Below the pieces are notes generated by a model. That model was not told the origin of the DNA. It saw nothing but the letters and a program-made list of their open reading frames with translations, and searched no databases. Made by a program: the position numbers and the translations under genes. This document shows, one piece after another, positions 1 through 64,000 of a stretch of 64,000 nt of DNA; position 1 is the stretch's first letter, and the number at the start of each line of letters is the position of its first letter. The stretch is taken from NCBI GenBank assembly GCA_003233345.1, contig QILK01000073.1, positions 6,413 through 70,412 of the forward strand, given 5' to 3'. The DNA comes from Gammaproteobacteria bacterium. GTDB taxonomy: Bacteria > Pseudomonadota > Gammaproteobacteria > SZUA-21.

Positions 1-2271
1 TTTACCGGCGAGAATAATCAAAGGCGTATTACTTTGTTGATATTTCATAGCCGCTTCATATAACGACATGACCTCGTCGTCGGGCAAGTAGCGGCTAAAT
101 CCACCTTCTGTGCCTGGGGCGAGTAAATTTCTAAGGCGGATATTAGCAAATGTACCGCGCATCATAACTTCGTGATTGCCGCGCCGGGAGCCATAAGAAT
201 TAAAGTCGGCTTCAGTAACGCCATGGGCTTGAAGATACGTCCCAGCCGGGCTATCCGCTTTGATGGCGCCAGCCGGGGAGATATGATCGGTGGTGACCGA
301 GTCTCCGAGTACGGCCAATACGCGGGCGTCATTGATTTGTGCAACAGGCTCCGGGGTTAATGTCATGCCGTCAAAATAGGGCGGGTTGCGAACGTAAGTC
401 GATTGCTCATTCCATTGATAGCGTTTACCGGTAGGTGATGCTAACGCCGTCCAATGGGACTCGCCTTGGTAAATATCGGCATACGAGCGATGGTATTGCT
501 CATTGGTCACACACTTTAGTACAGTATCATGAATGGTTTTCTGGTTGGGCCAGATATCTTTTAAATAAACCGGTGACCCCTCTTTAGTGGTCCCCAGCGG
601 TTCATTGTATAAATCGATATCCATGCGGCCGGCGATCGCGTAGGCGACCACTAACGGGGGTGATGCCAGATAGTTCATTTTAACTTCTGCGTGGACACGG
701 CCTTCGAAATTTCGATTACCGGAAAGAATAGAGCACACGGTTAGATTGTTTTTTTGTATCGGATCACTAATCTCAGGATTTAACGGTCCTGAATTACCGA
801 TGCAGGTAGTACAGCCGTATCCAACATTATAGAAACCCAACGCATTTAAATCTTTTGTCAAATTAGCTTTATCCAGATATTCAGTTACAACACGGGAGCC
901 GGGTGCTAAAGACGTTTTAACCCAGGGTTTGACCGACAACCCTGAACTAGCAGCGTTGCGGGCCAGTAGTCCGGCACCAACCATCACATAAGGATTCGAG
1001 GTGTTTGTGCACGAAGTAATCGCCGCAATGACGATCGCACCGTCCTGAAGCTTGGCATCAGCAGAGACATTGAGCGTATCGCCTGTTTGTTTTTTGTAAC
1101 TATCGATAAAGTTGGTTTTGGCGTTTTTCAGGGAAATTCTATCCTGTGGTCGTTTCGGACCGGCAATAGACGGTTCGATTGTCGACATATCCAATTCCAG
1201 TGTTTCATTATATTTGGCGACCGGTGAGTCACTGGTTCGGAACATGCCCTGTTCTTTAGCATAGGCGGCCACCAGATCAATTTGCTGCTGTGGACGGCCC
1301 GTTAACTTAAGGTAGTCCAAGGTATCCTGGTCAATCGGGAATATACCGCAGGTCGCGCCATATTCAGGGGCCATATTGGCGATCGTCGCCTGATCTGCCA
1401 AGGATAAATGGTCAAGCCCTTTACCGTAAAATTCGACAAACTTGCCGACCACACCGTGTGCCCGTAACCTTTCGACAATCGTTAGTACCAGATCGGTGGC
1501 GGTCGCACCTTCAGCCAGCTGTCCGCTCAGTTTAAATCCGACGACCGCTGGGACCAACATGGATACCGATTGTCCTAACATCGCCGCTTCCGCTTCAATG
1601 CCGCCAACACCCCAGCCCAAGACGCCTAATCCATTGATCATGGTGGTATGTGAGTCGGTCCCGACTAGTGTGTCAGGAAAAGCCTGCATGATATCGCCGG
1701 ACTCGCGAGCCATCACCACCCGGGCAAGGTACTCAAGGTTAACCTGATGCACGATCCCTGTGTCGGGTGGCACTACCTTGAAGTTTGAAAAGGCTGACTG
1801 ACCCCATTTTAAAAACGAGTAACGCTCGTGATTGCGCTCGTATTCCTTGTCAGCGTTATAGTCAAATGCAGTGGCGCTACCGTATTGATCGACTTGTACT
1901 GAGTGATCAATAACCAGCTCTGCGCTTTGCAGTGGATTGATTTTATCCACATCACCGTTTAACATTTTCATGGCATCACGCATTGCTGCCAGGTCAACAA
2001 TGGCAGGGACACCGGTAAAATCCTGCATCAATACTCTTGATGGCATAAATGAAATTTCTTTGTCAGATTTGCTATCCGCATTCCAATTTTCAAACCAGGC
2101 AATATCCTTCTTGGTAACAGTTTCACCGTCCTCGTAGCGCAGAAGATTCTCAAGCAGTATTTTTAGCGAGTACGGAAGTCGTTCGGAACCTTTGATCGAA
2201 TCGAGCCTGAATATTTCATAGTCTTGTCCGTTTACAGACAAGATGGATCGTGCTTTAAAGCTGTTGCTCAT
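1..2271 (-). CDS. acnA: Aconitate hydratase A (partial; C-terminal end runs off the left edge of the window)
   Basis: Hand translation of the minus strand from the ATG at 2271-2269 gives an open 757-codon frame reaching position 1 ([23 protein letters not shown]...). It contains aconitase hallmarks ([55 protein letters not shown]). It is absent from the ORF track only because no stop codon lies inside the window. Confidence 0.9.
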
Positions 2272-2480
2272 GAATTTTCCTTAAAAAAAGGTGCTGATAT
2301 ATTAGACAATTGTTAAGCCTGATACAATTGTAACAATACCTAGATAATAAATGACTGTATTTTAGATATTTTCTATAAAAATGTAGAGAAATAACAGTGA
2401 AAATCATTAATACCGGGATAGACGTGACAAATTTTACGACTGTGATTGTAAATAATGGAAATATTGGTGTGTTTTTAGCG

Positions 2481-3110
2481 TTAGGTGATGGAATCAAGCA
2501 GCTCGGTTGCCATTTGTATAATTTTAGCTCTGCCAAATAAAAACTGCCAACGGTGACCACCACACTGGCGCCATAAAATCGTGGATCTGGCTCCTGAGAG
2601 TAGTAACGCCCGAATTAAATTGGCGTTGTCTCGGTTAGTCAATATGTTCTTATCGCCTTTAACGGTTATGGTCGGATTCAGCGTGCTGACAGTTTGCTGG
2701 TAGATATCGGCCAATTTAGCGACCACGTTTTCATGGGTTTCACAAAAATATTCAGCCTGTTGACTGGCTTGTTTGATACCAGCGGTTAATGTGTCCATCA
2801 ACAAGGGTTTTTTTACCAGCTTACGTTCGAGGTAAATCAGTGACAGTACATAACGGGTAATCTCCAAATCACGGGCTGACGATTTTTCAAAACCGAGTTG
2901 TACTAACAAGGTTTCCAGCCCCAATTTCAGGCTGTTCAGCCCACCGTACACATCGTCCACACTGTTAGCGTCGACCTTAAACAAACTATGCAAACAGGTG
3001 GTTACAGAGGAGTCGATAAACTTACCTTGCTGTGCTACTTGTCTAACCAGTATGCTGGCTTGATAAATGCCTGCCAGTGCAATAACCCGATCTTTTATTA
3101 TTTTAGCCAT
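2481..3110 (-). CDS. hflD: High-frequency-lysogenization protein HflD homolog
   Basis: 209 aa. The N-terminus (MAKIIKDRVIALAGIYQASILVRQ) and C-terminus (ILWRQCGGHRWQFLFGR) align with E. coli HflD. It sits in the conserved position downstream of mnmA. Confidence 0.75.
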   Translation of the reverse strand: MAKIIKDRVIALAGIYQASILVRQVAQQGKFIDSSVTTCLHSLFKVDANSVDDVYGGLNSLKLGLETLLVQLGFEKSSARDLEITRYVLSLIYLERKLVKKPLLMDTLTAGIKQASQQAEYFCETHENVVAKLADIYQQTVSTLNPTITVKGDKNILTNRDNANLIRALLLSGARSTILWRQCGGHRWQFLFGRAKIIQMATELLDSIT

Positions 3111-3123
3111 GATTGATAGTTAC

Positions 3124-4233
3124 TTAAGTAATAATTCCGCCGCCAATACATTCATCTTCCTTATAAAACACTAATGACTGTCCAGGGGTAACAGCGCGTT
3201 GCGGTTGACTGAAGGTGACCCTTACCCCACGATCTTGATCAGGCTCTACAGTGCATTGTTGATCCGGTTGACGATAACGGGTTTTGGCGGTACAGGTAAA
3301 TATTTTTAAACCAGTATCCTTTTCCGTCGAATCAAACTCTGGACTAGTACCTGAAATCCAGTGCAATTGATTAGCATATAGTATATCGCTAAATAATGCA
3401 GGATGATCTTTTCCCTGGGCGACAATCAGGTGATTTTTCTCCAAATCCTTTTTGACAACATACCAGGGTTGGTTAGAGTCTCCCTGTCCACCGCCTATCC
3501 CCAGCCCTTGTCTTTGTCCGTGGGTAAAAAACGTGAGTCCATTATGATCGCCAATAATTTTACCATCAACCGTGATAATTTTCCCCGGTTTCTCGTCGAT
3601 ATAGGTTTTAAGGAAGTCAGCAAAAGGACGTTCACCGATAAAACAGATACCAGTGCTATCTTTTTTTGATGCCACCGGGAGAGCCAGTTCGACGGCAATT
3701 TCTCTGACCTCAGACTTCTGCATTTCACCAATAGGAAACAATGCTTGTGCTAATTGCTCTTTTGAGAGCAAATACAAAAAATAGGATTGGTCTTTATTGT
3801 TATCCAGGCCTTTGAGGAGTTTTAGATTTTTTCCAGTCCCCATTATTCGGGCATAATGTCCAGTGGCAATGCAGTCGGCACCAAGCGACAGCGCGTAATC
3901 GAGAAACGCGCGAAACTTTATTTCCTTGTTGCACAACACATCTGGATTGGGGGTGCGTCCGGCGCGATATTCATTAAGAAAATGTTTGAATACCCGGTCC
4001 CAGTATTCGGTTGAAAAATTTACTGTTCGCAGTTTAATATTGAGCTGGTCGCAGACAGCCTGGGCGTCCGCAAGATCCTCGCCCGCAGAGCAGAAGTCCT
4101 CGCGATCATCTTCTTCCCAGTTTTTCATAAAAAGGGCTTCGACGTGAAAGCCTTGCTGAAGTAATAGATAAGCGGCGACAGAAGAGTCAACGCCACCGGA
4201 CATGCCCACTATAACTTTTCTGGATGAATTCAC
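3124..4233 (-). CDS. mnmA: tRNA-specific 2-thiouridylase MnmA
   Basis: 369 aa with a PP-loop ([18 protein letters not shown]) and conserved MnmA motifs. hflD-mnmA-nudJ synteny. Confidence 0.9.
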
Positions 4234-4252
4234 AATAGTATAAAATTATGCT

Positions 4253-4696
4253 TTATATTTCTTTAATAAGCTCAAGCGGGAAACGCTTTCCCTGTAAATA
4301 ATCATTGACGCATTGTAACACCATCGGACTGCGTAATCGGTCTCGGTTTTCAAGTAATTCCTCATGGTTTAACCACAGCGTTTCAATAATACCCTCATCG
4401 AGAGTCCGTGTTTTCTCGAAGTCAGAAACTTCCCCGGTAAAGGCGAAGCGAATATAGGTTTGATTATTATGTAAACTTTTCCAGCGATAGATACCAATCA
4501 AATGGCTTGGGTTAAAGTGCCAGGCTGATTCTTCCAGTGTTTCTCGAATAATGGCGTCCACCAATGTTTCATTTTCCTCCAGGTGCCCAGATGGTTGGTT
4601 GATAACGGGTTGTCCATCGGAAACTTCTCTGATTAGTAAAAATTTATCGTTGACTGAGACAATAGCCGAAACGGTGACATGTGGTTTCCAGATCAT
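4253..4696 (-). CDS. nudJ: NUDIX hydrolase (NudJ-like)
   Basis: 147 aa with a Nudix box (GHLEENETLVDAIIRETLEESAW). Position upstream of mnmA matches the E. coli nudJ-mnmA-hflD arrangement. Confidence 0.65.
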   Translation of the reverse strand: MIWKPHVTVSAIVSVNDKFLLIREVSDGQPVINQPSGHLEENETLVDAIIRETLEESAWHFNPSHLIGIYRWKSLHNNQTYIRFAFTGEVSDFEKTRTLDEGIIETLWLNHEELLENRDRLRSPMVLQCVNDYLQGKRFPLELIKEI

Positions 4697-4856
4697 TATT
4701 TATTCCCATTTAGAGCTAACTAGATTAATAAAATTTATCGGTTTAGCCAAAAAAAAGCAAAAAAATATGTTTACTCTGTATATCTGACGTTTTAGTATGC
4801 CGTGTTTTGCATGCTTCAATATGCGGCTCAGTAGCAATAGTTAACCTGGAGAGACC

Positions 4857-6113
4857 ATGACCGAGGAAAAAATTACTGTTAATAGTGATACTAGTTTAAA
4901 TGTTCCTGACCATCCCACTATTCCTTTTATTGAAGGTGATGGTATTGGCGTTGATATTACACCAGTGATGAAAAAAGTCGTCGATTCAGCGGTTTCGCAA
5001 GCCTATCAGCAAAAACGGCAAATAAACTGGTTGGAAATATACGCGGGCGAGAAAGCCACTAGACAATTTTCTAGTCAATACCCCGATAAAAATAGTCAAG
5101 ATGCGTGGTTACCCCCGGAGACCATTGAGGCTGCCAAAGATTATGTCGTGTCCATTAAAGGCCCATTAACCACCCCGGTTGGTGAAGGCATGCGTTCTTT
5201 AAATGTTGCACTTAGACAAACACTGGATTTATTTGTGTGCTTGCGGCCGATACGCTATTTTGCTGGAACCCCGAGTCCGATAAAGCACCCGGAACACACC
5301 AATATGGTTATATTTCGGGAGAATTCTGAAGATATTTATGCGGGTATCGAGTGGCAGGCGGGTAGCGATGATGTCCGCAAAGTGATTAAATTTTTAACCG
5401 AGACAATGGGTGTAAATAAAATCCGTTTTCCTGAGACCTCGGGGATAGGTATTAAACCGGTTTCCGCTGAAGGCTCAAAAAGATTAGTACGCAAAGCAAT
5501 TCAATATGCGATTGATAACGACCGTGACTCAGTGACATTGGTTCACAAGGGTAATATCATGAAGTATACCGAGGGTAACTTCAGAAACTGGGGTTACGAA
5601 TTGGCAACGGAGGAATTTGCTGCCACGGTAATCGATAAAGGACCCTGGTTACAGATAAGCAACCCGAATAATGGTAAGTTGATAACGATAAAAGACGTTA
5701 TCGCTGATGCCTTTCTACAACAAATATTAACGCGACCAAAAGAGTACAGTGTTATTGCCACGCTAAATCTTAACGGTGACTATATTTCGGACGCATTGGC
5801 CGCACAAGTGGGTGGTATTGGCATCGCCCCTGGAGCCAATCTATCCAATTCAGTTGCCATGTTTGAGGCGACTCACGGTACGGCCCCCAAGTATGCCGGT
5901 AAAGATAAAGTCAATCCTGGTTCATTAATATTATCTGCGGAAATGATGCTTAGGCATATGGGCTGGAATGAAGCGGCTGACTTAATTGTTAAAGGGTTAT
6001 CTGGAGCCATCGCCAATAAAGAAGTTACTTATGATTTGGCTCGCTTAATGGATCGCGCCCGCGAAGTGAGTTGCTCAGGGTTTGGTGATTCGATCATTAA
6101 GTATATGCGCTAG
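4857..6113 (+). CDS. icd: Isocitrate dehydrogenase (NADP-dependent, homodimeric type)
   Basis: 418 aa; the [25 protein letters not shown] and [14 protein letters not shown] motifs are typical of prokaryotic Icd. GGAGAG ribosome-binding site before the ATG. Confidence 0.9.
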
Positions 6114-6382
6114 AAAAACCCTCAATATTTCATTCGGAGTTTAAATTTTCAATTTAACATACTGATAAATATAACTATATTATAAAAATTAGTGTAAAAG
6201 TTTGAATTCACTGCTTTCCAGCAGATTTTCAAGCTTATGATGTGGTATGTTTGATGTATACTATGATGGGAACTAACAAATAGATTGTTATCTTGTTATT
6301 TGACCCTATATATATCCATTAGAATCATTTTTATTGCCAGTGAGGAATTTGTTAGACAGTTAATTGTCAAAATATTAAGCCT

Positions 6383-6712
6383 ATGAGCGAGGGTACTGAT
6401 AGACCAGATAAAAATCCAGACGATGGTCTGGTCGTAGAGACGGCAAAGCCAAAACTTAAACAGCCTCCAATGTTTAAGGTTGTTTTGCATAACGATGATT
6501 TTACACCGATGGAATTTGTGGTTGAAATATTAGAAACATTTTTCAGCATGAATAGGGAAAAAGCGGTACAAGTTATGCTTCATGTTCATACCAGGGGTAA
6601 AGGAGTTTGCGGAGTATTTACCCGGGATATCGCGGAGACCAAGGTTGATATGGTCAATAGGTATGCGCGTGATCATCAACATCCATTGCTGTGTGCAATG
6701 GAAGAAGTATAA
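6383..6712 (+). CDS. clpS: ATP-dependent Clp protease adaptor ClpS
   Basis: 109 aa with a ClpS core ([46 protein letters not shown]). Immediately upstream of clpA. Confidence 0.85.
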
Positions 6713-6728
6713 ATAAAGCAGGCGCTAG

Positions 6729-8990
6729 ATGCTAAGTAAAGAACTCGAAGACAGTATAAATAGAGCATTCAGTGACGCTCGAACCAAGCGGCACGAGATT
6801 ATGACAGTAGAGCACTTATTATTGGCGCTGCTGGATAATGATGCGACTACCAATGTACTACATGCGTGCGGTGCAGATTTAGATCAGCTGCGCCAGGATC
6901 TTGAAGATTTCCTTGAAGAATCGATACCGGTACTAAAACCTAATGATGTTAGAGAGCCTCAACCTTCGTTAGGGTTTACCCGTGTACTGCAACGCGCGGT
7001 ATATCACTTACAGTCATCAAGCAGCATTGAAAGCGAAGTGACAGGCCCGAATGTACTTGTGTCTATCTTTAGTGAAAAGGATTCACAAGCAATCTATTTC
7101 TTAAATAAACAGGATATCACCAGACTTGATATCGTCAACTATATTTCCCACGGCATTACCAAGTTCCAGGAAGAAGAACAAGATGATTCCATGTCGCACG
7201 AGTCAGGCGATGAACTGGAACAGGAAGTCTCCACAAAATCGGCTTTGGAAAAGTATGCATCGAATTTAAATGTGATGGCGATCAATGGCAAAATTGATCC
7301 GTTAATCGGCAGAGAACCAGAAATTTTACGTGCTACACAGATATTATGTCGACGGCGCAAGAACAACCCGATTTTAGTTGGCGAAGCAGGTGTTGGCAAG
7401 ACAGCTATCGCCGAGGGATTGGCGAAAATGATCGTTGACAAAGAAGTGCCAATGGTTTTATTGGACAGTGTTATTTATTCACTAGATCTGGGCGCGTTGG
7501 TTGCCGGTACCAAATATCGTGGTGATTTTGAAAAAAGACTTAAGGAAGTTATTTCCTGTTTGCAGGAAGAAGACGGCGCCATACTGTTTATCGATGAAAT
7601 TCACACCATTATCGGCGCCGGTTCGGCATCCGGTGGGGTGATGGATGCATCCAATTTGATTAAACCCGTGTTGGCATCAGGTGAACTCAAATGTATCGGA
7701 TCGACCACCTATCAGGAATTTCGCAATATTTTTGAAAAAGACAGGGCACTGGCGCGCCGATTCCAAAAGATTGACATTGATGAGCCAACCGTCGCCCAAA
7801 CAGTTGAAATTCTAAAAGGCTTAAAATCGCGTTTTGAAGAACACCATAAAATCACCTATAGCAATAAAGCGCTGGAAGTGGCTGCCGAATTATCGGCACG
7901 ACATATAAATGACCGTTTTTTACCGGACAAGGCTATCGATGTCATCGACGAAGCGGGTGCCAATTTTCAACTACAGCCACCGGAAGACCGGCGTGAACAT
8001 GTAGAAGTTAAAGACATTGAATCGATTGTTGCCCATATCGCGCGAATCCCGGAAAAGAGTGTTTCCGCTTCTGATAAAGAGTGTTTAAAAAATCTTGGTC
8101 GCGATTTGAAACTGGTGGTTTTTGGTCAGGATCAGGCAATCGATACGTTATCATCAGCGATCATAATGTCTCGTTCCGGTCTGGGTAATGAAGAAAAACC
8201 GATCGGGTCCTATTTGTTTGCGGGTCCCACCGGGGTCGGTAAGACCGAGGTCACCCGACAGCTTGCCCAGATCATGGGCATCGATTTGATTCGCTTTGAT
8301 ATGTCGGAATATATGGAGCGCCATACCGTTTCCCGACTCATCGGTGCACCGCCAGGCTATGTTGGATTTGATCAGGGTGGATTGTTAACCGACGCTATTA
8401 TCAAGCAACCGCATGCTGTTTTGCTGCTTGATGAAATTGAAAAAGCCCATCCCGATGTTTTTAACTTGTTATTACAAGTGATGGATCACGGTATGCTGAC
8501 GGACAATAACGGACGCAAGGCTGATTTTCGTCATGTCGTTCTGGTGATGACCACCAATGCTGGTGCTGAAGAGTTAGCGAAGCGCTCGATCGGTTTTTCT
8601 AATCAGGACAACTCGTCAGATGCGATGGAAATTATTCGTAAAATGTTTACCCCTGAATTTAGAAATCGCCTGGATACTATTATTCAATTTAAGTCGCTGG
8701 ATCCCAATACGATTAAATATGTTGTTGCAAAATTTCTGGTACAAGCAGAGACCCAACTCGAAGCCAAGGGCGTTACCCTGGACATTGATGAACCGGCCCG
8801 GGAATGGATCGCCATTAAAGGCTACGATCCTAAAATGGGCGCGAGGCCCATGGCTAGAATCATTCAGGAAACGATCAAAAAGCCTTTGGCAGAAGAAATA
8901 TTGTTTGGCAAGCTGGTCAAAGGGGGTGTTGTTACTGTCTCGGTTTCAGAAGATGAAGAGTCCCTGGTACTGGATTTTAAAGAAAAATAG
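6729..8990 (+). CDS. clpA: ATP-dependent Clp protease ATP-binding subunit ClpA
   Basis: 753 aa. Two AAA+ modules, each with Walker A (GEAGVGKTAIAEGLA; GPTGVGKTE) and Walker B, plus a Clp N-domain. Confidence 0.9.
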   Translation: MLSKELEDSINRAFSDARTKRHEIMTVEHLLLALLDNDATTNVLHACGADLDQLRQDLEDFLEESIPVLKPNDVREPQPSLGFTRVLQRAVYHLQSSSSIESEVTGPNVLVSIFSEKDSQAIYFLNKQDITRLDIVNYISHGITKFQEEEQDDSMSHESGDELEQEVSTKSALEKYASNLNVMAINGKIDPLIGREPEILRATQILCRRRKNNPILVGEAGVGKTAIAEGLAKMIVDKEVPMVLLDSVIYSLDLGALVAGTKYRGDFEKRLKEVISCLQEEDGAILFIDEIHTIIGAGSASGGVMDASNLIKPVLASGELKCIGSTTYQEFRNIFEKDRALARRFQKIDIDEPTVAQTVEILKGLKSRFEEHHKITYSNKALEVAAELSARHINDRFLPDKAIDVIDEAGANFQLQPPEDRREHVEVKDIESIVAHIARIPEKSVSASDKECLKNLGRDLKLVVFGQDQAIDTLSSAIIMSRSGLGNEEKPIGSYLFAGPTGVGKTEVTRQLAQIMGIDLIRFDMSEYMERHTVSRLIGAPPGYVGFDQGGLLTDAIIKQPHAVLLLDEIEKAHPDVFNLLLQVMDHGMLTDNNGRKADFRHVVLVMTTNAGAEELAKRSIGFSNQDNSSDAMEIIRKMFTPEFRNRLDTIIQFKSLDPNTIKYVVAKFLVQAETQLEAKGVTLDIDEPAREWIAIKGYDPKMGARPMARIIQETIKKPLAEEILFGKLVKGGVVTVSVSEDEESLVLDFKEK

Positions 8991-9029
8991 TCTGGCCTCC
9001 ATCTATCTGGATTTTAAGTCAGTGGAATA

Positions 9030-9248
9030 TTATCGTGCACGGAAGCTGATTCTGCCTTTGCTTAAATCGTATGGCGTTAGCTCAACCGTGACTTCGTCGC
9101 CGGTTAATATGCGAATATAATTTTTTCTCATTTTTCCGGATATATGCGCAGTCACAATGTGGCCATTTTCCAGTTCAACTCGAAACATGGTATTGGGTAA
9201 TGTTTCTATTACCTTGCCCTGCATTTTTATACAATCTTCTTTTGCCAT
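9030..9248 (-). CDS. infA: Translation initiation factor IF-1
   Basis: 72 aa ([48 protein letters not shown]...), near-identical to the canonical IF-1 S1-like fold. Confidence 0.92.
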
Positions 9249-9481
9249 ATTACACCTGAATTAAGTACTCTGTTGTTTAATAAAACTCATTCTAGAAGTC
9301 GTTTGGAATCTGGCGGAGGCACGACCAAATAACAGCAGGCATTATAATCACAGGATCAGTTAGATAACAGCGAAAGATGATTAATTTATTATGCGTTAAT
9401 ATTAAACACAATATTTTAGTAAATCATATAATTCATATTAAACAGCGGCTTACAATGATTGTTTAAAAAGAGAGAGGCTTT

Positions 9482-10210
9482 TTAAGTCTCCATTAACTCC
9501 CAGCGATTATTAATATATTGCTCAATGGGGCGGTATTGCTTTTTATAGCTCATTTTTGGGCATTCGTTAATAAGATAACCGAGGTATAGATAGTTGAAAC
9601 CCTGGTTCGCGGTTTCCTGTATTTGCCACAAAATGGCATATCCACCCAAACTATGTTTAGCAAGATCAGGATCAAAAAATGTATAAACTGCAGAGTAGCC
9701 ATCTTCCAGTTTATCCATGACAGCGACAGCAACCAGTTTATTGGCAAGATGAAATTCAATAAAAAAAGTTTGCGTCCAATGACAGGTTAGCATTTCCATA
9801 AATTCCCGAGGCTCTGGGTTGTCCATGCCACCATTTGGGTGACGGTTGTTGACGTATTTTTCATACAGGCTGAAATGTTCTTGGTTAAATTCGGGGAGGC
9901 GAATGGTCGCTTCGATTTTGCTGTTTCGTTTCAGAATTCGGGACTGGCCTCGATTAGGACTAAAGTTTTTGACGGGAATTCGAACGGGTATGCAAGAGGA
10001 GCAAAACTTACAATGCGGGCGATAAACCAGTTCACCACTTCTTCGAAATCCGGAGTAAATGAGCTGGCTATAGATATGATTGTCAAACCGTACCAATGGC
10101 TGCGCATAGATTTCCTGGCTGAATTTTCCAGGTAAATAACTGCAAGGGTGCTCGCCGGAAAGAAAGAGCGTTATTTTATCAGTAATATAGTCTGGCTTGT
10201 CTGAATGCAC
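9482..10210 (-). CDS. bpt: Aspartate/glutamate leucyltransferase (arginyl-tRNA-protein transferase-like, Bpt)
   Basis: 242 aa with an N-terminal CxxC...CxxC pattern (HPCSYLP...CKFCSSC) and a C-terminal ATE domain. Directly downstream of aat, as in many Proteobacteria. Confidence 0.75.
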   Translation of the reverse strand: MHSDKPDYITDKITLFLSGEHPCSYLPGKFSQEIYAQPLVRFDNHIYSQLIYSGFRRSGELVYRPHCKFCSSCIPVRIPVKNFSPNRGQSRILKRNSKIEATIRLPEFNQEHFSLYEKYVNNRHPNGGMDNPEPREFMEMLTCHWTQTFFIEFHLANKLVAVAVMDKLEDGYSAVYTFFDPDLAKHSLGGYAILWQIQETANQGFNYLYLGYLINECPKMSYKKQYRPIEQYINNRWELMET

Positions 10211-10932
10211 TAGTCCTCCATCAGCGTATTGAATGAATAAGCAATATCAGTATGCCAAAAACCGCGTTTGCTGGAACCACGGTATTCATCCAGTAGCTGT
10301 ACAAATTTTTCTCTGGGAATATCGATCGCACCAAATGAATCTAGATGCTCTGACTTAATTTGGCAATCAATCATTTTGTAACCCCATATTTTTAGCTGCT
10401 TGACCAGACAGACAAACGCAACTTTTGATGCGTCGCTTACCCGGCTAAACATGGACTCCCCAAAAAAAATATGGCCGAGCGCGATGCCATAAAGCCCACC
10501 AACCAGTGATTCACCCTCCCATGCTTCGATAGAATGTGCGTATCCGTGTGCATGCAAGTGTTCATAGGCTTTAATCATATCGTAGTTGATCCAGGTATTT
10601 GCATCACCCTTTCTCGGTTCGGCACAAGCACGAATAACATCGCTAAAAGCACGATCGGTGGTCACCGAAAGCACTTGCTTTTTTAAGGTCTTTTTCAAAC
10701 TGCGGGAGATTTTGATGGCCTCCGGAAATAAAACAGATCGTGGATGAGGTGACCACCACAAAATAGGCTCGCCTTCCGAATACCAAGGAAAAATACCCTG
10801 ACTGTAGGCGCTTAGTAATCTATCTTTTCCCAAGTCACCTCCCGTTGCCAATAAGCCATTGGGATCGTCATTAGCCAGCGTTACACTGGGAAATTCGTCA
10901 TCATTCTGAATTAAATATACGTGCATTGTCAC
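10210..10932 (-). CDS. aat: Leucyl/phenylalanyl-tRNA-protein transferase
   Basis: 240 aa with the GIFPWYSEGEPILWWSPHPR motif characteristic of Aat. infA-aat adjacency is conserved. Confidence 0.85.
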   Translation of the reverse strand: MTMHVYLIQNDDEFPSVTLANDDPNGLLATGGDLGKDRLLSAYSQGIFPWYSEGEPILWWSPHPRSVLFPEAIKISRSLKKTLKKQVLSVTTDRAFSDVIRACAEPRKGDANTWINYDMIKAYEHLHAHGYAHSIEAWEGESLVGGLYGIALGHIFFGESMFSRVSDASKVAFVCLVKQLKIWGYKMIDCQIKSEHLDSFGAIDIPREKFVQLLDEYRGSSKRGFWHTDIAYSFNTLMED

Positions 10933-10963
10933 CGCTGGTAATATTGATGAAGTTGTTCTTACT

Positions 10964-11181
10964 AATTATTTGACAAAATGGCTGGAATATCAATACTCTT
11001 TGAAAATGTTTTGAAAAACTAGGTAGATACAGGGGAAATCAGGTTTTGGTGCTAAATCGATTCTTGGGAAATAAACAGGTTACGGTATTTTTCAGATAAA
11101 TCGTGATATTCTGAGCCATATTCCATTGCATTTTCATTCATTCGATCAACCCAGAATTCGCCAACAATGGCCCAATCAGCA
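10964..11181. repeat. Direct repeat, copy A (about 217 bp, about 93% identical to 12674-12889)
   Basis: By-eye alignment: copy A (attatttgacaaaatgGCtggaatatcaatactctttgaaaatgttttgaaaAactagg ... ccaacaatggcccaatcagc) matches copy B at 12674-12889, with only a handful of mismatches. Confidence 0.85.
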
Positions 11182-11288
11182 GAATAAACCAGCGTGTACG
11201 GCCAAAGACCGTATGTAAAAGGTGGTATGGAGGCCACAATGACAAGCGCTAATGATTGAAGAATGATGACACTACCAAAGCTAATCAA
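11052..11288 (-). pseudogene. Truncated 3' gene fragment duplicating the C-terminus of the 208-aa protein at 12760-13386
   Basis: The C-terminal 45 aa (ADWAIVGEFWVDRMNENAMEYGSEYHDLSEKYRNLFISQESI) are almost identical to the end of ORF 12760-13386. The N-terminal part diverges and has no counterpart, so the fragment was created by the repeat. Confidence 0.55.
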
Positions 11289-11481
11289 GTAGGCTTATGG
11301 TATTCGAGTGGTTGTGCTAGCAGCCAGAATGAGTGTGTTAAGGAAATATTAAAAGGCGCTGCGGAGAAAAGGCGCACTCTACATCCTACCTATAAGAAAA
11401 AGCTCCACACGTATTGCAATAAAAAATTTAGTAAATAATAAAACGAGTATTTGTATCGCAAAACGTTAATGTGGAGCTTTC

Positions 11482-11742
11482 TTATGGCGCAACTGAGCAA
11501 TCATCCATATCGTATTCATCGAAGACGATCTCTACTACGGCATAGGGCGGGCCATTGAACCAGCTGGAGTTGTCGCTGATCTCGGTTTGCATAACCCGTT
11601 TCTGGCCATTGATCTTGAGACGTGTCACGACATGCGGCTCCAGGCAAATCGCTACCACCACCCGCGACCCGATATCAGTACAGCGCCACCGCTTATTACC
11701 GCAGAGAAATTCATCGCCGATAGAAAAATCCTTAAGCTTCAT
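11482..11742 (-). CDS. Hypothetical protein (86 aa)
   Basis: Clean ORF inside the repeat-flanked cassette; no recognisable motifs. Confidence 0.4.
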   Translation of the reverse strand: MKLKDFSIGDEFLCGNKRWRCTDIGSRVVVAICLEPHVVTRLKINGQKRVMQTEISDNSSWFNGPPYAVVEIVFDEYDMDDCSVAP

Positions 11743-11806
11743 AGTCTTTGATTAATACCGAATGCTCGAGCGCTTAGGGTATTTGGCACATTAAATTTAT
11801 CTCCCT

Positions 11807-12481
11807 TCATTCTTTTTGACTAATAAGAGTGGAAATATATGATTTTCTGTTACTCAAAAAGGTCATTAGTTCTTCGGGATAATCCTTTTTTACAGCTACC
11901 TTTACAGATTGACGAGAATTTAAAGCTTTGCGATAAGCCAGAACTCTAGGTGTCTTATCAAACACCGCAAAATCTGATATTTTTTCAAAAGTATCAAAGT
12001 ATCGAAATACTGTTGGATAAACGGAATCGACCAGATGAAATTTTGCACCGGAAAAAAAAGAACCCTCTTCAATATTACTTTCAAGTTGTTCAAATTTAGT
12101 CATTAAAAAATTACGCCGTTCTTCAAATTCAGCATAACTAGTCGCACTATAAAATTGCCCTATTACATCCAGAATTGATGAACCAAATTCAATCCAAGAA
12201 CGATGTTTGGCTCTTTGAATCGGGTCACTAGGGTGCAAACTCTCAGATGTTATTTCATTTAAAAATTCGCAAATAACAGCCGACTCGAAAATGACCTCGT
12301 TATCAACTATTAGTAGTGGAACTTTAGCAAGAGGGGACATCAATTCAAACCAGTCAGGTGTATTAGATAAATCGATGTACGTTCGTTTGTGAACAATGTT
12401 TTTTTCTTCAAGAACAATAATTGCTCGTTGTACATAAGGGCAGAGATTGTAACTCACTAATTCTAAATTATACTGAAGCAT
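11807..12481 (-). CDS. Glutathione S-transferase family protein
   Basis: 224 aa. N-terminal thioredoxin-like GST fold (SYNLCPYVQRAIIVLEEKNI...KVPLLIVDNEVIFESAVICEFL) followed by a helical C-terminal domain. Confidence 0.7.
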   Translation of the reverse strand: MLQYNLELVSYNLCPYVQRAIIVLEEKNIVHKRTYIDLSNTPDWFELMSPLAKVPLLIVDNEVIFESAVICEFLNEITSESLHPSDPIQRAKHRSWIEFGSSILDVIGQFYSATSYAEFEERRNFLMTKFEQLESNIEEGSFFSGAKFHLVDSVYPTVFRYFDTFEKISDFAVFDKTPRVLAYRKALNSRQSVKVAVKKDYPEELMTFLSNRKSYISTLISQKE

Positions 12482-12673
12482 GTTGTTTTCCTATTAACTT
12501 AACGTGTCAATTCAATAAAAACTTATCTACGGTAACAGCACAAGTTCGAATCAATTCTTCACCACTAGTCTCTCCATTGATCGCCTATACTTCTCTGTCT
12601 TCTTCTCCCGCATACTTTACCCCAGGTAAATCATTGAGGGCTTTGAAAATTACTTGGTAAAGATCACTTCCGA

Positions 12674-12889
12674 TTATTTGACAAAATGGGCGGAATATCA
12701 ATACTCTTTGAAAATGTTTTGAAAGACTAGGCAGATACAAGGGAAACAAGGTTTTGGCGCTAAATCGATTCTTGGGAAATAAACAGGTTACGGTATTTTT
12801 CAGATAAATCGTGATATTCTGAGCCATATTCCATTACATTTTCATTCATTCGATCAACCCAGAATTCGCCAACAATGGCCCAATCAGCG
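12674..12889. repeat. Direct repeat, copy B
   Basis: See copy A. Copy B contains the genuine 3' end of the 208-aa gene at 12760-13386 and about 85 bp downstream of it. Confidence 0.85.
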
Positions 12890-13386
12890 ATATTCATTTC
12901 ATATTGAGCAAGAACGTGATCTTTTTCCAGTCCGCGTTCGGAGGCAATATCAATATGCTCGATTATTTTTACCCACTTTTTAAATGAAACAGGATTAATT
13001 TGATTTTTGCTATTGCTTATGGATTTTGTGGCTGCAGATTTATCTTCGCTACAAAGGACTTGATTGCTTTGATAAGTGCGGCTAGCCGCGACAAAGGCCT
13101 GACTGTAGAGCATCGCAATATCCGCAGATTGATTGCAACTCATTCTTTTTAACCATTCTGAATTAACGGCTTCCCAGGCAATATCATTGAGCCCAGACTC
13201 ATTCAGTATTAGCTCAAGCTTTTCATTATTGGCAAGACGTGCATTGATGTTCGCCCAGGTTTGCAATGAAATTCCCATATAAGATTGTATTTCGCTACAG
13301 GCTTCTTGTTTGCTTGACGCTAGCTCTGTGTGTTGGTTGATTTTGGCATCGTTAAGAAAAGCCTGAAATTTGTCCTTCATGGTCAT
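12760..13386 (-). CDS. Hypothetical protein (208 aa)
   Basis: Long ORF with no recognisable motif. Its last about 45 codons are duplicated at 11052-11186. Confidence 0.55.
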   Translation of the reverse strand: MTMKDKFQAFLNDAKINQHTELASSKQEACSEIQSYMGISLQTWANINARLANNEKLELILNESGLNDIAWEAVNSEWLKRMSCNQSADIAMLYSQAFVAASRTYQSNQVLCSEDKSAATKSISNSKNQINPVSFKKWVKIIEHIDIASERGLEKDHVLAQYEMNIADWAIVGEFWVDRMNENVMEYGSEYHDLSEKYRNLFISQESI

Positions 13387-13832
13387 GGCTGGCTCCTTGT
13401 GTGTCTAATGTCGAATCTATAGTTAGTATCGTCGGATTAAACTTATGCCACGAACAGAAATAGTGACTAATATACTGAATTTATATTTAATTTATTATTT
13501 GAAATAACCTGAATAACATAAGGTTAACGTTAACACGATTTTAGAATAATCTGCATATATTTATGGCCAAAAAGAGCTAGCTAGACCGTTAATTATGCCA
13601 ATAGTGAGCATATAACCCACTATCCCGATTTAAGATCGGTTTTAATCTCAACGGGTAGTTTGCGATACCCTTATTATAATTTTCAAGAGTGTTCTCGAAA
13701 GCCTTTTTGGATTTGGAAAATATTTCATATTATCCAATATTTTTTTCAGTTAGACTTAAGCTATAGTGAAGGGGGTAACTCGTGTTATTTATTTAGAAAA
13801 ATTTTATTAACGGAAGCATTAAATACAAAAAT

Positions 13833-15842
13833 ATGGATATTAAAAAAACAGGTTTTGTGCGTTGCGGGATTATCGGTAGCTTCTTGTTTTTAAGTTTTTC
13901 GTTAATGGCAGCAGATGCGATAAGCAACGCAAAAAAAGCCACCCGTCTTGGACAATATAAAAAAGCATTTGAAATATTCTTATCAGCAGCACAAAAAGGT
14001 AATATCCCCGCTCAGTATCATGTCGGAACATTGTATTTGAATGGCAGAGGAATTAAAAAAGATATTAATGCTGGTGTAAAATGGACTCAGCATGCTGCGA
14101 ATGATGGTTATCCGCGAGCCCAGTATTATCTGGGAACGTTATATAATAATGGTGAACATGTAAAGGTTAATGTCAAGCTAGGAAAAAAGTGGCTGGGAAA
14201 AGCCGCTAAACAAGACTATGCACCAGCGGTCGCTAAGCTTAACGAACTGGATGAAGCGCCAGTGCATGCCCATCAGAAAAAATCGCAAGTGATGCAAGGG
14301 ACTCGCGAAGATAAAATTATTGTGGCTGTTCGCAGAGATAAACTGGATACAGTCAAAATATTACTTAGTTCAGGCGTTTCGGTCGACACCGTTGATACAG
14401 CCAGTCACAAAACGTTATTAATGATTGCGGCAGAAAAAGGGCATAATGATATTGTGTCTTTCCTATTAAAAAATCGGGCCGATGCGAGCAAAAAAGATAA
14501 AACAGGCGGAACGGCGCTTAACCATTCAATACGTAATAATCATACCAAGGCTGCGTTCCTTTTAATTCAGTGGGGTATTAAAATTGATGAACCTAACATC
14601 TATGGTCAGACGCCACTGATTATATCTGTTAAAGCTAAAAAGCTTTTACTGGTCAAAGCATTGGTCGCGAAAAAGGTTAATCTTAATAGCGTCGATAAAA
14701 AGGGTAACACCGCTCTTGACTATTCTCGTATGCTCGAACGGAAACAGATAGAGAAATTTTTATTGGATCATAAGGCGATCGCAAAAAGTACCTTGTCTAT
14801 TGTTCGCACTAACAGTAGCAATATCACCCGTGTTACGCCAACTTATAAAAACTGGACTTTATTGCTGGAGGCTTCCTGGCGAGGACAGGAAGGTTTGGTT
14901 AGCAGATTGTTAAAAAAAGGTGTGAGTATTAATAGCACCGACGAAGATGGTTATTCTGCGCTTATCCGTGCATCCTGGAAAGGGCATTTGCACATCGTGG
15001 AGATTCTGGTTGATGCCGGTGCGGATATTAATTATAAGCAAAAAAGAGGGTTGACCGCACTAATGCTGGCGGCAAAGCATAATCACGTAGAGGTCGTTAA
15101 TTATCTGCTAGCGAAAAACGCCAATGTTGAGCTACGGGATAATTCGGGGTCTAATGCCGTTATTATGGCCACAAAAAATAACAGCATAGATTCACTCAAG
15201 CGTCTGATCCGTGCCAAAGCCGATTTAAACACACGCGATAAAAGTAAACTAACGGCGCTTATGTGGGCGTCACAGAATAATAGTGTCACCATCAGTAAAA
15301 TGCTTGTGCATGGTGGTGCTCGAGTGGATATGCATGATAATAAAAGACAGGTTGCCTTGTGGCACGCAGCGCTCGCTGGATCAGAAAGGGCCTTTGATTA
15401 TTTGATGACAATAAGAATTGATATCAATAGTAAAAACAACGAAGGTGATACATTGTTAATGCGAATGGCCACTTCAGGTAAAGTGAGTATTGTTCGAAAA
15501 TTAATTAGGCGTGGTGCATCAGTAAGGCTAAAAAATAATATTGGTGATACGGCGTTAATGGCTGCCAGCGGGAAAAATAGACTAAAGGTAGTGCAAATAT
15601 TATTAACAGCCAGGTCTGATGTTAACGTAAAAAATAATATTAATAATACTGCGCTGATGATCGCGTCCAAAAAAGGCCATAGTCAGATGGTCAATTTATT
15701 GTTAAAGCATAAAGCCAGGGTCAGGATTCGCAATAAAGACAAAAAAAATGCAAGGGAACTGGCTCAGCAGGGTGGATTCAAGCGTATTGCCAAAATATTA
15801 GAAAAACATGAAAGCAATGGCGGGTTATTCGGTATTTTTTAA
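13833..15842 (+). CDS. Secreted Sel1-repeat / ankyrin-repeat fusion protein
   Basis: 669 aa with a signal peptide (FLFLSFSLMAADA). About 4 Sel1 repeats (AQYHVGTLYLNGRGIKKDINAGVKW; AQYYLGTLYNNGEHV...), then at least 12 ankyrin repeats with the recurring G-TALM-A---GH---V--LL--GA-VN pattern. Confidence 0.8.
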   Translation: MDIKKTGFVRCGIIGSFLFLSFSLMAADAISNAKKATRLGQYKKAFEIFLSAAQKGNIPAQYHVGTLYLNGRGIKKDINAGVKWTQHAANDGYPRAQYYLGTLYNNGEHVKVNVKLGKKWLGKAAKQDYAPAVAKLNELDEAPVHAHQKKSQVMQGTREDKIIVAVRRDKLDTVKILLSSGVSVDTVDTASHKTLLMIAAEKGHNDIVSFLLKNRADASKKDKTGGTALNHSIRNNHTKAAFLLIQWGIKIDEPNIYGQTPLIISVKAKKLLLVKALVAKKVNLNSVDKKGNTALDYSRMLERKQIEKFLLDHKAIAKSTLSIVRTNSSNITRVTPTYKNWTLLLEASWRGQEGLVSRLLKKGVSINSTDEDGYSALIRASWKGHLHIVEILVDAGADINYKQKRGLTALMLAAKHNHVEVVNYLLAKNANVELRDNSGSNAVIMATKNNSIDSLKRLIRAKADLNTRDKSKLTALMWASQNNSVTISKMLVHGGARVDMHDNKRQVALWHAALAGSERAFDYLMTIRIDINSKNNEGDTLLMRMATSGKVSIVRKLIRRGASVRLKNNIGDTALMAASGKNRLKVVQILLTARSDVNVKNNINNTALMIASKKGHSQMVNLLLKHKARVRIRNKDKKNARELAQQGGFKRIAKILEKHESNGGLFGIF

Positions 15843-15903
15843 GTTAGATTGTTTTTTACGTGCTGCCTGTTTGCAGATTTAAACTTAATTGGAATAATTT
15901 TTA

Positions 15904-16971
15904 ATGAGTATTACCTATAACAAAAAAAAGGAAAGATTAACACCGATAGTGCGTGAGCATTCTATAGAGCAGGTTTCACAGCCTCCGCGGGTTTCAGAGG
16001 CTTCACAAGGTTTAGCCGATAAGCTTCCCGACACCGCAAGCAAGCCACCAAAGAAAACCACGCAAAAGAAAACCAAACAAAAGCAAACAAAGCAAAAGAA
16101 AAAGCGCCCCGAATCAGTCATGCTTAAGTTTTTTACACTGGCATTTACTGCGCTTGTTTTATATGTGCTCTTCGATGGCTGGGTTAACCGGGTTGATGAG
16201 CGGTTTCTTCCCAATAAAGGCAGGGGGCTTTACTACGGTATTATTGGTGCGGCCATGATGGTGTTGTTATTGTTATATCCTGTCAGAAAGCACATGAGGT
16301 TTTTTAGAAAGTGGGGGAGGGTAACCTACTGGTTTCGGGCGCATATGATGCTGGGGATTATGGCACCGGTTTTGATATTGTATCATTGTGATTTTAAGTT
16401 GGGTTCATCTTGGAATAGTTTTGTGGCTTTAATGTCGATGTTTCTTGTTGTTTGTAGCGGCATTATCGGAAGATTTATATACCGACAAGTACATAATTTA
16501 AAAAATAGTCATCACTATACTTATGACCAAATGCGCAAAGTACTGGCGACAGAGAAATCAATTTTTGATCAAAGTTTCAAGTTGTCGGACGAGGCTATTA
16601 GTTTAATCAACAACTTTGAACTTTATTTGGGTAAGAAAAAGGGGGTTTTAGCGCATCTGATCTCGTTACCCATTATACACATGAAGGCCAAGGAGTATTC
16701 TGTCCGTTTAATATCCTTGATAAGGAAGCAGGTTTATAGCTCCCCTGAGTATCGCAATTTACCTCGACGTGCAAAGAAAAATATGTTTTTGGAGTATAAG
16801 GTGCTGGTGGATCGATATTTTAAAAATATTCGACGAGCAGCAAACTATTCGATTTACGAAAAACTATTTTCTTTATGGCATGTGTTGCACTTTCCGCTAT
16901 TTATCCTCCTGATATTTAGCTCTGCGCTGCATATTATTATCGGTTTTATGTATGGCTATATTCAATTCTAA
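15904..16971 (+). CDS. Integral membrane protein with polybasic N-terminus (hypothetical; first gene of the cytochrome cluster)
   Basis: 355 aa. The N-terminal about 70 aa are soluble and lysine-rich (KPPKKTTQKKTKQKQTKQKKKRP). Four or more hydrophobic helices follow, with conserved His (RAHMMLGIMAPVLILYHCDF), then a C-terminal soluble segment and a last TM helix. Confidence 0.55.
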   Translation: MSITYNKKKERLTPIVREHSIEQVSQPPRVSEASQGLADKLPDTASKPPKKTTQKKTKQKQTKQKKKRPESVMLKFFTLAFTALVLYVLFDGWVNRVDERFLPNKGRGLYYGIIGAAMMVLLLLYPVRKHMRFFRKWGRVTYWFRAHMMLGIMAPVLILYHCDFKLGSSWNSFVALMSMFLVVCSGIIGRFIYRQVHNLKNSHHYTYDQMRKVLATEKSIFDQSFKLSDEAISLINNFELYLGKKKGVLAHLISLPIIHMKAKEYSVRLISLIRKQVYSSPEYRNLPRRAKKNMFLEYKVLVDRYFKNIRRAANYSIYEKLFSLWHVLHFPLFILLIFSSALHIIIGFMYGYIQF

Positions 16972-17050
16972 TGATCGTTGCCAAGTTATAATTAATGGAA
17001 AGTAATTAAATGACGGCTCAATTGTGGTAAGTGATATCGTTAGAGCTAAA

Positions 17051-18619
17051 ATGTCTATTTATATTAAAAAATTTTTGACGATAGTCTTAATACTGTCCTC
17101 TTTTATTTCACTCAATGCATTTGCTGACCGGGTCGAAGCGTTTGTGATGCCGGGTGAGGTGATTAAAGGGCATGCCAAGCTGGAAACCAATTGTGTCAAG
17201 TGTCACAAACGATTTGATAAGAAAGCACAAACTCGATTATGTCTGGATTGCCATGATAAAATAGACGCTGTTATGAAAAAACGTAGTGGCTTTCATGGAA
17301 AATCACCGATTGTTAGGAAGAACCTGTGTAGTGCGTGTCACACTGAGCATAAAGGCCGCGATGCTGATATCATCAAGTTGGATAAACGTAATTTTAATCA
17401 TAAATTCACCAACTTTCTACTTAAAGGCCAGCATAAGAAACTTGATTGTAACAGTTGTCACCAAGCCGGTAAGAAATATACAGAGGCAAAATCGACAGTT
17501 TGTTATGGCTGTCATAAGAAAGATGACAAACACAAATTACACCTGGGTAAAAAGTGCGAAAAGTGTCACACGGAACAAAAATGGAAAAAAACCAAGTTTG
17601 ATCATGATAAAACCAAATTTAAGCTGACCGGAAAACACAAGGAAATTGTATGTGAAAGTTGTCATGCTAACGAGCGATATAAAGGTATCCCAACGAAGTG
17701 TGCAACTTGTCATAAGATTAATGATGTTCATAAGGGTAAATTAGGCGACAAATGTGACGAGTGTCATACCACCAAAAGTTGGGGGAAAATGTCATTTGAT
17801 CATGATAACGAAACTGAATTTCCGATACGAGGAAAGCATAAACAACTGAAATGTAAGGCTTGTCATAAAAAAGACCCCAAAGACGAGGAACTTGCAAAGC
17901 AATGTTACGCCTGCCATAAAGTTGACGATAAACATAAAAGTAATTTTGGCCAGAAATGTCAAACGTGTCATAGCGAAAAGGGGTGGGATCACTCGAAGTT
18001 TGATCATGACCGGGATACTAAGTTTCGATTGAAAGAAAAGCACACCAAGGCAGATTGCACAGATTGTCATAAAAAACCTTTGTACAAAACCAAGACCAGC
18101 AGCAAATGTTATAGTTGTCATAAAATCGATGATAAACACAAAGGCAGTCAGGGTAAGAATTGCCAGAAATGTCATAACGAAAAAAATTGGAAATCAAAAA
18201 TTGCCTTTGATCATGATTTTACTAAGTTCCCGCTGGTTGGATTACATGCGCTGGTAAACTGCAAAGAATGTCATACGCAGGAAAGTTTTTCCGCTACCAA
18301 AAAAAGCTGTATCAGCTGCCATAGGAAAAAGGATGTACATAAACTAAGATTGGGGACTTTTTGTGAATTATGTCATACCCCAAATGGATGGAAAATCTGG
18401 AATTTTGATCATGACCGGCAAACTGAATATCCATTAAAAGGTAAACATAAAGGTCTTAATTGCATTAAATGTCATAAACGTCCCGTGAACAAAAAGAGTA
18501 TAAAGTTGGACGCAAACTGTTCAAATTGTCATAGTCAAGACGATCCTCATGATGGAAAGTTTGGTAGCAGTTGTGCAAGTTGCCACAAAGTGTCTTCTTT
18601 TAAGGACATAGATATTTAG
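17051..18619 (+). CDS. Multiheme c-type cytochrome: 21 CxxCH motifs in seven triheme c7-like modules, lysine-rich
   Basis: The track ORF starts at GTG 17024, but ATG 17051 gives a classical signal peptide (MSIYIKKFLTIVLILSSFISLNAFA). I hand-counted 21 CxxCH motifs. There are seven repeats of about 72 aa, each shaped like FDHD-T-F-L-GKH----C--CH ... C--CHK-DD-HKG--G--C--CH. My count gives about 98 Lys (about 18%). Confidence 0.85.
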   Translation: MSIYIKKFLTIVLILSSFISLNAFADRVEAFVMPGEVIKGHAKLETNCVKCHKRFDKKAQTRLCLDCHDKIDAVMKKRSGFHGKSPIVRKNLCSACHTEHKGRDADIIKLDKRNFNHKFTNFLLKGQHKKLDCNSCHQAGKKYTEAKSTVCYGCHKKDDKHKLHLGKKCEKCHTEQKWKKTKFDHDKTKFKLTGKHKEIVCESCHANERYKGIPTKCATCHKINDVHKGKLGDKCDECHTTKSWGKMSFDHDNETEFPIRGKHKQLKCKACHKKDPKDEELAKQCYACHKVDDKHKSNFGQKCQTCHSEKGWDHSKFDHDRDTKFRLKEKHTKADCTDCHKKPLYKTKTSSKCYSCHKIDDKHKGSQGKNCQKCHNEKNWKSKIAFDHDFTKFPLVGLHALVNCKECHTQESFSATKKSCISCHRKKDVHKLRLGTFCELCHTPNGWKIWNFDHDRQTEYPLKGKHKGLNCIKCHKRPVNKKSIKLDANCSNCHSQDDPHDGKFGSSCASCHKVSSFKDIDI

Positions 18620-18939
18620 AAAAGGAGTATGCGTGTAGAAATAGAATATATAAGTTGTGCTTGGATTAATATTACTTTATATTAGACGCGTGTGGTTTTT
18701 TCACACCTCATAAAAATTGTTAGTGGTATATGAAGGTAGATCAGATACCGCTATTAGAGAGGTAAAGCAATAATATAAAATTGAATAGTTAAATGATTTA
18801 TTTAAGACTCTATGCTAGCAACCGAAATTTAGTGTGTATTACGCTTATGGACGAAATGAAATTATCAAAAATGTAATTTCATAAATACACAAATAATTAA
18901 CTGGGATAGGATTTCCCACAAAATAAAAAGCGATATCAA

Positions 18940-20688
18940 ATGGACACTTGGGAAAGGACGCTGTGCAGATTGCATTTGAGGGGCTATCTTAAGTTCCTAG
19001 TGCTTGTCCTGCTAACCTTTACCTTTCTCGTTATCTCAAATCCAGTTTCTGCTAAAAAAGTCACTCAGAAATTTAACCACGACAAAACCGGGTATACACT
19101 TGAAGGTATACATGTCTACGCGGATTGTGAAAGCTGTCATGCGCGTGGAATTTTTAAAGGCACACCTAGAACCTGTCAAGGTTGTCATGCACAAGCCGGA
19201 CGTATTACTGCTACACGAAAACCGATAAATCATATATCGTCATCTGCCGACTGTGGCCAGTGCCATACATCAACGGCTTGGAAACCGGCGAAAATTGATC
19301 ATTCAAAAATCACGGATTCCTGTAATAGTTGTCACAACGGCACAACAGCTACGGGTAAATCAAAGAATCATATTACCACCAATGCACAGTGTAACGTTTG
19401 TCATAGTTCACGTGCCTGGGTTCCGGCAAACTTTAATCATAGTACTATCACCAGTGGTTGTATTAAATGTCACAATGGCACAACCGCGATTGGGAAGACA
19501 AAAGGCAAACATCCGCCCTCGAGTAATAGTTGTGAGAGTTGTCACACGATCAATTCGTTTAGCTTTAATCATACCAATGTAAGGGGCGATTGCTTTAGTT
19601 GTCATAATGGTACGACCAGTGGCGGCAAGAAAAGCGCACGGCACGTCGTTAGCGACAACCGTTGTGAAGTTTGCCATAAGAATAATCGTGCTTGGACATT
19701 TACTCACGGTTCAGGCATCACCGGGTGTAGCAACTGCCACTCGGGCCAGACAAAAGGAAAGCAAAAAGGTGCCAAGCATATTGTTACCGTAGCGAGTTGT
19801 GAATCTTGCCATAAAAGTACCAGTACATGGACGTTTGATCACAGTAACGTAAAATCTGGATGTACAAATTGCCACCGGGGACAAACAGCCGGTAGGCAGA
19901 TAAACCCAGCTACTCATGTAAAAGTGGCGCCAACAGTAGATTGCGCGGTTTGTCACGGCAGTAATACATCATGGACTGTCAATGTCGTGGTAAACCATGC
20001 GAGTTTTACTGGTACTTGTAGCGGATGCCACAACAAGAACGCGACGCATATGCCTACTTCCAATAGCTGTGGTGGTTGTCATAAAACAACAAAAGGTGGA
20101 TTTCTAAAAGCAAATACCAATGTCGATCATCGGCAAATTACCGTTTCATGCCAGACTTGTCATACTGGCAAATATGCCACCTCAAAGAAAAGTACAACAC
20201 ATGTTGCGACGACTAACGCCTGTGCAAATTGTCACAAGTCGACTGCCCAAGGTGGTTGGCCAACGAATATAAAGATGGATCATACGCAATTGGTCGGTGC
20301 GGGTGCCTGTGCTACCTGTCATAAGACCGGTGGTGTTGGGACACCAAAGCCGCAGGTACATATGAATACCACACTGGCATGTGATATTTGCCACGACAAG
20401 ACCACGACTTGGGCTATCAGGTCGATCACTTACACCCATCAGGCCGGATTGACTCAAGGTTGGTTTAAACATGGTTCGCTTACGTCTTGTATAGACTGTC
20501 ATGCTTCCAATGGCCTTGTGCAATGGGAAACCGGTCTCTATAAGAAGTCGTGCGCTGGTTGTCATGCCAGGCAGTACGAACCGGAAAATGACCATTTACC
20601 ACCGATTACTTCGATAGAGGCTAATAAACATTGCGGTGGTACTGTACCAGGTGGTACTGGCTGTCATGGTAGAAATCGAGGGTTTTAA
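18940..20688 (+). CDS. Multiheme c-type cytochrome: 21 CxxCH motifs, Thr/Asn/Gly-rich
   Basis: 582 aa with a hydrophobic signal-like segment (LKFLVLVLLTFTFLVISNPVSA). An in-frame TTG near 18976 with a GGA before it would give a shorter, cleaner signal peptide. I hand-counted 21 CxxCH motifs. CxxCHNGTT(A)xGK and NH/KH(x5-7)CxxCH units recur, supplying the distal His needed for bis-His haems. Confidence 0.85.
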   Translation: MDTWERTLCRLHLRGYLKFLVLVLLTFTFLVISNPVSAKKVTQKFNHDKTGYTLEGIHVYADCESCHARGIFKGTPRTCQGCHAQAGRITATRKPINHISSSADCGQCHTSTAWKPAKIDHSKITDSCNSCHNGTTATGKSKNHITTNAQCNVCHSSRAWVPANFNHSTITSGCIKCHNGTTAIGKTKGKHPPSSNSCESCHTINSFSFNHTNVRGDCFSCHNGTTSGGKKSARHVVSDNRCEVCHKNNRAWTFTHGSGITGCSNCHSGQTKGKQKGAKHIVTVASCESCHKSTSTWTFDHSNVKSGCTNCHRGQTAGRQINPATHVKVAPTVDCAVCHGSNTSWTVNVVVNHASFTGTCSGCHNKNATHMPTSNSCGGCHKTTKGGFLKANTNVDHRQITVSCQTCHTGKYATSKKSTTHVATTNACANCHKSTAQGGWPTNIKMDHTQLVGAGACATCHKTGGVGTPKPQVHMNTTLACDICHDKTTTWAIRSITYTHQAGLTQGWFKHGSLTSCIDCHASNGLVQWETGLYKKSCAGCHARQYEPENDHLPPITSIEANKHCGGTVPGGTGCHGRNRGF

Positions 20689-20759
20689 TTAGAGAACGTA
20701 TATCAATTGGATCACACGGCGGTTTAGTAACAACTAGAGACTAAATAGAGCGTATAAAC

Positions 20760-23216
20760 ATGAAATCAGTCATAAGAATAGTATTGGCTTTTAGTATAAC
20801 GGTACTGGGTATCGTTAGTGGTCAAGCGCAAACTGTTACTGAAGAGTTTAACGTTTTAAAAACGCTGGAAGCACGCATTAATATTGCTGTCTCTGAATTT
20901 ACGATACATTTTAACCTGCCCGTAAACTACTTGGGTCATTCGCCAACAAAAGAAGGCAAACACATTATTATTCGTGTTGCCCCAATCGGTCGAAACCCCC
21001 GGGATGTAACCGGATTTACTTCAAGTACCGCTTTGAATAATCCAATGAGTTTTGGTGGAAGGGAAGTTTTGTCCTGGACCGCGACCAAAGAGCTGCCTTT
21101 AACGGAAGTGGAATATGAAGGCACCAATATTGGTGGACCGATTATTGAAGTCAGTTTCACGCGTAGTGTTAAATACAAAGTTGTCCCAAGTAAGGATTTG
21201 CGTAGTCTGACTATTCTGGTCGAAAACGAGAAGCAGGCAAAAAGCACATCTAAGCATAACTACTTGCTTAACCTGTCGACTTCGGGAAAACCCTTTGATG
21301 TTACCAGTTTGGACACTGGAAAATTTCCAGAAAACTATGTTTTTTTCCCTACCCATAGTGTAGTCGACAACAAGTCCGTCAATCACCTGAAAGTGGGGTT
21401 TTTTAAAACCCCAAGGGATATTCGTGAAGCCCTTAAAAAGTTAAAACCCTATTATCCAGATGCAAAGGTAATGTTATCAACGGATGAGGATATAAAGGTT
21501 GCAAAACAATACCAGCGAGATCAGAAGCTAATCGCTAAAACAACACCACTAAAAACCCCCGCCCCCGGAAAAGAATCACCGGCGATAGCAAGTAATTCGC
21601 GCGATATTATGGAAAAGGCAAAGTTTACTTTGCTAGAGGGCAATTATGATAAAGCAATTGAGCAATATACCGTCGTGATTCAAAAAGATCCGAATGGCCA
21701 ATATGCACAGGAAGCCCAGGAATACCTGGGATTAACCCGGCAGCGTAATAATCAGGTTGCCCATGCAATTGCAGAATACAAAAAATATTTGCAAAAATAT
21801 CCGCAAGGCGAGGGCGCCACGCGTGTTAAGCAGCGTCTTAATTCCTTATTAACCGCGTCACATGATCCGCGAGGGAAATTACCGGGGACTACGACGGAAG
21901 ATAAAAAATCACCTTGGCGGCTCTATGGAAATGTTTATGGTAATATCAGGTACGATAATTCTAAAACCGTTATCAAGGCTACTAATACTAAAATCAAAAA
22001 TCAGACGACCACTTATGTTACCAGTTTAAATGCGACTGCCAGAAAAAGAACAGAAAAAAGTGAGACAAAAATACGATTCACTGGTATATATCGAGATGCG
22101 GATGATGGTACAAATCGCAATAACAGAAGTGGACGCGTTAACTATTTTTATGTAGACCATAAAGATAAAGTGCGTAATTATGGTTACCGTATTGGTCGTC
22201 AGGCAAAAAGTAGCGGTGGCGTCTTGGGCCGTTTTGATGGCATATCGGTGGATTATAAAATTAGTTCGCGTTATAAGGTTAACTTCGTTTCTGGTTACCC
22301 CGTCAATTTTACCAAATTTGGACAAATTGAAACTAACCGTTATTTTTATGGTGTTAACACTGACATTTCCACCAAGAATAAATATTTGACTTTTAATGTA
22401 TTTGCTATCAATCAGGTTATTGATGGTATTAGTGATCGGGAGTCAATCGGTGGCGAGGTTCGCTATATGAACCCGAAGCACTCATTGTTTGCATTGGTTG
22501 ATTACGACCATTCTTATCAGGAATTAAATACTGTCTTCGTTTCCAATAACTGGCGCTTTAAAAATAAGGCGGTTGTTAATGTAACTTATGATTATAGAAG
22601 AAGCCCAGTATTAACAACTAGTAATGCGTTGCAAGGGCAGACGGAAGGATCAATAAAAGAGCTTTTACGTCGACTTAGCGAGAGCCAGATCAGACAGTTA
22701 GCCCGTGATCGTACGGCGACCTACAAATCGGTATCGGTGGGAGGCACTTATCCACTTGCCCATGACTTGTATCTAAACGGAAATGTTACGGTTGCTGAGC
22801 TCGAAGGTACAGTTGCGTCGGGTAATGTTGCGGCTGTTCCTGATAGTAGTCAAGAATATTTTTATTCACTACAATTAATAAAAAACAGTTGGTTAAAGGC
22901 CGGTGATGTATCAATATTTGGTATTCAGTTTGCTGATGCAACAACTTATCAGCGGACATCCTATTCGTATGGCATCCGCTATCCTCTAACACCCAGAATC
23001 CGAATTCGTCCAAAGTTTGAATATGATGTACAGGATATAAATGACGGCACTGAAGTCACTACCTACCGCCCCTCTTTACGTGTTGATTATCGTGCGAGCA
23101 ATAGATGGCGTTGGGAACTGGAAAGCGGCTATTCATATGCTGAAATCAGGAATTCTGCCAGTGACAGCGATCAGACCGATTACTTTATCAGTATGGGCTT
23201 TATTTATGATTTCTAA
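20760..23216 (+). CDS. Outer-membrane protein: N-terminal domain, TPR-like repeats, C-terminal beta-barrel (putative porin partner of the cytochromes)
   Basis: 818 aa with a signal peptide (MKSVIRIVLAFSITVLGIVSGQA). TPR-like helical repeats lie in residues about 290-370 (YDKAIEQYTVVIQKDPNGQYAQEAQEYLGLT...AIAEYKKYLQKYPQGEGAT). The C-terminal about 440 aa show alternating hydrophobic/polar amphipathic beta-strand periodicity and end in ...GFIYDF, the aromatic C-terminal residue used as a BAM signal. Confidence 0.7.
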   Translation: MKSVIRIVLAFSITVLGIVSGQAQTVTEEFNVLKTLEARINIAVSEFTIHFNLPVNYLGHSPTKEGKHIIIRVAPIGRNPRDVTGFTSSTALNNPMSFGGREVLSWTATKELPLTEVEYEGTNIGGPIIEVSFTRSVKYKVVPSKDLRSLTILVENEKQAKSTSKHNYLLNLSTSGKPFDVTSLDTGKFPENYVFFPTHSVVDNKSVNHLKVGFFKTPRDIREALKKLKPYYPDAKVMLSTDEDIKVAKQYQRDQKLIAKTTPLKTPAPGKESPAIASNSRDIMEKAKFTLLEGNYDKAIEQYTVVIQKDPNGQYAQEAQEYLGLTRQRNNQVAHAIAEYKKYLQKYPQGEGATRVKQRLNSLLTASHDPRGKLPGTTTEDKKSPWRLYGNVYGNIRYDNSKTVIKATNTKIKNQTTTYVTSLNATARKRTEKSETKIRFTGIYRDADDGTNRNNRSGRVNYFYVDHKDKVRNYGYRIGRQAKSSGGVLGRFDGISVDYKISSRYKVNFVSGYPVNFTKFGQIETNRYFYGVNTDISTKNKYLTFNVFAINQVIDGISDRESIGGEVRYMNPKHSLFALVDYDHSYQELNTVFVSNNWRFKNKAVVNVTYDYRRSPVLTTSNALQGQTEGSIKELLRRLSESQIRQLARDRTATYKSVSVGGTYPLAHDLYLNGNVTVAELEGTVASGNVAAVPDSSQEYFYSLQLIKNSWLKAGDVSIFGIQFADATTYQRTSYSYGIRYPLTPRIRIRPKFEYDVQDINDGTEVTTYRPSLRVDYRASNRWRWELESGYSYAEIRNSASDSDQTDYFISMGFIYDF

Positions 23217-23280
23217 ACATCCAATAATTGGCGCAAATCTGCGCTCGAGTTCGCATTTGTTACTGTAAAGGAATCCGACT

Positions 23281-23658
23281 TTGGCCGCTATAGTGTTTAC
23301 TCATCAACATTGTAGTAGATTCCCCATGCGTATAAATGATCTGTGTGAAGCGATAGAAACAACCAAATGGGATATTGCACTGGAAGCATTGCTGAATGAA
23401 ACCTTCAGTAAAAATCACAGGATTGATCTGGAAATCTTAAGTCAACTGTCAAAGCAATTTTCAATTCGATTTGAAGATTTGGTGGTAACCTTGTTTGAGC
23501 TTACTTTTTGTGAGCAATGGCAATATATGGATATAAACGGAACACCGCAAATGTTAAAACATCAGGATCTGGATAAACTTTATTTAAAAAGCCGGATCTA
23601 CTTAGCCAGCGCTAGCCATCTTACCGGCTATTGGCAACCGCTAGCGGATAAACGATAA
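23281..23658 (+). CDS. Hypothetical protein (125 aa; the start may be the internal Met at about 23326)
   Basis: ORF with no recognisable motifs. Confidence 0.35.
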   Translation: MAAIVFTHQHCSRFPMRINDLCEAIETTKWDIALEALLNETFSKNHRIDLEILSQLSKQFSIRFEDLVVTLFELTFCEQWQYMDINGTPQMLKHQDLDKLYLKSRIYLASASHLTGYWQPLADKR

Positions 23659-23764
23659 TTTTTTAGGGGTTTGCTAACTTTTTTGTTACGGCTAACAAAG
23701 CTGTTATTAGCTTATATAATTAGTAATAACAGAGTTGTTTTATAGCTGAAACAGGAAGAGTAAT

Positions 23765-24271
23765 ATGAGCGAAAAATATCAGGTAGTCTTTAAAGGCGAG
23801 CTGGTTGAAGGCTGTGACCTGGAAGAGACCAAAGTAAAAGTAGCTGCTTTGTTTAAAACGTCGGTCGATGCGATCGATAAACTGTTTTCCGGCTCCCGAG
23901 TCGTTATCAAGGACGACCTGGAAAAAAGTGTTGCTGATAAATATTATGCAGCGTTGTTTAAATGCGGTGCGCAATGCGAAGTTATTAATAAGTCTGAGCC
24001 AAGCGTTACCGCTATTGAAACCGATAAAACTGACAAGAGCGTTGCTGACACTGATTCGTTAGAGAAAGACTCTGATCTACTGGCCCCGCCAGGCGTTATC
24101 ATCATCAAGGGTGAAAAAATACCAAAACCTGTTATTGATACCAGCGCATTTTCGATGGCCGATGTCGGGGAAACGATTATCGAGGCACAAAAGGTGAAAG
24201 AGCCAGAAATAAATATCGAATCGTTGGAAATGGCGGAAATTGGGGCAGATTTACTGTCGTCGAAAGAATAA
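23765..24271 (+). CDS. Hypothetical acidic protein (168 aa)
   Basis: Clean ORF, strongly acidic (D/E-rich). No motif recognised. Confidence 0.45.
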   Translation: MSEKYQVVFKGELVEGCDLEETKVKVAALFKTSVDAIDKLFSGSRVVIKDDLEKSVADKYYAALFKCGAQCEVINKSEPSVTAIETDKTDKSVADTDSLEKDSDLLAPPGVIIIKGEKIPKPVIDTSAFSMADVGETIIEAQKVKEPEINIESLEMAEIGADLLSSKE

Positions 24272-24355
24272 CTAGTCTGTAGAATCTGATTTTTTCAATT
24301 GCCGCTACACTTGAAAATCAAAGCGCGATAAAATAGGGTTTTAATCGCCTTTAAA

Positions 24356-24721
24356 GTGTTAATTTATATGTATATCAAAAAACTGGGTCTCTGGCTGAAA
24401 TTAATTCCGGGCTATCTAAATACGCTACGAAAACTACTGTTTATAAGCGCAATCGTTATTATTGTCTTTCCAGCAGATGCAAATACAGAAATCAGTGTAG
24501 AAGGCTGGGGAATGTTTTCAACGTTAATGATTCCTATTTTTGCACCCATTACTTTTTTTGTTCTATTACTGGATACGATAATGGCAAAGATTGTAATGGG
24601 TGAATACGAAGGCAAGCAACAAGACAAATATAAATCGATCGTTATTCTCGACTTGATTTTAGCGGGTGGTATTTTTGTTGCATGGTATCCCTATTTTGCA
24701 ACTATCATGAGTAGCGGTTAA
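24356..24721 (+). CDS. Hypothetical small membrane protein (121 aa, about 3 TM helices)
   Basis: Hydrophobic helical segments; no motifs. Confidence 0.4.
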   Translation: MLIYMYIKKLGLWLKLIPGYLNTLRKLLFISAIVIIVFPADANTEISVEGWGMFSTLMIPIFAPITFFVLLLDTIMAKIVMGEYEGKQQDKYKSIVILDLILAGGIFVAWYPYFATIMSSG

Positions 24722-24742
24722 GCTTACCTAGACCCTATCAAT

Positions 24743-25510
24743 ATGAATTCAAAACTTATTATTTTGTGGTTAAGCCTGGTTTTTTCATCGTACAGCCATT
24801 CGCAGAATTTATCTAATTCAACGGTGCCCGTTGCTGATAGGCTTCCTTCGGTGTCTGTAAATGACACGTCTAAGAGCAAACTTAATAGCGTTAAAGATAC
24901 ACTTAGCCCGGCTCAGTCTTATCTCAGTTGGAAGGCAGCAGCAGAAAAGGGTGATACTAATTCTCAATATAATCTGGGTCTTGTTTATGAGCAAGGATTG
25001 GGTACAGCCGTTGATCTGCAACAAGCAGCACGTTGGTATAAAAAGGCATCCATGCAGGGACACGCTGTTGCAGCATATAATCTAGCCACAATGGCTCACC
25101 AGGGCCACGGAATGAAGGCAGATATAAAAATGGCGAAGCATTGGTACGAATTTGCTGCCAAAAAAGGCTATTTACTTGCTCAGGCCAGTCTCGGGTTTTT
25201 GTATGCAACAGAAAACACACCTTTTACCGATGTAAAGAAAGCGGTTTACTGGTTTAACAGAGCGGCCAAGCTCGGTCATCCAGAGGCTCAGTTTAATCTT
25301 GGTATGATGTATTCTACTGGCAGAGGAATAGAACTTGATTATATCAAAGCTTATGCTTGGTTCAATGTATCAGGATTTAACCGTTACAAAAATGCGATTG
25401 AAAGTCGAAATTTTGCGGCCGCCCGGCTTACTGTAAAGCAACTTGAATCAGCCCAGGCTCTATCGAATCACTATCGCGAACTCTACTTTAAGAAGCAAAC
25501 GCCTAAATAG
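24743..25510 (+). CDS. Secreted Sel1-repeat protein
   Basis: 255 aa with a signal peptide (LIILWLSLVFSSYSHS). About 5 Sel1 repeats (SQYNLGLVYEQGLGTAVDLQQAARWYKKA; AAYNLATMAHQGHGMKADIKMAKHWYEFAAKKG; AQFNLGMMYSTGRGIELDYIKAYAWFN). Confidence 0.75.
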   Translation: MNSKLIILWLSLVFSSYSHSQNLSNSTVPVADRLPSVSVNDTSKSKLNSVKDTLSPAQSYLSWKAAAEKGDTNSQYNLGLVYEQGLGTAVDLQQAARWYKKASMQGHAVAAYNLATMAHQGHGMKADIKMAKHWYEFAAKKGYLLAQASLGFLYATENTPFTDVKKAVYWFNRAAKLGHPEAQFNLGMMYSTGRGIELDYIKAYAWFNVSGFNRYKNAIESRNFAAARLTVKQLESAQALSNHYRELYFKKQTPK

Positions 25511-25636
25511 CACACCATTACTGCCTACCTAATAGTCAATCGCAGCCGACAATTTGTCAGCAAGCTGGAACCCCGATGGTCTTTTATATAGAATAACGAA
25601 TCGTGATCGGGGTTTAAAATACTAACGAGAAAATTT

Positions 25637-26551
25637 ATGGCATCTGCCGGATCAAAAAAAGTAATCATCGCAGCACTAATTGGCAACGCATTAGTCGCCT
25701 TTTCAAAGTTTATTGCCGCTACAATTACCGGTAGTTCGGCAATGTTTTCCGAAGGAATCCATTCTGTGGTTGATACTGGAAATCAAGCATTATTGCTCTT
25801 CGGTATTTCACGGGCAAAAAGACCACCGACGGAAGAATTTCCATTTGGTTATGGAAAAGAAATTTATTTCTGGAGTTTTGTGGTGGCGATGTTATTGTTT
25901 TCAGTGGGGGCCGGTCTTTCCATCTATGAAGGCATACATCGTATTTATGCTCCTACACCGATTACCAATCCAGTCGTTAATTACATTGTTCTGGGATTGG
26001 CGATTTGCTTTGAAGCGGTCGCATGGATTATGGCCTATAAGCAGTTTTCAAAAGAAAAAGGTTCCTGGAGTATTATAGAAGCGGTCAAACGTGAAAAAAA
26101 TCCAACGACATTTGTTGTGTTGTTTGAAGATACCGCAGCAATTATTGGATTATTGATCGCGTTACTGGGTGTTGCTTTAAGCAGTGTTACTGGAATGGCA
26201 ATCTTTGATGGGATAGCGTCGCTGGTCATCGGTTTGGTTTTAGGATTGACTGCATGGTGGTTAGCAATAGAAACCAAGGGATTGCTTATAGGTGAAAGTG
26301 CCAATAAGGAAGTTGTTGAGCAAATCAGAAAATTGGCACTGTCAAACGAAGGCATCACCCATGTCAATGAATTGTTAACTTTGCATATGGGTCCAGAGTA
26401 TGTGCTTGTGAATATTGCCGTTGATTTTAAGGATCATTTATCAGCAACGGAAATCGAAAGTACCGTAGCGTTATTGGATACAGCGATTAAGCGTAAGCAT
26501 CCGCGGGTAAAACGTGTCTTTATCGAAGCAGAATCCAGGTCAAAAAGGTAA
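25637..26551 (+). CDS. Cation diffusion facilitator family transporter
   Basis: 304 aa with six TM helices. A CDF signature lies in TM2 (HSVVDTGNQALLLFG) and a C-terminal cytoplasmic domain is present. Confidence 0.8.
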   Translation: MASAGSKKVIIAALIGNALVAFSKFIAATITGSSAMFSEGIHSVVDTGNQALLLFGISRAKRPPTEEFPFGYGKEIYFWSFVVAMLLFSVGAGLSIYEGIHRIYAPTPITNPVVNYIVLGLAICFEAVAWIMAYKQFSKEKGSWSIIEAVKREKNPTTFVVLFEDTAAIIGLLIALLGVALSSVTGMAIFDGIASLVIGLVLGLTAWWLAIETKGLLIGESANKEVVEQIRKLALSNEGITHVNELLTLHMGPEYVLVNIAVDFKDHLSATEIESTVALLDTAIKRKHPRVKRVFIEAESRSKR

Positions 26552-27030
26552 TGGTTAGCGTGCTATTTGTATGCCTGGGTAATATCTGTCGCTCTCCATC
26601 GGCAGAAGGCGCTTTTAGAAAAATTGTCGAAGATCGCAGCTGTGATGACTGGATTAATATAGATTCAGCAGGCACACATGCATATCATATAGGATCTGCA
26701 CCCGATAAGCGGGCTCAACAGGTTGCTAAAAAGCGCGGGATCAATATCGCAGGACTTCGCGGAAGACAAGTTGTCTCAGCAGACTTTGAGAAATTTGACT
26801 ATATTTTAGCGATGGATAATGAAAACTATCATAATTTATTAGCGATGTGCCCTGAGCATCTACACGGCGGTATATCAATGTTTCTCAGTTACACTAAAAA
26901 TAATAGCGGAATTTCTGAAGTACCTGATCCTTATTACGGTGGTACAGATGGATTTGAACAAGTATTAGATTTAGTAGAAGATGCATCAAGTGGTTTACTC
27001 GATAAAATAATAACACTGAAAAATAATTAA
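26551..27030 (+). CDS. Low-molecular-weight protein-tyrosine phosphatase / ArsC-like (C-X5-R P-loop)
   Basis: 159 aa; VLFVCLGNICRSPSAEG is the LMW-PTP P-loop. Its start overlaps the CDF stop (TAATG), which suggests translational coupling. Confidence 0.8.
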   Translation: MVSVLFVCLGNICRSPSAEGAFRKIVEDRSCDDWINIDSAGTHAYHIGSAPDKRAQQVAKKRGINIAGLRGRQVVSADFEKFDYILAMDNENYHNLLAMCPEHLHGGISMFLSYTKNNSGISEVPDPYYGGTDGFEQVLDLVEDASSGLLDKIITLKNN

Positions 27031-27154
27031 TTTTTTTTTAGTTTTAACGTTTTTTCGATTCAAATATTACTTAACATTTTTTATACTTCATAAAATAATA
27101 CTGAGAAACAACTAATATTATGACAATGAGGGTAAGCTGAATTACTTTTGTTTA

Positions 27155-27181
27155 CCCGGCGTTCGCTGCGCGAAGGCCGGG
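27155..27181 (+). terminator. GC-rich hairpin followed by a T-rich tract (possibly bidirectional; lies between convergent PTP and rne)
   Basis: cccggcgttcgctgcgcgaaggccggg forms a stem-loop of about 9 bp. It is followed on the plus strand by ttatctgttcttattttatttattt. Confidence 0.45.
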
Positions 27182-27200
27182 TTATCTGTTCTTATTTTAT

Positions 27201-30062
27201 TTATTTATCATCGCCGACCGGTTTTTTGACTGAATTCGAAGATGCGTTCTGGTCTTGAACGGCGCTTCTAAATCCCGGTACGGGTTTACTTGCTTTCTTT
27301 TCGCTGACAATATTTTTTACCTTATTATCGTCGCTAACAATGGCTTTTTCTGGCTGCTTTGCGATCTTATTTACCACTTCCGGCTTGCTTGCTTTTGCAC
27401 TATTGGCCGTTGTGGCTGTTTCTTTCACAGATGCACTGGCATTGCTAGTACCAGCGTTGTTTTTTACTGCCGATCTAAAACCAGAAACGGGTTTAGGCCT
27501 GGGTCTTGTCGCTGCATCAGATTGCTGTACTGGTTTTTTTTCAACAGGTGCGGATTTTTCAACCGGTTTTAGTTCTACCGGTTTGGGGTCTGCTTTTACT
27601 GCAACCGGTTTAGGCGTCGATGCCTGAGTTGTATTTTGCGATGACGTAGACGGAGAAACATTATTTTCGACAACTGTCGTACTCAATGGCTTCACCTTTT
27701 GGCCCCGATCAGCCGGTTTATTATTTGAATCATTTTCACCTTGTGTCGTATTGTTACCCTGATTGCGATTACCTCGTGCATCTTTTCTGTAATTACTACG
27801 TTGACGGTTATCTCTGTTCGGGTTGCGCTGCCTGTTAGTGGGTCTTGAATTATCATTAGTGGGCCTTGAATTACCATCAGCACGTTGATCGCTTGTTTCG
27901 TTTGACTTTGCTAGCGTATTAGCCTGGTTATCACTTTGTTGAGGCCTTTGGCTGGCAGTTTGCTGATCGTTACTATTCGCGTCACTAATATTATTTTGGT
28001 TACGATTATTCTGATTACGATTATTCTGGTTGCGACTATTCTGATTACGATTATCGCGTTGGCGGGTATTTTGTTGCGATCGCGATCGTGCCTGGCGATT
28101 CGAATTTTGGCTACGCCTGTTATTATTTTGCTGGGAATTATCAGACGGGCTAGTATTCTGGTTTTGGGCGGGTTGATTGCCACTATTTTGATTATCCGTT
28201 GCGTTGGCGTTTCTATTGCTATTACCCTGTGCATTTTGTGCATTTGAATCGCGATTGTTATTTCTGTTTCCAGGGCGACGATTTCCAGACCGGTTATTCT
28301 GGTTTCGGCGCGAGCTTGGACGCCGATTTGAATTTTTTCGCTTTGCTGGCGTCACAACCTTTTCACCAAACAATAAAATCCAGATTCGTTTGAACAGTCC
28401 AACCTGCGGACCGTTGCGAGACCGATTTTTGGCGGGTTTCGGTGCCACGGGTGGGGAGGGTGGTGACACAGTCGATACGGCGGCCCTGTCTTCTGTATAT
28501 TTTTGCAAACTAGAAACATTAGTATCGGGACTAGATTCATCTTCTTCCAGTTCCATTTGATAACTGGCTAATGCACCTTCCTCTGCCTGATCTTCTGCGC
28601 GCATTCTTTTTAGTTCAAAATGCGGCGTATCAAGACTGGGGTTGGGTATAAGCACGATGGAGATGTTTTGTCGGCTCTCAATATCATGAACCATATCGCG
28701 TTTTTCATTGAGTAAAAAAGTAGCCACTGACACGGGTAACTGGGCAATGATTCGGTGGGTGTTTTCTTTTATAGCGTCTTCTTCAATAATACGCAAAATG
28801 GATAGTGCCAGCGATTCGGTACCACGAATTTGTCCATGCCCACTGCAACGTGGACAGGAAATTTGTATGGATTCTCCGAGAGAAGAGCGTAGCCGTTGTC
28901 GGGACATTTCCAGCAGTCCGAAACGTGATATGCGGCCAACCTGAACACGGGCCCTGTCCATTTTCAGTGCCTCACGTAAGCGGTTTTCCACTTCACGCTG
29001 GTTTTTGTTCTGCAGCATATCGATAAAATCAATGACAATCAGGCCACCCAAATCCCGAAGACGAAGCTGGCGTGCAATTTCGTCTGCAGCCTCCAGGTTG
29101 GTATTCAGCGCGGTTTCTTCGATATCCGAGCCTTTTGTTGCTCGTGATGAGTTAATATCGATCGATACCAGTGCTTCCGTATGATCGATCACAATAGAGC
29201 CACCAGAATGCAGGCGGACCTGGCGGTTATAGGCGGATTCAATTTGGTTTTCAATCTGAAATCGATTGAAAAGCGGAACTTTCTCGTTAAAAGGTTTAAG
29301 CTTGTGCAGATTATGTGGCATGACCTGCTTGATAAAGTCAGAAGCCTGATTAAATAACTCAGTATTATCGATTATTATTTCACCAATATCATTACGCATT
29401 AAATCACGCAGTGTGCGAATAATGACGTTACTTTCCTGGTAAATTAAAAACGGTGCTGATTTTTCCTTAGAAGCAATTTCAATCGCATTCCAAAGATGAA
29501 CCAGATATTCCATATCCCATTGTAATTCTTCGACTGATCGGCCGACACCCGCCGTGCGAACAATGACACCCATATCCTGAGGAATTTCCAGCTGGCTTAG
29601 GGCCTCGCGTATTTCACTACGGTCGTCACCCTCGATACGGCGTGATACGCCGCCTGCACGTGGATTATTGGGCATGAGCACAAGAAAACGCCCAGCCAGG
29701 CTAACAAAGGTTGTTAATGCTGCACCTTTATTACCACGTTCTTCTTTTTCGACCTGAACGACTAGTTCCTGACCTTCTTTGATAGCATCTTTGATATTAA
29801 GACGCTGACCAGGTACAAATTCACTGAGAAAGTAACTTCGAGATATTTCTTTTAGCGGCAGAAAACCATGGCGCTCAGCACCATAGTCGACAAAAGCAGC
29901 TTCTAGACTGGGTTCAACGCGTGTTATTTTTCCTTTGTATACATTAGATTTTTTTTGCTCTCTTGACGGTGTTTCGATATCCAGGTCAATTAATCTTTGA
30001 CCATCCACAATTGCAACGCGCAACTCTTCGTGCTGAGTTGCGTTTACCAGCATTCTTTTCAT
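27201..30062 (-). CDS. rne: Ribonuclease E
   Basis: 953 aa. The N-terminal about 500 aa form the catalytic domain ([24 protein letters not shown]; S1 and DNase I-like subdomains; CPRCSGHG zinc link). The C-terminal half is an N/Q/R/S-rich low-complexity scaffold. Confidence 0.9.
27998..28057. repeat. 4 x 15-bp tandem repeat inside the rne scaffold region (encodes NRNQN repeats on the minus strand)
   Basis: ggttacgattattct / gattacgattattct / ggttgcgactattct / gattacgattatcgc. Confidence 0.7.
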
Positions 30063-30612
30063 TCTGTCTTCTCACGGGCGTTCTACCATATTTACTGTGT
30101 TTCTCAGGAACGTATATCAATGTTTCATCTTATAATGGAATTCATCAGTCTTACGCCATATCCGAAAAATATTTCTCTAATTTTTGGGTCAATAGTTTAG
30201 CCGTCTACTACTTAGCGTACCTGAAACTTTTGGCGGAAAGGCAAACGCGCGTTATTCAATAATGTGTACTGCTCTGCATGTGCTTTAGGGTTGAGCAATA
30301 TATAAACCCTTCTGAATTTCTTTAAAAAAGACATGTTTATATGTCCTACCTGAAGTATAGTGTCAGGTCACAGGGAATTCAGTATGTCCTTGACTATATA
30401 AGGGTGTCCGTTTCAAATTTAAAGGTTAGCAAAATTAAAGGTTATTAATTAAATCGAAATTAATTATAAAGATCATTTGTGCTATTAAAACTATAGCAGT
30501 GTTATTGCATTGCTTCAATGAAATGTATCTATCTGATTAATTTTCTAGCATATTTTGTTAAAATAAGTATGCTTTTATCAATGTAATAACGTTAGATTTC
30601 TTCTATATCGCC
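30063..30612 (-). promoter_or_regulatory. Long rne 5' leader / divergent rne-rluC promoter region
   Basis: A 550 bp non-coding gap upstream of rne. In E. coli rne has a structured autoregulatory 5' UTR of about 360 nt. Inferred by analogy; no structure was computed. Confidence 0.3.
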
Positions 30613-31533
30613 ATGATCGATTTTACCGTCTCAACAAACGACACCGGACAACGACTGGATAATTTTTTATTAAAGTCACTTCGGGGCGTTCCCAAAAGCC
30701 GAATCTATAAAATGTTGCGCAAGGGTTCAATACGCGTTAACAAAGGTCGGAAAAAGCCAGATTACCGGATTAAAGATGGGGACATTGTCAGGGTTCCCTA
30801 TATTGATGTCACTGAAAAAGCATCGGTAACGATCAATCCAGGTCTGGTTAACAAAATCAAAAATTGCATTCTTTATGAAGATGATCACCTGCTTGTTGTT
30901 GATAAACCGGAAGGACTGGCGGTTCATAGTGGCAGTGGACTCAGATATGGTTTGATCGACATTCTTAGTGCCGGTATTGGCGACAACGATTTTGTGCAAT
31001 TAGCACATCGCCTTGATCGCGATACCAGTGGCTGTATTATTATTGCAAAGTCAATGGCGGCATTGCGTTCCATTCAAGCGCAGATTAATAAGCTAACGGT
31101 CGTCAAGGAATATCTGGCGCTGGTGGCCGGTAACTGGAATCCGGCTAATACCCGTGTTGACATGCCGTTATTAAAAATAACTAAAAGTGGTGAGCGTATG
31201 ATGGTGGTCGATGAGGCGGGTAAACCTGCGGTTAGTCATTTTAAAGTTGTTGATAATTTCGAGATGGCAACTTTAGTGAGTGTCAGACTGGAAACCGGGC
31301 GAACGCACCAAATTCGCGCTCATACGGCCTATAGCGGACATGCGATTGCCGGGGATAGCCGTTATGGCGCTAAAGAATTTAATATCGCAATAAAAAAATT
31401 GGGACTAAAACGGATGTTTTTACACGCGCGGAATATTCGCTTTACGCACCCAGATACCGGTAAAATACTCGATATACATTGCAATCTGCCGGAATCATTG
31501 CGCACAACTATAAATTATTTGGAAGCTCAATAA
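30613..31533 (+). CDS. rluC: 23S rRNA pseudouridine synthase RluC
   Basis: 306 aa with an N-terminal S4 domain and the RluA-family catalytic motif (HRLDRDTSGCIIIAKS). Divergent from rne as in E. coli. Confidence 0.85.
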   Translation: MIDFTVSTNDTGQRLDNFLLKSLRGVPKSRIYKMLRKGSIRVNKGRKKPDYRIKDGDIVRVPYIDVTEKASVTINPGLVNKIKNCILYEDDHLLVVDKPEGLAVHSGSGLRYGLIDILSAGIGDNDFVQLAHRLDRDTSGCIIIAKSMAALRSIQAQINKLTVVKEYLALVAGNWNPANTRVDMPLLKITKSGERMMVVDEAGKPAVSHFKVVDNFEMATLVSVRLETGRTHQIRAHTAYSGHAIAGDSRYGAKEFNIAIKKLGLKRMFLHARNIRFTHPDTGKILDIHCNLPESLRTTINYLEAQ

Positions 31534-31547
31534 AGTTAAAGTCTGTT

Positions 31548-32219
31548 ATGAAAAAATTCAAATTGCTTGTTTTCGACTGGGATGGCACGCTCATGGACTC
31601 GATTGAGCATATTATTAATAGTCTTCAATACGCCATGCGCAAAATGTCGATCGAGGTACTTGATCGGCATGTGACTAAAGATATTATTGGCTTGGGTATG
31701 AAAGAATCGATACAAACACTGTTTCCAGTTTTGGCCCAGGGCAAACACTTTATTAGTGAATTTGTCAGCCACTATCGTGTTAATTTTTTTGACCCAGCGC
31801 AACAGACGGCATTATTTCCGGGTTCAATTCAGACCCTGGAGACACTTTTAAACCAGGACTATGTATTAGCCGTCGCGACCAGTAAAAGCAGACATGGATT
31901 GGATCATGTATTGAAAACATCGAAACTGGGTCATTACTTTAGAACCAGCCAATGCGCTGACGAGACCCGCAGCAAACCGCATCCAGATATGCTCAATAAA
32001 ATTCTTGATGACCTTAAGGTTGCTCGCAAAGATGCAGTGATGATTGGTGATTCTGAATATGATTTAGCGATGGCCAGCAATGCCGGAACGGCGTCGATTG
32101 CAGCGACCTATGGGGTGCATCCACTAGAGCGTTTACTAAAACACAAGCCAATAGCGTGTTTAGATACTATAAGTGATTTGCCTGAAAGGCTAGCCAGTAG
32201 ACCCTCGGCATTCGTGTAG
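31548..32219 (+). CDS. HAD-superfamily phosphatase (phosphoglycolate phosphatase-like)
   Basis: Motif I (LLVFDWDGTLMDS) begins right after the Met at 31548, so I prefer this start to the track start at 31479, which overlaps rluC. Motif IV is GDSEYDLAMASNAG. Confidence 0.7.
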   Translation: MKKFKLLVFDWDGTLMDSIEHIINSLQYAMRKMSIEVLDRHVTKDIIGLGMKESIQTLFPVLAQGKHFISEFVSHYRVNFFDPAQQTALFPGSIQTLETLLNQDYVLAVATSKSRHGLDHVLKTSKLGHYFRTSQCADETRSKPHPDMLNKILDDLKVARKDAVMIGDSEYDLAMASNAGTASIAATYGVHPLERLLKHKPIACLDTISDLPERLASRPSAFV

Positions 32220-32260
32220 AGACTGTCGAACTGATAAACATAACTCGAAAGGATAAAAAA

Positions 32261-32848
32261 ATGCAATACTATATTAGTATTCGTCTCTTACTGTTAGTTT
32301 CACTGTTCCTTGTCGCCAGTACCAGCAGTGCCGCTGCGCAAAAGACCTATAACAAGGATGGGCTAAAATTAAGCTATCCCGCAAAATGGCAAATTACCGA
32401 TGAGCAAAAAGGTAAAAATTATAAAATAGTGGCGATTGAGTCCGAGGATGGGGTCTCGTTATCGATGCAACTATCCGTAAAAAACAAATTTAAGTCACTT
32501 GCCCAATATGCCAAGATCGCGGCCAAACATACCAACAATCAGTTCCGACAGGGATTCGCAAAGGAAAAGAGTCTTAAGGATGTCAAGGTAAGCATCACCA
32601 GCAAATTTAGCAATGAAAAGATACAGATCAATAGTAAGCGCTATAATGCAGTGGTGGAAGAAACAAAGGTGTCTTTAAATGAGGCTACACCTGTTCTTAC
32701 TAACAAAGTTTATTATTTTAAATTCAACAATGGCGATACGGATGCCTATTTATCAGTTGGCAGCGCCAATGACGATAAATCACCGCTAAAACAGTTGATA
32801 CAATCTTCATTAAAAAGTTTTGAGTTTAAGGATCAAAAGTGGAAGTGA
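32261..32848 (+). CDS. Hypothetical secreted protein (195 aa)
   Basis: Signal peptide (LLLLVSLFLVASTSSAAAQ); no motifs. Confidence 0.45.
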   Translation: MQYYISIRLLLLVSLFLVASTSSAAAQKTYNKDGLKLSYPAKWQITDEQKGKNYKIVAIESEDGVSLSMQLSVKNKFKSLAQYAKIAAKHTNNQFRQGFAKEKSLKDVKVSITSKFSNEKIQINSKRYNAVVEETKVSLNEATPVLTNKVYYFKFNNGDTDAYLSVGSANDDKSPLKQLIQSSLKSFEFKDQKWK

Positions 32849-32870
32849 AAACAAAACAATGAATACCGGC

Positions 32871-33446
32871 TTACAATATTTCAAATCCTTCTTCTGCAAA
32901 CATATCAATCAACCGGATTAGTGGTAAGCCAACCAGTGTATTGGGATCGCTACCGTGCAATTCTTCAAACAAGGCGATCCCCAGTCCTTCTGATTTAAAA
33001 CTTCCAGCGCTGTTATAGGGCTGGTCTTTTTGCAAATAGTGACTGATCCAGCTGTCTTTTAGTGATCGAAATTTGACTTCGAAGGGCACGACGTCTGATT
33101 GTATGTTTGTAGTTTTTGCGTTTAATAAACACAAACCGGTATAAAATATAACTGTTTTACTCGAAAGTGATTTAAGTTGTTTCGTTGCGGTTTCGAAATT
33201 TCCCGGTTTTCCGAGTATTTGATTATCAATAACGGCCACCTGATCCGACCCAATAATCAGCGCGTTGGAATAATCGTTAGCAACTTTTTTTGCTTTTGCA
33301 ATCGATAAGCGCTTCACCAGTGCAATCGCGGTTTCGTTTTCCAACGGGGTTTCGTCTATATCGGGTGAGGCTGTTTGAAAAGGGATTTGCAGTTTTTCTA
33401 ACAGGGCTTTGCGATAGGGAGAGGTCGATGCTAATACTATCTTCAT
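32871..33446 (-). CDS. maf: Maf-like nucleoside triphosphate pyrophosphatase (YceF family)
   Basis: 191 aa (MKIVLASTSPYRKALLEKLQIPF...IGSDQV). Conserved position between rluC and yceD. Confidence 0.8.
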   Translation of the reverse strand: MKIVLASTSPYRKALLEKLQIPFQTASPDIDETPLENETAIALVKRLSIAKAKKVANDYSNALIIGSDQVAVIDNQILGKPGNFETATKQLKSLSSKTVIFYTGLCLLNAKTTNIQSDVVPFEVKFRSLKDSWISHYLQKDQPYNSAGSFKSEGLGIALFEELHGSDPNTLVGLPLIRLIDMFAEEGFEIL

Positions 33447-35251
33447 TCTTTGATTTCGATTAGCGCCTCATCCGGACTTATATTTTCGCCTTTTTCTACC
33501 CGAATTTCGATAACTTCACCGCTGACGGCGGCGAGGATTTCTGTTTCCATTTTCATCGCTTCGGTTACCAATAGTGCGTCGCCAGCTTTGACCTTATCCC
33601 CGACCTTGACCAGAATATCGATGATAGTTCCGGGCATGGATGCCGTTACATCACCCGGTTTTGATGCTTTTGGTCGCTTTCCAGCGGCTGCCACCGCGCC
33701 TGATTCGGGTAAAAGCTCGTCAAGGGTTTCCACCATAATTTCTTCGGGTATGCCATCAACGGTTAGATAGTAGGGTCGTGCGACTGCTGATTTTATTCCA
33801 CTGCCCGTTAACTTTATATGATAAGACTCACCGTGCATGGAGACATTAAACTCGACAGGTGTAGCAATACCGTTGTCAATTTTAGATTCTATGGGCTCTA
33901 ATGCTTCAGGAACCAAGGTGCCGTCTTGTCTCTGCTGCAGAAAATCTTTTCCGACTTCAGGAAACATCGCATAAATTAATATATCTTCCGCCGTTTTGGC
34001 TAAATCACCAATCTGTGCCGTGAGGTTATCCATCTCGTCGTTAAGTAGGTCGGCGGGTCTGCAATCGATAACGTCTTCATTGCCGATTGCTTTTTGCCGG
34101 ACGAGCTTGTCAACCTTACCTGGTGCTTTGCCATAACGTCCCTGTAAATATAGTTTTACTTCATTGGTAATGGTTTTATAGCGTTCGTTGGTCATAACAT
34201 TGAATACTGCTTGAGTGCCGACAATTTGCGAAGTGGGGGTGACCAGCGGGGGATAACCTAAATCTTTTCTCACCAACGGAATTTCTTTTAGCACTTCATT
34301 CATGCGTTCGGTTGCGCCTTGCTCTTTAAGCTGGGAAGATAAATTGGAGATCATTCCGCCAGGAACCTGGTTAATCTGTACACGGGTATCGATTCCGGTA
34401 AATTCACTCTCGAATTGGTGGTATTTTTTGCGAACAACATAAAAATAAGCGCCGATTTCCTGAATCAGTTCCAAATCAAGTCCGGTATCGTAATCAGTAT
34501 TACGAAACGCGGCAACCATGCTCTCTGTTGGTGGGTGACTGGCACCATTGGCAAAGCTAGAGATGGCGGTATCAATATGGCGGCAACCGTTTTCGATGGC
34601 TTTTAATTGACATAAGTCGGCCAGTCCGGCAGTCGCATGACTATGCAGGTGTATCGGGGTTTTAACGGTTTTAGAAAGTTGGTCAAATAACTCAGCGGTT
34701 GCATAAGGTGTTAGCAAACCCGCCATATCCTTTATGGCGATACTGTCACAGCCGAGATCTTCCAGGGTTTTTGCCATGGTTACAAATTGAGGAATACCGT
34801 GTACAGGGCTGGTCGTATAGCAAATGGTGCCTTGCGCATGTTTACCGGCTTTTTTAACGGCATCAATCGATACCTGAAGATTCCGGACATCATTAATAGC
34901 GTCAAAAATTCGGAAAACATCAATGCCATTCTCGCAAGATCTGTCAATAAACTCCCGGACCACATCGTCTGAGTAATGGCGATACCCAAGTAAATTTTGA
35001 CCGCGTAATAACATTTGTAGCGGCGTATTTGTTAGCGCTGCTTTTAACTGACGCAATCTTTCCCATGGATCTTCTTTTAGAAAACGGATGCAGGCATCGA
35101 AGGTCGCTCCTCCCCAAACTTCAAGCGACCAAAATCCGACCTTGTCGAGCTTATCGCAGATAGGCAACATATCTTCTGTTCGCAGTCGTGTTGCGATTAG
35201 ACACTGATGGGCATCACGTAAAATGGTGTCGGTAATATAAACTTTATTCAT
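33443..35251 (-). CDS. Pyruvate carboxylase subunit B / oxaloacetate decarboxylase alpha-type carboxyltransferase with C-terminal biotinyl domain
   Basis: 602 aa with a 5S carboxyltransferase TIM barrel (ITDTILRDAHQ...HLHSHATAGLA) and a C-terminal biotin attachment site (EAMKME). Confidence 0.85.
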   Translation of the reverse strand: MNKVYITDTILRDAHQCLIATRLRTEDMLPICDKLDKVGFWSLEVWGGATFDACIRFLKEDPWERLRQLKAALTNTPLQMLLRGQNLLGYRHYSDDVVREFIDRSCENGIDVFRIFDAINDVRNLQVSIDAVKKAGKHAQGTICYTTSPVHGIPQFVTMAKTLEDLGCDSIAIKDMAGLLTPYATAELFDQLSKTVKTPIHLHSHATAGLADLCQLKAIENGCRHIDTAISSFANGASHPPTESMVAAFRNTDYDTGLDLELIQEIGAYFYVVRKKYHQFESEFTGIDTRVQINQVPGGMISNLSSQLKEQGATERMNEVLKEIPLVRKDLGYPPLVTPTSQIVGTQAVFNVMTNERYKTITNEVKLYLQGRYGKAPGKVDKLVRQKAIGNEDVIDCRPADLLNDEMDNLTAQIGDLAKTAEDILIYAMFPEVGKDFLQQRQDGTLVPEALEPIESKIDNGIATPVEFNVSMHGESYHIKLTGSGIKSAVARPYYLTVDGIPEEIMVETLDELLPESGAVAAAGKRPKASKPGDVTASMPGTIIDILVKVGDKVKAGDALLVTEAMKMETEILAAVSGEVIEIRVEKGENISPDEALIEIKE

Positions 35252-35349
35252 TAACTGTCCTAATTTATCCGGTTTGTCTTTATCGATGGTTTATCTTTAT
35301 TTGGCTTATCTTTATCCGATTTATCTGCTATTTCCTGTCACTTACAGAT

Positions 35350-36768
35350 CTACAAGCCACTGTGGGCCACTATCGCAGCGGCTAAAACGGCTGCCAGTTC
35401 GCGTGTTGGTCGGCGTACAGAATAGTTAATTAACTCAGGATGATTTTCCACAAAGCTAGTGTTAAAAACCCCGTTTTGAAACTCTTCAGAGTTTAGTATT
35501 TCCAGTTGATAGGGGATAGTTGTCTTTACGCCGTAAACGACTATATCTTTTAACGCGCGTTTGGCTCTACGAATAAGTTCGTCCCAAGTAAGCGCCCAGA
35601 CGATTAATTTTGCACACATTGAATCATAATACGGTGGAATATAATAGCCAGTATAGATACAGGCGTCAGTGCGTATCCCAGGACCGCCAGGGGATAAATA
35701 GCGGGTAATCCGACCAAAGCTGGGTAAAAAATCATTTTTAGGATCTTCAGCATTGATACGCAGTTCCATTGCATAGCCTCTTTTCTCGACCTGGTCCTGA
35801 GAATAGGATAAGGGCAAGCCTTCTGCGACTCGAAATTGTTGCTGAACAATATCAATACCAGTAATGGCTTCAGAAATAGTGTGTTCTACCTGCAAGCGGG
35901 TATTCATTTCCATAAAGTAAAACTTGTCTTGATCATCGAGTAAAAATTCAACGGTGCCGGCATTGATATAGCCAACTGCCTGTGCAGCACGCGTCGCCAG
36001 TTCGCCGATCATTTGGCGCTGCTTCTCGTTCAGTTGCGGTGACGGGGCCAATTCAATCAGTTTCTGATGACGGCGCTGAATCGAGCAATCGCGTTCAAAC
36101 AGATGTATGGCATTCCCATGTGCATCGGCGAGTATTTGTACTTCGATATGTTTTGGGTTAACAATACATTTTTCCATAAAAATATCGGCACTACCAAACG
36201 CTTTGGTGGCTTCAGACAGCACACGATCATAGTTGTTTTTTAGTTCGTCGGGGCTATTACAACGGCGTATACCACGACCACCTCCACCGGAGGTTGCTTT
36301 TAGCATAACCGGGTATCCAAATTCTTTAGCGACACGCAACGCTTGGGAAAGGTTTTCTAGATTGTCGTCAGTACCGGGAATCACCGGGATACCTGCGGCG
36401 ATCATTGAACGTCGGGCTTCGGTTTTATTACCCATTAACCGAACTACCTTCGCGGACGGCCCGATAAATTTAATGCCGCGTTTCTCGCAGGCAGCGGCTA
36501 GTTCGGGATTTTCAGACAGGAATCCATAACCTGGATGCAATGCATCACAGCCAGTGGCAACCGCTAAATTTACTAGCCGATGAACGTTTAAATAGCCTGA
36601 AATTGAGTCGGGACCAATGTTGTAAGCTTCGTCTGCTTTTTTAACATGTAGGGAATACCGGTCTGGCTCCGTATAAATGGCAGCTGATTTGATACCGGCT
36701 TCTGAGCAGGCCCTGACAAGCCGGACCGCAATTTCGCCGCGATTGGCAATAAGTATTTTTTTTATCAA
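35350..36768 (-). CDS. Biotin carboxylase (pyruvate carboxylase subunit A / AccC-like)
   Basis: 472 aa with an ATP-grasp domain (MIKKILIANRGEIAVRLVRAC...GGGGRGIR...EMNTRLQVEH). Confidence 0.85.
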   Translation of the reverse strand: MIKKILIANRGEIAVRLVRACSEAGIKSAAIYTEPDRYSLHVKKADEAYNIGPDSISGYLNVHRLVNLAVATGCDALHPGYGFLSENPELAAACEKRGIKFIGPSAKVVRLMGNKTEARRSMIAAGIPVIPGTDDNLENLSQALRVAKEFGYPVMLKATSGGGGRGIRRCNSPDELKNNYDRVLSEATKAFGSADIFMEKCIVNPKHIEVQILADAHGNAIHLFERDCSIQRRHQKLIELAPSPQLNEKQRQMIGELATRAAQAVGYINAGTVEFLLDDQDKFYFMEMNTRLQVEHTISEAITGIDIVQQQFRVAEGLPLSYSQDQVEKRGYAMELRINAEDPKNDFLPSFGRITRYLSPGGPGIRTDACIYTGYYIPPYYDSMCAKLIVWALTWDELIRRAKRALKDIVVYGVKTTIPYQLEILNSEEFQNGVFNTSFVENHPELINYSVRRPTRELAAVLAAAIVAHSGL

Positions 36769-37168
36769 AATAGTCGTCCATTAAGCCTGTAAGCAAATAA
36801 TACGTAAGATCTAAATCCGCTAAAATTTGTACGTGAATACGCCTGGAATGTCAATCAGTCTAATGTACTTGTATTGGCAGAATTTTATATTGTCAGTTTG
36901 GCAACGCAACCTGCAAGTTTGGTTATAATAGTCCAAAATCCACTAAATATTGTCAATAGTTTCTTAATTGCCTGTTTTTTCGTCGTTTGTATTCGACTAT
37001 ACTTTAGGCTGAATTTTCATACGATTAGAACAAATTTATATATATAATATAACTTATTGTTTTTATATGATTATTTTGTAATAATTGGATACTTGCTGAG
37101 GGCGTTTAAAATCCCGTAAAACTTATGTTTTTGATAGTACATATTAGTAACTATAAAATTACCGGTTT

Positions 37169-37714
37169 ATGTTAGCATCGTTACCGCCAATCGTTGACGT
37201 GTATAAGTTAGCCAAGCAAAACAAAACTTTGCAAGGCGATTTAGTGCTGGATAAAATGCCGCGCATTGCCAGATTACTCTATTCTAACCAGGGAAGGGTA
37301 ACGGTTAAACTGTCGTTTACCCGAGAATATGGAATTTCGATCTTAACGGGAAAAGTGAGTGCTGAGATTGAATTAATTTGTCAGCGCTGTCTGGAAGCAA
37401 TGCCATTTTCAGTAGTGCTGGATATAAAGTTTGGTTTTAGAAACAAGCATGAGAGAAAAGCAGCAAATAGAAATGAATTTACAGATGATATGGATATACT
37501 AATAATTGATGACGGAAATATTCAATTAAGCGATATTATAGAGGATGAATTGATTTTAGCCTTGCCACTGGTTGCCACGCATGAATTTGACAGTTGTTCT
37601 GCTAGCCAATTCATTCGTAAAAAAAGACTTGTAGATAATGGCGATAAAACGGCAAAAAAATTGGACGCAACCAGCAAACCGTTTGCAGATTTAAAAAATA
37701 AAATGAAAAGATAA
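37169..37714 (+). CDS. yceD: YceD/DUF177 family protein (large-subunit rRNA accumulation)
   Basis: 181 aa with the CQRCLE motif; located immediately upstream of rpmF-plsX. Confidence 0.75.
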   Translation: MLASLPPIVDVYKLAKQNKTLQGDLVLDKMPRIARLLYSNQGRVTVKLSFTREYGISILTGKVSAEIELICQRCLEAMPFSVVLDIKFGFRNKHERKAANRNEFTDDMDILIIDDGNIQLSDIIEDELILALPLVATHEFDSCSASQFIRKKRLVDNGDKTAKKLDATSKPFADLKNKMKR

Positions 37715-37778
37715 AGTTCGAAAATTAAAGTAAAGACAAACCAAAAAATTTAGCAATAAAATATACCGGAGATTTAAA

Positions 37779-37958
37779 ATGGCAGTGCAAAAAAATAGAA
37801 AAACACCTTCCAAGCGTGGTATGCGAAGGTCTCATCAGAAGGCAGGGTCAGCAACCTTGTCAGTTGAAACAGAAACAGGCGAAACCCACATTCGCCATCA
37901 TGTTAGTGCCGACGGATATTACAAGGGCCGAAAGGTCATACATCGATCATCCAGCTAG
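37779..37958 (+). CDS. rpmF: 50S ribosomal protein L32
   Basis: Hand-translated 59 aa ([59 protein letters not shown]). It is not in the ORF track (which lists only ORFs of 60 aa or more); the track lists an overlapping spurious frame at 37816-38007 instead. Confidence 0.85.
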
Positions 37959-38038
37959 GATGGTTGAGATGTTTCTTGGAAATAACAATAAACTATGGTT
38001 TGAGTAGGCATCACGCTATTCAAATGTGGGTTAACTAA

Positions 38039-39100
38039 TTGGACTTCAATACGGAGTGGAAGCATATCTTTCACGGTAAATCCAAAAATGGTTGCTGCAT
38101 AGCTTTGGATGCGATGGGTGGAGATATTGGCCTAGAAATTATCATTCCGGCTGCGCTTAAAATATTAAAAAAACACACCAATGTAAAGTTGATTCTGGTG
38201 GGAGTACAGAGCGAAATAGAATATTTTCTAGATAAAAATAGCTATAAATCCAATGAAAAATTATGTATTCATCATGCTTCCGAAGTCGTTGCCATGGATG
38301 AATTACCGTCAATGGCATTACGGAAGAAAAAAGATTCGTCGATGCGCGTCGCGATTAACCTGGTTAAAGAAGGTCAGGCGGATGCGTGCGTTAGTGCTGG
38401 TAATACCGGTGCTTTAATGGCAACTGCCCGTTATGTTCTTAAAACCTTATCGGTCATTGATAGACCTGCGATTATTAACGCAATACCGTCCATTAGCGGG
38501 CATACTCATATGTTGGATCTGGGTGCTAATGTTGATTGCAACGCAGAACATTTATTTCAATTTGGTGTGATGGGATCTGTACTTTCAAAAGCGATTGATA
38601 ATATTGAAAAACCAAGGGTTGGTTTGCTTAACATTGGCCAGGAAGAAATTAAAGGCAATGACAAGGTAAAAGAAGCATCTGCCATGTTGTCTAGTAGTAG
38701 TCTGAATTATGTTGGTTTTGTGGAAGGAGACGACGTTTATCTTGGTGGTGTTGATGTGGTCGTTTGCGATGGTTTTGTGGGTAATGTAGCGCTTAAAACC
38801 AGTGAAGGGGTTGCAAAAATGATTAGTCACTATATGCGTGAAGAATTTTCGAGAAATATACTGACACGCTTTGTGGGGTTAGTCACCGTCCCGGTATTAC
38901 ATGCGTTCAAGAAAAAAATTGATCCTCGCCGTTATAATGGAGCTAGTCTATTGGGATTACGGGGAATTGTTATTAAAAGTCATGGCAGCGCGGATGTATT
39001 CGCTTTTTCCAATGCGATAGAAATGGCTTTACTGGAAGTGGAAAAGTCAGTGCCCGATAGAATTTCTGATGGCTTGGAAGCGATGTTGGAGAAAGGGTAG
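38039..39100 (+). CDS. plsX: Phosphate acyltransferase PlsX
   Basis: 353 aa ([11 protein letters not shown]...GNTGALMA). The true start may lie a little downstream of 38039. Confidence 0.85.
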
Positions 39101-39108
39101 GCCATAAA

Positions 39109-40077
39109 GTGATTTACAGTAAAATAACGGGGACCGGCTCGTGTCTGCCGCAAAATGTAATGACCAATGTCGACCTTGAAAAAATTGTCGATACCACTGA
39201 CGAATGGATACAGGAACGGACAGGAATAAAACAACGTTATATTGCCACCGATGAAGAATCCACTGGTAGCCTTGGTGTTGGTGCGGCAAAAAAAGCAATT
39301 GAAGCCGCAGGGCTTAGTGCGGATGATATCGATCTTATCATTCTGGCAACGACCACACCCGATAAAATATTTCCAAGTACCGCATGCCTGATTCAAAAAG
39401 AATTGGGAATAAAAAATTGCCCGGCTTTTGATGTGCAAGCTGTGTGCACTGGATTTGTTTATGCACTTTCGATCGCTGACAAATTCATTAAAACCGGATC
39501 GGCTAAAACGGCGTTGGTTATTGGCGCGGAAACGCTCTCACGAATTATTGACTGGAAAGACCGAAATACCTGTGTACTGTTTGGCGATGGTGCCGGAGCG
39601 GTTGTCATACAGGCTAGCGAATCACCCGGCATACTTTCAACACATATCCACAGTGATGGCTCCTACGAACATCTATTGCGCGTTCCGCAGGGGGTTGCGA
39701 CTCCTGAGTTGCATAAAAGCCACAAAAAACCCTTTATTGAGATGAAAGGTAATGAAGTGTTTAAGATGGCGGTTAAAACGCTTGGCCGTATTGTCGATGA
39801 GACGTTGGCAGCCAATAATATGCAAAAAGAGGATATCGATTGGCTGATACCCCATCAGGCCAATATTCGCATCATAGCCGCCACCGCAAAAAAACTAAAA
39901 ATGTCGATGGATAGAGTTGTTGTCACCGTTGACCAACATGGCAATACCTCAGCCGCATCCGTGCCACTGGCGTTTGACTTAGCGGTACGTGAACAGCGGA
40001 TCAAACCTGGGGAAACGTTGCTAATGGAAGCGTTTGGCGGTGGTTTTACTTGGGGTTCGGTATTACTTAAGTACTAA
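39109..40077 (+). CDS. fabH: 3-oxoacyl-ACP synthase III
   Basis: 322 aa with a Cys-His-Asn catalytic triad context ([15 protein letters not shown]...HQANIRII...GGGFTWGS). Confidence 0.9.
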
Positions 40078-40145
40078 ACGGCAAAAGATTGGTTGATATT
40101 AAAAAGTTAAAGTATTCAATAGTCATAAATTAAAGGTTAACAATA

Positions 40146-41072
40146 ATGAAGGTCGCTTGTATATTCCCCGGGCAGGGTTCGCAATCAGTCGGAATGCTCA
40201 ATAGCCTTGCCGATGTTTATCCTCAGGTTGAAAAAACCGTTGCTAGGGCATCGGAAATTCTTGGCTATGATTTATGGAAAATTATAAAAGACGGGCCGGT
40301 CGAAGAACTTAATAATACTGAAATCACCCAACCGGCAATGTTAGTTGCTGGGTATATTGTCGGACAATTATTGTTCGAGGAAAAAGCAATACGCGCTGAA
40401 GTTGTCGCCGGCCATAGTCTTGGCGAATATACCGCGCTGTGTTACGCCGGTTCAATTAAATTTGAGGATGCTGTCAAAATTGTTTCCAGGCGCGGTCAGC
40501 TTATGCAACAAGCGGTTAGCTCAGGGCAAGGGGCAATGGCGGCTATCTTGGGCCTGGACGATCAACAGGTCATTACCGCTTGTGAAAAAGCAGCGCAAAG
40601 TGATGTGGTATCAGCGGTTAATTTTAACTCACCCGGACAGGTGGTTATCGCTGGTGATAAATCAGCCGTTGATAGAGCGATTGAAGAATGTAAAACTGTC
40701 GGTGCTAAAAGGGCTATTATGTTACCCGTCAGTGTGCCATCCCATTGTAGTCTGATGCAACCTGCTGCGGAAAAATTATTGATCGAATTGGAGACGGTTG
40801 AGATAAAACCAGCTGAAATCCCGGTCATACACAATTATAATGTTGAAGTGGCCTCGTCTCCAGATTCAATCCGTGAAGCGTTGATCAAACAACTTTATTC
40901 TCCCGTTAAATGGGTCGATACCATCAATAAAATTAAAGCCATGAAGACGGCAGAGCTAATACTGGAATGCGGACCCGGCAAGGCGTTGACGGGGTTATGT
41001 AAACGCATCGATCGAAAATTGTTAATCAAGGCAGTCAACGACGCTGAATCCCTGGAAAATGTGCCAGGGTAA
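40146..41072 (+). CDS. fabD: Malonyl-CoA-ACP transacylase
   Basis: 308 aa (FPGQGSQSVGM...GHSLGEYTAL). Confidence 0.9.
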   Translation: MKVACIFPGQGSQSVGMLNSLADVYPQVEKTVARASEILGYDLWKIIKDGPVEELNNTEITQPAMLVAGYIVGQLLFEEKAIRAEVVAGHSLGEYTALCYAGSIKFEDAVKIVSRRGQLMQQAVSSGQGAMAAILGLDDQQVITACEKAAQSDVVSAVNFNSPGQVVIAGDKSAVDRAIEECKTVGAKRAIMLPVSVPSHCSLMQPAAEKLLIELETVEIKPAEIPVIHNYNVEVASSPDSIREALIKQLYSPVKWVDTINKIKAMKTAELILECGPGKALTGLCKRIDRKLLIKAVNDAESLENVPG

Positions 41073-41087
41073 ACTGGAGACCAAGTT

Positions 41088-41840
41088 TTGAGTAAAGATA
41101 AATGGGAAGAGCAAATTGCATTAGTGACTGGGGCGAGCCGTGGCATTGGGAAAAGCATTGCCACTAATTTAGGTAAACTGGGTGCTAAAGTAGTCGGTAC
41201 GGCCACATCAGAACAGGGAGCCAGTAACATAACCGCTTACCTAAAAGAGGCCGGCATAGAGGGTCAGGGTTGCGTGCTCAATGTATCTGATCCAGAAAGC
41301 GTCGCTAGCAGTGTCAAAACCGTGTCTGAATTATATGGTGCTATCACGGTTTTGGTAAATAATGCCGGAATTACTCGAGATAACCTATTATTGCGTATGT
41401 CACAAACAGAATGGGATGATGTTATTTCAACCAATCTAACCTCGGTTTATCGTTTATCAAAGGCCGTTCTTAGAGGTATGATGAAATCCCGAAAAGGTCG
41501 AATTATTAGTATTGCATCCGTTGTTGGTTTATCTGGAAATCCAGGGCAGGCAAACTATGCTGCAACAAAAGCCGGTTTGATTGGTTTTAGTAAATCACTG
41601 GCCAGAGAAATAGGATCACGTAATATTACCGTTAATGTTGTTGCCCCAGGATTTATTGATACTGATATGACCAAAGCGTTGGGCGAAGAACAGCGAAAGC
41701 AGTTAACAGAACAGATTCCATTGGCTCGATTGGGCCATAGCGACGATATTGCCAATGCGGTAGCATTTCTTGCATCTGCAAATGCAGGTTATATTACTGG
41801 TGAAACTTTGAACGTTAATGGTGGTATGTATATGCATTAG
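41088..41840 (+). CDS. fabG: 3-oxoacyl-ACP reductase
   Basis: 250 aa with a TTG start preceded by GGAGA (ALVTGASRGIGKSIA...YAATKAG, SDR family). Confidence 0.9.
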   Translation: MSKDKWEEQIALVTGASRGIGKSIATNLGKLGAKVVGTATSEQGASNITAYLKEAGIEGQGCVLNVSDPESVASSVKTVSELYGAITVLVNNAGITRDNLLLRMSQTEWDDVISTNLTSVYRLSKAVLRGMMKSRKGRIISIASVVGLSGNPGQANYAATKAGLIGFSKSLAREIGSRNITVNVVAPGFIDTDMTKALGEEQRKQLTEQIPLARLGHSDDIANAVAFLASANAGYITGETLNVNGGMYMH

Positions 41841-42076
41841 CAAAAAGTCATCAGTTTTAGCAAATATTTTCTAATAGATGAATAAGTAACAGTTATAGAT
41901 ATATAGTTTTAAGATTAATAAATTACCATATATTGTTGAAATATAACAATATATAAGGATAACCATTAATTAGAGATGATGATTATTAAATATGGTAAGT
42001 TGGTTGGTATTTAACTACAATACGGCCCGCAACAAGCCTCATCTATAAATTTTAACCTAAACAATAGGACGATGAT

Positions 42077-42319
42077 ATGAGTAGTATCCAAGAACGCGTC
42101 AAGAAAATAGTCATAGAAAATCTGGGCGCCAAAGAAGAAGATGTAACGAATGAAGCTTCGTTTGTGGATGATTTAGGTGCCGATTCTTTAGATACTGTAG
42201 AGTTGGTTTTAAGCTTGGAAGAAGAATTTGATTGTGAGATTCCTGATGATGTTGCCGACAATATTACCACCGTGCAACAGGTCATAGATTATATCAGTCA
42301 GAATGCAAAAGGCAGCTGA
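42077..42319 (+). CDS. acpP: Acyl carrier protein
   Basis: 80 aa with the [13 protein letters not shown] phosphopantetheine attachment motif. Confidence 0.95.
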
Positions 42320-42347
42320 TAGTAGTATATAGAAGCATAGCAAATCA

Positions 42348-42387
42348 AAGGAATTCCGCCTGAATACTGGTTGATACGGAATTCCTT
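42348..42387 (+). terminator. Hairpin plus T-tract downstream of acpP (acpP-fabF attenuator/terminator)
   Basis: aaggaattccgcc-tgaatactggttgata-cggaattcctt followed by gttctatttc. An attenuating terminator between acpP and fabF is known in E. coli. Confidence 0.5.
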
Positions 42388-42551
42388 GTTCTATTTCAAA
42401 CTATCAGTTAGTCCTTTATTACGAACTTGCATATCTTAGTCAGCGGCCTTATTCATTTGCAAAAAATTAACTGAAATTAGACGATCATCTATAGTATTTA
42501 TTTCGTTAGCACAATTTCCCATGAAACCTGTGCAATTATTAGGAGAGTATT

Positions 42552-43790
42552 TTGTCAAATCGGCGCGTGGTCATCACAGGACTTGGTATCTTGTCTCCAG
42601 TCGGCCTGACGGTTGATGAAAGCTGGAACAACATCTTGGCGGGTAAAAGTGGTATAAGTCCCATTACCAGTTTTGATATAAGCACTTATCCTTGCCGTTT
42701 TGGTGGCATTATTAAAGGGTTCGATGCAAAAAAATATATCAAACCCAAGGATGTTAAAAAAATGGATGGTTTTATCCATTACGGTATCGCTGCTGGTATC
42801 GAAGCTGTCGAGGATTCGGGTATTAGCGTTGAAAATTGTGATGCTGAACGTATTGGTGTTTCTATCGGCTCAGGGATTGGTGGAGTCGCGTCAATCGAAA
42901 ACGGTTATGATACTGTCATCAATCAAGGTCCAAAAAAACTGACCCCGTTTTTTATACCACAATGTATTATTAATATGATTTCTGGCAACCTATCAATTAA
43001 ATACGGTTTTAAAGGACCAAATCTCGCTATTGTAACTGCCTGTACCACGGGTACGCATAATATTGGTCAATCAGCCCGTATCATAAAATACGGTGATGCC
43101 GATGTGATGATCGCTGGCGGCGCTGAGATGGCCAGTACTCATACTGGGATGGCCGGTTTTGCTGCGGCCCGTGCATTGTCTACCCGAAATGACGATCCAC
43201 AACGCGCAAGTCGTCCGTGGGACAAGGATCGTGATGGTTTTGTACTCGGAGATGGTGCCGGTGTATTGGTACTTGAAGAGTATGAGCACGCAAAAAAACG
43301 CGGTGCAAAAATTTATGCCGAACTGAGTGGTTTTGGAATGAGTGGCGACGCATTTCATATGACCAACCCGCTTGCTGGCGGAGAGGGTGCTGCACAATGT
43401 ATGCAAGGTAGTTTTAAAGACAGTGAGATCAATGCCTCTGAAGTCGATTATATCAACGCCCATGGCACCTCGACACCCGCCGGTGATATTGCTGAAACAG
43501 TTGCTATCAAAGCCGCTTTGGGCGAACATGCCAATAAAGTTGCAGTCAGTTCTACCAAATCAATGATCGGCCACTTACTTGGCGCAGCCGGTGGTGTTGA
43601 GGCTGTCTTTTCAATATTGGCTATTCGTGATCAGGTCGCACCACCGACTATCAACCTCGATAATCAAGATCCGGCCTGCGATTTAGACTATGTTCCCAAC
43701 ACCGCCCGAGAAATGAAAATCGATATAGTGTTGTCAAATTCGTTTGGTTTTGGTGGTACTAATGGTTCATTGGTATTTAGAAAGCTATAA
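42552..43790 (+). CDS. fabF: 3-oxoacyl-ACP synthase II
   Basis: 412 aa with a TTG start after AGGAGA ([15 protein letters not shown]...[11 protein letters not shown]...HGTSTPAGD). Confidence 0.9.
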
Positions 43791-43831
43791 ATCGGGTATC
43801 GTTATATCCGCAAAAAAATCCTTTTAGAAAG

Positions 43832-45223
43832 ATGAAGCAGGACAACTTCAAGGTCCAAGAAATACCCGGGCGCGTTCCACTACGACAGTTGCAAGCCGTT
43901 AATAAAGAACGATACCCTTATCTGCTGGAAAGTGTCATTGGCAGCAAAAATGCCAATCAGTTTGATATTCTGTTTGCGTTTCCACAAGAATCGCTGATTT
44001 TAAATAATCAAGGCTGTCTGCAAGGTGCTGTACTTAAATCTAAAGCTAAATCAAAACCGTCTTGCCATTTTCTTGATGTGTTAAATGAATGGATTGGTGA
44101 AAATAAGATAGAACATTCGCAATCACAAACGCTACCTTTTTGCGGTGGCTGGTTTGTTTATCTTGGTTACGAATTGACGCAACAAATTGAAGCCAAAGTC
44201 ACCTTTTTCCAGTCCAGTGACAGTTTTCCGATCGCCTTCGCCACGCGCTGTCCTGCAGCTATCATTGTCGATAAACTGAATAACATAAGTTACCTGTTCA
44301 GTGAAAATAATTTTGTTAAAACGCTTGAAAAAATGCAAGCTGATTTACATGCCTTGCGTGATCATTCTCGACACGATGGTGATATCTCGCAAACCTGTAT
44401 TGAAAAACTAAATGAAGATAACGCCGATCTCTATCTGCGTGGCGTCGAGAAGATTAAAAACTATATCCGTGATGGCGATGTATTTCAGGTTAATTATGCA
44501 CGAACATGGCGGGCGCAATTAAAGCCAGGGGTTAGTGCCAGTGAGGTTTATCATCGACTTTGCGAAAGTAATCCGGCACCGTTTGCCGGATTAATTCATT
44601 GGCAAGATTACGCCATTATCAGTTCCTCGCCCGAACGTTTGGTACAGGTTCAGAATAATATCGTGCAAACACGGCCTATCGCCGGTACCCGGCCGCGGTC
44701 TGACGATGATACTCGAGATGCTGATATGATCTCGGAATTGTTATCGCACCCAAAAGAGATCGCCGAGCATATAATGCTGGTGGATCTGGAAAGAAATGAT
44801 TTAGGACGAATCTGCGTACCCGGTAGCATTCATGTTGATGAGTTTGTTGTACCGGAAACTTATCAGCATGTACATCACATCGTCTCTAATATTCGCGGAC
44901 AACTTATAGCAGACTGTTTACCCGGTGATGTGATCAAAGCGGTGTTTCCAGGTGGAACCATTACCGGCTGTCCAAAGGTACGGTGCATGGAAATTATTTC
45001 TGAATTGGAAAAAACGTCAAGAGGTTGCTATACCGGTTCAATGGGTTATATCAATCGAAACGGCGATATGGATATTAATATTCTGATTCGCACTCTGTTT
45101 AAAGACCATAACAAACTCACCATTAAGGCCGGTGCCGGCATTGTTACCGATTCGATCCCCGAGAAAGAACTGGCTGAAACCCGAGCCAAAGCCAAAGGCA
45201 TGTTAAAAGCGCTATGTCCATAA
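43832..45223 (+). CDS. pabB: Aminodeoxychorismate synthase component I (chorismate-binding enzyme)
   Basis: 463 aa with C-terminal chorismate-utilising motifs (SSSPERLV...GAGIVTDSIPEKELAET). Its location next to pabC favours PabB over TrpE. Confidence 0.75.
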   Translation: MKQDNFKVQEIPGRVPLRQLQAVNKERYPYLLESVIGSKNANQFDILFAFPQESLILNNQGCLQGAVLKSKAKSKPSCHFLDVLNEWIGENKIEHSQSQTLPFCGGWFVYLGYELTQQIEAKVTFFQSSDSFPIAFATRCPAAIIVDKLNNISYLFSENNFVKTLEKMQADLHALRDHSRHDGDISQTCIEKLNEDNADLYLRGVEKIKNYIRDGDVFQVNYARTWRAQLKPGVSASEVYHRLCESNPAPFAGLIHWQDYAIISSSPERLVQVQNNIVQTRPIAGTRPRSDDDTRDADMISELLSHPKEIAEHIMLVDLERNDLGRICVPGSIHVDEFVVPETYQHVHHIVSNIRGQLIADCLPGDVIKAVFPGGTITGCPKVRCMEIISELEKTSRGCYTGSMGYINRNGDMDINILIRTLFKDHNKLTIKAGAGIVTDSIPEKELAETRAKAKGMLKALCP

Positions 45224-46047
45224 TACGCTGCTTGATCAATGGCGAAGACAAGTGCGAAGTGCCGGTTTCCGACAGGGGCCTGCAATACGGGCACGGTGTG
45301 TTTGAAACTATTTTATATAAGTCAGGAAACTTGCAGCTATGGAATAAACATATGCAGCGGTTGCGGTTAGGTTGTGAGCGTCTCGAAATCGATTTACCCG
45401 ATACCCGTACTTTATATCGGGAGGCGAAAAAAATTTGTGACGATGATGATAAGCTAATCCTTAAAATAATCATTACTCGCGGTGACTCAGACAAGGGATA
45501 TTTGCCAGATAAAGGTGCTAAAAGTAGGCGTATTCTCTATACCACAGCCTATTTGCAGCGTTACCAGACAGAAACCCCCCAGGGTATTGATGTCGCACTC
45601 TGTCAGCAGAAACTGACGCATAATCGAAAACTGGCAGGTATCAAGCACCTCAACCGTCTTGAGCAGGTTTTAGCCAGAACTGAGTGGGATGGCGATCAAT
45701 ATGACGAAGGGATTTTGACAGATCTTGATGACTATCTGATTTCTGGCACAATGAGCAATGTCTTTTTTGTTAAAGACAAGACGATTATCACCCCAGATTT
45801 GTCACTATGTGGCGTTAACGGTATCGTTAGAGAATTAGTGCTTGAATTAGCGCCAGAATTAGGATTTGAGACTAATATTAGAAAAATAAAACTGAACGAA
45901 ATATCAACATTTAGGGAAATGTTTTTAACTAATAGCCTTATAAAAATATGCCCAATAAAATCGTTTAATGGAAGGAAGTTTGCAAGCCCTGGTAGGGTTA
46001 CAATAACGTTAATAAATCGATTAATAAATTTCTTAAAAGAACGATAA
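45214..46047 (+). CDS. pabC: Aminodeoxychorismate lyase (class IV aminotransferase fold)
   Basis: 277 aa. Conserved position upstream of mltG, as in E. coli; class IV PLP-enzyme motifs. Confidence 0.7.
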   Translation: MSIIRCLINGEDKCEVPVSDRGLQYGHGVFETILYKSGNLQLWNKHMQRLRLGCERLEIDLPDTRTLYREAKKICDDDDKLILKIIITRGDSDKGYLPDKGAKSRRILYTTAYLQRYQTETPQGIDVALCQQKLTHNRKLAGIKHLNRLEQVLARTEWDGDQYDEGILTDLDDYLISGTMSNVFFVKDKTIITPDLSLCGVNGIVRELVLELAPELGFETNIRKIKLNEISTFREMFLTNSLIKICPIKSFNGRKFASPGRVTITLINRLINFLKER

Positions 46048-46057
46048 CGATAGACAA

Positions 46058-47116
46058 ATGAAAAAACTAATTATTAAAGCAGTGATTATTAATACCCTGG
46101 TGATTGGACTGGTGGCGGGTTGGTTTATTCTTGACTACCAGGAATTTTTATCAACACCCTTGAAACTGGGTGAGCAAGGTGGTTCTCTTTTTGTAAAGAA
46201 GGGGGCGTCCTTTCGTAGCGTTACCAATGATCTGAAAAAAAGAAAGATAATATCGAGTCCAAAGTATTTGGTTTGGCATGCCAGGTTAACAGGTAAAGCC
46301 AATAAACTTCATGTTGGCGAATACATTATTCCAAAAGGCACGACACCCAGAACGTTGTTGCATTTACTGGTAAGTGGTAAAGTGAAAAATTATTCCGTTA
46401 CGTTTGTTGAAGGCTGGACCTTCAAGCAAATGTTAGTCGCAATTAATAATCACCCGGAAATCAAGCAGACGTTAACAGGCCTTAATAAAAAGCAAATTAT
46501 GGAAAAGATCGGTAAACCGGGTCTTGATCCTGAGGGTAGATTTTTTCCCGATACTTATCAATTTCCAAAAGACTTTACGGATGTCGAAATCTTGAAACGC
46601 GCCTACCGGTTAATGGAAGAGAAATTAAATGAGGAATGGGCAAAACGCGAGAAAAATTTACCCATCAAAACACCCTACGAAGCATTAATTCTAGCGTCGG
46701 TAGTGGAAAGAGAAACGGGTACAGCCTCCGAACGCCGTACCATCGCTGGGGTGTTTATAAGACGTCTAAGGATTGGAATGCGCTTACAATCGGATCCGAC
46801 TGTCATTTATGGTATGGGTGATGCCTATAAAGGTAATATCAGGCGCAAAGATCTTAGAAAAGATACTGCACACAACACCTATACTCGCGCAGGATTACCC
46901 ATTACCCCGATAGCGATGCCGTCTGGTAAAGCGATAGAGGCGGTTTTACACCCCGAGCCGGGAAAATCACTTTATTTTGTTGCCCGTGGTGATGGCAGTG
47001 GCACACACAAGTTTTCCGATAACCTTAGACAGCATAATAACGCCGTTATTAAACATCAGCTAAAAGGGCGGAAACGACCCTTTTCGTCTTATCCCGGGAA
47101 AAGCAAGAAGAAATAA
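46058..47116 (+). CDS. mltG: Endolytic murein transglycosylase MltG (YceG)
   Basis: 352 aa with an N-terminal TM helix and YceG domain (SVVERETGTASERRTIAGVFIRRL...LQSDPTVIYG). Confidence 0.85.
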   Translation: MKKLIIKAVIINTLVIGLVAGWFILDYQEFLSTPLKLGEQGGSLFVKKGASFRSVTNDLKKRKIISSPKYLVWHARLTGKANKLHVGEYIIPKGTTPRTLLHLLVSGKVKNYSVTFVEGWTFKQMLVAINNHPEIKQTLTGLNKKQIMEKIGKPGLDPEGRFFPDTYQFPKDFTDVEILKRAYRLMEEKLNEEWAKREKNLPIKTPYEALILASVVERETGTASERRTIAGVFIRRLRIGMRLQSDPTVIYGMGDAYKGNIRRKDLRKDTAHNTYTRAGLPITPIAMPSGKAIEAVLHPEPGKSLYFVARGDGSGTHKFSDNLRQHNNAVIKHQLKGRKRPFSSYPGKSKKK

Positions 47117-47117
47117 T

Positions 47118-47780
47118 ATGCGCACTCGTTTCCCGTTTTTTATTTCCGTTGAAGGATCTGAAGGGGCCGGCAAGACTAGTAATGTTAATTTCGTTAAAGA
47201 GACTTTGCAAGCCAGGGGTTGTAAAGTTTGCGTCACTCGCGAACCGGGGGGCACCGCGATCGGTGAATTACTACGTGAAATTTTATTAGAAAAGCACGAG
47301 AAACCAATTAATGACCAGACCGAACTGCTCATTATGTTTGCTGCCAGAGTGCAACATGTTGAGCAAGTAATTAAACCGGCGTTGGCAAAAGGCGAATGCG
47401 TTCTATGTGACCGTTTTACCGATGCCACTTATGCGTATCAGGGCGGTGGCCGTGGTATTGACCATGACCGGATAAGCGCTTTGGAAAAGTGGACGCTTGG
47501 TGATTTTAAGCCTGATCTTACCCTGTTGCTAGATATTCCAGTAGCAGTGGGCATGCAGCGAATACGCAAACGTGGTGAACTAGACCGGTTTGAAGTTGAA
47601 GATCTTAGTTTTTTTGAAAGAGTGCGCAGTGCCTATCTCGATCTTGCCAATAAACATAACGAGCGTATCCATACAATAGATGCATCGCAAACACTCGAAC
47701 AAGTACAATTGCAAATCAAAGCAGTACTTGATCGTCATTTAGATTTATCGACAGCAAAACATCCAGAGCCATCCTGGTAA
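47118..47780 (+). CDS. tmk: Thymidylate kinase
   Basis: 220 aa with a P-loop (FISVEGSEGAGKTS) and DRF motif. Confidence 0.9.
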   Translation: MRTRFPFFISVEGSEGAGKTSNVNFVKETLQARGCKVCVTREPGGTAIGELLREILLEKHEKPINDQTELLIMFAARVQHVEQVIKPALAKGECVLCDRFTDATYAYQGGGRGIDHDRISALEKWTLGDFKPDLTLLLDIPVAVGMQRIRKRGELDRFEVEDLSFFERVRSAYLDLANKHNERIHTIDASQTLEQVQLQIKAVLDRHLDLSTAKHPEPSW

Positions 47781-48778
47781 TGGAAAATAATTTTTATAGT
47801 GATGATCAGCTATATCCATGGATGAAAACAAATTTTAATCGCTTGTTACTCAGGGCACACAATAACAAGTTACCCAATGCGTTTTTAATTGAAGGCAAAA
47901 GCGGGTTGGGGAAAATCGCATTAGCACGCCAGTTTGCAAAAAAACTGCTTTGTACGGGTAGTGCACTAGCAGGACCCGCCTGCGATACTTGTAATCATTG
48001 TCACTGGTTTAATGCCACAACACATCCGGATTTCACACAGATTAACCCTGCAGAAAAAAGCCATGTGATCAAGGTTGATCAGATTCGATATTTGAATGAT
48101 CGGATTGCTTTAAAAAGTCACGGCGAAAAATATAAAATCGTGATTATCGCTCCAGCGGAATCAATGAATATAAATGCGGCGAATAGTTTACTAAAATCGC
48201 TGGAAGAGCCACCCGGAGATACCCTGTTTCTATTGGTAAGTCACGACGCCGGGCTGCTGCCGATCACAGTTCGCAGTCGATGCCAGCGATTTATTGTACA
48301 CTCTCCGAATAAATCAGATTCGATCACCTGGTTAAAATCACAATCCGTAGCTGATCCCGAGAGATATCTAGCAATGGCGAATGATTCGCCCGTGACTGCG
48401 TTAGATTTTTCAACAAGAAATATGCTCGATCTATACAAAAGCATTATCAAAGATCTGGAATTTGTATTCGAGCAACAGGGTTCTGTTATCAGCATCGCTG
48501 AAAAGTGGCATGGTTATGACTTGCAGCCAGTGTTAACTTGGATGGGGCAATGGATTAGGGAAAGCATTAAGGCACAGCTGTTAGGTACCAAGTCGCCACA
48601 AAAGTCGCCGCTATTCAATATTAAAATGGATCTGCCGTTAATGTTTAGAGCATATACGCAAACGATACAGGCGAGTCATTTGCTTAAGACGGCTGTCAAT
48701 AAACAAATGATACTGGAATCCTTGCTTTTTACCTGGAATGGTCAGTTGCAAGAAAGTAATGGTTTAGGAACAAGGTAA
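47780..48778 (+). CDS. holB: DNA polymerase III delta' subunit
   Basis: 332 aa with an AAA+ clamp-loader fold (GKSGLGKIALARQFAKKLLC) and zinc module (CDTCNHCHWF). Confidence 0.8.
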   Translation: MENNFYSDDQLYPWMKTNFNRLLLRAHNNKLPNAFLIEGKSGLGKIALARQFAKKLLCTGSALAGPACDTCNHCHWFNATTHPDFTQINPAEKSHVIKVDQIRYLNDRIALKSHGEKYKIVIIAPAESMNINAANSLLKSLEEPPGDTLFLLVSHDAGLLPITVRSRCQRFIVHSPNKSDSITWLKSQSVADPERYLAMANDSPVTALDFSTRNMLDLYKSIIKDLEFVFEQQGSVISIAEKWHGYDLQPVLTWMGQWIRESIKAQLLGTKSPQKSPLFNIKMDLPLMFRAYTQTIQASHLLKTAVNKQMILESLLFTWNGQLQESNGLGTR

Positions 48779-48785
48779 TCTCAAT

Positions 48786-49133
48786 ATGAAAATGCCGCAA
48801 CGCCAAGGAATATTGTCGTTAACCATAAAAGACAAGAGCGCGCTTTACGCGGCTTATATGCCTTTTGTTAAAAATGGTGGTTTGTTTATTCCCACGCCTA
48901 AAGTATATAAAATTAAAGACGAAGTATTTATGTTGCTGACACTGATGGAAGAAACTGAGAAAATACCGATAGCCGGAAAAATCATTTGGGTGACACCAAA
49001 AGGTGCGCAGGGAAACCGGGCAGCAGGAATCGGTGTACAGTTTAGTGATCAAGATGGCGGTACGGCACGAAACAAGATTGAGACCTATCTTGGTGGTGCG
49101 TTAAAAGCCGATCGTCCAACGCATACGATGTAA
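48786..49133 (+). CDS. pilZ: PilZ domain protein (type IV pilus assembly PilZ-like)
   Basis: 115 aa (ILSLTIKDKSALYAAYMPFVKNGGLFIPT...). The holB-pilZ adjacency is as in Pseudomonas. Confidence 0.65.
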   Translation: MKMPQRQGILSLTIKDKSALYAAYMPFVKNGGLFIPTPKVYKIKDEVFMLLTLMEETEKIPIAGKIIWVTPKGAQGNRAAGIGVQFSDQDGGTARNKIETYLGGALKADRPTHTM

Positions 49134-49255
49134 TACTACTTCGAATTAAAACCGATTTCCTTTCGTTATTTCTTCAAATCTGTAGGTGAAACCCCTATTT
49201 AGATTGCGTTTTTTAATATATCCGGTATCCTTAATTTTATTGACGCAGTAGAAGA

Positions 49256-50068
49256 TTGATCGCTTGTGATATGACAAAAACCCCTAAAAATTCTTTACTT
49301 TTTCTAGTCCTGGTAAATTCTATGTGTTGGTGGGCGGCTTATGCCCAGGCAGGAAATATAAACAGCAATCCTAACGCAGAAGTGTCTTCTACGAGCGAAG
49401 CGAAAGCCGGTAATCCGCAGGCAACAAAACCGGATCTGGGGAAAGATCAATCAGCTATTGTTGGCGATCAGTCTAGTACCAAAGAAAAAATGCAGCAAAA
49501 TCCAGATCAACAAAACCTGCAAGGTAATGCCGAAGGTACGCCCGCAGGTAGCAGTGTAGTTCAATCGGAACAACAGGAACAACAGGAACAACCATTAGAT
49601 TTACGCTATGATTCTTCTACTGTCAAAGCCAAGCAACCGGTAGAAAAACCTGCTAAAAAACAAAAATTGCCGGATTTTACCCGTACGTACGGATATGATG
49701 CCAATCCCGATATTAAATTCAGACAAAAGAAAGTAGTACCAAAAACGGGCAAGGAAAAAGTAAAAGCGTTCAAGAAAAAGCTTAGACGAAAATTTTCTAA
49801 AACCACAAAAAAGGGCAGCCGATACGGTTTTCAGCGATATACGCGATCTTCGGGCAAAAAAAAGACGGGGTTAGGCTATAGTCGTAAGAATAAGAAGAAA
49901 AAGACTAAAAGCAGCTTAACTCTTCACCAGAATGGACTGAGCTTTGATCGTAAAGTTGATAAATTTAATTACCATATAGGTGTAGACGACAGGTCACCGA
50001 TAACATTGCCTGGAACGGCAGATGATGAACCGACGTATATGTTTTTTGGTATTGGGAAAGCATTTTAG
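49256..50068 (+). CDS. Hypothetical secreted low-complexity protein (Q/E-rich, then K/R-rich)
   Basis: 270 aa with a signal-like N-terminus. No motifs recognised. Confidence 0.4.
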   Translation: MIACDMTKTPKNSLLFLVLVNSMCWWAAYAQAGNINSNPNAEVSSTSEAKAGNPQATKPDLGKDQSAIVGDQSSTKEKMQQNPDQQNLQGNAEGTPAGSSVVQSEQQEQQEQPLDLRYDSSTVKAKQPVEKPAKKQKLPDFTRTYGYDANPDIKFRQKKVVPKTGKEKVKAFKKKLRRKFSKTTKKGSRYGFQRYTRSSGKKKTGLGYSRKNKKKKTKSSLTLHQNGLSFDRKVDKFNYHIGVDDRSPITLPGTADDEPTYMFFGIGKAF

Positions 50069-50195
50069 CAGTCGACAGCCGGGCTTTATCAACGTAGTTC
50101 TTTCGAATATTATCTGGACTGCTATAATCAAGTATAATTAATTGTGGGTTTAAGAGAATTTTTCACCACTGATTTTAGAGAGTAGCAGAACGATT

Positions 50196-50594
50196 ATGGC
50201 ATATTTGATAAACAAAAAAGGCGGTGGCGCGCCGATACAATTTCCCATCGAGAAATCACGGACAACACTTGGCAGACATAAAGATAATGATATCTGTGTG
50301 GATGATTCACTCGTGAGTAAGACGCATCTTTTTATTGAAATTAAAGAAACTGAAAAAGACTGTGTCGAATTTTATATAGAAGATCTTGGCAGTACTAATC
50401 AGACTTTCGTTAACAATCGAAAAATAACCCGAAAAAAACTGCGAAATAACGATGTTATTCGGGTTGGTATTACGTTGTTTGTCTTTATCGAATACGAAGA
50501 GCAGTCCTATGATACGACCGCAATTATCAAAAAATCATGGATTCCGGGTGTCTACTATACCAATAAAAAAAAGGATTCTAAGAAAGACAATTAG
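50196..50594 (+). CDS. FHA domain protein
   Basis: 132 aa (TTLGRHKDNDICVDDSLVSKTHLFIE...EDLGSTNQTFVNNRKI), the FHA phosphothreonine-binding signature. Confidence 0.6.
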   Translation: MAYLINKKGGGAPIQFPIEKSRTTLGRHKDNDICVDDSLVSKTHLFIEIKETEKDCVEFYIEDLGSTNQTFVNNRKITRKKLRNNDVIRVGITLFVFIEYEEQSYDTTAIIKKSWIPGVYYTNKKKDSKKDN

Positions 50595-50811
50595 TGTAGA
50601 TATTCCTTTCATTTAAATTTGCTGGCTATGTCCAGCCATATCGCGGTAAAATTAAACTATAAAACTCAAAATACCTAGTGGATAAATAGGCCAGTAAATT
50701 TTGTTATATGTTTGTTTTCCCACTATTGTTACATGGTTAAGCTATAAAAAATAGTACGCTAATTTATATCAATTCAGCATCCCTCTAAAAATCACGAGGT
50801 GAAAGAATTGC

Positions 50812-51318
50812 TTGTTAATTTGGAGGTTAATAATGTTATATCGAATTCGAATGCAGCGCTATGTTGCGATGGCTATAGTCACTACTTTATTCTTACTGTC
50901 GGCCAGTTGTGCCCAGGATGGAAAAAAGGAAAGAAGTGGACGCGTGGTTGGTGGCATACTGGGTGCTGTTGCAGGGGCCGCTCTTGGTGGAAAGAATCAC
51001 CGTGGTGTTGGGGCAGTATTAGGGGCTGTTGCCGGTAGCATGATCGGTGGTAGTGTTGGTAAATCCATGGATGCCAAAGATCGGCGACAAGCTGAAAGAG
51101 CTCTGGAACATAATCAAACGGGACAGACTAGTGCCTGGAAAAATCCGGATACGGGCAACTCGTATCGAGTCACACCAGTCAAAACCTATAGGAGTGTGGG
51201 ATCTGGTTTAGCCTGTCGAGAATATAAAACCGAAGCTATTGTTGATGGACGACGTGAAGTTATTCATGGACGCGCTTGCCGTACTGCTAGCGGTGGTTGG
51301 AAAGAAGATAAAGGTTAA
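50812..51318 (+). CDS. Glycine-zipper outer-membrane lipoprotein (17 kDa surface antigen family-like)
   Basis: Probable real start at the internal Met at 50854 or 50866 (lipobox LLSASC). Glycine zipper: GGILGAVAGAALGG...GAVLGAVAGSMIGG. Confidence 0.55.
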   Translation: MLIWRLIMLYRIRMQRYVAMAIVTTLFLLSASCAQDGKKERSGRVVGGILGAVAGAALGGKNHRGVGAVLGAVAGSMIGGSVGKSMDAKDRRQAERALEHNQTGQTSAWKNPDTGNSYRVTPVKTYRSVGSGLACREYKTEAIVDGRREVIHGRACRTASGGWKEDKG

Positions 51319-51373
51319 GGTTAACAAATTCCGGCTATAAAATAACCAGATATATAATAACCGGATATATAAT

Positions 51374-51405
51374 AAAAAGGCATCTTAATAAACGATGCCT
51401 TTTTA
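51374..51405. terminator. Bidirectional intrinsic terminator between convergent genes
   Basis: aaaaaggcatc-ttaataaac-gatgccttttt: a 9-bp stem with A/T tracts on both sides. Confidence 0.55.
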
Positions 51406-52056
51406 GGGCCAGTTGTCACGGGCTTTTATCGCTTCGTCATTAGCCGGTTCAGCAGATAACCCGCCTTGATTGATATGCACACGATAATGGGCCTTGTTGG
51501 CCAGAGGCATATAGACACTGCCACCAAACATCGTATCAAAATAGGGTAGCTGGTTTTTATATTTCTTGGTGAAATCCCAAACCTTAAGCCCAGGGTCTTT
51601 GTTAAGCTGATATGCAGTACGCCCGGAGTTACTGACTTCTTGAGTCAGTTTTTCATAACGGCCACTTAATCGCTCCAGTCGATAGATAGAATTAAACCCC
51701 AATATATTTCCTTGTGGTTTCCATTTAATGACCCGCACATCTAGTCGCCATTGATCGCCATTCACATCAAATTCATTTTTTTTGCCATCGGGTAAAACTA
51801 ATAAAAGTCGATAACGTTGATTGTCGATTTTATAAGCATGGACATCGGCAATGGTTTGCTTGTATACGAGTCGATCATATGTATAGAAATTGAGTCCAAT
51901 GGCAGCGAACAATGCACCAATTGACAGCATCACCACTGAAAACATTGAATGCCCGGCAGCGGCCAGTACATGTCTTTTTACAAGCCGCCGAAGTGCGGTA
52001 ATAAAAAAGGTCAGCCCCAATACAAAAAAGATTATCGCTATGATCGTTAGATTCAT
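51403..52056 (-). CDS. Hypothetical membrane-anchored protein (217 aa, two N-terminal TM helices)
   Basis: ORF with hydrophobic N-terminal helices; no motif. Confidence 0.45.
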   Translation of the reverse strand: MNLTIIAIIFFVLGLTFFITALRRLVKRHVLAAAGHSMFSVVMLSIGALFAAIGLNFYTYDRLVYKQTIADVHAYKIDNQRYRLLLVLPDGKKNEFDVNGDQWRLDVRVIKWKPQGNILGFNSIYRLERLSGRYEKLTQEVSNSGRTAYQLNKDPGLKVWDFTKKYKNQLPYFDTMFGGSVYMPLANKAHYRVHINQGGLSAEPANDEAIKARDNWP

Positions 52057-52250
52057 TATTTATAGTTACGAAGATAAAAAAGATATTATGCCCTAGCTTA
52101 ATACATATTGAAAATATTGTCGGGATTGCGGTCGCTACAAGCAGTTTGCAATTGACTTATATATTAGTATAAGCTAATATTTGTCGAGGTCAGATATTAG
52201 GCAAATATTATTAAATTCAGATAGATACGGTAAATATTTGAGGTAAGTTA

Positions 52251-53033
52251 ATGAGTCAATCTAGCGATTTAACATTTCAACAAAAAAGTTTATTTCAACA
52301 AGGCTATCAGCAGTACTCAGCCAAAGAGTTAAAACAACTCGAATGGGGATTGAGATTTACGCCAGCGGTCTGTTCTGTTTTAACGGCGATTGCTTTGCTT
52401 GGCCAATCACCGGTGTTGCTCTTTGTTGTAGCTGCTCTGGGGATCTGGGCATTCTTTTTTCCGGCGGGTCATCCGATGGATTTATTATACAATCACTTCG
52501 TTCGGCACATGTTTAAATCCATCAAGCTACCGCAAAATCCCTTTCAAAGACGCTTGGCGTGTTTTGCCGCCGGTGTAATGAATGCTATTGCGGCAGTGCT
52601 TCTATTGTCAAACCTGCCTGTAGCGGCATGGATAGTTGGAGGGGTGTTGCTGGCATTACAAGCGATAGTAATAAGCACTCATTTTTGCACACTGTCTTGG
52701 ATGTATGAGGGTGTGATGCGTTTATTCGGTCAATGGAATAAACCCGTGGAGCAACAGAAGGCCAATCAATTGTTGTCACAAGGTGCAATATGGGTCGACG
52801 TAAGAAGCCCGAATGAATATAGCAAGGGCTCTGTTAGCGGATCGATAAACTTGCCACTGGAAGAGCTGGAAAATAATATTGATAAGTTCAAAGCGGAAAA
52901 ATGCTTGTTATTTTGTAACAGTGGCACACGAAGTCATATCGCCCATAAAAAACTGGAAAATCTCGGTATTACTCATACTTATAATATCGGAACATTAACA
53001 AGAGCCCAGAATATCGCCAATGCTTCTGTGTAA
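52251..53033 (+). CDS. Membrane protein with DUF4395-like N-terminal domain and C-terminal rhodanese domain
   Basis: 260 aa. Rhodanese fold with an active-site Cys loop (IWVDVRSPNEYSKGSVSGSINLP...LLFCNSGTRS). Confidence 0.6.
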   Translation: MSQSSDLTFQQKSLFQQGYQQYSAKELKQLEWGLRFTPAVCSVLTAIALLGQSPVLLFVVAALGIWAFFFPAGHPMDLLYNHFVRHMFKSIKLPQNPFQRRLACFAAGVMNAIAAVLLLSNLPVAAWIVGGVLLALQAIVISTHFCTLSWMYEGVMRLFGQWNKPVEQQKANQLLSQGAIWVDVRSPNEYSKGSVSGSINLPLEELENNIDKFKAEKCLLFCNSGTRSHIAHKKLENLGITHTYNIGTLTRAQNIANASV

Positions 53034-53043
53034 ATAAATCAAT

Positions 53044-53073
53044 CTGTCATTCCGGCGTATGCGGGAATGACAG
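53044..53073. terminator. Hairpin between convergent rhodanese and carbonic anhydrase genes
   Basis: ctgtcattcc-ggcgtatgc-gggaatgacag, a perfect 10-bp stem. Confidence 0.4.
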
Positions 53074-53108
53074 GATGACGAACACTTTTCACATGGAATA
53101 ACTTTCTA

Positions 53109-53864
53109 TTATTTCTGTGATGTTTTAATCTGGCGGCTACCAATTTTTTGCACGGGTCTGGCATTCATTGAAAATATTTTCTTAAAGCGCTCTATTTGCG
53201 CTTTTGACATTTCGATAGGTTCTTTTATAACAATCCAGTTAACACCCTCGCTGCAAGGCGGCGTCGTCAGGGAACCGGAATAATTATAATATACATTCAT
53301 GTTAGACGGTTGGATCGCCTTCCCGTTGACCATCGTGGATTTAACCGATTTTTCACCGACTTTAGTCGGCGCATTTTCCAAAATTGCGGCAAACGTTTTA
53401 TTGGCTTTACCTTCCTTAATCATAACACCTATGACCGCCAGTTCTTTTTTATCATTGGCATGAACAAAGTGTGCTTCGATTGGAAATGTTTTACTTTTAA
53501 CTTTATGTTCACTGGGAGTATGAAAATGAAATTGTAATAGATTGAATTTGTTTTTACCGATTAATAATGTACTGCCAGCTTTATAATTTACCTGCAAAGT
53601 ATGGCCATTATTAACGATATTCAAAGGAGTATCGGCATAATTAAAGGTTAATTTTTTTGTTTCTTCTTTTTTGACATTAACAATATCAATAGGTGACTGC
53701 TTTAATCCTTTTTTACAAAGATGAAATTTTTTGTCTAAGTCTCCCCAGTTTGATGGGCCAGCTTTTCCGTTATAGCCCCAATGAACGCCTTTGGCAAAGC
53801 TGCTTGTAGATGCAAATATACATAGCACTAATAAACAGATTTTATTAATCGATCTGGTTCTCAT
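53109..53864 (-). CDS. Alpha-class carbonic anhydrase (secreted)
   Basis: 251 aa with a signal peptide. The WGY-GPSNW, QSPIDI and FHFHTPSEH motifs are diagnostic for alpha-CA. Confidence 0.85.
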   Translation of the reverse strand: MRTRSINKICLLVLCIFASTSSFAKGVHWGYNGKAGPSNWGDLDKKFHLCKKGLKQSPIDIVNVKKEETKKLTFNYADTPLNIVNNGHTLQVNYKAGSTLLIGKNKFNLLQFHFHTPSEHKVKSKTFPIEAHFVHANDKKELAVIGVMIKEGKANKTFAAILENAPTKVGEKSVKSTMVNGKAIQPSNMNVYYNYSGSLTTPPCSEGVNWIVIKEPIEMSKAQIERFKKIFSMNARPVQKIGSRQIKTSQK

Positions 53865-54088
53865 AGTTATCCTCTAAGTAAAAACAAACGTTTAGGTGTT
53901 TTTAGATTATTGGCACCATCGTTTCGAGAAAGGGATTGCAACCGAGAAATGATTTGCTGTTTTGAGCGCCCCGTCCGACACAATAACGCCACGGTTATAG
54001 TTTATTTTCTGAAAACGCATTATAAGAATTGACAACTATAGATTCAAGAAAAATCTGACGTGAAATGCTCCGTAATCATTACCAAATG

Positions 54089-55963
54089 TTAATGTCCTTG
54101 ATACATTTCCTCTATTTTGCTTGCATACTTTGCATTGATTTGCTTACGACGCAACTTAAGCGTGGGTGTTAACATACCGTTTTCGATTGACCAGGGCTCT
54201 TGACACAGTGCGACATTATGTATTTGTGCATAACCTGGAAACTCCTTAATTCGATTTTTAATTTGCTGCAGAAATATTTTGTTTCTTTTTTCGACAGGAA
54301 TATTGAATAAGTCTTTATTTTCATTGGCTGGATCTTGCTTCCACGCGTCATTATTTGCCACAATCAGTGCGGTTAGATAGGGCCGTTGTTCGCCAATAAG
54401 CATTACCTGTTCGATTAAAATGTCTTGTTGAATGGCCATTTCCAGATCAGAGGGAGGTACTTTTTCGCCATTAGACATAACAATAATTTCTTTTAGTCTA
54501 CCGGTAATAAATATATGTTTATCACGTATTTCGACGATATCGCCAGTCGACAACCAGCCTTCATGATCAATCAGTTCGTCGGTTGCATTCTTGTTGTTTA
54601 GGTAACCCATCATAACGGAAGGTCCACGGACCATCAGTTCACCGACATCGCTGGTTTTAACTTCTACGCCTGGTAATGGTATACCAACACTTTCAGGAAT
54701 ATTGTTTTGAAGACGGTTAACGCTAATAATAGGGCTGTGTTCTGTTAAACCGTAACCTTGTAAAATAGGTAAACCGAGTCCAATAAACATGCGTGATATC
54801 TGTGGGGAGAGTGCGGCGCCACCGCAAATACACAATCGAATACTACCGCCAAACTTGGCTAGTATTTTCTTCGATACCAGTTTCCGAAGTATGGGTAACA
54901 TTAAGAATGATGCATGCCAGCTGCCTCGTTTTTGTTTCGATAAAAATTGCTGATAACCGATCTCGACAGCGTCAGTAAAAAGATTCCTGGCGGTATTGGA
55001 CTTCCCCAGTAATTGCTCCTGAATCTTGTTATGAATTCTTTCGAAAATACGTGGTACAGTTATCATGACAGTCGGCTTAGTGGTCAGCATATCTTCCGCT
55101 AAATCAGCAATAGAACGTGCATACGATACACTAGCGTTAGCGCAGATGGGTAGGTAATATCCAACAGTACGCTCAAAAGTGTGGCATAGCGGCAAGAAAG
55201 ACACAAACCGATCTGAAGGGTATATCGTGACGCTATTCAGCGCGCCTTTTATATTCCACAAGATGTTTCGATGGCTTAACATAACACCTTTAGGTCGACC
55301 GGTAGTCCCAGAGGTATAGACGACGGTTGCCAATGCGTCGGATTTAATATCGCTGTGCTTCAGCTCACATTTATCTTTTGGTAACCAGTCACTGATCCAG
55401 CGTAAACGGGTATCGTGTGGTGCGCCGGTCATGGATGATAATGAAAGAATACGTTTCAAACTAGTCACATTATTTAGTGTTTTATAAAATTCATTCCACT
55501 GCTCATCATTGTCAATTAGCAATAACTGCACATTGGCGTCATTTAGAATATAGGATACGTTATCAGGTCTGTCTTCGGTATAGAGCGGGATAACCACTAA
55601 ACCCATACTCAATGCAGCGATATCAAATATGGCCCACTCACGGCAATTGCGTATCATAATTGCGACGGCATCACCGGCGATAAGTTGTTCGCTTTTGAAT
55701 GCTGCTTGCCAACACGCGATATCATCGGCTACATCAGCCCAACTATAGTTTCCCCACAAACCCGTAGACTCATCATACTGTTTGTAGGCGAGTGAGGCGG
55801 GTGATCGATTAAGACGTTCGCAAAATAGTTGAAACAAATTGTCGATTGAATCTGTATCGATATAGTCTGTAACATCCTTCATATTTTTTTTCCGTACTTT
55901 GGGTTGGTCCTTGGTATTTTTGACAAGCGTTCGGGATACGTTATGAAATTTGGCAATATTCAT
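54089..55963 (-). CDS. fadD: Long-chain fatty-acid-CoA ligase (AMP-dependent synthetase)
   Basis: 624 aa with AMP-binding motifs (YTSGTTGRPKGVMLSH; GYGLTE). The true start is probably the internal Met near 55885. Confidence 0.8.
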   Translation of the reverse strand: MNIAKFHNVSRTLVKNTKDQPKVRKKNMKDVTDYIDTDSIDNLFQLFCERLNRSPASLAYKQYDESTGLWGNYSWADVADDIACWQAAFKSEQLIAGDAVAIMIRNCREWAIFDIAALSMGLVVIPLYTEDRPDNVSYILNDANVQLLLIDNDEQWNEFYKTLNNVTSLKRILSLSSMTGAPHDTRLRWISDWLPKDKCELKHSDIKSDALATVVYTSGTTGRPKGVMLSHRNILWNIKGALNSVTIYPSDRFVSFLPLCHTFERTVGYYLPICANASVSYARSIADLAEDMLTTKPTVMITVPRIFERIHNKIQEQLLGKSNTARNLFTDAVEIGYQQFLSKQKRGSWHASFLMLPILRKLVSKKILAKFGGSIRLCICGGAALSPQISRMFIGLGLPILQGYGLTEHSPIISVNRLQNNIPESVGIPLPGVEVKTSDVGELMVRGPSVMMGYLNNKNATDELIDHEGWLSTGDIVEIRDKHIFITGRLKEIIVMSNGEKVPPSDLEMAIQQDILIEQVMLIGEQRPYLTALIVANNDAWKQDPANENKDLFNIPVEKRNKIFLQQIKNRIKEFPGYAQIHNVALCQEPWSIENGMLTPTLKLRRKQINAKYASKIEEMYQGH

Positions 55964-55969
55964 AATAAC

Positions 55970-58048
55970 TCACGAAGCCTTTTTGACCGAATCCCAACCG
56001 GAATCGGGGTGAAAGCGATCGCCAAATGCTTGCTCCAGTTCTTTAAAATGTTCAATCTGGGTTTCGAATCCAATTTTTTCCGAGTAATGCATCGGACCAC
56101 CGCGGAAGGGCGCAAAACCAGTCCCATAGACAATACCGGCATCGAGTAAATCTGAAGAGGACACGACTTTCTCACGCAAGCAAGTCATGGCTTCATTTAG
56201 CAAACGAAATACTAGGCGTTCGCGGATAACTTTATCGGGTTTATCATCGTTGACAGTACTATTGCGAATAAGCTTAGCATTCTTATACCGATAAAATCCA
56301 ATGCCCGATTTTTTACCCAATTCTTTAGCGACCACCTTGTCTTTTAATAGTTGTGGAACCTTGCCACCCAATCGCTGCGATAGTATTTCTGCAACTGAAA
56401 GACAAATATCTAAGCCGACAGTATCGGCTAGTTCTACCGGGCCCATTTTCATTCCAAAATCAATGGCCACAGCATCAATCGTCTCGGGTGCCACACCTTC
56501 CGCCAGCAGTTCAACCGCTTCGAGTAAATATGGCATTAAAATTCGATTGATGAGAAATCCCGGCGTACTTTGCACCGGCAATGGCAGTTTGCCGATTTGT
56601 CTGGCAAACGCGGCAACCGCTTTAACACTATCAGGGTCACTCTGTTGTGTTGATACGATTTCAATTAGCATCATCTGCGCTACCGGGTTAAAAAAGTGAA
56701 GCCCGACCAGGCGATTTGGAAATTTTAACGCCGTGCCCAGTTCTTCGAGCGGAATGCTTGAGGTATTGCTTACCAGTAAAGCGCCTTCTTTCATTTGTGG
56801 TTCAATGACTTTATATAACGCATGTTTGGCTTCTTTATTTTCGTAAATTGCTTCAATGATAATATCCGCTTCCTTAACGCCCAGTCCTTTTTCATCGGGA
56901 ATCAGTTGGTCCATGGCTTGTTGTATTAATCGCGGTTTTTTCAGGCGTCTTTTAAAAAGTTGATAGGCACGCTTAATGGCAGGCGCGATGACCGCCGCAG
57001 ACCGGTCTTGTAAAGTCACCTTTAATCCTTTTAATGCACACCATGCCGCGATATCCCCACCCATGACGCCAGCACCGACAACGTGAACCTGTTTCGCTCT
57101 GAAGTCACTTTGATTACCTTGTGCTTTAAGTTTTTCTTGTAAAAAGAAAATCCGGACCAGGTTTTGCGCGGTTTCACTGACCAGTAATTTTGAGATTGAC
57201 TTGGCTTCTTTTAACGTCATTACATCCTTATCGTGTGAGTGATTTTTCCATAATTCAATAATGGCAAAGGGCGCAGGGTAATGCTTCCGCGAAACTTTTT
57301 TCGATACTTTTTTTGTCAGTAGTGTTGCAACCAGCGGACGTACAGGTTTTAAACTAAGTAATTTATTAATCAGTGGTAATCTGGGTTTTTTCGGAGGATT
57401 TTTAACAACCTGAACAGCAGCGGTCAACAGATGGCGTCTGGGAGTTGTATAATCAACCAGACCGATTTTTCTAGCCGCCCGTGCCGAAACCGGCCGGCCG
57501 ACCAACATCATATTCATGCTTGTGAATACGCCTACCAGCCCAGGCAAACGCACGGTACCGCCAAATCCAGGATGGATACCAAGATTGACTTCGGGTAAGC
57601 CTAACCGGGTTTTATCATCGTCGCAGGCAATTCTGTATTGACAAGCCATCGCCAGCTCCAGCCCGCCACCCAGGCAAATACCGTCGATTAAGGCAATAGT
57701 AGGGCAGGCGATCGTTTCTATTCGGTCAAACAGCGTTTGCGATGAGCGGATATATTCGTAGACTTCATTTTCGCCACTAAATTGTGTAAATTCGTTAATA
57801 TCGGCACCAGCGATAAAACTGGTGTTTTTTTCGGAATAAATAATTAACCCGGTTGGGACTGATTTTTCCAGATTTTCAATGCAGGTTTGCAGTTCCTGTA
57901 GTACCGGTTGTGATAATACGTTAACGCTTGAGTCTTTTTTGTCCAGTCCAAGCCAAACGATACCGTCGCTGTCGATACGCGTTGTCCAGTGCACAAGTTT
58001 TAGGTTAATCAGTGACATTTTTATTCTCCATCTTTGTATCTGCTGCAT
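55970..58048 (-). CDS. fadJ: Fatty-acid oxidation complex alpha subunit (enoyl-CoA hydratase / 3-hydroxyacyl-CoA dehydrogenase, FadJ/FadB type)
   Basis: 692 aa with an N-terminal crotonase fold and C-terminal NAD-binding motif (VHVVGAGVMGGDIA). Probable real start at the MSLINLK Met (58018). Confidence 0.85.
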   Translation of the reverse strand: MQQIQRWRIKMSLINLKLVHWTTRIDSDGIVWLGLDKKDSSVNVLSQPVLQELQTCIENLEKSVPTGLIIYSEKNTSFIAGADINEFTQFSGENEVYEYIRSSQTLFDRIETIACPTIALIDGICLGGGLELAMACQYRIACDDDKTRLGLPEVNLGIHPGFGGTVRLPGLVGVFTSMNMMLVGRPVSARAARKIGLVDYTTPRRHLLTAAVQVVKNPPKKPRLPLINKLLSLKPVRPLVATLLTKKVSKKVSRKHYPAPFAIIELWKNHSHDKDVMTLKEAKSISKLLVSETAQNLVRIFFLQEKLKAQGNQSDFRAKQVHVVGAGVMGGDIAAWCALKGLKVTLQDRSAAVIAPAIKRAYQLFKRRLKKPRLIQQAMDQLIPDEKGLGVKEADIIIEAIYENKEAKHALYKVIEPQMKEGALLVSNTSSIPLEELGTALKFPNRLVGLHFFNPVAQMMLIEIVSTQQSDPDSVKAVAAFARQIGKLPLPVQSTPGFLINRILMPYLLEAVELLAEGVAPETIDAVAIDFGMKMGPVELADTVGLDICLSVAEILSQRLGGKVPQLLKDKVVAKELGKKSGIGFYRYKNAKLIRNSTVNDDKPDKVIRERLVFRLLNEAMTCLREKVVSSSDLLDAGIVYGTGFAPFRGGPMHYSEKIGFETQIEHFKELEQAFGDRFHPDSGWDSVKKAS

Positions 58049-59429
58049 TGGTATCTGTTGTTATTGGCGATTTCCCCTCGGCTTTACTTGTGGTTGTTTT
58101 AGTCTTTGCTTTAGTTTCTTTTTTATCACGTTCTACTAGTATAGCGCCACCTTGACCACCGCCAATACATAAACTGGCGATTCCGCGATATTTATTGTTT
58201 CTTTTCAAGGTCTGTAACAGATGCAATACGATTCTGGCGCCACTGGCACCGACGGGATGACCAATACTGACACCACCGCCATCAACATTGAGCTTATCCT
58301 GGTCTATTTCTCCAACGGCCTGGTTAAATCCAAGCTCGGACTGGCAATAGTCTTTATCTTTCCAGGCTTCGATGCATGCCAATACCTGACCGGCAAAGGC
58401 CTCATTGATTTCCCAGTAGTCGACACTATCAAGCTTTAGATTACGTCGTTGCATGATAGGTGACATCGCGTGTACCGGGCCGAGTCCCATTTGCGTCGGA
58501 TCAAGTCCAGCCCACTGTGAGTCGACTAATCGTCCCATGACCGGAAGATTGTATTTCTCTACCGCCTCTGCGCTGGCGAGTACCAGCAATGCCGCACCGT
58601 CGGTAATTTGCGCACTATTGCCCGCGGTTACTTTGCCAAAATTTCGGTCAAAGACCGGTTTTAGTTTGCCAAGCTTTTCCAGTGTACTATCGGCTCTGAC
58701 GCCATTATCATGATCATGATAGTTTCCGTCCGTTGTATAGATGGTTTCCATTTCATCATGAAAGTATCCGTTTTTTTCTGCCGCTGCCAGTCGATGGTGA
58801 CTGCGCATCGCGAAGCTATCCATCATTTGCCGCGAAATAGCAAAGCGATGAGCGATTTTTTCCGCTGTCTGTCCCATTGACATGCCGACAATCGGATCAC
58901 TCAAACCTTTTAGTAAACCAATAACCGGCGCAAAAAAAGCAGGGCGTAGCGCAAATAGGCTTTTACTCTTGGCAACAACCCCTTTGGCTCTAAGCCATCC
59001 CGCCAACCAGTTAACCATGGCAGCATTAAGCAGTATGGGTGCCCGGCTCATTGATTCGGTACCACCGGCTAAGACCAGGTGAGCATTTCCGCTGGCAATA
59101 TCGCGGGCGGCGGTGTCCAGTGCCTGCATTCCCGATGCGCAATTTCTTTGTACCGTGAAAGCCGGAACATGCTCGTCAAACCCCAAACGCAAAGCAATTA
59201 TGCGAGCTATATTGACCTCGTCCGGGCTTGGCATGACACAACCGATGATGACTTCATCAAATGCGTTGCTTGGAAAAGGCAGACGTGCAATAAGGGCACG
59301 ACCCGCCAGTACCGCCAGATCCGATGCGCTAAACGAACCAGGTTTTCCACTGGTTTTTAGAAAAGGTGTTCGACTACCGTCTACCACGTAGACGGATTTA
59401 TTCGCATAAGATTTTTTATTGCTTTGCAT
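58005..59429 (-). CDS. fadI: 3-ketoacyl-CoA thiolase (FadI/FadA type) with K/T-rich C-terminal tail
   Basis: 474 aa with thiolase motifs (NCASGMQAL; GGGVSIGHPVGASGARI; CIGGGQG). Thiolase-then-alpha-subunit order matches fadIJ. Confidence 0.85.
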   Translation of the reverse strand: MQSNKKSYANKSVYVVDGSRTPFLKTSGKPGSFSASDLAVLAGRALIARLPFPSNAFDEVIIGCVMPSPDEVNIARIIALRLGFDEHVPAFTVQRNCASGMQALDTAARDIASGNAHLVLAGGTESMSRAPILLNAAMVNWLAGWLRAKGVVAKSKSLFALRPAFFAPVIGLLKGLSDPIVGMSMGQTAEKIAHRFAISRQMMDSFAMRSHHRLAAAEKNGYFHDEMETIYTTDGNYHDHDNGVRADSTLEKLGKLKPVFDRNFGKVTAGNSAQITDGAALLVLASAEAVEKYNLPVMGRLVDSQWAGLDPTQMGLGPVHAMSPIMQRRNLKLDSVDYWEINEAFAGQVLACIEAWKDKDYCQSELGFNQAVGEIDQDKLNVDGGGVSIGHPVGASGARIVLHLLQTLKRNNKYRGIASLCIGGGQGGAILVERDKKETKAKTKTTTSKAEGKSPITTDTNAADTKMENKNVTD

Positions 59430-59477
59430 TTAACGTCTCCAGGTAACCACTTCTGACCATAATACAGGCTTGAGGTT

Positions 59478-61970
59478 TTAACTGCTACGGGTAGCCTTTT
59501 TTAACGCGCTACTCGTACTGCTTAGCGAAGGATCGCTAGCCATCAAGCCTAGATCGGCTGGGAAATCATCAACTGCGATGACTTCTTTTCGCGCTTTAGC
59601 GGCAACCATCACTAGGTTGGCTTCAGCTTCAGTAATAACATTTAGTTTTACCGCGACGGCGAGCAGCGCATGTGATCGAATTTCCTTAAGCAAGCCTTCG
59701 GCTTTTGCTTTGCGAATTTTTTTCTCGACTTTTTCCGCAGCAATAACTTTTTCCAGTGTGGCGTCCAGTCGCCCCATCACCTGAGTGACATCTTTTGGTG
59801 CATAAATACCCTTGGTTAATCTTTCCCGGGTATCAGAGGGTGATAATAGTAATAGCGCCACTTTGTGGCCCAATTTGTCACTGGGTTTTCGATAGGTCTG
59901 GCCAAACGGAAAAACCATAATACGCAGAAAATGCGCGAGCGAGCGTATTGGATAATTGCGAAATAATTCGATCAGGCTTTCCTGAATGGTAAATAATGAA
60001 TTTTCGCAAACCCATTGCAGGAGCGGCAAATCAGCTTCGGGCGAACCATCATCGCGAAAACGTTTTAGTGTGGCTGACGCCAGATACAAATGACTCAAAA
60101 CATCTGCCATACGACCGGATAACCTTTCTTTACGTTTTAGCTCACCCCCCAACGCTAACATAGACATATCCGATGCCAATGCCAATGCGGAACTCATTCG
60201 GGTTAACTGTCGATAGTATTTTGCAACCGGACCCTGAACCGGTTTTTTGACAAAGAGTGCGTGGCTTAATCCTAGAAAAAACGACCTGGCCATGTTGCTG
60301 ATGGTAAAGCCTGCGTGTTTAAACACAATCTTGTCAAATAGAATTTTTCCTTGAGTCGTATCTGGATTTGAAGCAGCATCGAGTTCCTGCAACACATAGG
60401 GATGACAGCGAATCGCCCCTTGTCCAAAAATAATGAGACAGCGGGTGAGAATATTTGCGCCTTCAACGGTAATACTAATCGGCAAAGCTTGATAGCTGCG
60501 GGCGAGAAAATTGCGCGGACCCAGGCAAATACCAGCGCCACCCTGTATATCCATCGCATCATTGACGACTTTACGCATCGATTCTGTTAGGTGGTATTTG
60601 GCAATTGCCGATATCACAGCGGGTTCTTCCCCAATATCCAACGCACCAGCGGTCATTAGACGCACTGAGTCGATCATATAGGTTAACCCGCCAATGCGCG
60701 CCAAGACCTCCTCGACGCCCTCGAATTTTCCAATGGGTAATTTAAACTGTCGACGAATGCGCGCATAGGCACCTATCGCCCGGGTAGCGAGTTTACTTGC
60801 GCCCGCGCTGAGCGCAGGCAATGAAATTGAACGCCCGGCGGCCAGACATTCCATTAACATTCGCCAACCTTGCCCGGCTCGTTCCTGTCCGCCAATTAAC
60901 CAGGTCATGGGAATAAAAACATCCTTGCCACTATTTGGACCGTTCTGAAATGGAATATTGATTGGAAAATGCCTTCGACCTATGACCACCCCTTTGGTTT
61001 TAGTCGGAATCAAGGCAACGGTAATGCCTAATTCTTCTTCCGAACCTAATAGCTTATCGGGGTCATACAGTTTAAAAGCCAATCCTAACAAAGTGGCGAC
61101 AGGCCCCAATGTAATATAACGTTTATCCCAGCTGACTCTGATGCCAAGTACATCCTTTTGGCCTTCAAACTCCTGGCGACACACGACGCCTCGGTCGGGA
61201 ATAGAACTGGCATCGCTGCCAGCTTCAGGTCCTGTTAATGCGAAACAGGGTATTTCGTCGCCGCGCGCCAATCGAGGCAGGTAGTAGCTTTTTTGCTCAT
61301 CCGTGCCATAGCGTAGCAACAGTTCCGCCGGTCCCAATGAATTGGGTACCATGACCGTTACCGCAGCAGTGACGCTACGGCTGGCGATTTTTTCGACGAC
61401 ACACGAATGCGCTATCGCAGAAAACCCGAGGCCGCCATAACGCTTGGGAATGATCATACCAAACAGGCCATTTTTCTTGATAAAATCCCATACATCTTCA
61501 CTTAAGTCATGTTGCAGGTGTGATATTTCCCAGTCATTCAGCAAAGCACATAGTTGCTCAACGGGACCGTCAATAAAATCCTGCTCTTCTTTGGAAAGGC
61601 CTGGCTTCGCAATTTTGTGTAGATTTTCCCAGTTGGGTGCGCCGCTAAATAACTCACCGTCCCACCAAACGCTCCCGGCTTCCAGTGCATCCTGTTCGGT
61701 TGCGGACATGGATGGGATGATTTTTTTAAAAGCAGAAAATATAGTATTAGTGATTAACTGTCGACGAATGGGCCGCACATTTAACACGATTGCAATGGCA
61801 GCAAAAATAATCCAGGATAAACTTTGTAGTATTGTTGAATTTTTATCTATCCCTGTCCAAACGCTTAAACAAACAAAAATAAGAACCGTCCAAAGTGCCA
61901 GGGATGCTCTAAAATAAAACAGACTCCAGACAAATCCTGATACCGCCAAAATCGCTACTAAAGCAATCAT
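59478..61970 (-). CDS. fadE: Acyl-CoA dehydrogenase FadE (large membrane-anchored type)
   Basis: 830 aa with an N-terminal hydrophobic anchor and ACAD domains; size and architecture match E. coli FadE. Confidence 0.85.
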   Translation of the reverse strand: MIALVAILAVSGFVWSLFYFRASLALWTVLIFVCLSVWTGIDKNSTILQSLSWIIFAAIAIVLNVRPIRRQLITNTIFSAFKKIIPSMSATEQDALEAGSVWWDGELFSGAPNWENLHKIAKPGLSKEEQDFIDGPVEQLCALLNDWEISHLQHDLSEDVWDFIKKNGLFGMIIPKRYGGLGFSAIAHSCVVEKIASRSVTAAVTVMVPNSLGPAELLLRYGTDEQKSYYLPRLARGDEIPCFALTGPEAGSDASSIPDRGVVCRQEFEGQKDVLGIRVSWDKRYITLGPVATLLGLAFKLYDPDKLLGSEEELGITVALIPTKTKGVVIGRRHFPINIPFQNGPNSGKDVFIPMTWLIGGQERAGQGWRMLMECLAAGRSISLPALSAGASKLATRAIGAYARIRRQFKLPIGKFEGVEEVLARIGGLTYMIDSVRLMTAGALDIGEEPAVISAIAKYHLTESMRKVVNDAMDIQGGAGICLGPRNFLARSYQALPISITVEGANILTRCLIIFGQGAIRCHPYVLQELDAASNPDTTQGKILFDKIVFKHAGFTISNMARSFFLGLSHALFVKKPVQGPVAKYYRQLTRMSSALALASDMSMLALGGELKRKERLSGRMADVLSHLYLASATLKRFRDDGSPEADLPLLQWVCENSLFTIQESLIELFRNYPIRSLAHFLRIMVFPFGQTYRKPSDKLGHKVALLLLSPSDTRERLTKGIYAPKDVTQVMGRLDATLEKVIAAEKVEKKIRKAKAEGLLKEIRSHALLAVAVKLNVITEAEANLVMVAAKARKEVIAVDDFPADLGLMASDPSLSSTSSALKKATRSS

Positions 61971-62073
61971 ACTTTGCCACCTGATCTATCGTGATGATTG
62001 AAATCTAATAAAACCTTAAGTCACTACTGGTTCGTAGAATACTATTAAGCTTAGTCAATCTTTGATCGAACCA

Positions 62074-63048
62074 CTATTTTTCGCTCTTCTTTTTTAAGAC
62101 TTCCTGTGTCAATAAATCAATTGCCAAGTTACTTACCGGATAATATAAAGCCGGGCCTGCCGCTTGTGATGGATCTTTAGCCTCTACTGGCTGAATATTT
62201 ATACCATTATTCGCATCCAACTGAATAGGTTCGGGCAAATAACAATCATTTTCATCGCCATTACAAACCCGACCTTTTCGATCCCAGGGTAAACGTCGGT
62301 ATATCGCTAAATCTTCAAAGCCAAGATAAGGATATTTTATAATGTCGAAATAGGGTGAATAATCAAAATCTCTTGGCGTGTAAAGTCGCTCATTGCGTTT
62401 AAAAAGCCTGACTTTCCCATTAGCCATCTTCTGAATAACCGGCATAATGGGAAAATGTACCGACGAAAACGCAGTGGCGATCAAAGAGGAGCAAACGGTT
62501 TGCGTAGGATCGCCAGCATTATGTTGAAACAAACTGGATCGCCAGCGTCTCGGTAAAATATTGTAGGGGAACATAAAGCGGGCTAGATCGAGAAGCTGGC
62601 GTACATTATAACCTTTGCCCAAGTGATCGATCGCAAAGGCGACTACCTTTTTTACGTCGTTTCGACTAATGCCATGGGGTCTACAGATACGCACATGGTC
62701 AGTTTGGTATTTACTCAGTGGAACGATGATGGTGCCTTCACCGAGCATGGCTTCCATTAACAATTGGGTATTTGGGTCGCCATCGAAATGCGCTTCGATA
62801 CGCTTTTTCAATATGGGATCGTCAATATCATGCAGTCGCCCCAGATAAAGCGCTGAATGCGTCCAGGCACTTTGGGTAATGCTCTTGATGACATCACTGA
62901 CTTTACTTCTGCCTTCAATCAGCAATACATCACACTGCTTGATTTCATAACTAATTCTTTCAAAGTCACATAGTGGTGTGCCCTGCAGTTCCCGGTCTTT
63001 GGTTAACCAGTGGCTAAGTTTTTTAACTAACCAGTTTTTGATTTGCAT
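62074..63048 (-). CDS. Hypothetical protein, possibly permuted papain-like amidase (YaeF/YiiX family)
   Basis: 324 aa. The His-containing motif (WTHSALYLG) precedes a Cys motif (CSSLIATAF), the order expected for permuted papain-fold enzymes. The assignment is tentative. Confidence 0.4.
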   Translation of the reverse strand: MQIKNWLVKKLSHWLTKDRELQGTPLCDFERISYEIKQCDVLLIEGRSKVSDVIKSITQSAWTHSALYLGRLHDIDDPILKKRIEAHFDGDPNTQLLMEAMLGEGTIIVPLSKYQTDHVRICRPHGISRNDVKKVVAFAIDHLGKGYNVRQLLDLARFMFPYNILPRRWRSSLFQHNAGDPTQTVCSSLIATAFSSVHFPIMPVIQKMANGKVRLFKRNERLYTPRDFDYSPYFDIIKYPYLGFEDLAIYRRLPWDRKGRVCNGDENDCYLPEPIQLDANNGINIQPVEAKDPSQAAGPALYYPVSNLAIDLLTQEVLKKKSEK

Positions 63049-63273
63049 GGTATACCTCTACGTGTTAAGTATTTAGATTGCAAGTATCCCTATTAATTCA
63101 ATTAGTCTAATCCAAAGCTATTATTTCGTGTTTAAATAAGGTTTTATTGCGCAAATATTCGTTGAAAAGTGTAAATAAGTATCATTTAACGATATTTAGA
63201 CATTAGCACTTAAATGAATCTGGTTTTCTGTTAACGAGCAGCCGGGTTGACTTTAGGTGCCGAATCCATGGCA

Positions 63274-64000
63274 TTAGCCCTTTAAATGCAATATTAAGTC
63301 CAAAACGTGGCTTATTTCCTCTGTTGAGTTATAGAAGTGAGGCGAAAAGCGGATACCCCCTTCCCGCCGCGCGCAGACGACCCCGCGATCAAGCAAATAC
63401 TCATATAATTCATTATTGTTTATATGTTTATGTCGAAAGACAAATATCCCGGAAAGCCTATCAGGGTCATCATCGATTAAAATTTGTAAATTCGGGTGTT
63501 TCGAAAATTGCTCAATCATATAGGTGATATTGCGATTGATAAGATTACTGATGGCGTCAATGCCAGCGTCACGGATTAGCGATAGGCTGGCATTAAAGGC
63601 AAAAGTGCCAAGCGTATTTGCGCTGCCACATTCAAAGCGCCGCGCAGATGTTGCAATTTCCCAATCGCGATTATCAAAATCAAAATGTTGTTCCACCATA
63701 TGCCAGCCGTATTGTTGTAACTGTAATTGCTCGCGAACAACGGGGTCACAGTAAAAGAGTGCCAGACCCTCCGGACCCATCATCCATTTATGGGCATCAG
63801 CCATCACAAAATGTGCACCATTATTTTGTACATCGAATGCCTGGGCGCCTAATTGCTGAATAGCATCGACACAAAACAAGATATTATTTTGGCGACAAAA
63901 CGCACCAAGTTTTTCCAAGTTTAGTTTCAGGCCAGACGCAAACTGGACAGCGCTAACCGACATGATGCGGGTATTAGGGTCACAAGCTTTGATTAGCGCA
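63274..64000 (-). CDS. Class V aminotransferase / cysteine desulfurase-like PLP enzyme (partial; N-terminus beyond the right edge)
   Basis: The frame stays open to the window end. ADAHKWMMGPEGLALFYC contains the PLP-lysine context typical of class V aminotransferases. Confidence 0.65.
   Translation of the reverse strand, partial: ALIKACDPNTRIMSVSAVQFASGLKLNLEKLGAFCRQNNILFCVDAIQQLGAQAFDVQNNGAHFVMADAHKWMMGPEGLALFYCDPVVREQLQLQQYGWHMVEQHFDFDNRDWEIATSARRFECGSANTLGTFAFNASLSLIRDAGIDAISNLINRNITYMIEQFSKHPNLQILIDDDPDRLSGIFVFRHKHINNNELYEYLLDRGVVCARREGGIRFSPHFYNSTEEISHVLDLILHLKG

Follow-up and report, generated by a model that had tools for sequence, protein, structure and literature searches.

A multihaem cytochrome gene of a marine gammaproteobacterial lineage probably encodes the outer cytochrome of a PCC3-type porin-cytochrome conduit

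The protein encoded at positions 18940–20688, which we call cyt2, is probably the outer ("extracellular") multihaem c-type cytochrome of a porin-cytochrome conduit of the PCC3 type, to judge from its sequence and from that of the genes around it. The gene is part of a 64-kb stretch of DNA that was analysed as a whole and is referred to as the window. The PCC3 porin-cytochrome gene cluster has been described before (He et al. 2017, Front Microbiol 8:1584, PMC5566968; Hoover et al. 2023, PMC10734462); its carriers include Sideroxydans lithotrophicus ES-1, Leptothrix cholodnii SP-6 and Uliginosibacterium gangwonense (PMC5566968; PMC10734462), and its proposed role is to move electrons through the cell envelope of bacteria (PMC5566968). 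It is recognised by four genes lying together, which encode an inner-membrane protein (IMP), two multihaem cytochromes, one periplasmic and one extracellular, and a beta-barrel of the outer membrane (PMC5566968). In the window, the open reading frames between 15904 and 23216 have this gene content, in the right order and on one strand.

The gene cassette and its relatives

The cassette, with the gene preceding it, is composed of the following elements:

13833–15842, + strand: periplasmic Sel1 and ankyrin-repeat protein (669 aa, Sec signal peptide; Pfam Ank_2, 8e-76, and Sel1, 3e-16)
15904–16971, + strand: predicted PCC3 IMP, a putative dihaem-b transmembrane electron carrier
16330–16386, + strand: IMP motif W143x3Hx13H
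16456–16470, + strand: IMP motif S185GIIG
16876–16932, + strand: IMP motif W325x3Hx13H
17024–18619, + strand: cyt1, the predicted PCC3 periplasmic multihaem cytochrome (21 CxxCH motifs in seven trihaem, c7-like units with 16-18-33 spacing)
18620–18939, no strand: spacer between cyt1 and cyt2 (AT-rich, 320 bp)
18940–20688, + strand: cyt2, the predicted PCC3 outer ("extracellular") multihaem cytochrome (582 aa, 21 CxxCH motifs and one C-x9-CH)
20760–23216, + strand: predicted PCC3 outer-membrane protein (818 aa, signal peptide, C-terminus ...YDF), with a beta-rich domain (aa 33–155) and an alpha/beta domain (aa 168–258)
21591–21857, + strand: TPR of the outer-membrane protein (aa 278–366)
21915–23213, + strand: 22-strand beta-barrel of the outer-membrane protein (aa 386–818), with a helical insert (aa 620–650)

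The IMP of PCC3 and PCC4 is a protein of about 300 aa with five transmembrane helices, of which TM4 carries SGxxG while TM3 and TM5 each carry Wx3Hx13H (PMC5566968). The IMP of the window contains both Wx3Hx13H motifs (in full, W143FRAH-x13-H161 and W325HVLH-x13-H343) and the SGxxG motif, located at the positions expected for TM3, TM5 and TM4, respectively. Of the five helices expected, a hydropathy scan resolves TM1, TM2, TM4 and TM5, with TM3 below the threshold. The first 72 or so residues form a K/Q-rich extension, and translation may in fact begin at M73 (16120). A homologue of the IMP is found by tblastn upstream of the cytochromes in most of the related loci.

In PCC3, the periplasmic cytochrome carries about 21 (18–27) haem motifs, with very few residues per haem (PMC5566968). 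With its 21 motifs, cyt1 has 23.7 aa per haem, and it matches Pfam Cytochrome_C7 with 91.5 bits; its true start is likely the ATG at 17051. In the spacer that follows, a consensus scan found no promoter or terminator on the + strand. The corresponding spacer measures 334 bp in locus L002 and 186 bp in locus L003, and is mostly shorter than 100 bp in more distant cassettes.

The extracellular cytochrome of PCC3 is rich in Thr, Ser, Ala and Gly and contains haem-bearing repeats, and its number of haems differs from genome to genome (PMC5566968), with a median of 34 motifs in the study of He et al. (PMC5566968); its extracellular location, as given in the literature, is a CELLO/PSORTb prediction only. 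In cyt2 these four residue types make up 38% of the sequence, the haem motifs are arranged in dihaem repeats, and the counts in its homologues vary.

For the PCC3 outer-membrane protein, up to 42 transmembrane regions were predicted in 2017 (PMC5566968). The AlphaFold2 model of the protein encoded here (mean pLDDT 86.6) has fewer, with 22 barrel strands. Foldseek retrieved only generic outer-membrane barrels with this model, AlgE among them, and no specific match to MtrB. Matches to TPR, BamD and YbgF models are weak and all below the curated cut-offs, and Pfam returns nothing for the two N-terminal domains. SPOR and AMIN labels occur on some homologues only, as precomputed hits. In most loci, the cyt2 homologue is followed by a homologue of the outer-membrane protein; only two relatives exceed 50% identity in this protein.

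Upstream of the cassette, the ankyrin/Sel1 gene is probably an accessory or scaffold gene. Full-length homologues (25–45% identity) lie at most 10 kb from 28 of 48 complete cassettes, in three arrangements. A gene for a ferredoxin-flavin reductase lies beside 55 of 82 related loci, but the 64-kb window has none. Rfam gave no matches across the whole window.

When an alignment of the N-terminal modules of cyt2 was used as the query of a genome scan, relatives of this module were found in more than 597 species-level genomes of the scanned collection. Loci L001, L002 and L028 show the order IMP, cyt1, cyt2, outer-membrane protein, as do most of the 82 related loci, and colinear homologues of cyt1 are present in 69 of these 82 (40–57% identity over aa 34–531). 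Locus L028 is that of Uliginosibacterium gangwonense DSM 18521, a named PCC3 carrier. It contains the same four genes, with tblastn identities of 38% for cyt2, 41% for cyt1, 30% for the IMP and 27% for the outer-membrane protein; the alignments cover the greater part of the cytochromes and of the outer-membrane protein and, in the IMP, some 250 residues at the C-terminus. Lipoprotein or PKD relatives inside PCC3 cassettes, which would support surface anchoring, were considered and rejected, as the lipoprotein or PKD relatives that share the repeat of cyt2 lie outside PCC3 cassettes. The similarity of its ClpA places the host, approximately, in a sparsely sampled marine gammaproteobacterial lineage.

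Architecture of the outer cytochrome

Going from the amino- to the carboxy-terminus, five regions can be distinguished in cyt2, some of them overlapping:

18940–19053, + strand: Sec-type signal peptide (aa 1–38, with cleavage between ...NPVSA and KK, read from the translation)
19069–19479, + strand: conserved N-terminal module (aa 44–180, haems 1–6), homologous to the trihaem repeat of cyt1
19321–20394, + strand: degenerate dihaem repeat array (haems 4–19)
20059–20517, + strand: region like the MtrC/MtrF pentahaem domains II/IV (aa 374–526; Pfam PF22113)
20632–20667, + strand: C-terminal non-canonical haem-type motif C565-x9-C575-H576, followed by a conserved C-terminal aromatic residue (...RGF)

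A regular-expression count on the translation of 18940–20688 (+ strand) gives exactly 21 CxxCH motifs in 582 residues, and the same count gives 21 for cyt1 (17024–18619), both in agreement with the original prediction. Shuffled versions of mature cyt2 contain 0.3 such motifs on average, with a maximum of 3. The protein has a mass of about 58 kDa, or about 25 residues per haem. As had been noted, it is rich in Thr (13.1%), Gly (9.5%), Ser (8.6%) and Asn (6.7%), and its lysine content (7.2%) is low relative to that of cyt1 (18.5%), which is the only sense in which it is lysine-poor. The further idea that the two cytochromes are chemically opposite fails, because both are basic, with a pI of 9.3 for cyt1 and 9.2 for cyt2.

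Cleavage of the signal peptide is predicted at the same place (VSA/KK, after residue 38) from the annotated ATG and from the in-frame TTG that had been suggested as the true start, so the choice of start codon is immaterial to the mature protein. Inspection of the translated N-terminus revealed no lipobox, and beyond the Sec-type signal peptide cyt2 has no recognisable secretion signal. The mature part of the homologues begins at the same FxHxxTG module, and cyt2 is colinear with them from this module through the C-terminal ...RGF; the gene is therefore intact, and not a frameshift fusion of two genes, an alternative that had been raised beforehand.

The N-terminal module is the best-conserved segment of cyt2, according to per-window conservation in an alignment of 121 sequences, and is 45–65% identical to its counterparts in 80 genome loci. 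Trihaem spacing within cyt2 is limited to this first module, which is a candidate for a docking or barrel-inserted segment. A family profile of the cyt2 N-terminus aligns to cyt1 in hhalign with 98.8% probability (E 9e-17), and BLASTP of cyt1 against cyt2 gives an E-value of 1e-18. On these alignments the two cytochromes are of common ancestry, a relationship for which an HHalign comparison had been proposed. Pfam PF14522, a c7 trihaem model, matches cyt2 in eight stretches (91.6 bits, cut-off 24.8), while the c7 model TIGR04257 remains below its cut-off (28.8 against 40). The best NCBIfam match is the MtrA/DmsE decahaem family, weak and covering only aa 58–251 (haems 1–9); with 73.3 bits against a cut-off of 192.2 for TIGR03508, membership of that family was rejected.

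The repeat array is made up of degenerate copies of a dihaem unit, CxxCH-NGTTAxGK-x3-5-H-x6-CxxCH-x4-5-W-x4-6-H-x6. The recurring CxxCHNGTT and H-x-CxxCH elements of the original prediction are real, although looser than stated: exact CxxCHNGTT occurs in three copies (aa 128, 174 and 218) and the relaxed form CxxCH-x-G-x8-14-H in six, H-x5-8-CxxCH precedes 18 of the 21 motifs, and the tryptophan follows CxxCH at x4-5 in six cases, not at x3. Outside the haem motifs, the mature protein contains 23 histidines, for 21 to 22 haems, and only three methionines, which agrees with bis-His ligation. No repeats were found at the DNA level inside cyt2; the repeat copies are therefore old, and recent duplication was rejected. 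Relatives differ from cyt2 by entire dihaem units, and near-perfect copies of the cyt2-type unit are present in Uliginosibacterium.

Towards the C-terminus, PF22113 matches with 54.8 bits (cut-off 30, E 1e-14) and is the sole model from the OmcA/MtrC side that cyt2 passes. The cyt2 family profile also matches the structures of MtrC, MtrF and OmcA, with E-values from 1e-18 to 1e-13. Assignment to the OmcA/MtrC decahaem family was rejected (TIGR03507, 25.4 bits against a cut-off of 209.3; lipobox absent), as was that to hydroxylamine oxidoreductase and other octahaem enzymes, for which there is no family among the Pfam or NCBIfam matches; octahaem nitrite reductases in the PDB give marginal profile matches (1e-5 to 1e-7) over about 60 aa. 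Homology to a well-known family such as these two had been named beforehand as grounds for rejecting the original prediction; neither of them fits, but cyt2 does have homology to a family described in the literature, PCC3, and in spirit that ground therefore applies.

The chain ends in a non-canonical site. C565 and C575 are the sole cysteines of mature cyt2 outside CxxCH, and with H576 they fall in alignment columns whose conservation is 90% or higher. Nearly all full-length homologues have a CX3CH, CX4CH or CX6CH site at this place. After the last CxxCH, the 120 homologues listed have CX4CH (54 sequences), CX3CH (40) or CX6CH (4), the remainder having mostly a truncated or divergent C-terminus, and C565-x9-C575-H576 aligns with CGDAGCH of loci L002 and L003. 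From this alignment with the homologous site, the true haem number of cyt2 may be 22. A structure model of cyt2 was of moderate confidence only, with a pLDDT of 63.8 and a pTM of 0.33, and a fold search of the PDB with it gave nothing usable (one match, E 6.5).

Electron path and alternative arrangements

By analogy with MtrCAB and with the published PCC3 model, electrons would pass between the IMP and the outside of the cell through a continuous series of bis-His haems. The process served may be an oxidation, with Fe(II), minerals or electrodes as the donor, or else the reduction of external acceptors. In this chain, cyt1 would span the periplasm and the five to six conserved N-terminal haems of cyt2 would dock with the barrel or sit inside it. 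The variable repeat array would project outward as an insulated wire, its length being set by gain and loss of dihaem units. Points against this reading are the missing lipobox and secretion signal of cyt2, the position of its lipoprotein or PKD relatives outside PCC3 cassettes, the moderate quality of its structure model, which has no fold match, and, for the inner-membrane end of the chain, the missing ferredoxin-flavin reductase. A more far-reaching version is possible but, taken as a whole, doubtful: cyt2 would be MtrA and MtrC in one polypeptide, with its N-terminal haems threading the barrel, a wire whose reach changes fast by dihaem units, a 22nd haem bound to the unprecedented C-x9-CH via the ordinary maturation system, and a periplasmic ankyrin/Sel1 scaffold holding the complex together. 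If true, this would be a scaffold not previously linked to porin-cytochrome conduits.

It is unlikely that cyt2 is instead periplasmic, in which case the cassette would be an electron store or capacitor, or a wire to a soluble partner, and the outer-membrane protein, with its TPR and peptidoglycan-binding-like domains, would be an anchor and not a sheath. A capacitor role has been discussed in the literature, the N-terminal module is homologous to periplasmic cyt1, and the helical insert in the barrel model could be a plug; the missing lipobox and the missing known export signal are also in keeping with such a location. Against it, a large barrel gene directly follows the cyt2 homologue in most loci, and proteins with about 14 to 36 haem motifs fit poorly in a periplasm of fixed width that is already spanned by cyt1 of fixed length. 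Moreover, the composition rich in Thr, Ser, Gly and Asn is that reported for the extracellular PCC3 subunit (PMC5566968).

The strict published topology, in which cyt1 threads the barrel like MtrA and cyt2 is wholly outside like MtrC, differs from the arrangement that we prefer solely in the protein that fills the pore. The analogy with MtrCAB, the drawings in He 2017 (PMC5566968) and Hoover 2023 (PMC10734462) and the match of the C-terminal part of cyt2 to MtrC domains II/IV all speak for it. Nevertheless we regard it as quite improbable: the best NCBIfam match of cyt2 is to the MtrA/DmsE family and covers haems 1–9, the N-terminal module is its most conserved segment, in keeping with a fixed structural role, and the lipid anchor of MtrC and OmcA is lacking.

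The two cytochromes had also been proposed to form a complementary pair. This stands insofar as they belong to one cassette and the published PCC3 model places one in the periplasm and one, by prediction, at the surface, which was one of the alternatives offered in the original prediction; the equality of their haem numbers is not conserved. A matched pair of 21:21 stoichiometry, of opposite chemistry and docking haem for haem, is hardly credible, even though the genes are adjacent in an operon-like cassette and have 21 CxxCH motifs each. Among the related cassettes the two numbers vary independently: the upstream cytochrome usually has 21 motifs (mainly 24 in a minority), while homologues of cyt2 have from 8 to 43. 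The two closest relatives have 21/16 and 21/18, and among 79 full-length homologues a single one equals cyt2 in its total, while cyt2 itself may moreover hold a 22nd site; that both proteins are basic also counts against such docking. The match of 21 to 21 is a coincidence. With a median of 28.5 CxxCH motifs among 120 listed homologues, cyt2 (21–22) is short for its family. Three close relatives have 18, 20 and 22 haem sites in total; a rule that this total is always even was rejected, the homologues being divided into 40 even and 39 odd.

The suggestion that the CHNGTT units act as sequons of an N-glycosylated surface cytochrome deserves next to no credence: cyt2 does have eight N-x-S/T sites, three of them within CHNGTT, but shuffled sequences have as many (8.1 +/- 2.4), the extended sequon D/E-x-N-x-S/T is absent, a scan of those ORFs of the 64-kb window that encode 150 aa or more found no oligosaccharyltransferase of the STT3/PglB type, and the NG(T/S) after CH, with its Asn directly following the haem-ligating His, is part of a cyt2-family haem repeat conserved across many phyla.

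Comparison with known systems

PCC3 is widespread. In iron oxidisers, and in many bacteria besides, it is one of the main candidates for moving electrons over long distances through the Gram-negative envelope. The instance described here is a compact example, with 21 + 21(22) haems, from a lineage of which few members have been sampled. For experiments, the comparison with related cassettes offers as guides a periplasmic partner of near-fixed length next to an outer wire that changes by dihaem units, a conserved non-canonical haem-type site at the end of the outer cytochrome, a 22-strand barrel with periplasmic TPR and other domains, and an ankyrin/Sel1 protein and a ferredoxin-flavin reductase that travel with the cassette.

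Polymer exporters such as AlgK/AlgE, PgaA and BcsC also have a periplasmic TPR region fused or coupled to a barrel, through which a linear polymer passes. Their barrels have 16–18 strands and carry polysaccharide. Only the generic barrel and TPR folds are shared with the outer-membrane protein of the window, and the similarity is a lead only.

GSU1996 of Geobacter is a soluble periplasmic protein with 12 haems that is not encoded beside a porin. Like the cytochromes described here, this c7-polymer or "nanowire" type (PDB entry 3OV0) has linear c7-like modules, bis-His haems and a low residue-to-haem ratio, and 3OV0 is the best PDB sequence match of the cyt2 family profile (E 4e-20). Seven trihaem units of this kind make up cyt1, while past its first module cyt2 differs in having a dihaem and not a trihaem repeat.

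The MtrCAB complex of Shewanella (PDB entry 6R2Q) follows a like logic, with a periplasmic multihaem cytochrome, a barrel sheath and a multihaem cytochrome at the surface. It differs in having 10 haems per protein, against 21–22 here, and in using CymA, where the cassette described here has its own dihaem-b-like IMP. The barrel of MtrB has 26 strands, against 22 in the outer-membrane protein of the window, which also has a TPR and further domains on the periplasmic side. MtrC and OmcA carry a lipid anchor, and cyt2 has none.

The closest resemblance is to the known carriers of PCC3, which share its four genes and their order, with direct sequence homology of all four proteins. When compared with the usual PCC3, the C-terminal site is C-x9-CH instead of CX3/4CH, an ankyrin/Sel1 gene directly precedes the cassette in the same orientation, there is no ferredoxin-flavin reductase at its flank and the outer cytochrome is short (21–22 motifs). 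These comparative features leave the classification of cyt2 unchanged: it is no new kind of cytochrome, and is an ordinary member of the family already described.

Motifs and layout of the second cytochrome

The gene under study, cyt2, is located at 18940–20688 on the plus strand and encodes 582 amino acids, of which the translation contains exactly 21 CxxCH motifs by regular-expression count, as originally predicted. Shuffling the mature sequence leaves a mean of 0.3 motifs, which makes cyt2 a genuine c-type cytochrome with multiple haems. The sequence is indeed rich in threonine (13.1%), glycine (9.5%), serine (8.6%) and asparagine (6.7%), but, contrary to the earlier claim, with 7.2% lysine it is not lysine-poor. 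The recurring units described from the sequence are present in a looser form: a histidine precedes 18 of the 21 motifs at 5–8 residues, a tryptophan follows at x4–5 in six cases, and CxxCHNGTT occurs three times (a relaxed CxxCH-x-G...H form, six times). The mature protein has 23 histidines outside the motifs and only 3 methionines, and this histidine supply is enough for bis-His ligation of 21–22 haems. Motif by motif, the layout consists of three parts:

Haems 1–3: first module, with c7-like spacing
About haems 4–19: a run of degenerate dihaem units
C-terminal part: a module distinct from the others

The best-conserved part of the family is the N-terminal segment, amino acids 44–180. The structure model of cyt2 is of moderate confidence and has no fold match. 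The mature N-terminus is predicted after VSA, at amino acid 38, whichever start codon is used; no Shine-Dalgarno-like sequence is present before the ATG, and GAAAGGA precedes two in-frame TTG codons by 11 and 17 nt. There is no lipobox in cyt2. A fusion of two fragments by frameshift is excluded, as no frameshift is present and the homologues are colinear with cyt2 from end to end. N-linked glycosylation, suggested from the CHNGTT units, finds no support: the 8 N-x-S/T sequons compare with 8.1 ± 2.4 in shuffles, the D/E-x-N-x-S/T form is absent, and no oligosaccharyltransferase is encoded among the remaining scanned window ORFs of at least 150 amino acids, which have housekeeping functions.

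Mature cyt2 contains 44 cysteines, 42 of them within CxxCH motifs. The other two form a non-canonical site:

Within 20632–20685, plus strand: C565-x9-C575-H576

Among the 120 listed cyt2 homologues (P0001–P0120), the last canonical motif is followed by CX4CH in 54, CX3CH in 40 and CX6CH in 4; those with none of these forms are mostly C-terminally truncated or divergent. In the homologue alignment, C565, C575 and H576 fall in columns with at least 90% conservation; compared with the CGDAGCH of the two closest relatives, the cyt2 site carries a five-residue Gly/Pro-rich insertion. The PCC3 papers, Hoover et al. 2023 among them, count CX3CH and CX4CH as accepted haem-attachment motifs. C565-x9-C575-H576 is a probable 22nd haem site, and the haem number is put at 21 or 22, depending on whether the x9 form is matured. 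At or beside their end, the family members carry a conserved aromatic residue (...GGF, ...SEF, ...REW, ...NWD; in cyt2 ...RGF), resembling the C-terminal signal of outer-membrane proteins.

The upstream cytochrome and the meaning of equal haem numbers

The neighbouring cytochrome, cyt1, is arranged as seven trihaem units with a spacing of 16-18-33:

17024–18619, plus strand: cyt1, 531 amino acids, exactly 21 CxxCH motifs by regular-expression count

The check for shared ancestry is positive. BLASTP aligns the two proteins with an E-value of 1e-18, placing the start of cyt2, KFNHDKTGYTLEGIHVYADCESCHARGIFKGTPRTCQGCH, on the cyt1 repeat KFDHDKTKFKLTGKHKEIVCESCHANERYKGIPTKCATCH, while hhalign of the cyt2 N-terminal family profile against cyt1 gives a probability of 98.8% (E-value 9e-17). 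Contrary to the original prediction, the two are not chemically opposite, because both are basic: their pI values are 9.3 (cyt1) and 9.2 (cyt2), and their net charges +47 and +33, not counting the two propionates of each haem.

The idea of a complementary pair is right in part, as regards the pairing, but the equal counts carry no meaning. In related cassettes, the cyt1 homologues are colinear over their whole length (40–57% identity) and mostly have 21 motifs, with 24 next commonest and 13, 16, 18, 27 and 36 found once each. The cyt2 homologues have 8 to 43 motifs, and full-length ones 14 to 36 haem sites in total, counts that follow no parity rule. The two closest relatives have 21/16 and 21/18 canonical motifs in their cyt1/cyt2 pairs, with 18 and 20 sites in the outer cytochrome once CX3CH and CX4CH are included; in alignments, the differences among these two outer cytochromes and cyt2 amount to whole dihaem units. 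In the Gallionellaceae, the numbers are likewise 21/24/27 versus 10–35 (Hoover et al. 2023). The match of 21 with 21 is thus a coincidence, in which a nearly fixed cyt1 number meets a variable cyt2 number.

Between the two genes lies an AT-rich spacer of 320 bp (18620–18939), in which neither a promoter or terminator, by consensus scan, nor an Rfam match was found. The equivalent spacer is 334 and 186 bp in the two closest relatives (L002 and L003, respectively), and mostly below 100 bp in cassettes that are less closely related. A collection of 15 billion proteins includes ClpA and the outer-membrane protein from this contig, but neither cyt1 nor cyt2 in its exact sequence. In the L002 locus (6135–7625), the cyt1 homologue has been called on the wrong strand, as a 484-residue minus-strand ORF; automated annotation may often mis-call multihaem genes of this type.

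The PCC3 cassette and its neighbours

The matches of cyt2 in Pfam and NCBIfam are all to generic multihaem models, and membership of the OmcA/MtrC family is not supported.

Profile matches of cyt2 (score in bits; cut-off)
Cytochrome_C7 (Pfam): 91.6; 24.8
PF22113, MtrC/MtrF domain II/IV: 54.8; 30
TIGR03508, DmsE/MtrA family: 73; 192
TIGR03507, OmcA/MtrC family: 25; 209

The closest solved structures by sequence are GSU1996, MtrC, MtrA and HmcA (1e-20 to 1e-17). It is the neighbourhood that decides: a 355-residue membrane protein and cyt1 are located upstream, and an 818-residue outer-membrane protein downstream. In the PCC3 porin-cytochrome cluster (He et al. 2017, PMC5566968), an inner-membrane protein and a large porin accompany two cytochromes: a periplasmic one with a median of 21 haem sites, and an extracellular one with a median of 34, which is rich in Thr/Ser/Ala/Gly and made of haem-bearing repeats. 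Judged by gene content and order, the cyt2 cassette is this cluster. Homologues of the four proteins are grouped in this gene order in L001, in L002 and in most of the 82 related loci, among them that of Uliginosibacterium gangwonense DSM 18521, a PCC3 carrier named by He et al. 2017 (PMC5566968), whose outer cytochrome contains near-perfect copies of a CATCHNGTTAKGKPxNH...CDxCHRTTGWxPATFSH unit. The family is common, with at least 597 confirmed members in species-representative genomes (out of the first 600 candidates). The cyt2 protein is a newly found member of an already known family of predicted function; published functional data on PCC3 are at the transcript level, and the extracellular placing of its outer cytochrome is the output of localisation predictors.

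The wider synteny shared with the two closest relatives comprises ClpA, infA, aat/ate, a Sel1 protein, a CDF transporter and RNase E. Among named sequences, those most similar to this ClpA come from a hydrothermal-vent metagenome (79%), Thiotrichales (75%) and Thiogranum (72%), which places the source as a marine, uncultured member of the Gammaproteobacteria. Directly upstream of the cassette is a periplasmic protein:

13833–15842, plus strand: Sel1 and ankyrin-repeat protein, 669 amino acids

Full-length homologues (25–45% identity) occur within 10 kb of 28 of the 48 complete PCC3 cassettes in three arrangements: 18 upstream divergent, 7 downstream convergent and 2 upstream co-directional. 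We found no literature linking PCC3 with an ankyrin protein. A second secreted Sel1-repeat protein (24743–25510, plus strand, 255 amino acids) lies a few genes past the cassette, also in L002. The C-terminal tail of RNase E (27201–30062, minus strand, 953 amino acids) is a very long low-complexity stretch rich in Asn, Gln, Arg and Ser, in which NQNNRNQNN-type units recur.

A protein of about 440–480 residues adjoins the cassette in 55 of the 82 loci, with 42–59% identity (mostly 47–57%), for example:

L028 (Uliginosibacterium gangwonense), 5533–6981, minus strand
L001, 15303–16616, minus strand

Its N-terminus has a hydrophobic segment, and its domains are a ferredoxin domain of the 2x[4Fe-4S] type and an FAD/NAD(P) domain resembling thioredoxin reductase/YpdA. 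It looks like the best-conserved cassette neighbour and may act in the cytoplasm as the partner of the NOX/FRD-like inner-membrane protein. No match to it was found in the window (1–64000) or in the closest relative L002, and He et al. 2017 (PMC5566968) do not discuss it. Two cyt2 relatives with the same repeat type and a lipoprotein signal stand alone outside PCC3 cassettes (L083, 7001–9754; L084, 7001–9925); a PKD-like domain is present in L084 at least, and one of the two is followed by a 1144-residue protein without Pfam match.

Membrane proteins and a proposed electron path

The MtrCAB conduit serves as a template for the electron path. By analogy with it and with the PCC3 model (He et al. 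2017, PMC5566968; Hoover et al. 2023), a continuous haem chain would link the dihaem-b type inner-membrane protein, by way of cyt1 spanning the periplasm and the barrel, with cyt2 outside; electrons could move along it in either direction. As a tentative refinement, the 5–6 conserved N-terminal haems of cyt2 may serve for docking or be inserted into the barrel, because this segment is conserved, the MtrA/DmsE-like match falls there and the remainder is too variable in length to be confined.

The inner-membrane protein contains W143x3Hx13H, S185GIIG and W325x3Hx13H, placed as expected for TM3, TM4 and TM5; a hydropathy scan resolves four hydrophobic segments, with TM3 under the threshold. Its ORF starts with a Lys/Gln/Thr-rich low-complexity extension of about 72 residues (15904–16119, plus strand; KKTTQKKTKQKQTKQKKKRP...), and tblastn matches to homologues mostly start past it, at about residues 50–100. 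An ATG at 16120 is a candidate for the true start.

20760–23216, plus strand: outer-membrane protein, 818 amino acids

The AlphaFold2 model of this protein is confident (pLDDT 86.6), with a signal peptide, three periplasmic domains (beta-rich, alpha/beta and TPR) and a 22-strand barrel containing a helical insert at residues 620–650. Some homologues have precomputed SPOR or AMIN hits. Matches of the model in the PDB are to generic outer-membrane barrels only, and its 22 strands contrast with the up to 42 transmembrane strands predicted for the PCC3 porin in 2017 (PMC5566968).

Follow-up and report, generated by a model that had tools for sequence, protein, structure and literature searches.

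A 22-strand outer-membrane barrel protein with predicted AMIN, SPOR and TPR domains as the probable porin of a PCC3-type porin-cytochrome cluster

The 818-aa outer-membrane protein encoded at 20760..23216 (+ strand) of the 64,000-nt window (the whole stretch of DNA analysed) is probably the outer-membrane component ('porin') of a PCC3-type porin-cytochrome system. Its gene was the last of five co-directional genes, which encoded, in this order, a Sel1/ankyrin-repeat protein, a membrane protein, two cytochromes of 21 haems each and the barrel protein. The PCC3 cluster was named, and predicted to be a trans-envelope electron carrier, by He et al. 2017 (PMC5566968), and a 2025 preprint still described it as functionally unverified.

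The barrel gene and its homologues

The barrel gene was assigned from its open reading frame, its homologues and an AlphaFold2 model. The frame started with ATG and ended with the C-terminus ...GFIYDF and a stop codon, exactly as given in an earlier note on this DNA, and the terminal Phe was nearly invariant in 58 homologues. The ATG was located 71 bp downstream of the second cytochrome gene (18940-20688); both this gap and the 21 CxxCH motifs of the neighbouring gene, reported in the same note, were reproduced on recounting. A database search with the barrel protein gave 158 homologues (E <= 0.001), many of them at E < 1e-100, and a scan of species-representative genomes gave at least 503 candidate stretches with relatives. 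No rRNA, tRNA or Rfam matches were found in the 64,000-nt window.

Domain structure of the barrel protein

The AlphaFold2 model of the barrel protein had a mean pLDDT of 84.7. The signal peptide, TPR-like region and strand-rich C-terminus described earlier were all retained in the model, whereas the N-terminal domain of ~280 aa was resolved into two domains. The signal peptide (residues 1–24, MKSVIRIVLAFSITVLGIVSGQAQ; 20760..20831, + strand) was read from the sequence; in the model it appeared as a helix, after which came a linker of low confidence. Residues 33–155 (20856..21224, + strand) formed a β-sandwich in the model, and its AMIN fold was recognised by fold search alone; the profile of the N-terminal domain gave no match when compared with PDB sequences. 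Residues 168–259 (21261..21536, + strand) formed a SPOR-like domain with the β-α-β-β-α-β topology expected of the SPOR fold. The Pfam SPOR family (PF05036) matched 49 of 58 aligned homologues, at positions that map to residues 188–238 of the window protein. In the window protein itself, Pfam detected neither AMIN (PF11741) nor SPOR, and PF05036 gave no match at E <= 0.1. As modelled, the N-terminal region of ~280 aa is composed of an AMIN-fold domain and a SPOR-like domain, a predicted peptidoglycan-binding module.

The YbgF/CpoB-like TPR domain (residues 280–365; 21597..21854, + strand) contained five TPR-like helices and was the best-conserved periplasmic part of the protein. Its Pfam and NCBIfam scores were below the curated cut-offs but consistent (TIGR03302 BamD, 2.6e-9; YbgF, 1.2e-8).

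The C-terminal domain (residues 386–818; 21915..23213, + strand), ending in YDF, formed a β-barrel of 22 strands, modelled with high confidence over residues 386–817, which bore out the barrel suggested in the earlier note. The structural matches of this part were generic only. The outer loops of the barrel were very short, and the highest conservation within the protein was found in the barrel motifs. The most conserved barrel segment (0.67) was a 37-residue insert between strands 13 and 14 (residues 616–652; 22605..22715, + strand), which carried the motif R.SP.LTTSNALQGQ, formed three short helices in the model and was placed on the outer side by topology.

The partner genes and assignment to PCC3

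The membrane protein (15904..16971, + strand) is a putative dihaem-b protein of the inner membrane, with the motifs WFRAH-13-H (residue 143), SGIIG (residue 185) and WHVLH-13-H (residue 325), which were kept in all 46 of 46 homologues. These are two WX3HX13H motifs and one SGXXG motif, as reported for the membrane proteins of PCC3 and PCC4 (PMC5566968). The PCC3 protein is described in the same paper as ~300 aa long with five transmembrane helices, SGXXG being located in helix 4 and WX3HX13H in helices 3 and 5, whereas a crude hydropathy scan of the window protein gave four clear helices.

The cytochrome encoded at 17024..18619 (+ strand) corresponded to the PCC3 'periplasmic' cytochrome. Its 531 aa contained 21 CxxCH motifs (ratio 25), arranged in seven groups of three with starts ~67 residues apart. 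The published PCC3 periplasmic cytochrome has a median of 21 haems, repeats and a low amino-acid-to-haem ratio (He et al. 2017, PMC5566968), and that of the Riftia symbiont has seven repeats of 66 aa. The window protein shared 39–49% identity with 21-haem proteins from distant loci, and exactly 21 haems were counted in 39 ORFs of this type among the related loci. The actual start of this gene may be the ATG at 17051.

The second cytochrome (582 aa, 21 CxxCH; 18940..20688, + strand) matched Pfam Cytochrome_C7 and related families and corresponded to the PCC3 'extracellular' cytochrome, a location predicted from the PCC3 description. It had an ordinary signal peptide without a lipobox and was rich in Thr, Ser, Gly and Asn by eye, in agreement with the PCC3 second cytochrome, which is rich in Thr, Ser, Ala and Gly (PMC5566968). 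Its homologues directly 5' of the barrel gene in related loci carried 11–73 haems, the largest having 73 haems in 1825 aa. With its 21 haems, the window protein was short when compared with the PCC3 median of 34. BLAST alignments of this highly repetitive protein fell into many registers, so that a comparison of its two ends for conservation, as a clue to the part entering the barrel, was uninformative.

The gene set of the window matched PCC3 (He et al. 2017, PMC5566968; Hoover et al. 2023, PMC10734462) in the type and order of four genes, and the host groups, marine Gammaproteobacteria, tubeworm symbionts and Amphritea, were common to both. A PCC3 of Amphritea atlantica with cytochromes of 21 and 63 haems was reported by He et al. 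2017 (PMC5566968), and an Amphritea locus found with the barrel profile (L080) encoded cytochromes of 21 and 63 haems. The cluster was also found in a tubeworm symbiont (L056) and in Sedimenticola, and homology of the barrel gene to the published porins is indicated by the Amphritea and tubeworm-symbiont loci. The assignment was made from cluster genes, motifs, haem counts and these loci. The arrangement, for which an unusual porin sheath was one possible role in the earlier note, probably belongs to a known system present in hundreds of genomes, PCC3 of He et al. 2017.

Several features differed from the published description. Up to 42 transmembrane regions were predicted in the published porin (40 in the Riftia symbiont), whereas the window protein had 22 strands in addition to the AMIN, SPOR and TPR domains, which are not mentioned for the porin in the PCC3 accounts PMC5566968 and PMC10734462. 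The cytochrome survey PMC11475568 gave no detail on a barrel of PCC3 type, and the system in the Methylobacter electrode paper was of the MtrAB type, not PCC3. The secreted Sel1 and ankyrin-repeat protein (669 aa; 13833..15842, + strand; Pfam Ank and Sel1) is absent from the published four-gene set; its homologues carried signal peptides, extended to distant loci and were present in 32 of 49 related loci. A ferredoxin-flavoprotein gene occurred in 40 of 49 related loci, but a search of the window for this gene found none. Neither the periplasmic domain architecture nor these two additional conserved partners seem to have been reported so far.

Conservation of the locus

Of the 49 related loci compared, each with 6 kb or more of upstream DNA, 46 kept the order of membrane protein, 21-haem cytochrome, variable cytochrome (11–73 haems) and barrel. 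The adjacency seen earlier in the window alone held across genomes, with the barrel gene directly following two multihaem cytochrome genes and a gene for a dihaem-type membrane protein. It persisted where the barrels were 29–36% identical and extended to Myxococcota, Thermodesulfobacteriota and Nitrospirota.

Comparison with MtrB and alternative functions

The barrel protein resembles MtrB of the Shewanella MtrCAB complex (Edwards et al. 2020, PMC7198977) in the proposed insulation of a multihaem cytochrome by a barrel and in the position of its gene beside those of its cytochromes. Of the 26 strands of MtrB, 22 contact MtrA; its aperture on the periplasmic side is ~30 Å, and MtrA measures ~80 x 30 x 35 Å (PMC7198977); the barrel of the window protein had 22 strands. 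The outer loops of MtrB extend ~45 Å and periplasmic domains are absent, whereas the window protein had very short loops and ~360 periplasmic residues. No MtrB-family match to the barrel protein was found in Pfam or NCBIfam, and MtrB was absent among the top structural matches. The decaheme NCBIfam models matched the neighbouring cytochrome below their cut-offs only, and none matched the barrel protein. The lack of a family match, the 22 strands and the 21-haem partners in place of a decahaem MtrA speak against an MtrB/PioB/MtoB porin.

The peptidoglycan-binding folds and YbgF-like TPR domain of the periplasmic half would also suit a general tether between the outer membrane and peptidoglycan, similar to YbgF/CpoB, Pal or OmpA, with the cytochromes as mere neighbours. 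Some homologues are named 'tol-pal system YbgF family protein' in databases, and one homologue (L058) had no cytochrome neighbours. However, adjacency to the cytochromes and membrane protein in 46 of 49 loci across phyla is far beyond chance and argues against mere neighbourhood, tethering needs no 433-residue barrel of 22 strands, and the barrel motifs were the most conserved in the protein; such a role is very improbable. The known proteins that share these folds, the PilQ secretin and AmiC (AMIN), FtsN-type SPOR proteins and YbgF/CpoB, have no fusion to a 22-strand barrel and no link to cytochromes. It is unlikely that the barrel serves solely to export or assemble the long extracellular cytochrome, in the manner of a chaperone-usher pore or a Slam translocon, and has no permanent place in the electron path. 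The outside cytochrome, which in related loci is as large as 1825 aa with 73 haems, must somehow cross the membrane, short outer loops suit such a passage, and weak TPR_Slam matches were obtained with the window protein and three homologues. The usher and Slam similarity was nevertheless generic (TM-score at most 0.31 when normalised to the window protein, 7–10% identity), and the cluster contained no chaperone or energy-coupling gene. Slam substrates are lipoproteins, whereas the second cytochrome had an ordinary signal peptide. Slam itself, which has a TPR_Slam N-terminal domain and a 14-strand DUF560 barrel, was rejected on the TPR_Slam score (E 0.026, 15 bits against a cut-off of 35), the strand number and the missing lipobox of the neighbouring cytochrome. 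Export and a sheath around the cytochrome are also compatible, as threading could end in a stalled, permanent complex of the kind proposed for MtrA in MtrB (PMC7198977).

The plan of TPR helices followed by an outer-membrane barrel is shared with exopolysaccharide exporters of the PgaA/BcsC/AlgK-AlgE type, and AlgE was among the Foldseek matches (E about 2e-9). The barrels of polysaccharide exporters have 16–18 strands, against 22 here, and their TPR part is far longer. The TPR-like region noted earlier was confirmed, but its likeness to PgaA and BcsC was not: the five helices were of the YbgF type, resembling YbgF/CpoB and BamD rather than a long array. The barrel protein had no Pfam or NCBIfam match to BcsC, PgaA, AlgE or AlgK, a PDB sequence search returned TPR matches only, and the AlgE likeness was generic, so that homology to the exporters, which the earlier note had named as the finding that would overturn its proposal, had no specific match by family or structure. 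In agreement with that note, no polysaccharide synthase or glycosyltransferase was present in the window, and no polysaccharide synthase operon was linked to the barrel family in the 49 loci, where the conserved context was one of cytochromes. An exporter of this type is close to refuted and can hardly be considered.

Proposed role of the PCC3 porin

The most likely role of the barrel protein, judged from the model and the gene context, would be that of a cell-wall-anchored barrel letting a haem wire cross the outer membrane. The barrel would provide the passage for the haem chain as MtrB does for MtrA, with one end of a cytochrome wire inside it, shielded from lipid, and the variable-length second cytochrome reaching outside the cell. 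With outer loops as short as these the mouth would stay open, and a thin haem wire could thread through without being trapped. Since the 22-strand barrel is smaller than MtrB, the fit of a haem domain may be tight, and part of the pore could be blocked by the conserved insert (residues 616–652). The barrel may be fixed to peptidoglycan through AMIN and SPOR, and the TPR domain may serve as a dock for the 21-haem wire of the periplasm or for the ankyrin protein. Such anchoring and docking would hold the whole conduit, from the inner-membrane haem-b protein to the surface, in register. Electrons may move through it either inward, from Fe(II), minerals or cathodes, or outward to external acceptors.

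A bolder proposal, tentative at best, is that PCC3, rather than a quinone-linked porin-cytochrome pair, is one rigid machine, anchored to peptidoglycan and extending through the entire envelope, whose inner end is usually cytoplasmic NAD(P)H. Electrons would pass from the membrane-anchored ferredoxin-flavoprotein to the dihaem-b membrane protein, as in a split NADPH oxidase. From there the 21-haem wire would cross the periplasm, with the secreted ankyrin protein and the TPR domain of the barrel protein keeping it in place, and the exit pore would be fastened to the cell wall through AMIN and SPOR. The lineage of the window, which has no flavoprotein gene, would be a variant with another inner partner.

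PCC3 clusters are present in bacteria that oxidise sulfur or iron, in symbionts of animals and in bacteria of sediments, and some of their products rank among the most haem-rich proteins known. A source of the electrons is suggested by the two conserved partners, the ferredoxin-flavoprotein and the ankyrin protein. The 22-strand barrel with its predicted peptidoglycan-binding and TPR domains offers concrete experimental handles, such as the binding of these domains to the cytochromes and fixation to the wall. For annotation, hundreds of proteins named 'TPR repeat protein', 'SPOR domain protein' or 'YbgF family protein' would become recognisable as probable parts of cytochrome conduits.

Organization of the gene cluster

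The barrel gene was located at positions 20760–23216 (+) of the window. The 818-aa ORF described in the earlier note was confirmed, with 818 codons, an ATG start and the C-terminus ...GFIYDF, as was its position 71 bp after the gene for a 21-haem cytochrome of 582 aa, in which CxxCH occurs 21 times (second cytochrome, 18940–20688, +). Four genes lie upstream, all co-directional with the barrel gene: a Sel1 and ankyrin-repeat protein with a signal peptide (13833–15842, +), a membrane protein that matches no Pfam family (15904–16971, +), the first cytochrome (17024–18619, +), which has 531 aa, 21 CxxCH motifs and a seven-repeat pattern, and the second cytochrome. For the first cytochrome, the listed start is a GTG nine codons 5' of an ATG (MSIYIKKFLTIVLILSS..., window 17024–17051), which is probably the true start because it opens a typical signal peptide. 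The two cytochrome genes are separated by a 320-bp AT-rich gap (18620–18939), which may contain an internal promoter or regulatory element; elsewhere in the cluster the spacing is 52–71 bp. Downstream of the barrel gene, at a distance of 1.5 kb, lies the gene for a second, small secreted Sel1-repeat protein of 255 aa (24743–25510, +), whose counterpart in L001, the closest syntenic relative, has 248 aa. The remainder of the window contains housekeeping genes (mnmA, icd, clpA, aat/ate, rne, the fab cluster and fad genes).

Predicted structure of the barrel protein

In profile scans, TPR signals were found at residues 280–360, all below threshold (best, BamD TIGR03302 at 2.6e-9 and YbgF at 1.2e-8), and the C-terminal 440 residues gave no match. 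TPR proteins were the sole matches in a PDB sequence search. An AlphaFold2 model built from a 58-sequence alignment had a mean pLDDT of 84.7, with most of the barrel part above 90. The model is composed of an N-terminal signal peptide, a β-sandwich (AMIN-like fold, residues 33–155), a β-α-β-β-α-β domain (SPOR-like, residues 168–259), five TPR-like helices (residues 280–365) and 22 β-strands (residues 386–817), strands 13 and 14 being separated by a helical insert of 37 residues. Pfam SPOR was matched in 49 of the 58 homologues, at positions corresponding to residues 188–238 of the window protein. By topology, the outward-facing loops are those after odd-numbered strands. Most of them span 2–6 residues; three are longer, at 12, 37 and 17 residues. 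The predicted architecture is an AMIN-like fold, a SPOR-like domain, a YbgF-like TPR domain and a 22-strand barrel with short outer loops. The motif RQxxSGGVLGRFDG (residues 480–494) and the beginning of the 37-residue insert showed the highest conservation in the entire protein, and the TPR domain was the best-conserved periplasmic part.

The N-terminal module is swapped among the family variants P0067, P0110 (about 690 aa) and P0061 (978 aa), and the TPR-plus-barrel core is retained throughout (39% identity over 570 residues). Some variants have a clear Pfam AMIN domain immediately ahead of the TPR part, without SPOR; in one, SPOR is matched in two stretches and there are additional TPR helices.

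Conservation of the gene neighbourhood

When one genome per species was scanned, at least 503 stretches encoded a relative of the barrel protein. Among the best 80 of these, marine or sediment Gammaproteobacteria predominate, and Desulfuromonadaceae, Thermodesulfobacteriota, Myxococcota and Nitrospirota are also included. The same neighbours surround homologues down to 29–33% identity, in Sedimenticola, one unclassified Pseudomonadota genome, one Myxococcota genome and a metagenome contig. Gene order was counted by script over all loci and is reported for the 49 whose sequence extends 6 kb or more upstream. In 46 of them, one strand carries, in this order, the genes for the membrane protein, the 21-haem cytochrome, the variable cytochrome and the barrel, so the link between barrel and cytochromes proposed earlier was right. 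In one further locus (L005), the three genes are present but divergently oriented. The sole clear exception is L058 (CP070738.1, Gammaproteobacteria bin397), where neither cytochromes nor the membrane-protein gene were found within 9 kb of the homologue; this 971-aa protein stands alone (L058:9359–12274).

Across the related loci, 39 ORFs for the first cytochrome have exactly 21 haems and three have 24; the haem count of the second cytochrome runs from 11 to 73. The 73 haems belong to a 1825-aa protein of a Sedimenticolaceae genome (L060:4522–9999); the 21-haem second cytochrome of the window is near the short end of this range. In the public annotation of L001, the 21-haem cytochrome gene (6440–8053, +) is uncalled and an antisense 484-aa ORF (6566–8020, −) is called instead; Lys/Cys/His-rich repeat cytochromes seem prone to such miscalling.

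Identification as PCC3

The predicted porin-cytochrome cluster PCC3 has four parts (He et al. 2017, PMC5566968): a putative porin, two multihaem cytochromes and a membrane protein. One cytochrome, termed 'extracellular', is enriched in Thr, Ser, Ala and Gly; the other, termed 'periplasmic', carries a median of 21 haems. The membrane protein is ~300 aa long and has five helices, an SGXXG motif and two copies of WX3HX13H. The membrane protein of the window contains two WX3HX13H motifs and SGIIG, and the motifs are likewise present in 46 of 46 homologues. The PCC3 cytochromes of Amphritea atlantica have 63 and 21 haems (He et al. 2017, PMC5566968), and the Amphritea locus found with the barrel profile (L080) encodes cytochromes of exactly 21 and 63 haems, the latter at L080:5244–10001. 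The Riftia-symbiont PCC3 cytochrome, with seven 66-aa repeats and 21 haems (He et al. 2017, PMC5566968), agrees with the seven-repeat pattern of the first cytochrome. On these correspondences, the barrel gene was assigned as the putative outer-membrane component of PCC3. Transmembrane regions predicted for PCC3 porins number 22 in Leptothrix, 40 in the Riftia symbiont and up to 42 elsewhere (PMC5566968); the larger counts most likely include strands of periplasmic β-domains.

Additional conserved partners

A gene of ~435 aa adjoins the ankyrin gene in 40 of the 49 loci, for example at L006:14566–15864 (−) and L002:1122–2432 (+). In its product, a membrane anchor at the N-terminus precedes positive charges, a pair of [4Fe-4S] ferredoxin motifs and a flavoprotein domain resembling thioredoxin reductase, YpdA and ferredoxin-NADP reductase. 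He et al. 2017, searched for this gene, does not mention it for PCC3 and proposes a quinone link at the inner end (PMC5566968). The co-occurrence of the ferredoxin-flavoprotein with a dihaem-b-type membrane protein points to a possible inner end linked to NAD(P)H, instead of or besides the quinone link. Neither the window nor L001 has the gene, which is therefore relevant to the PCC3 family, not to the window locus.

The secreted ankyrin protein, in which Sel1 repeats are combined with some 14 ankyrin repeats, also belongs to the conserved cluster (32 of 49 loci) and is homologous even in Myxococcota. To our knowledge, ankyrin proteins are uncommon in the periplasm. Could it be a scaffold or chaperone of the haem wires?

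Proposed role of the barrel

By analogy with MtrB and MtrA, the barrel most likely forms the passage of a haem wire across the outer membrane. MtrB has 26 strands, 22 of which contact MtrA, and a periplasmic-side aperture of ~30 Å for an MtrA cross-section of ~30 × 35 Å (PMC7198977). The long outer loops of MtrB trap MtrA, whereas those of the barrel protein are very short, which would suit a wire running right through the barrel. TonB-dependent receptors have barrels of 22-strand size that house a plug of roughly 150 residues, so there could be room, if tight, for a thin haem domain. Anchoring of the pore to peptidoglycan would fall to the AMIN and SPOR domains, and the TPR domain would be the likely place where the 21-haem wire or the ankyrin protein docks.

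An export-only channel has some support from usher-like fold matches and weak TPR_Slam matches, but specific similarity, a lipoprotein substrate and helper genes are lacking; this role and that of a permanent sheath are mutually compatible. A pure tethering protein would leave both the conserved barrel and the conserved cytochrome context unexplained. Polysaccharide export is essentially excluded, since family matches are absent, the strand number of such exporters differs from 22, the TPR part here is short and the window contains no synthase.

The system to which the barrel is assigned is already named (PCC3) and widespread, and still hypothetical. PCC3 has been modelled with AlphaFold2 and drawn as a large MtrCAB-like complex (PMC10734462), and later papers still call it functionally unverified. 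The PCC3 texts searched do not mention TPR, SPOR, peptidoglycan or ankyrin. The present analysis adds to the published PCC3 a resolved, model-based architecture of the barrel protein and two further conserved partners, the ankyrin protein and the ferredoxin-flavoprotein.
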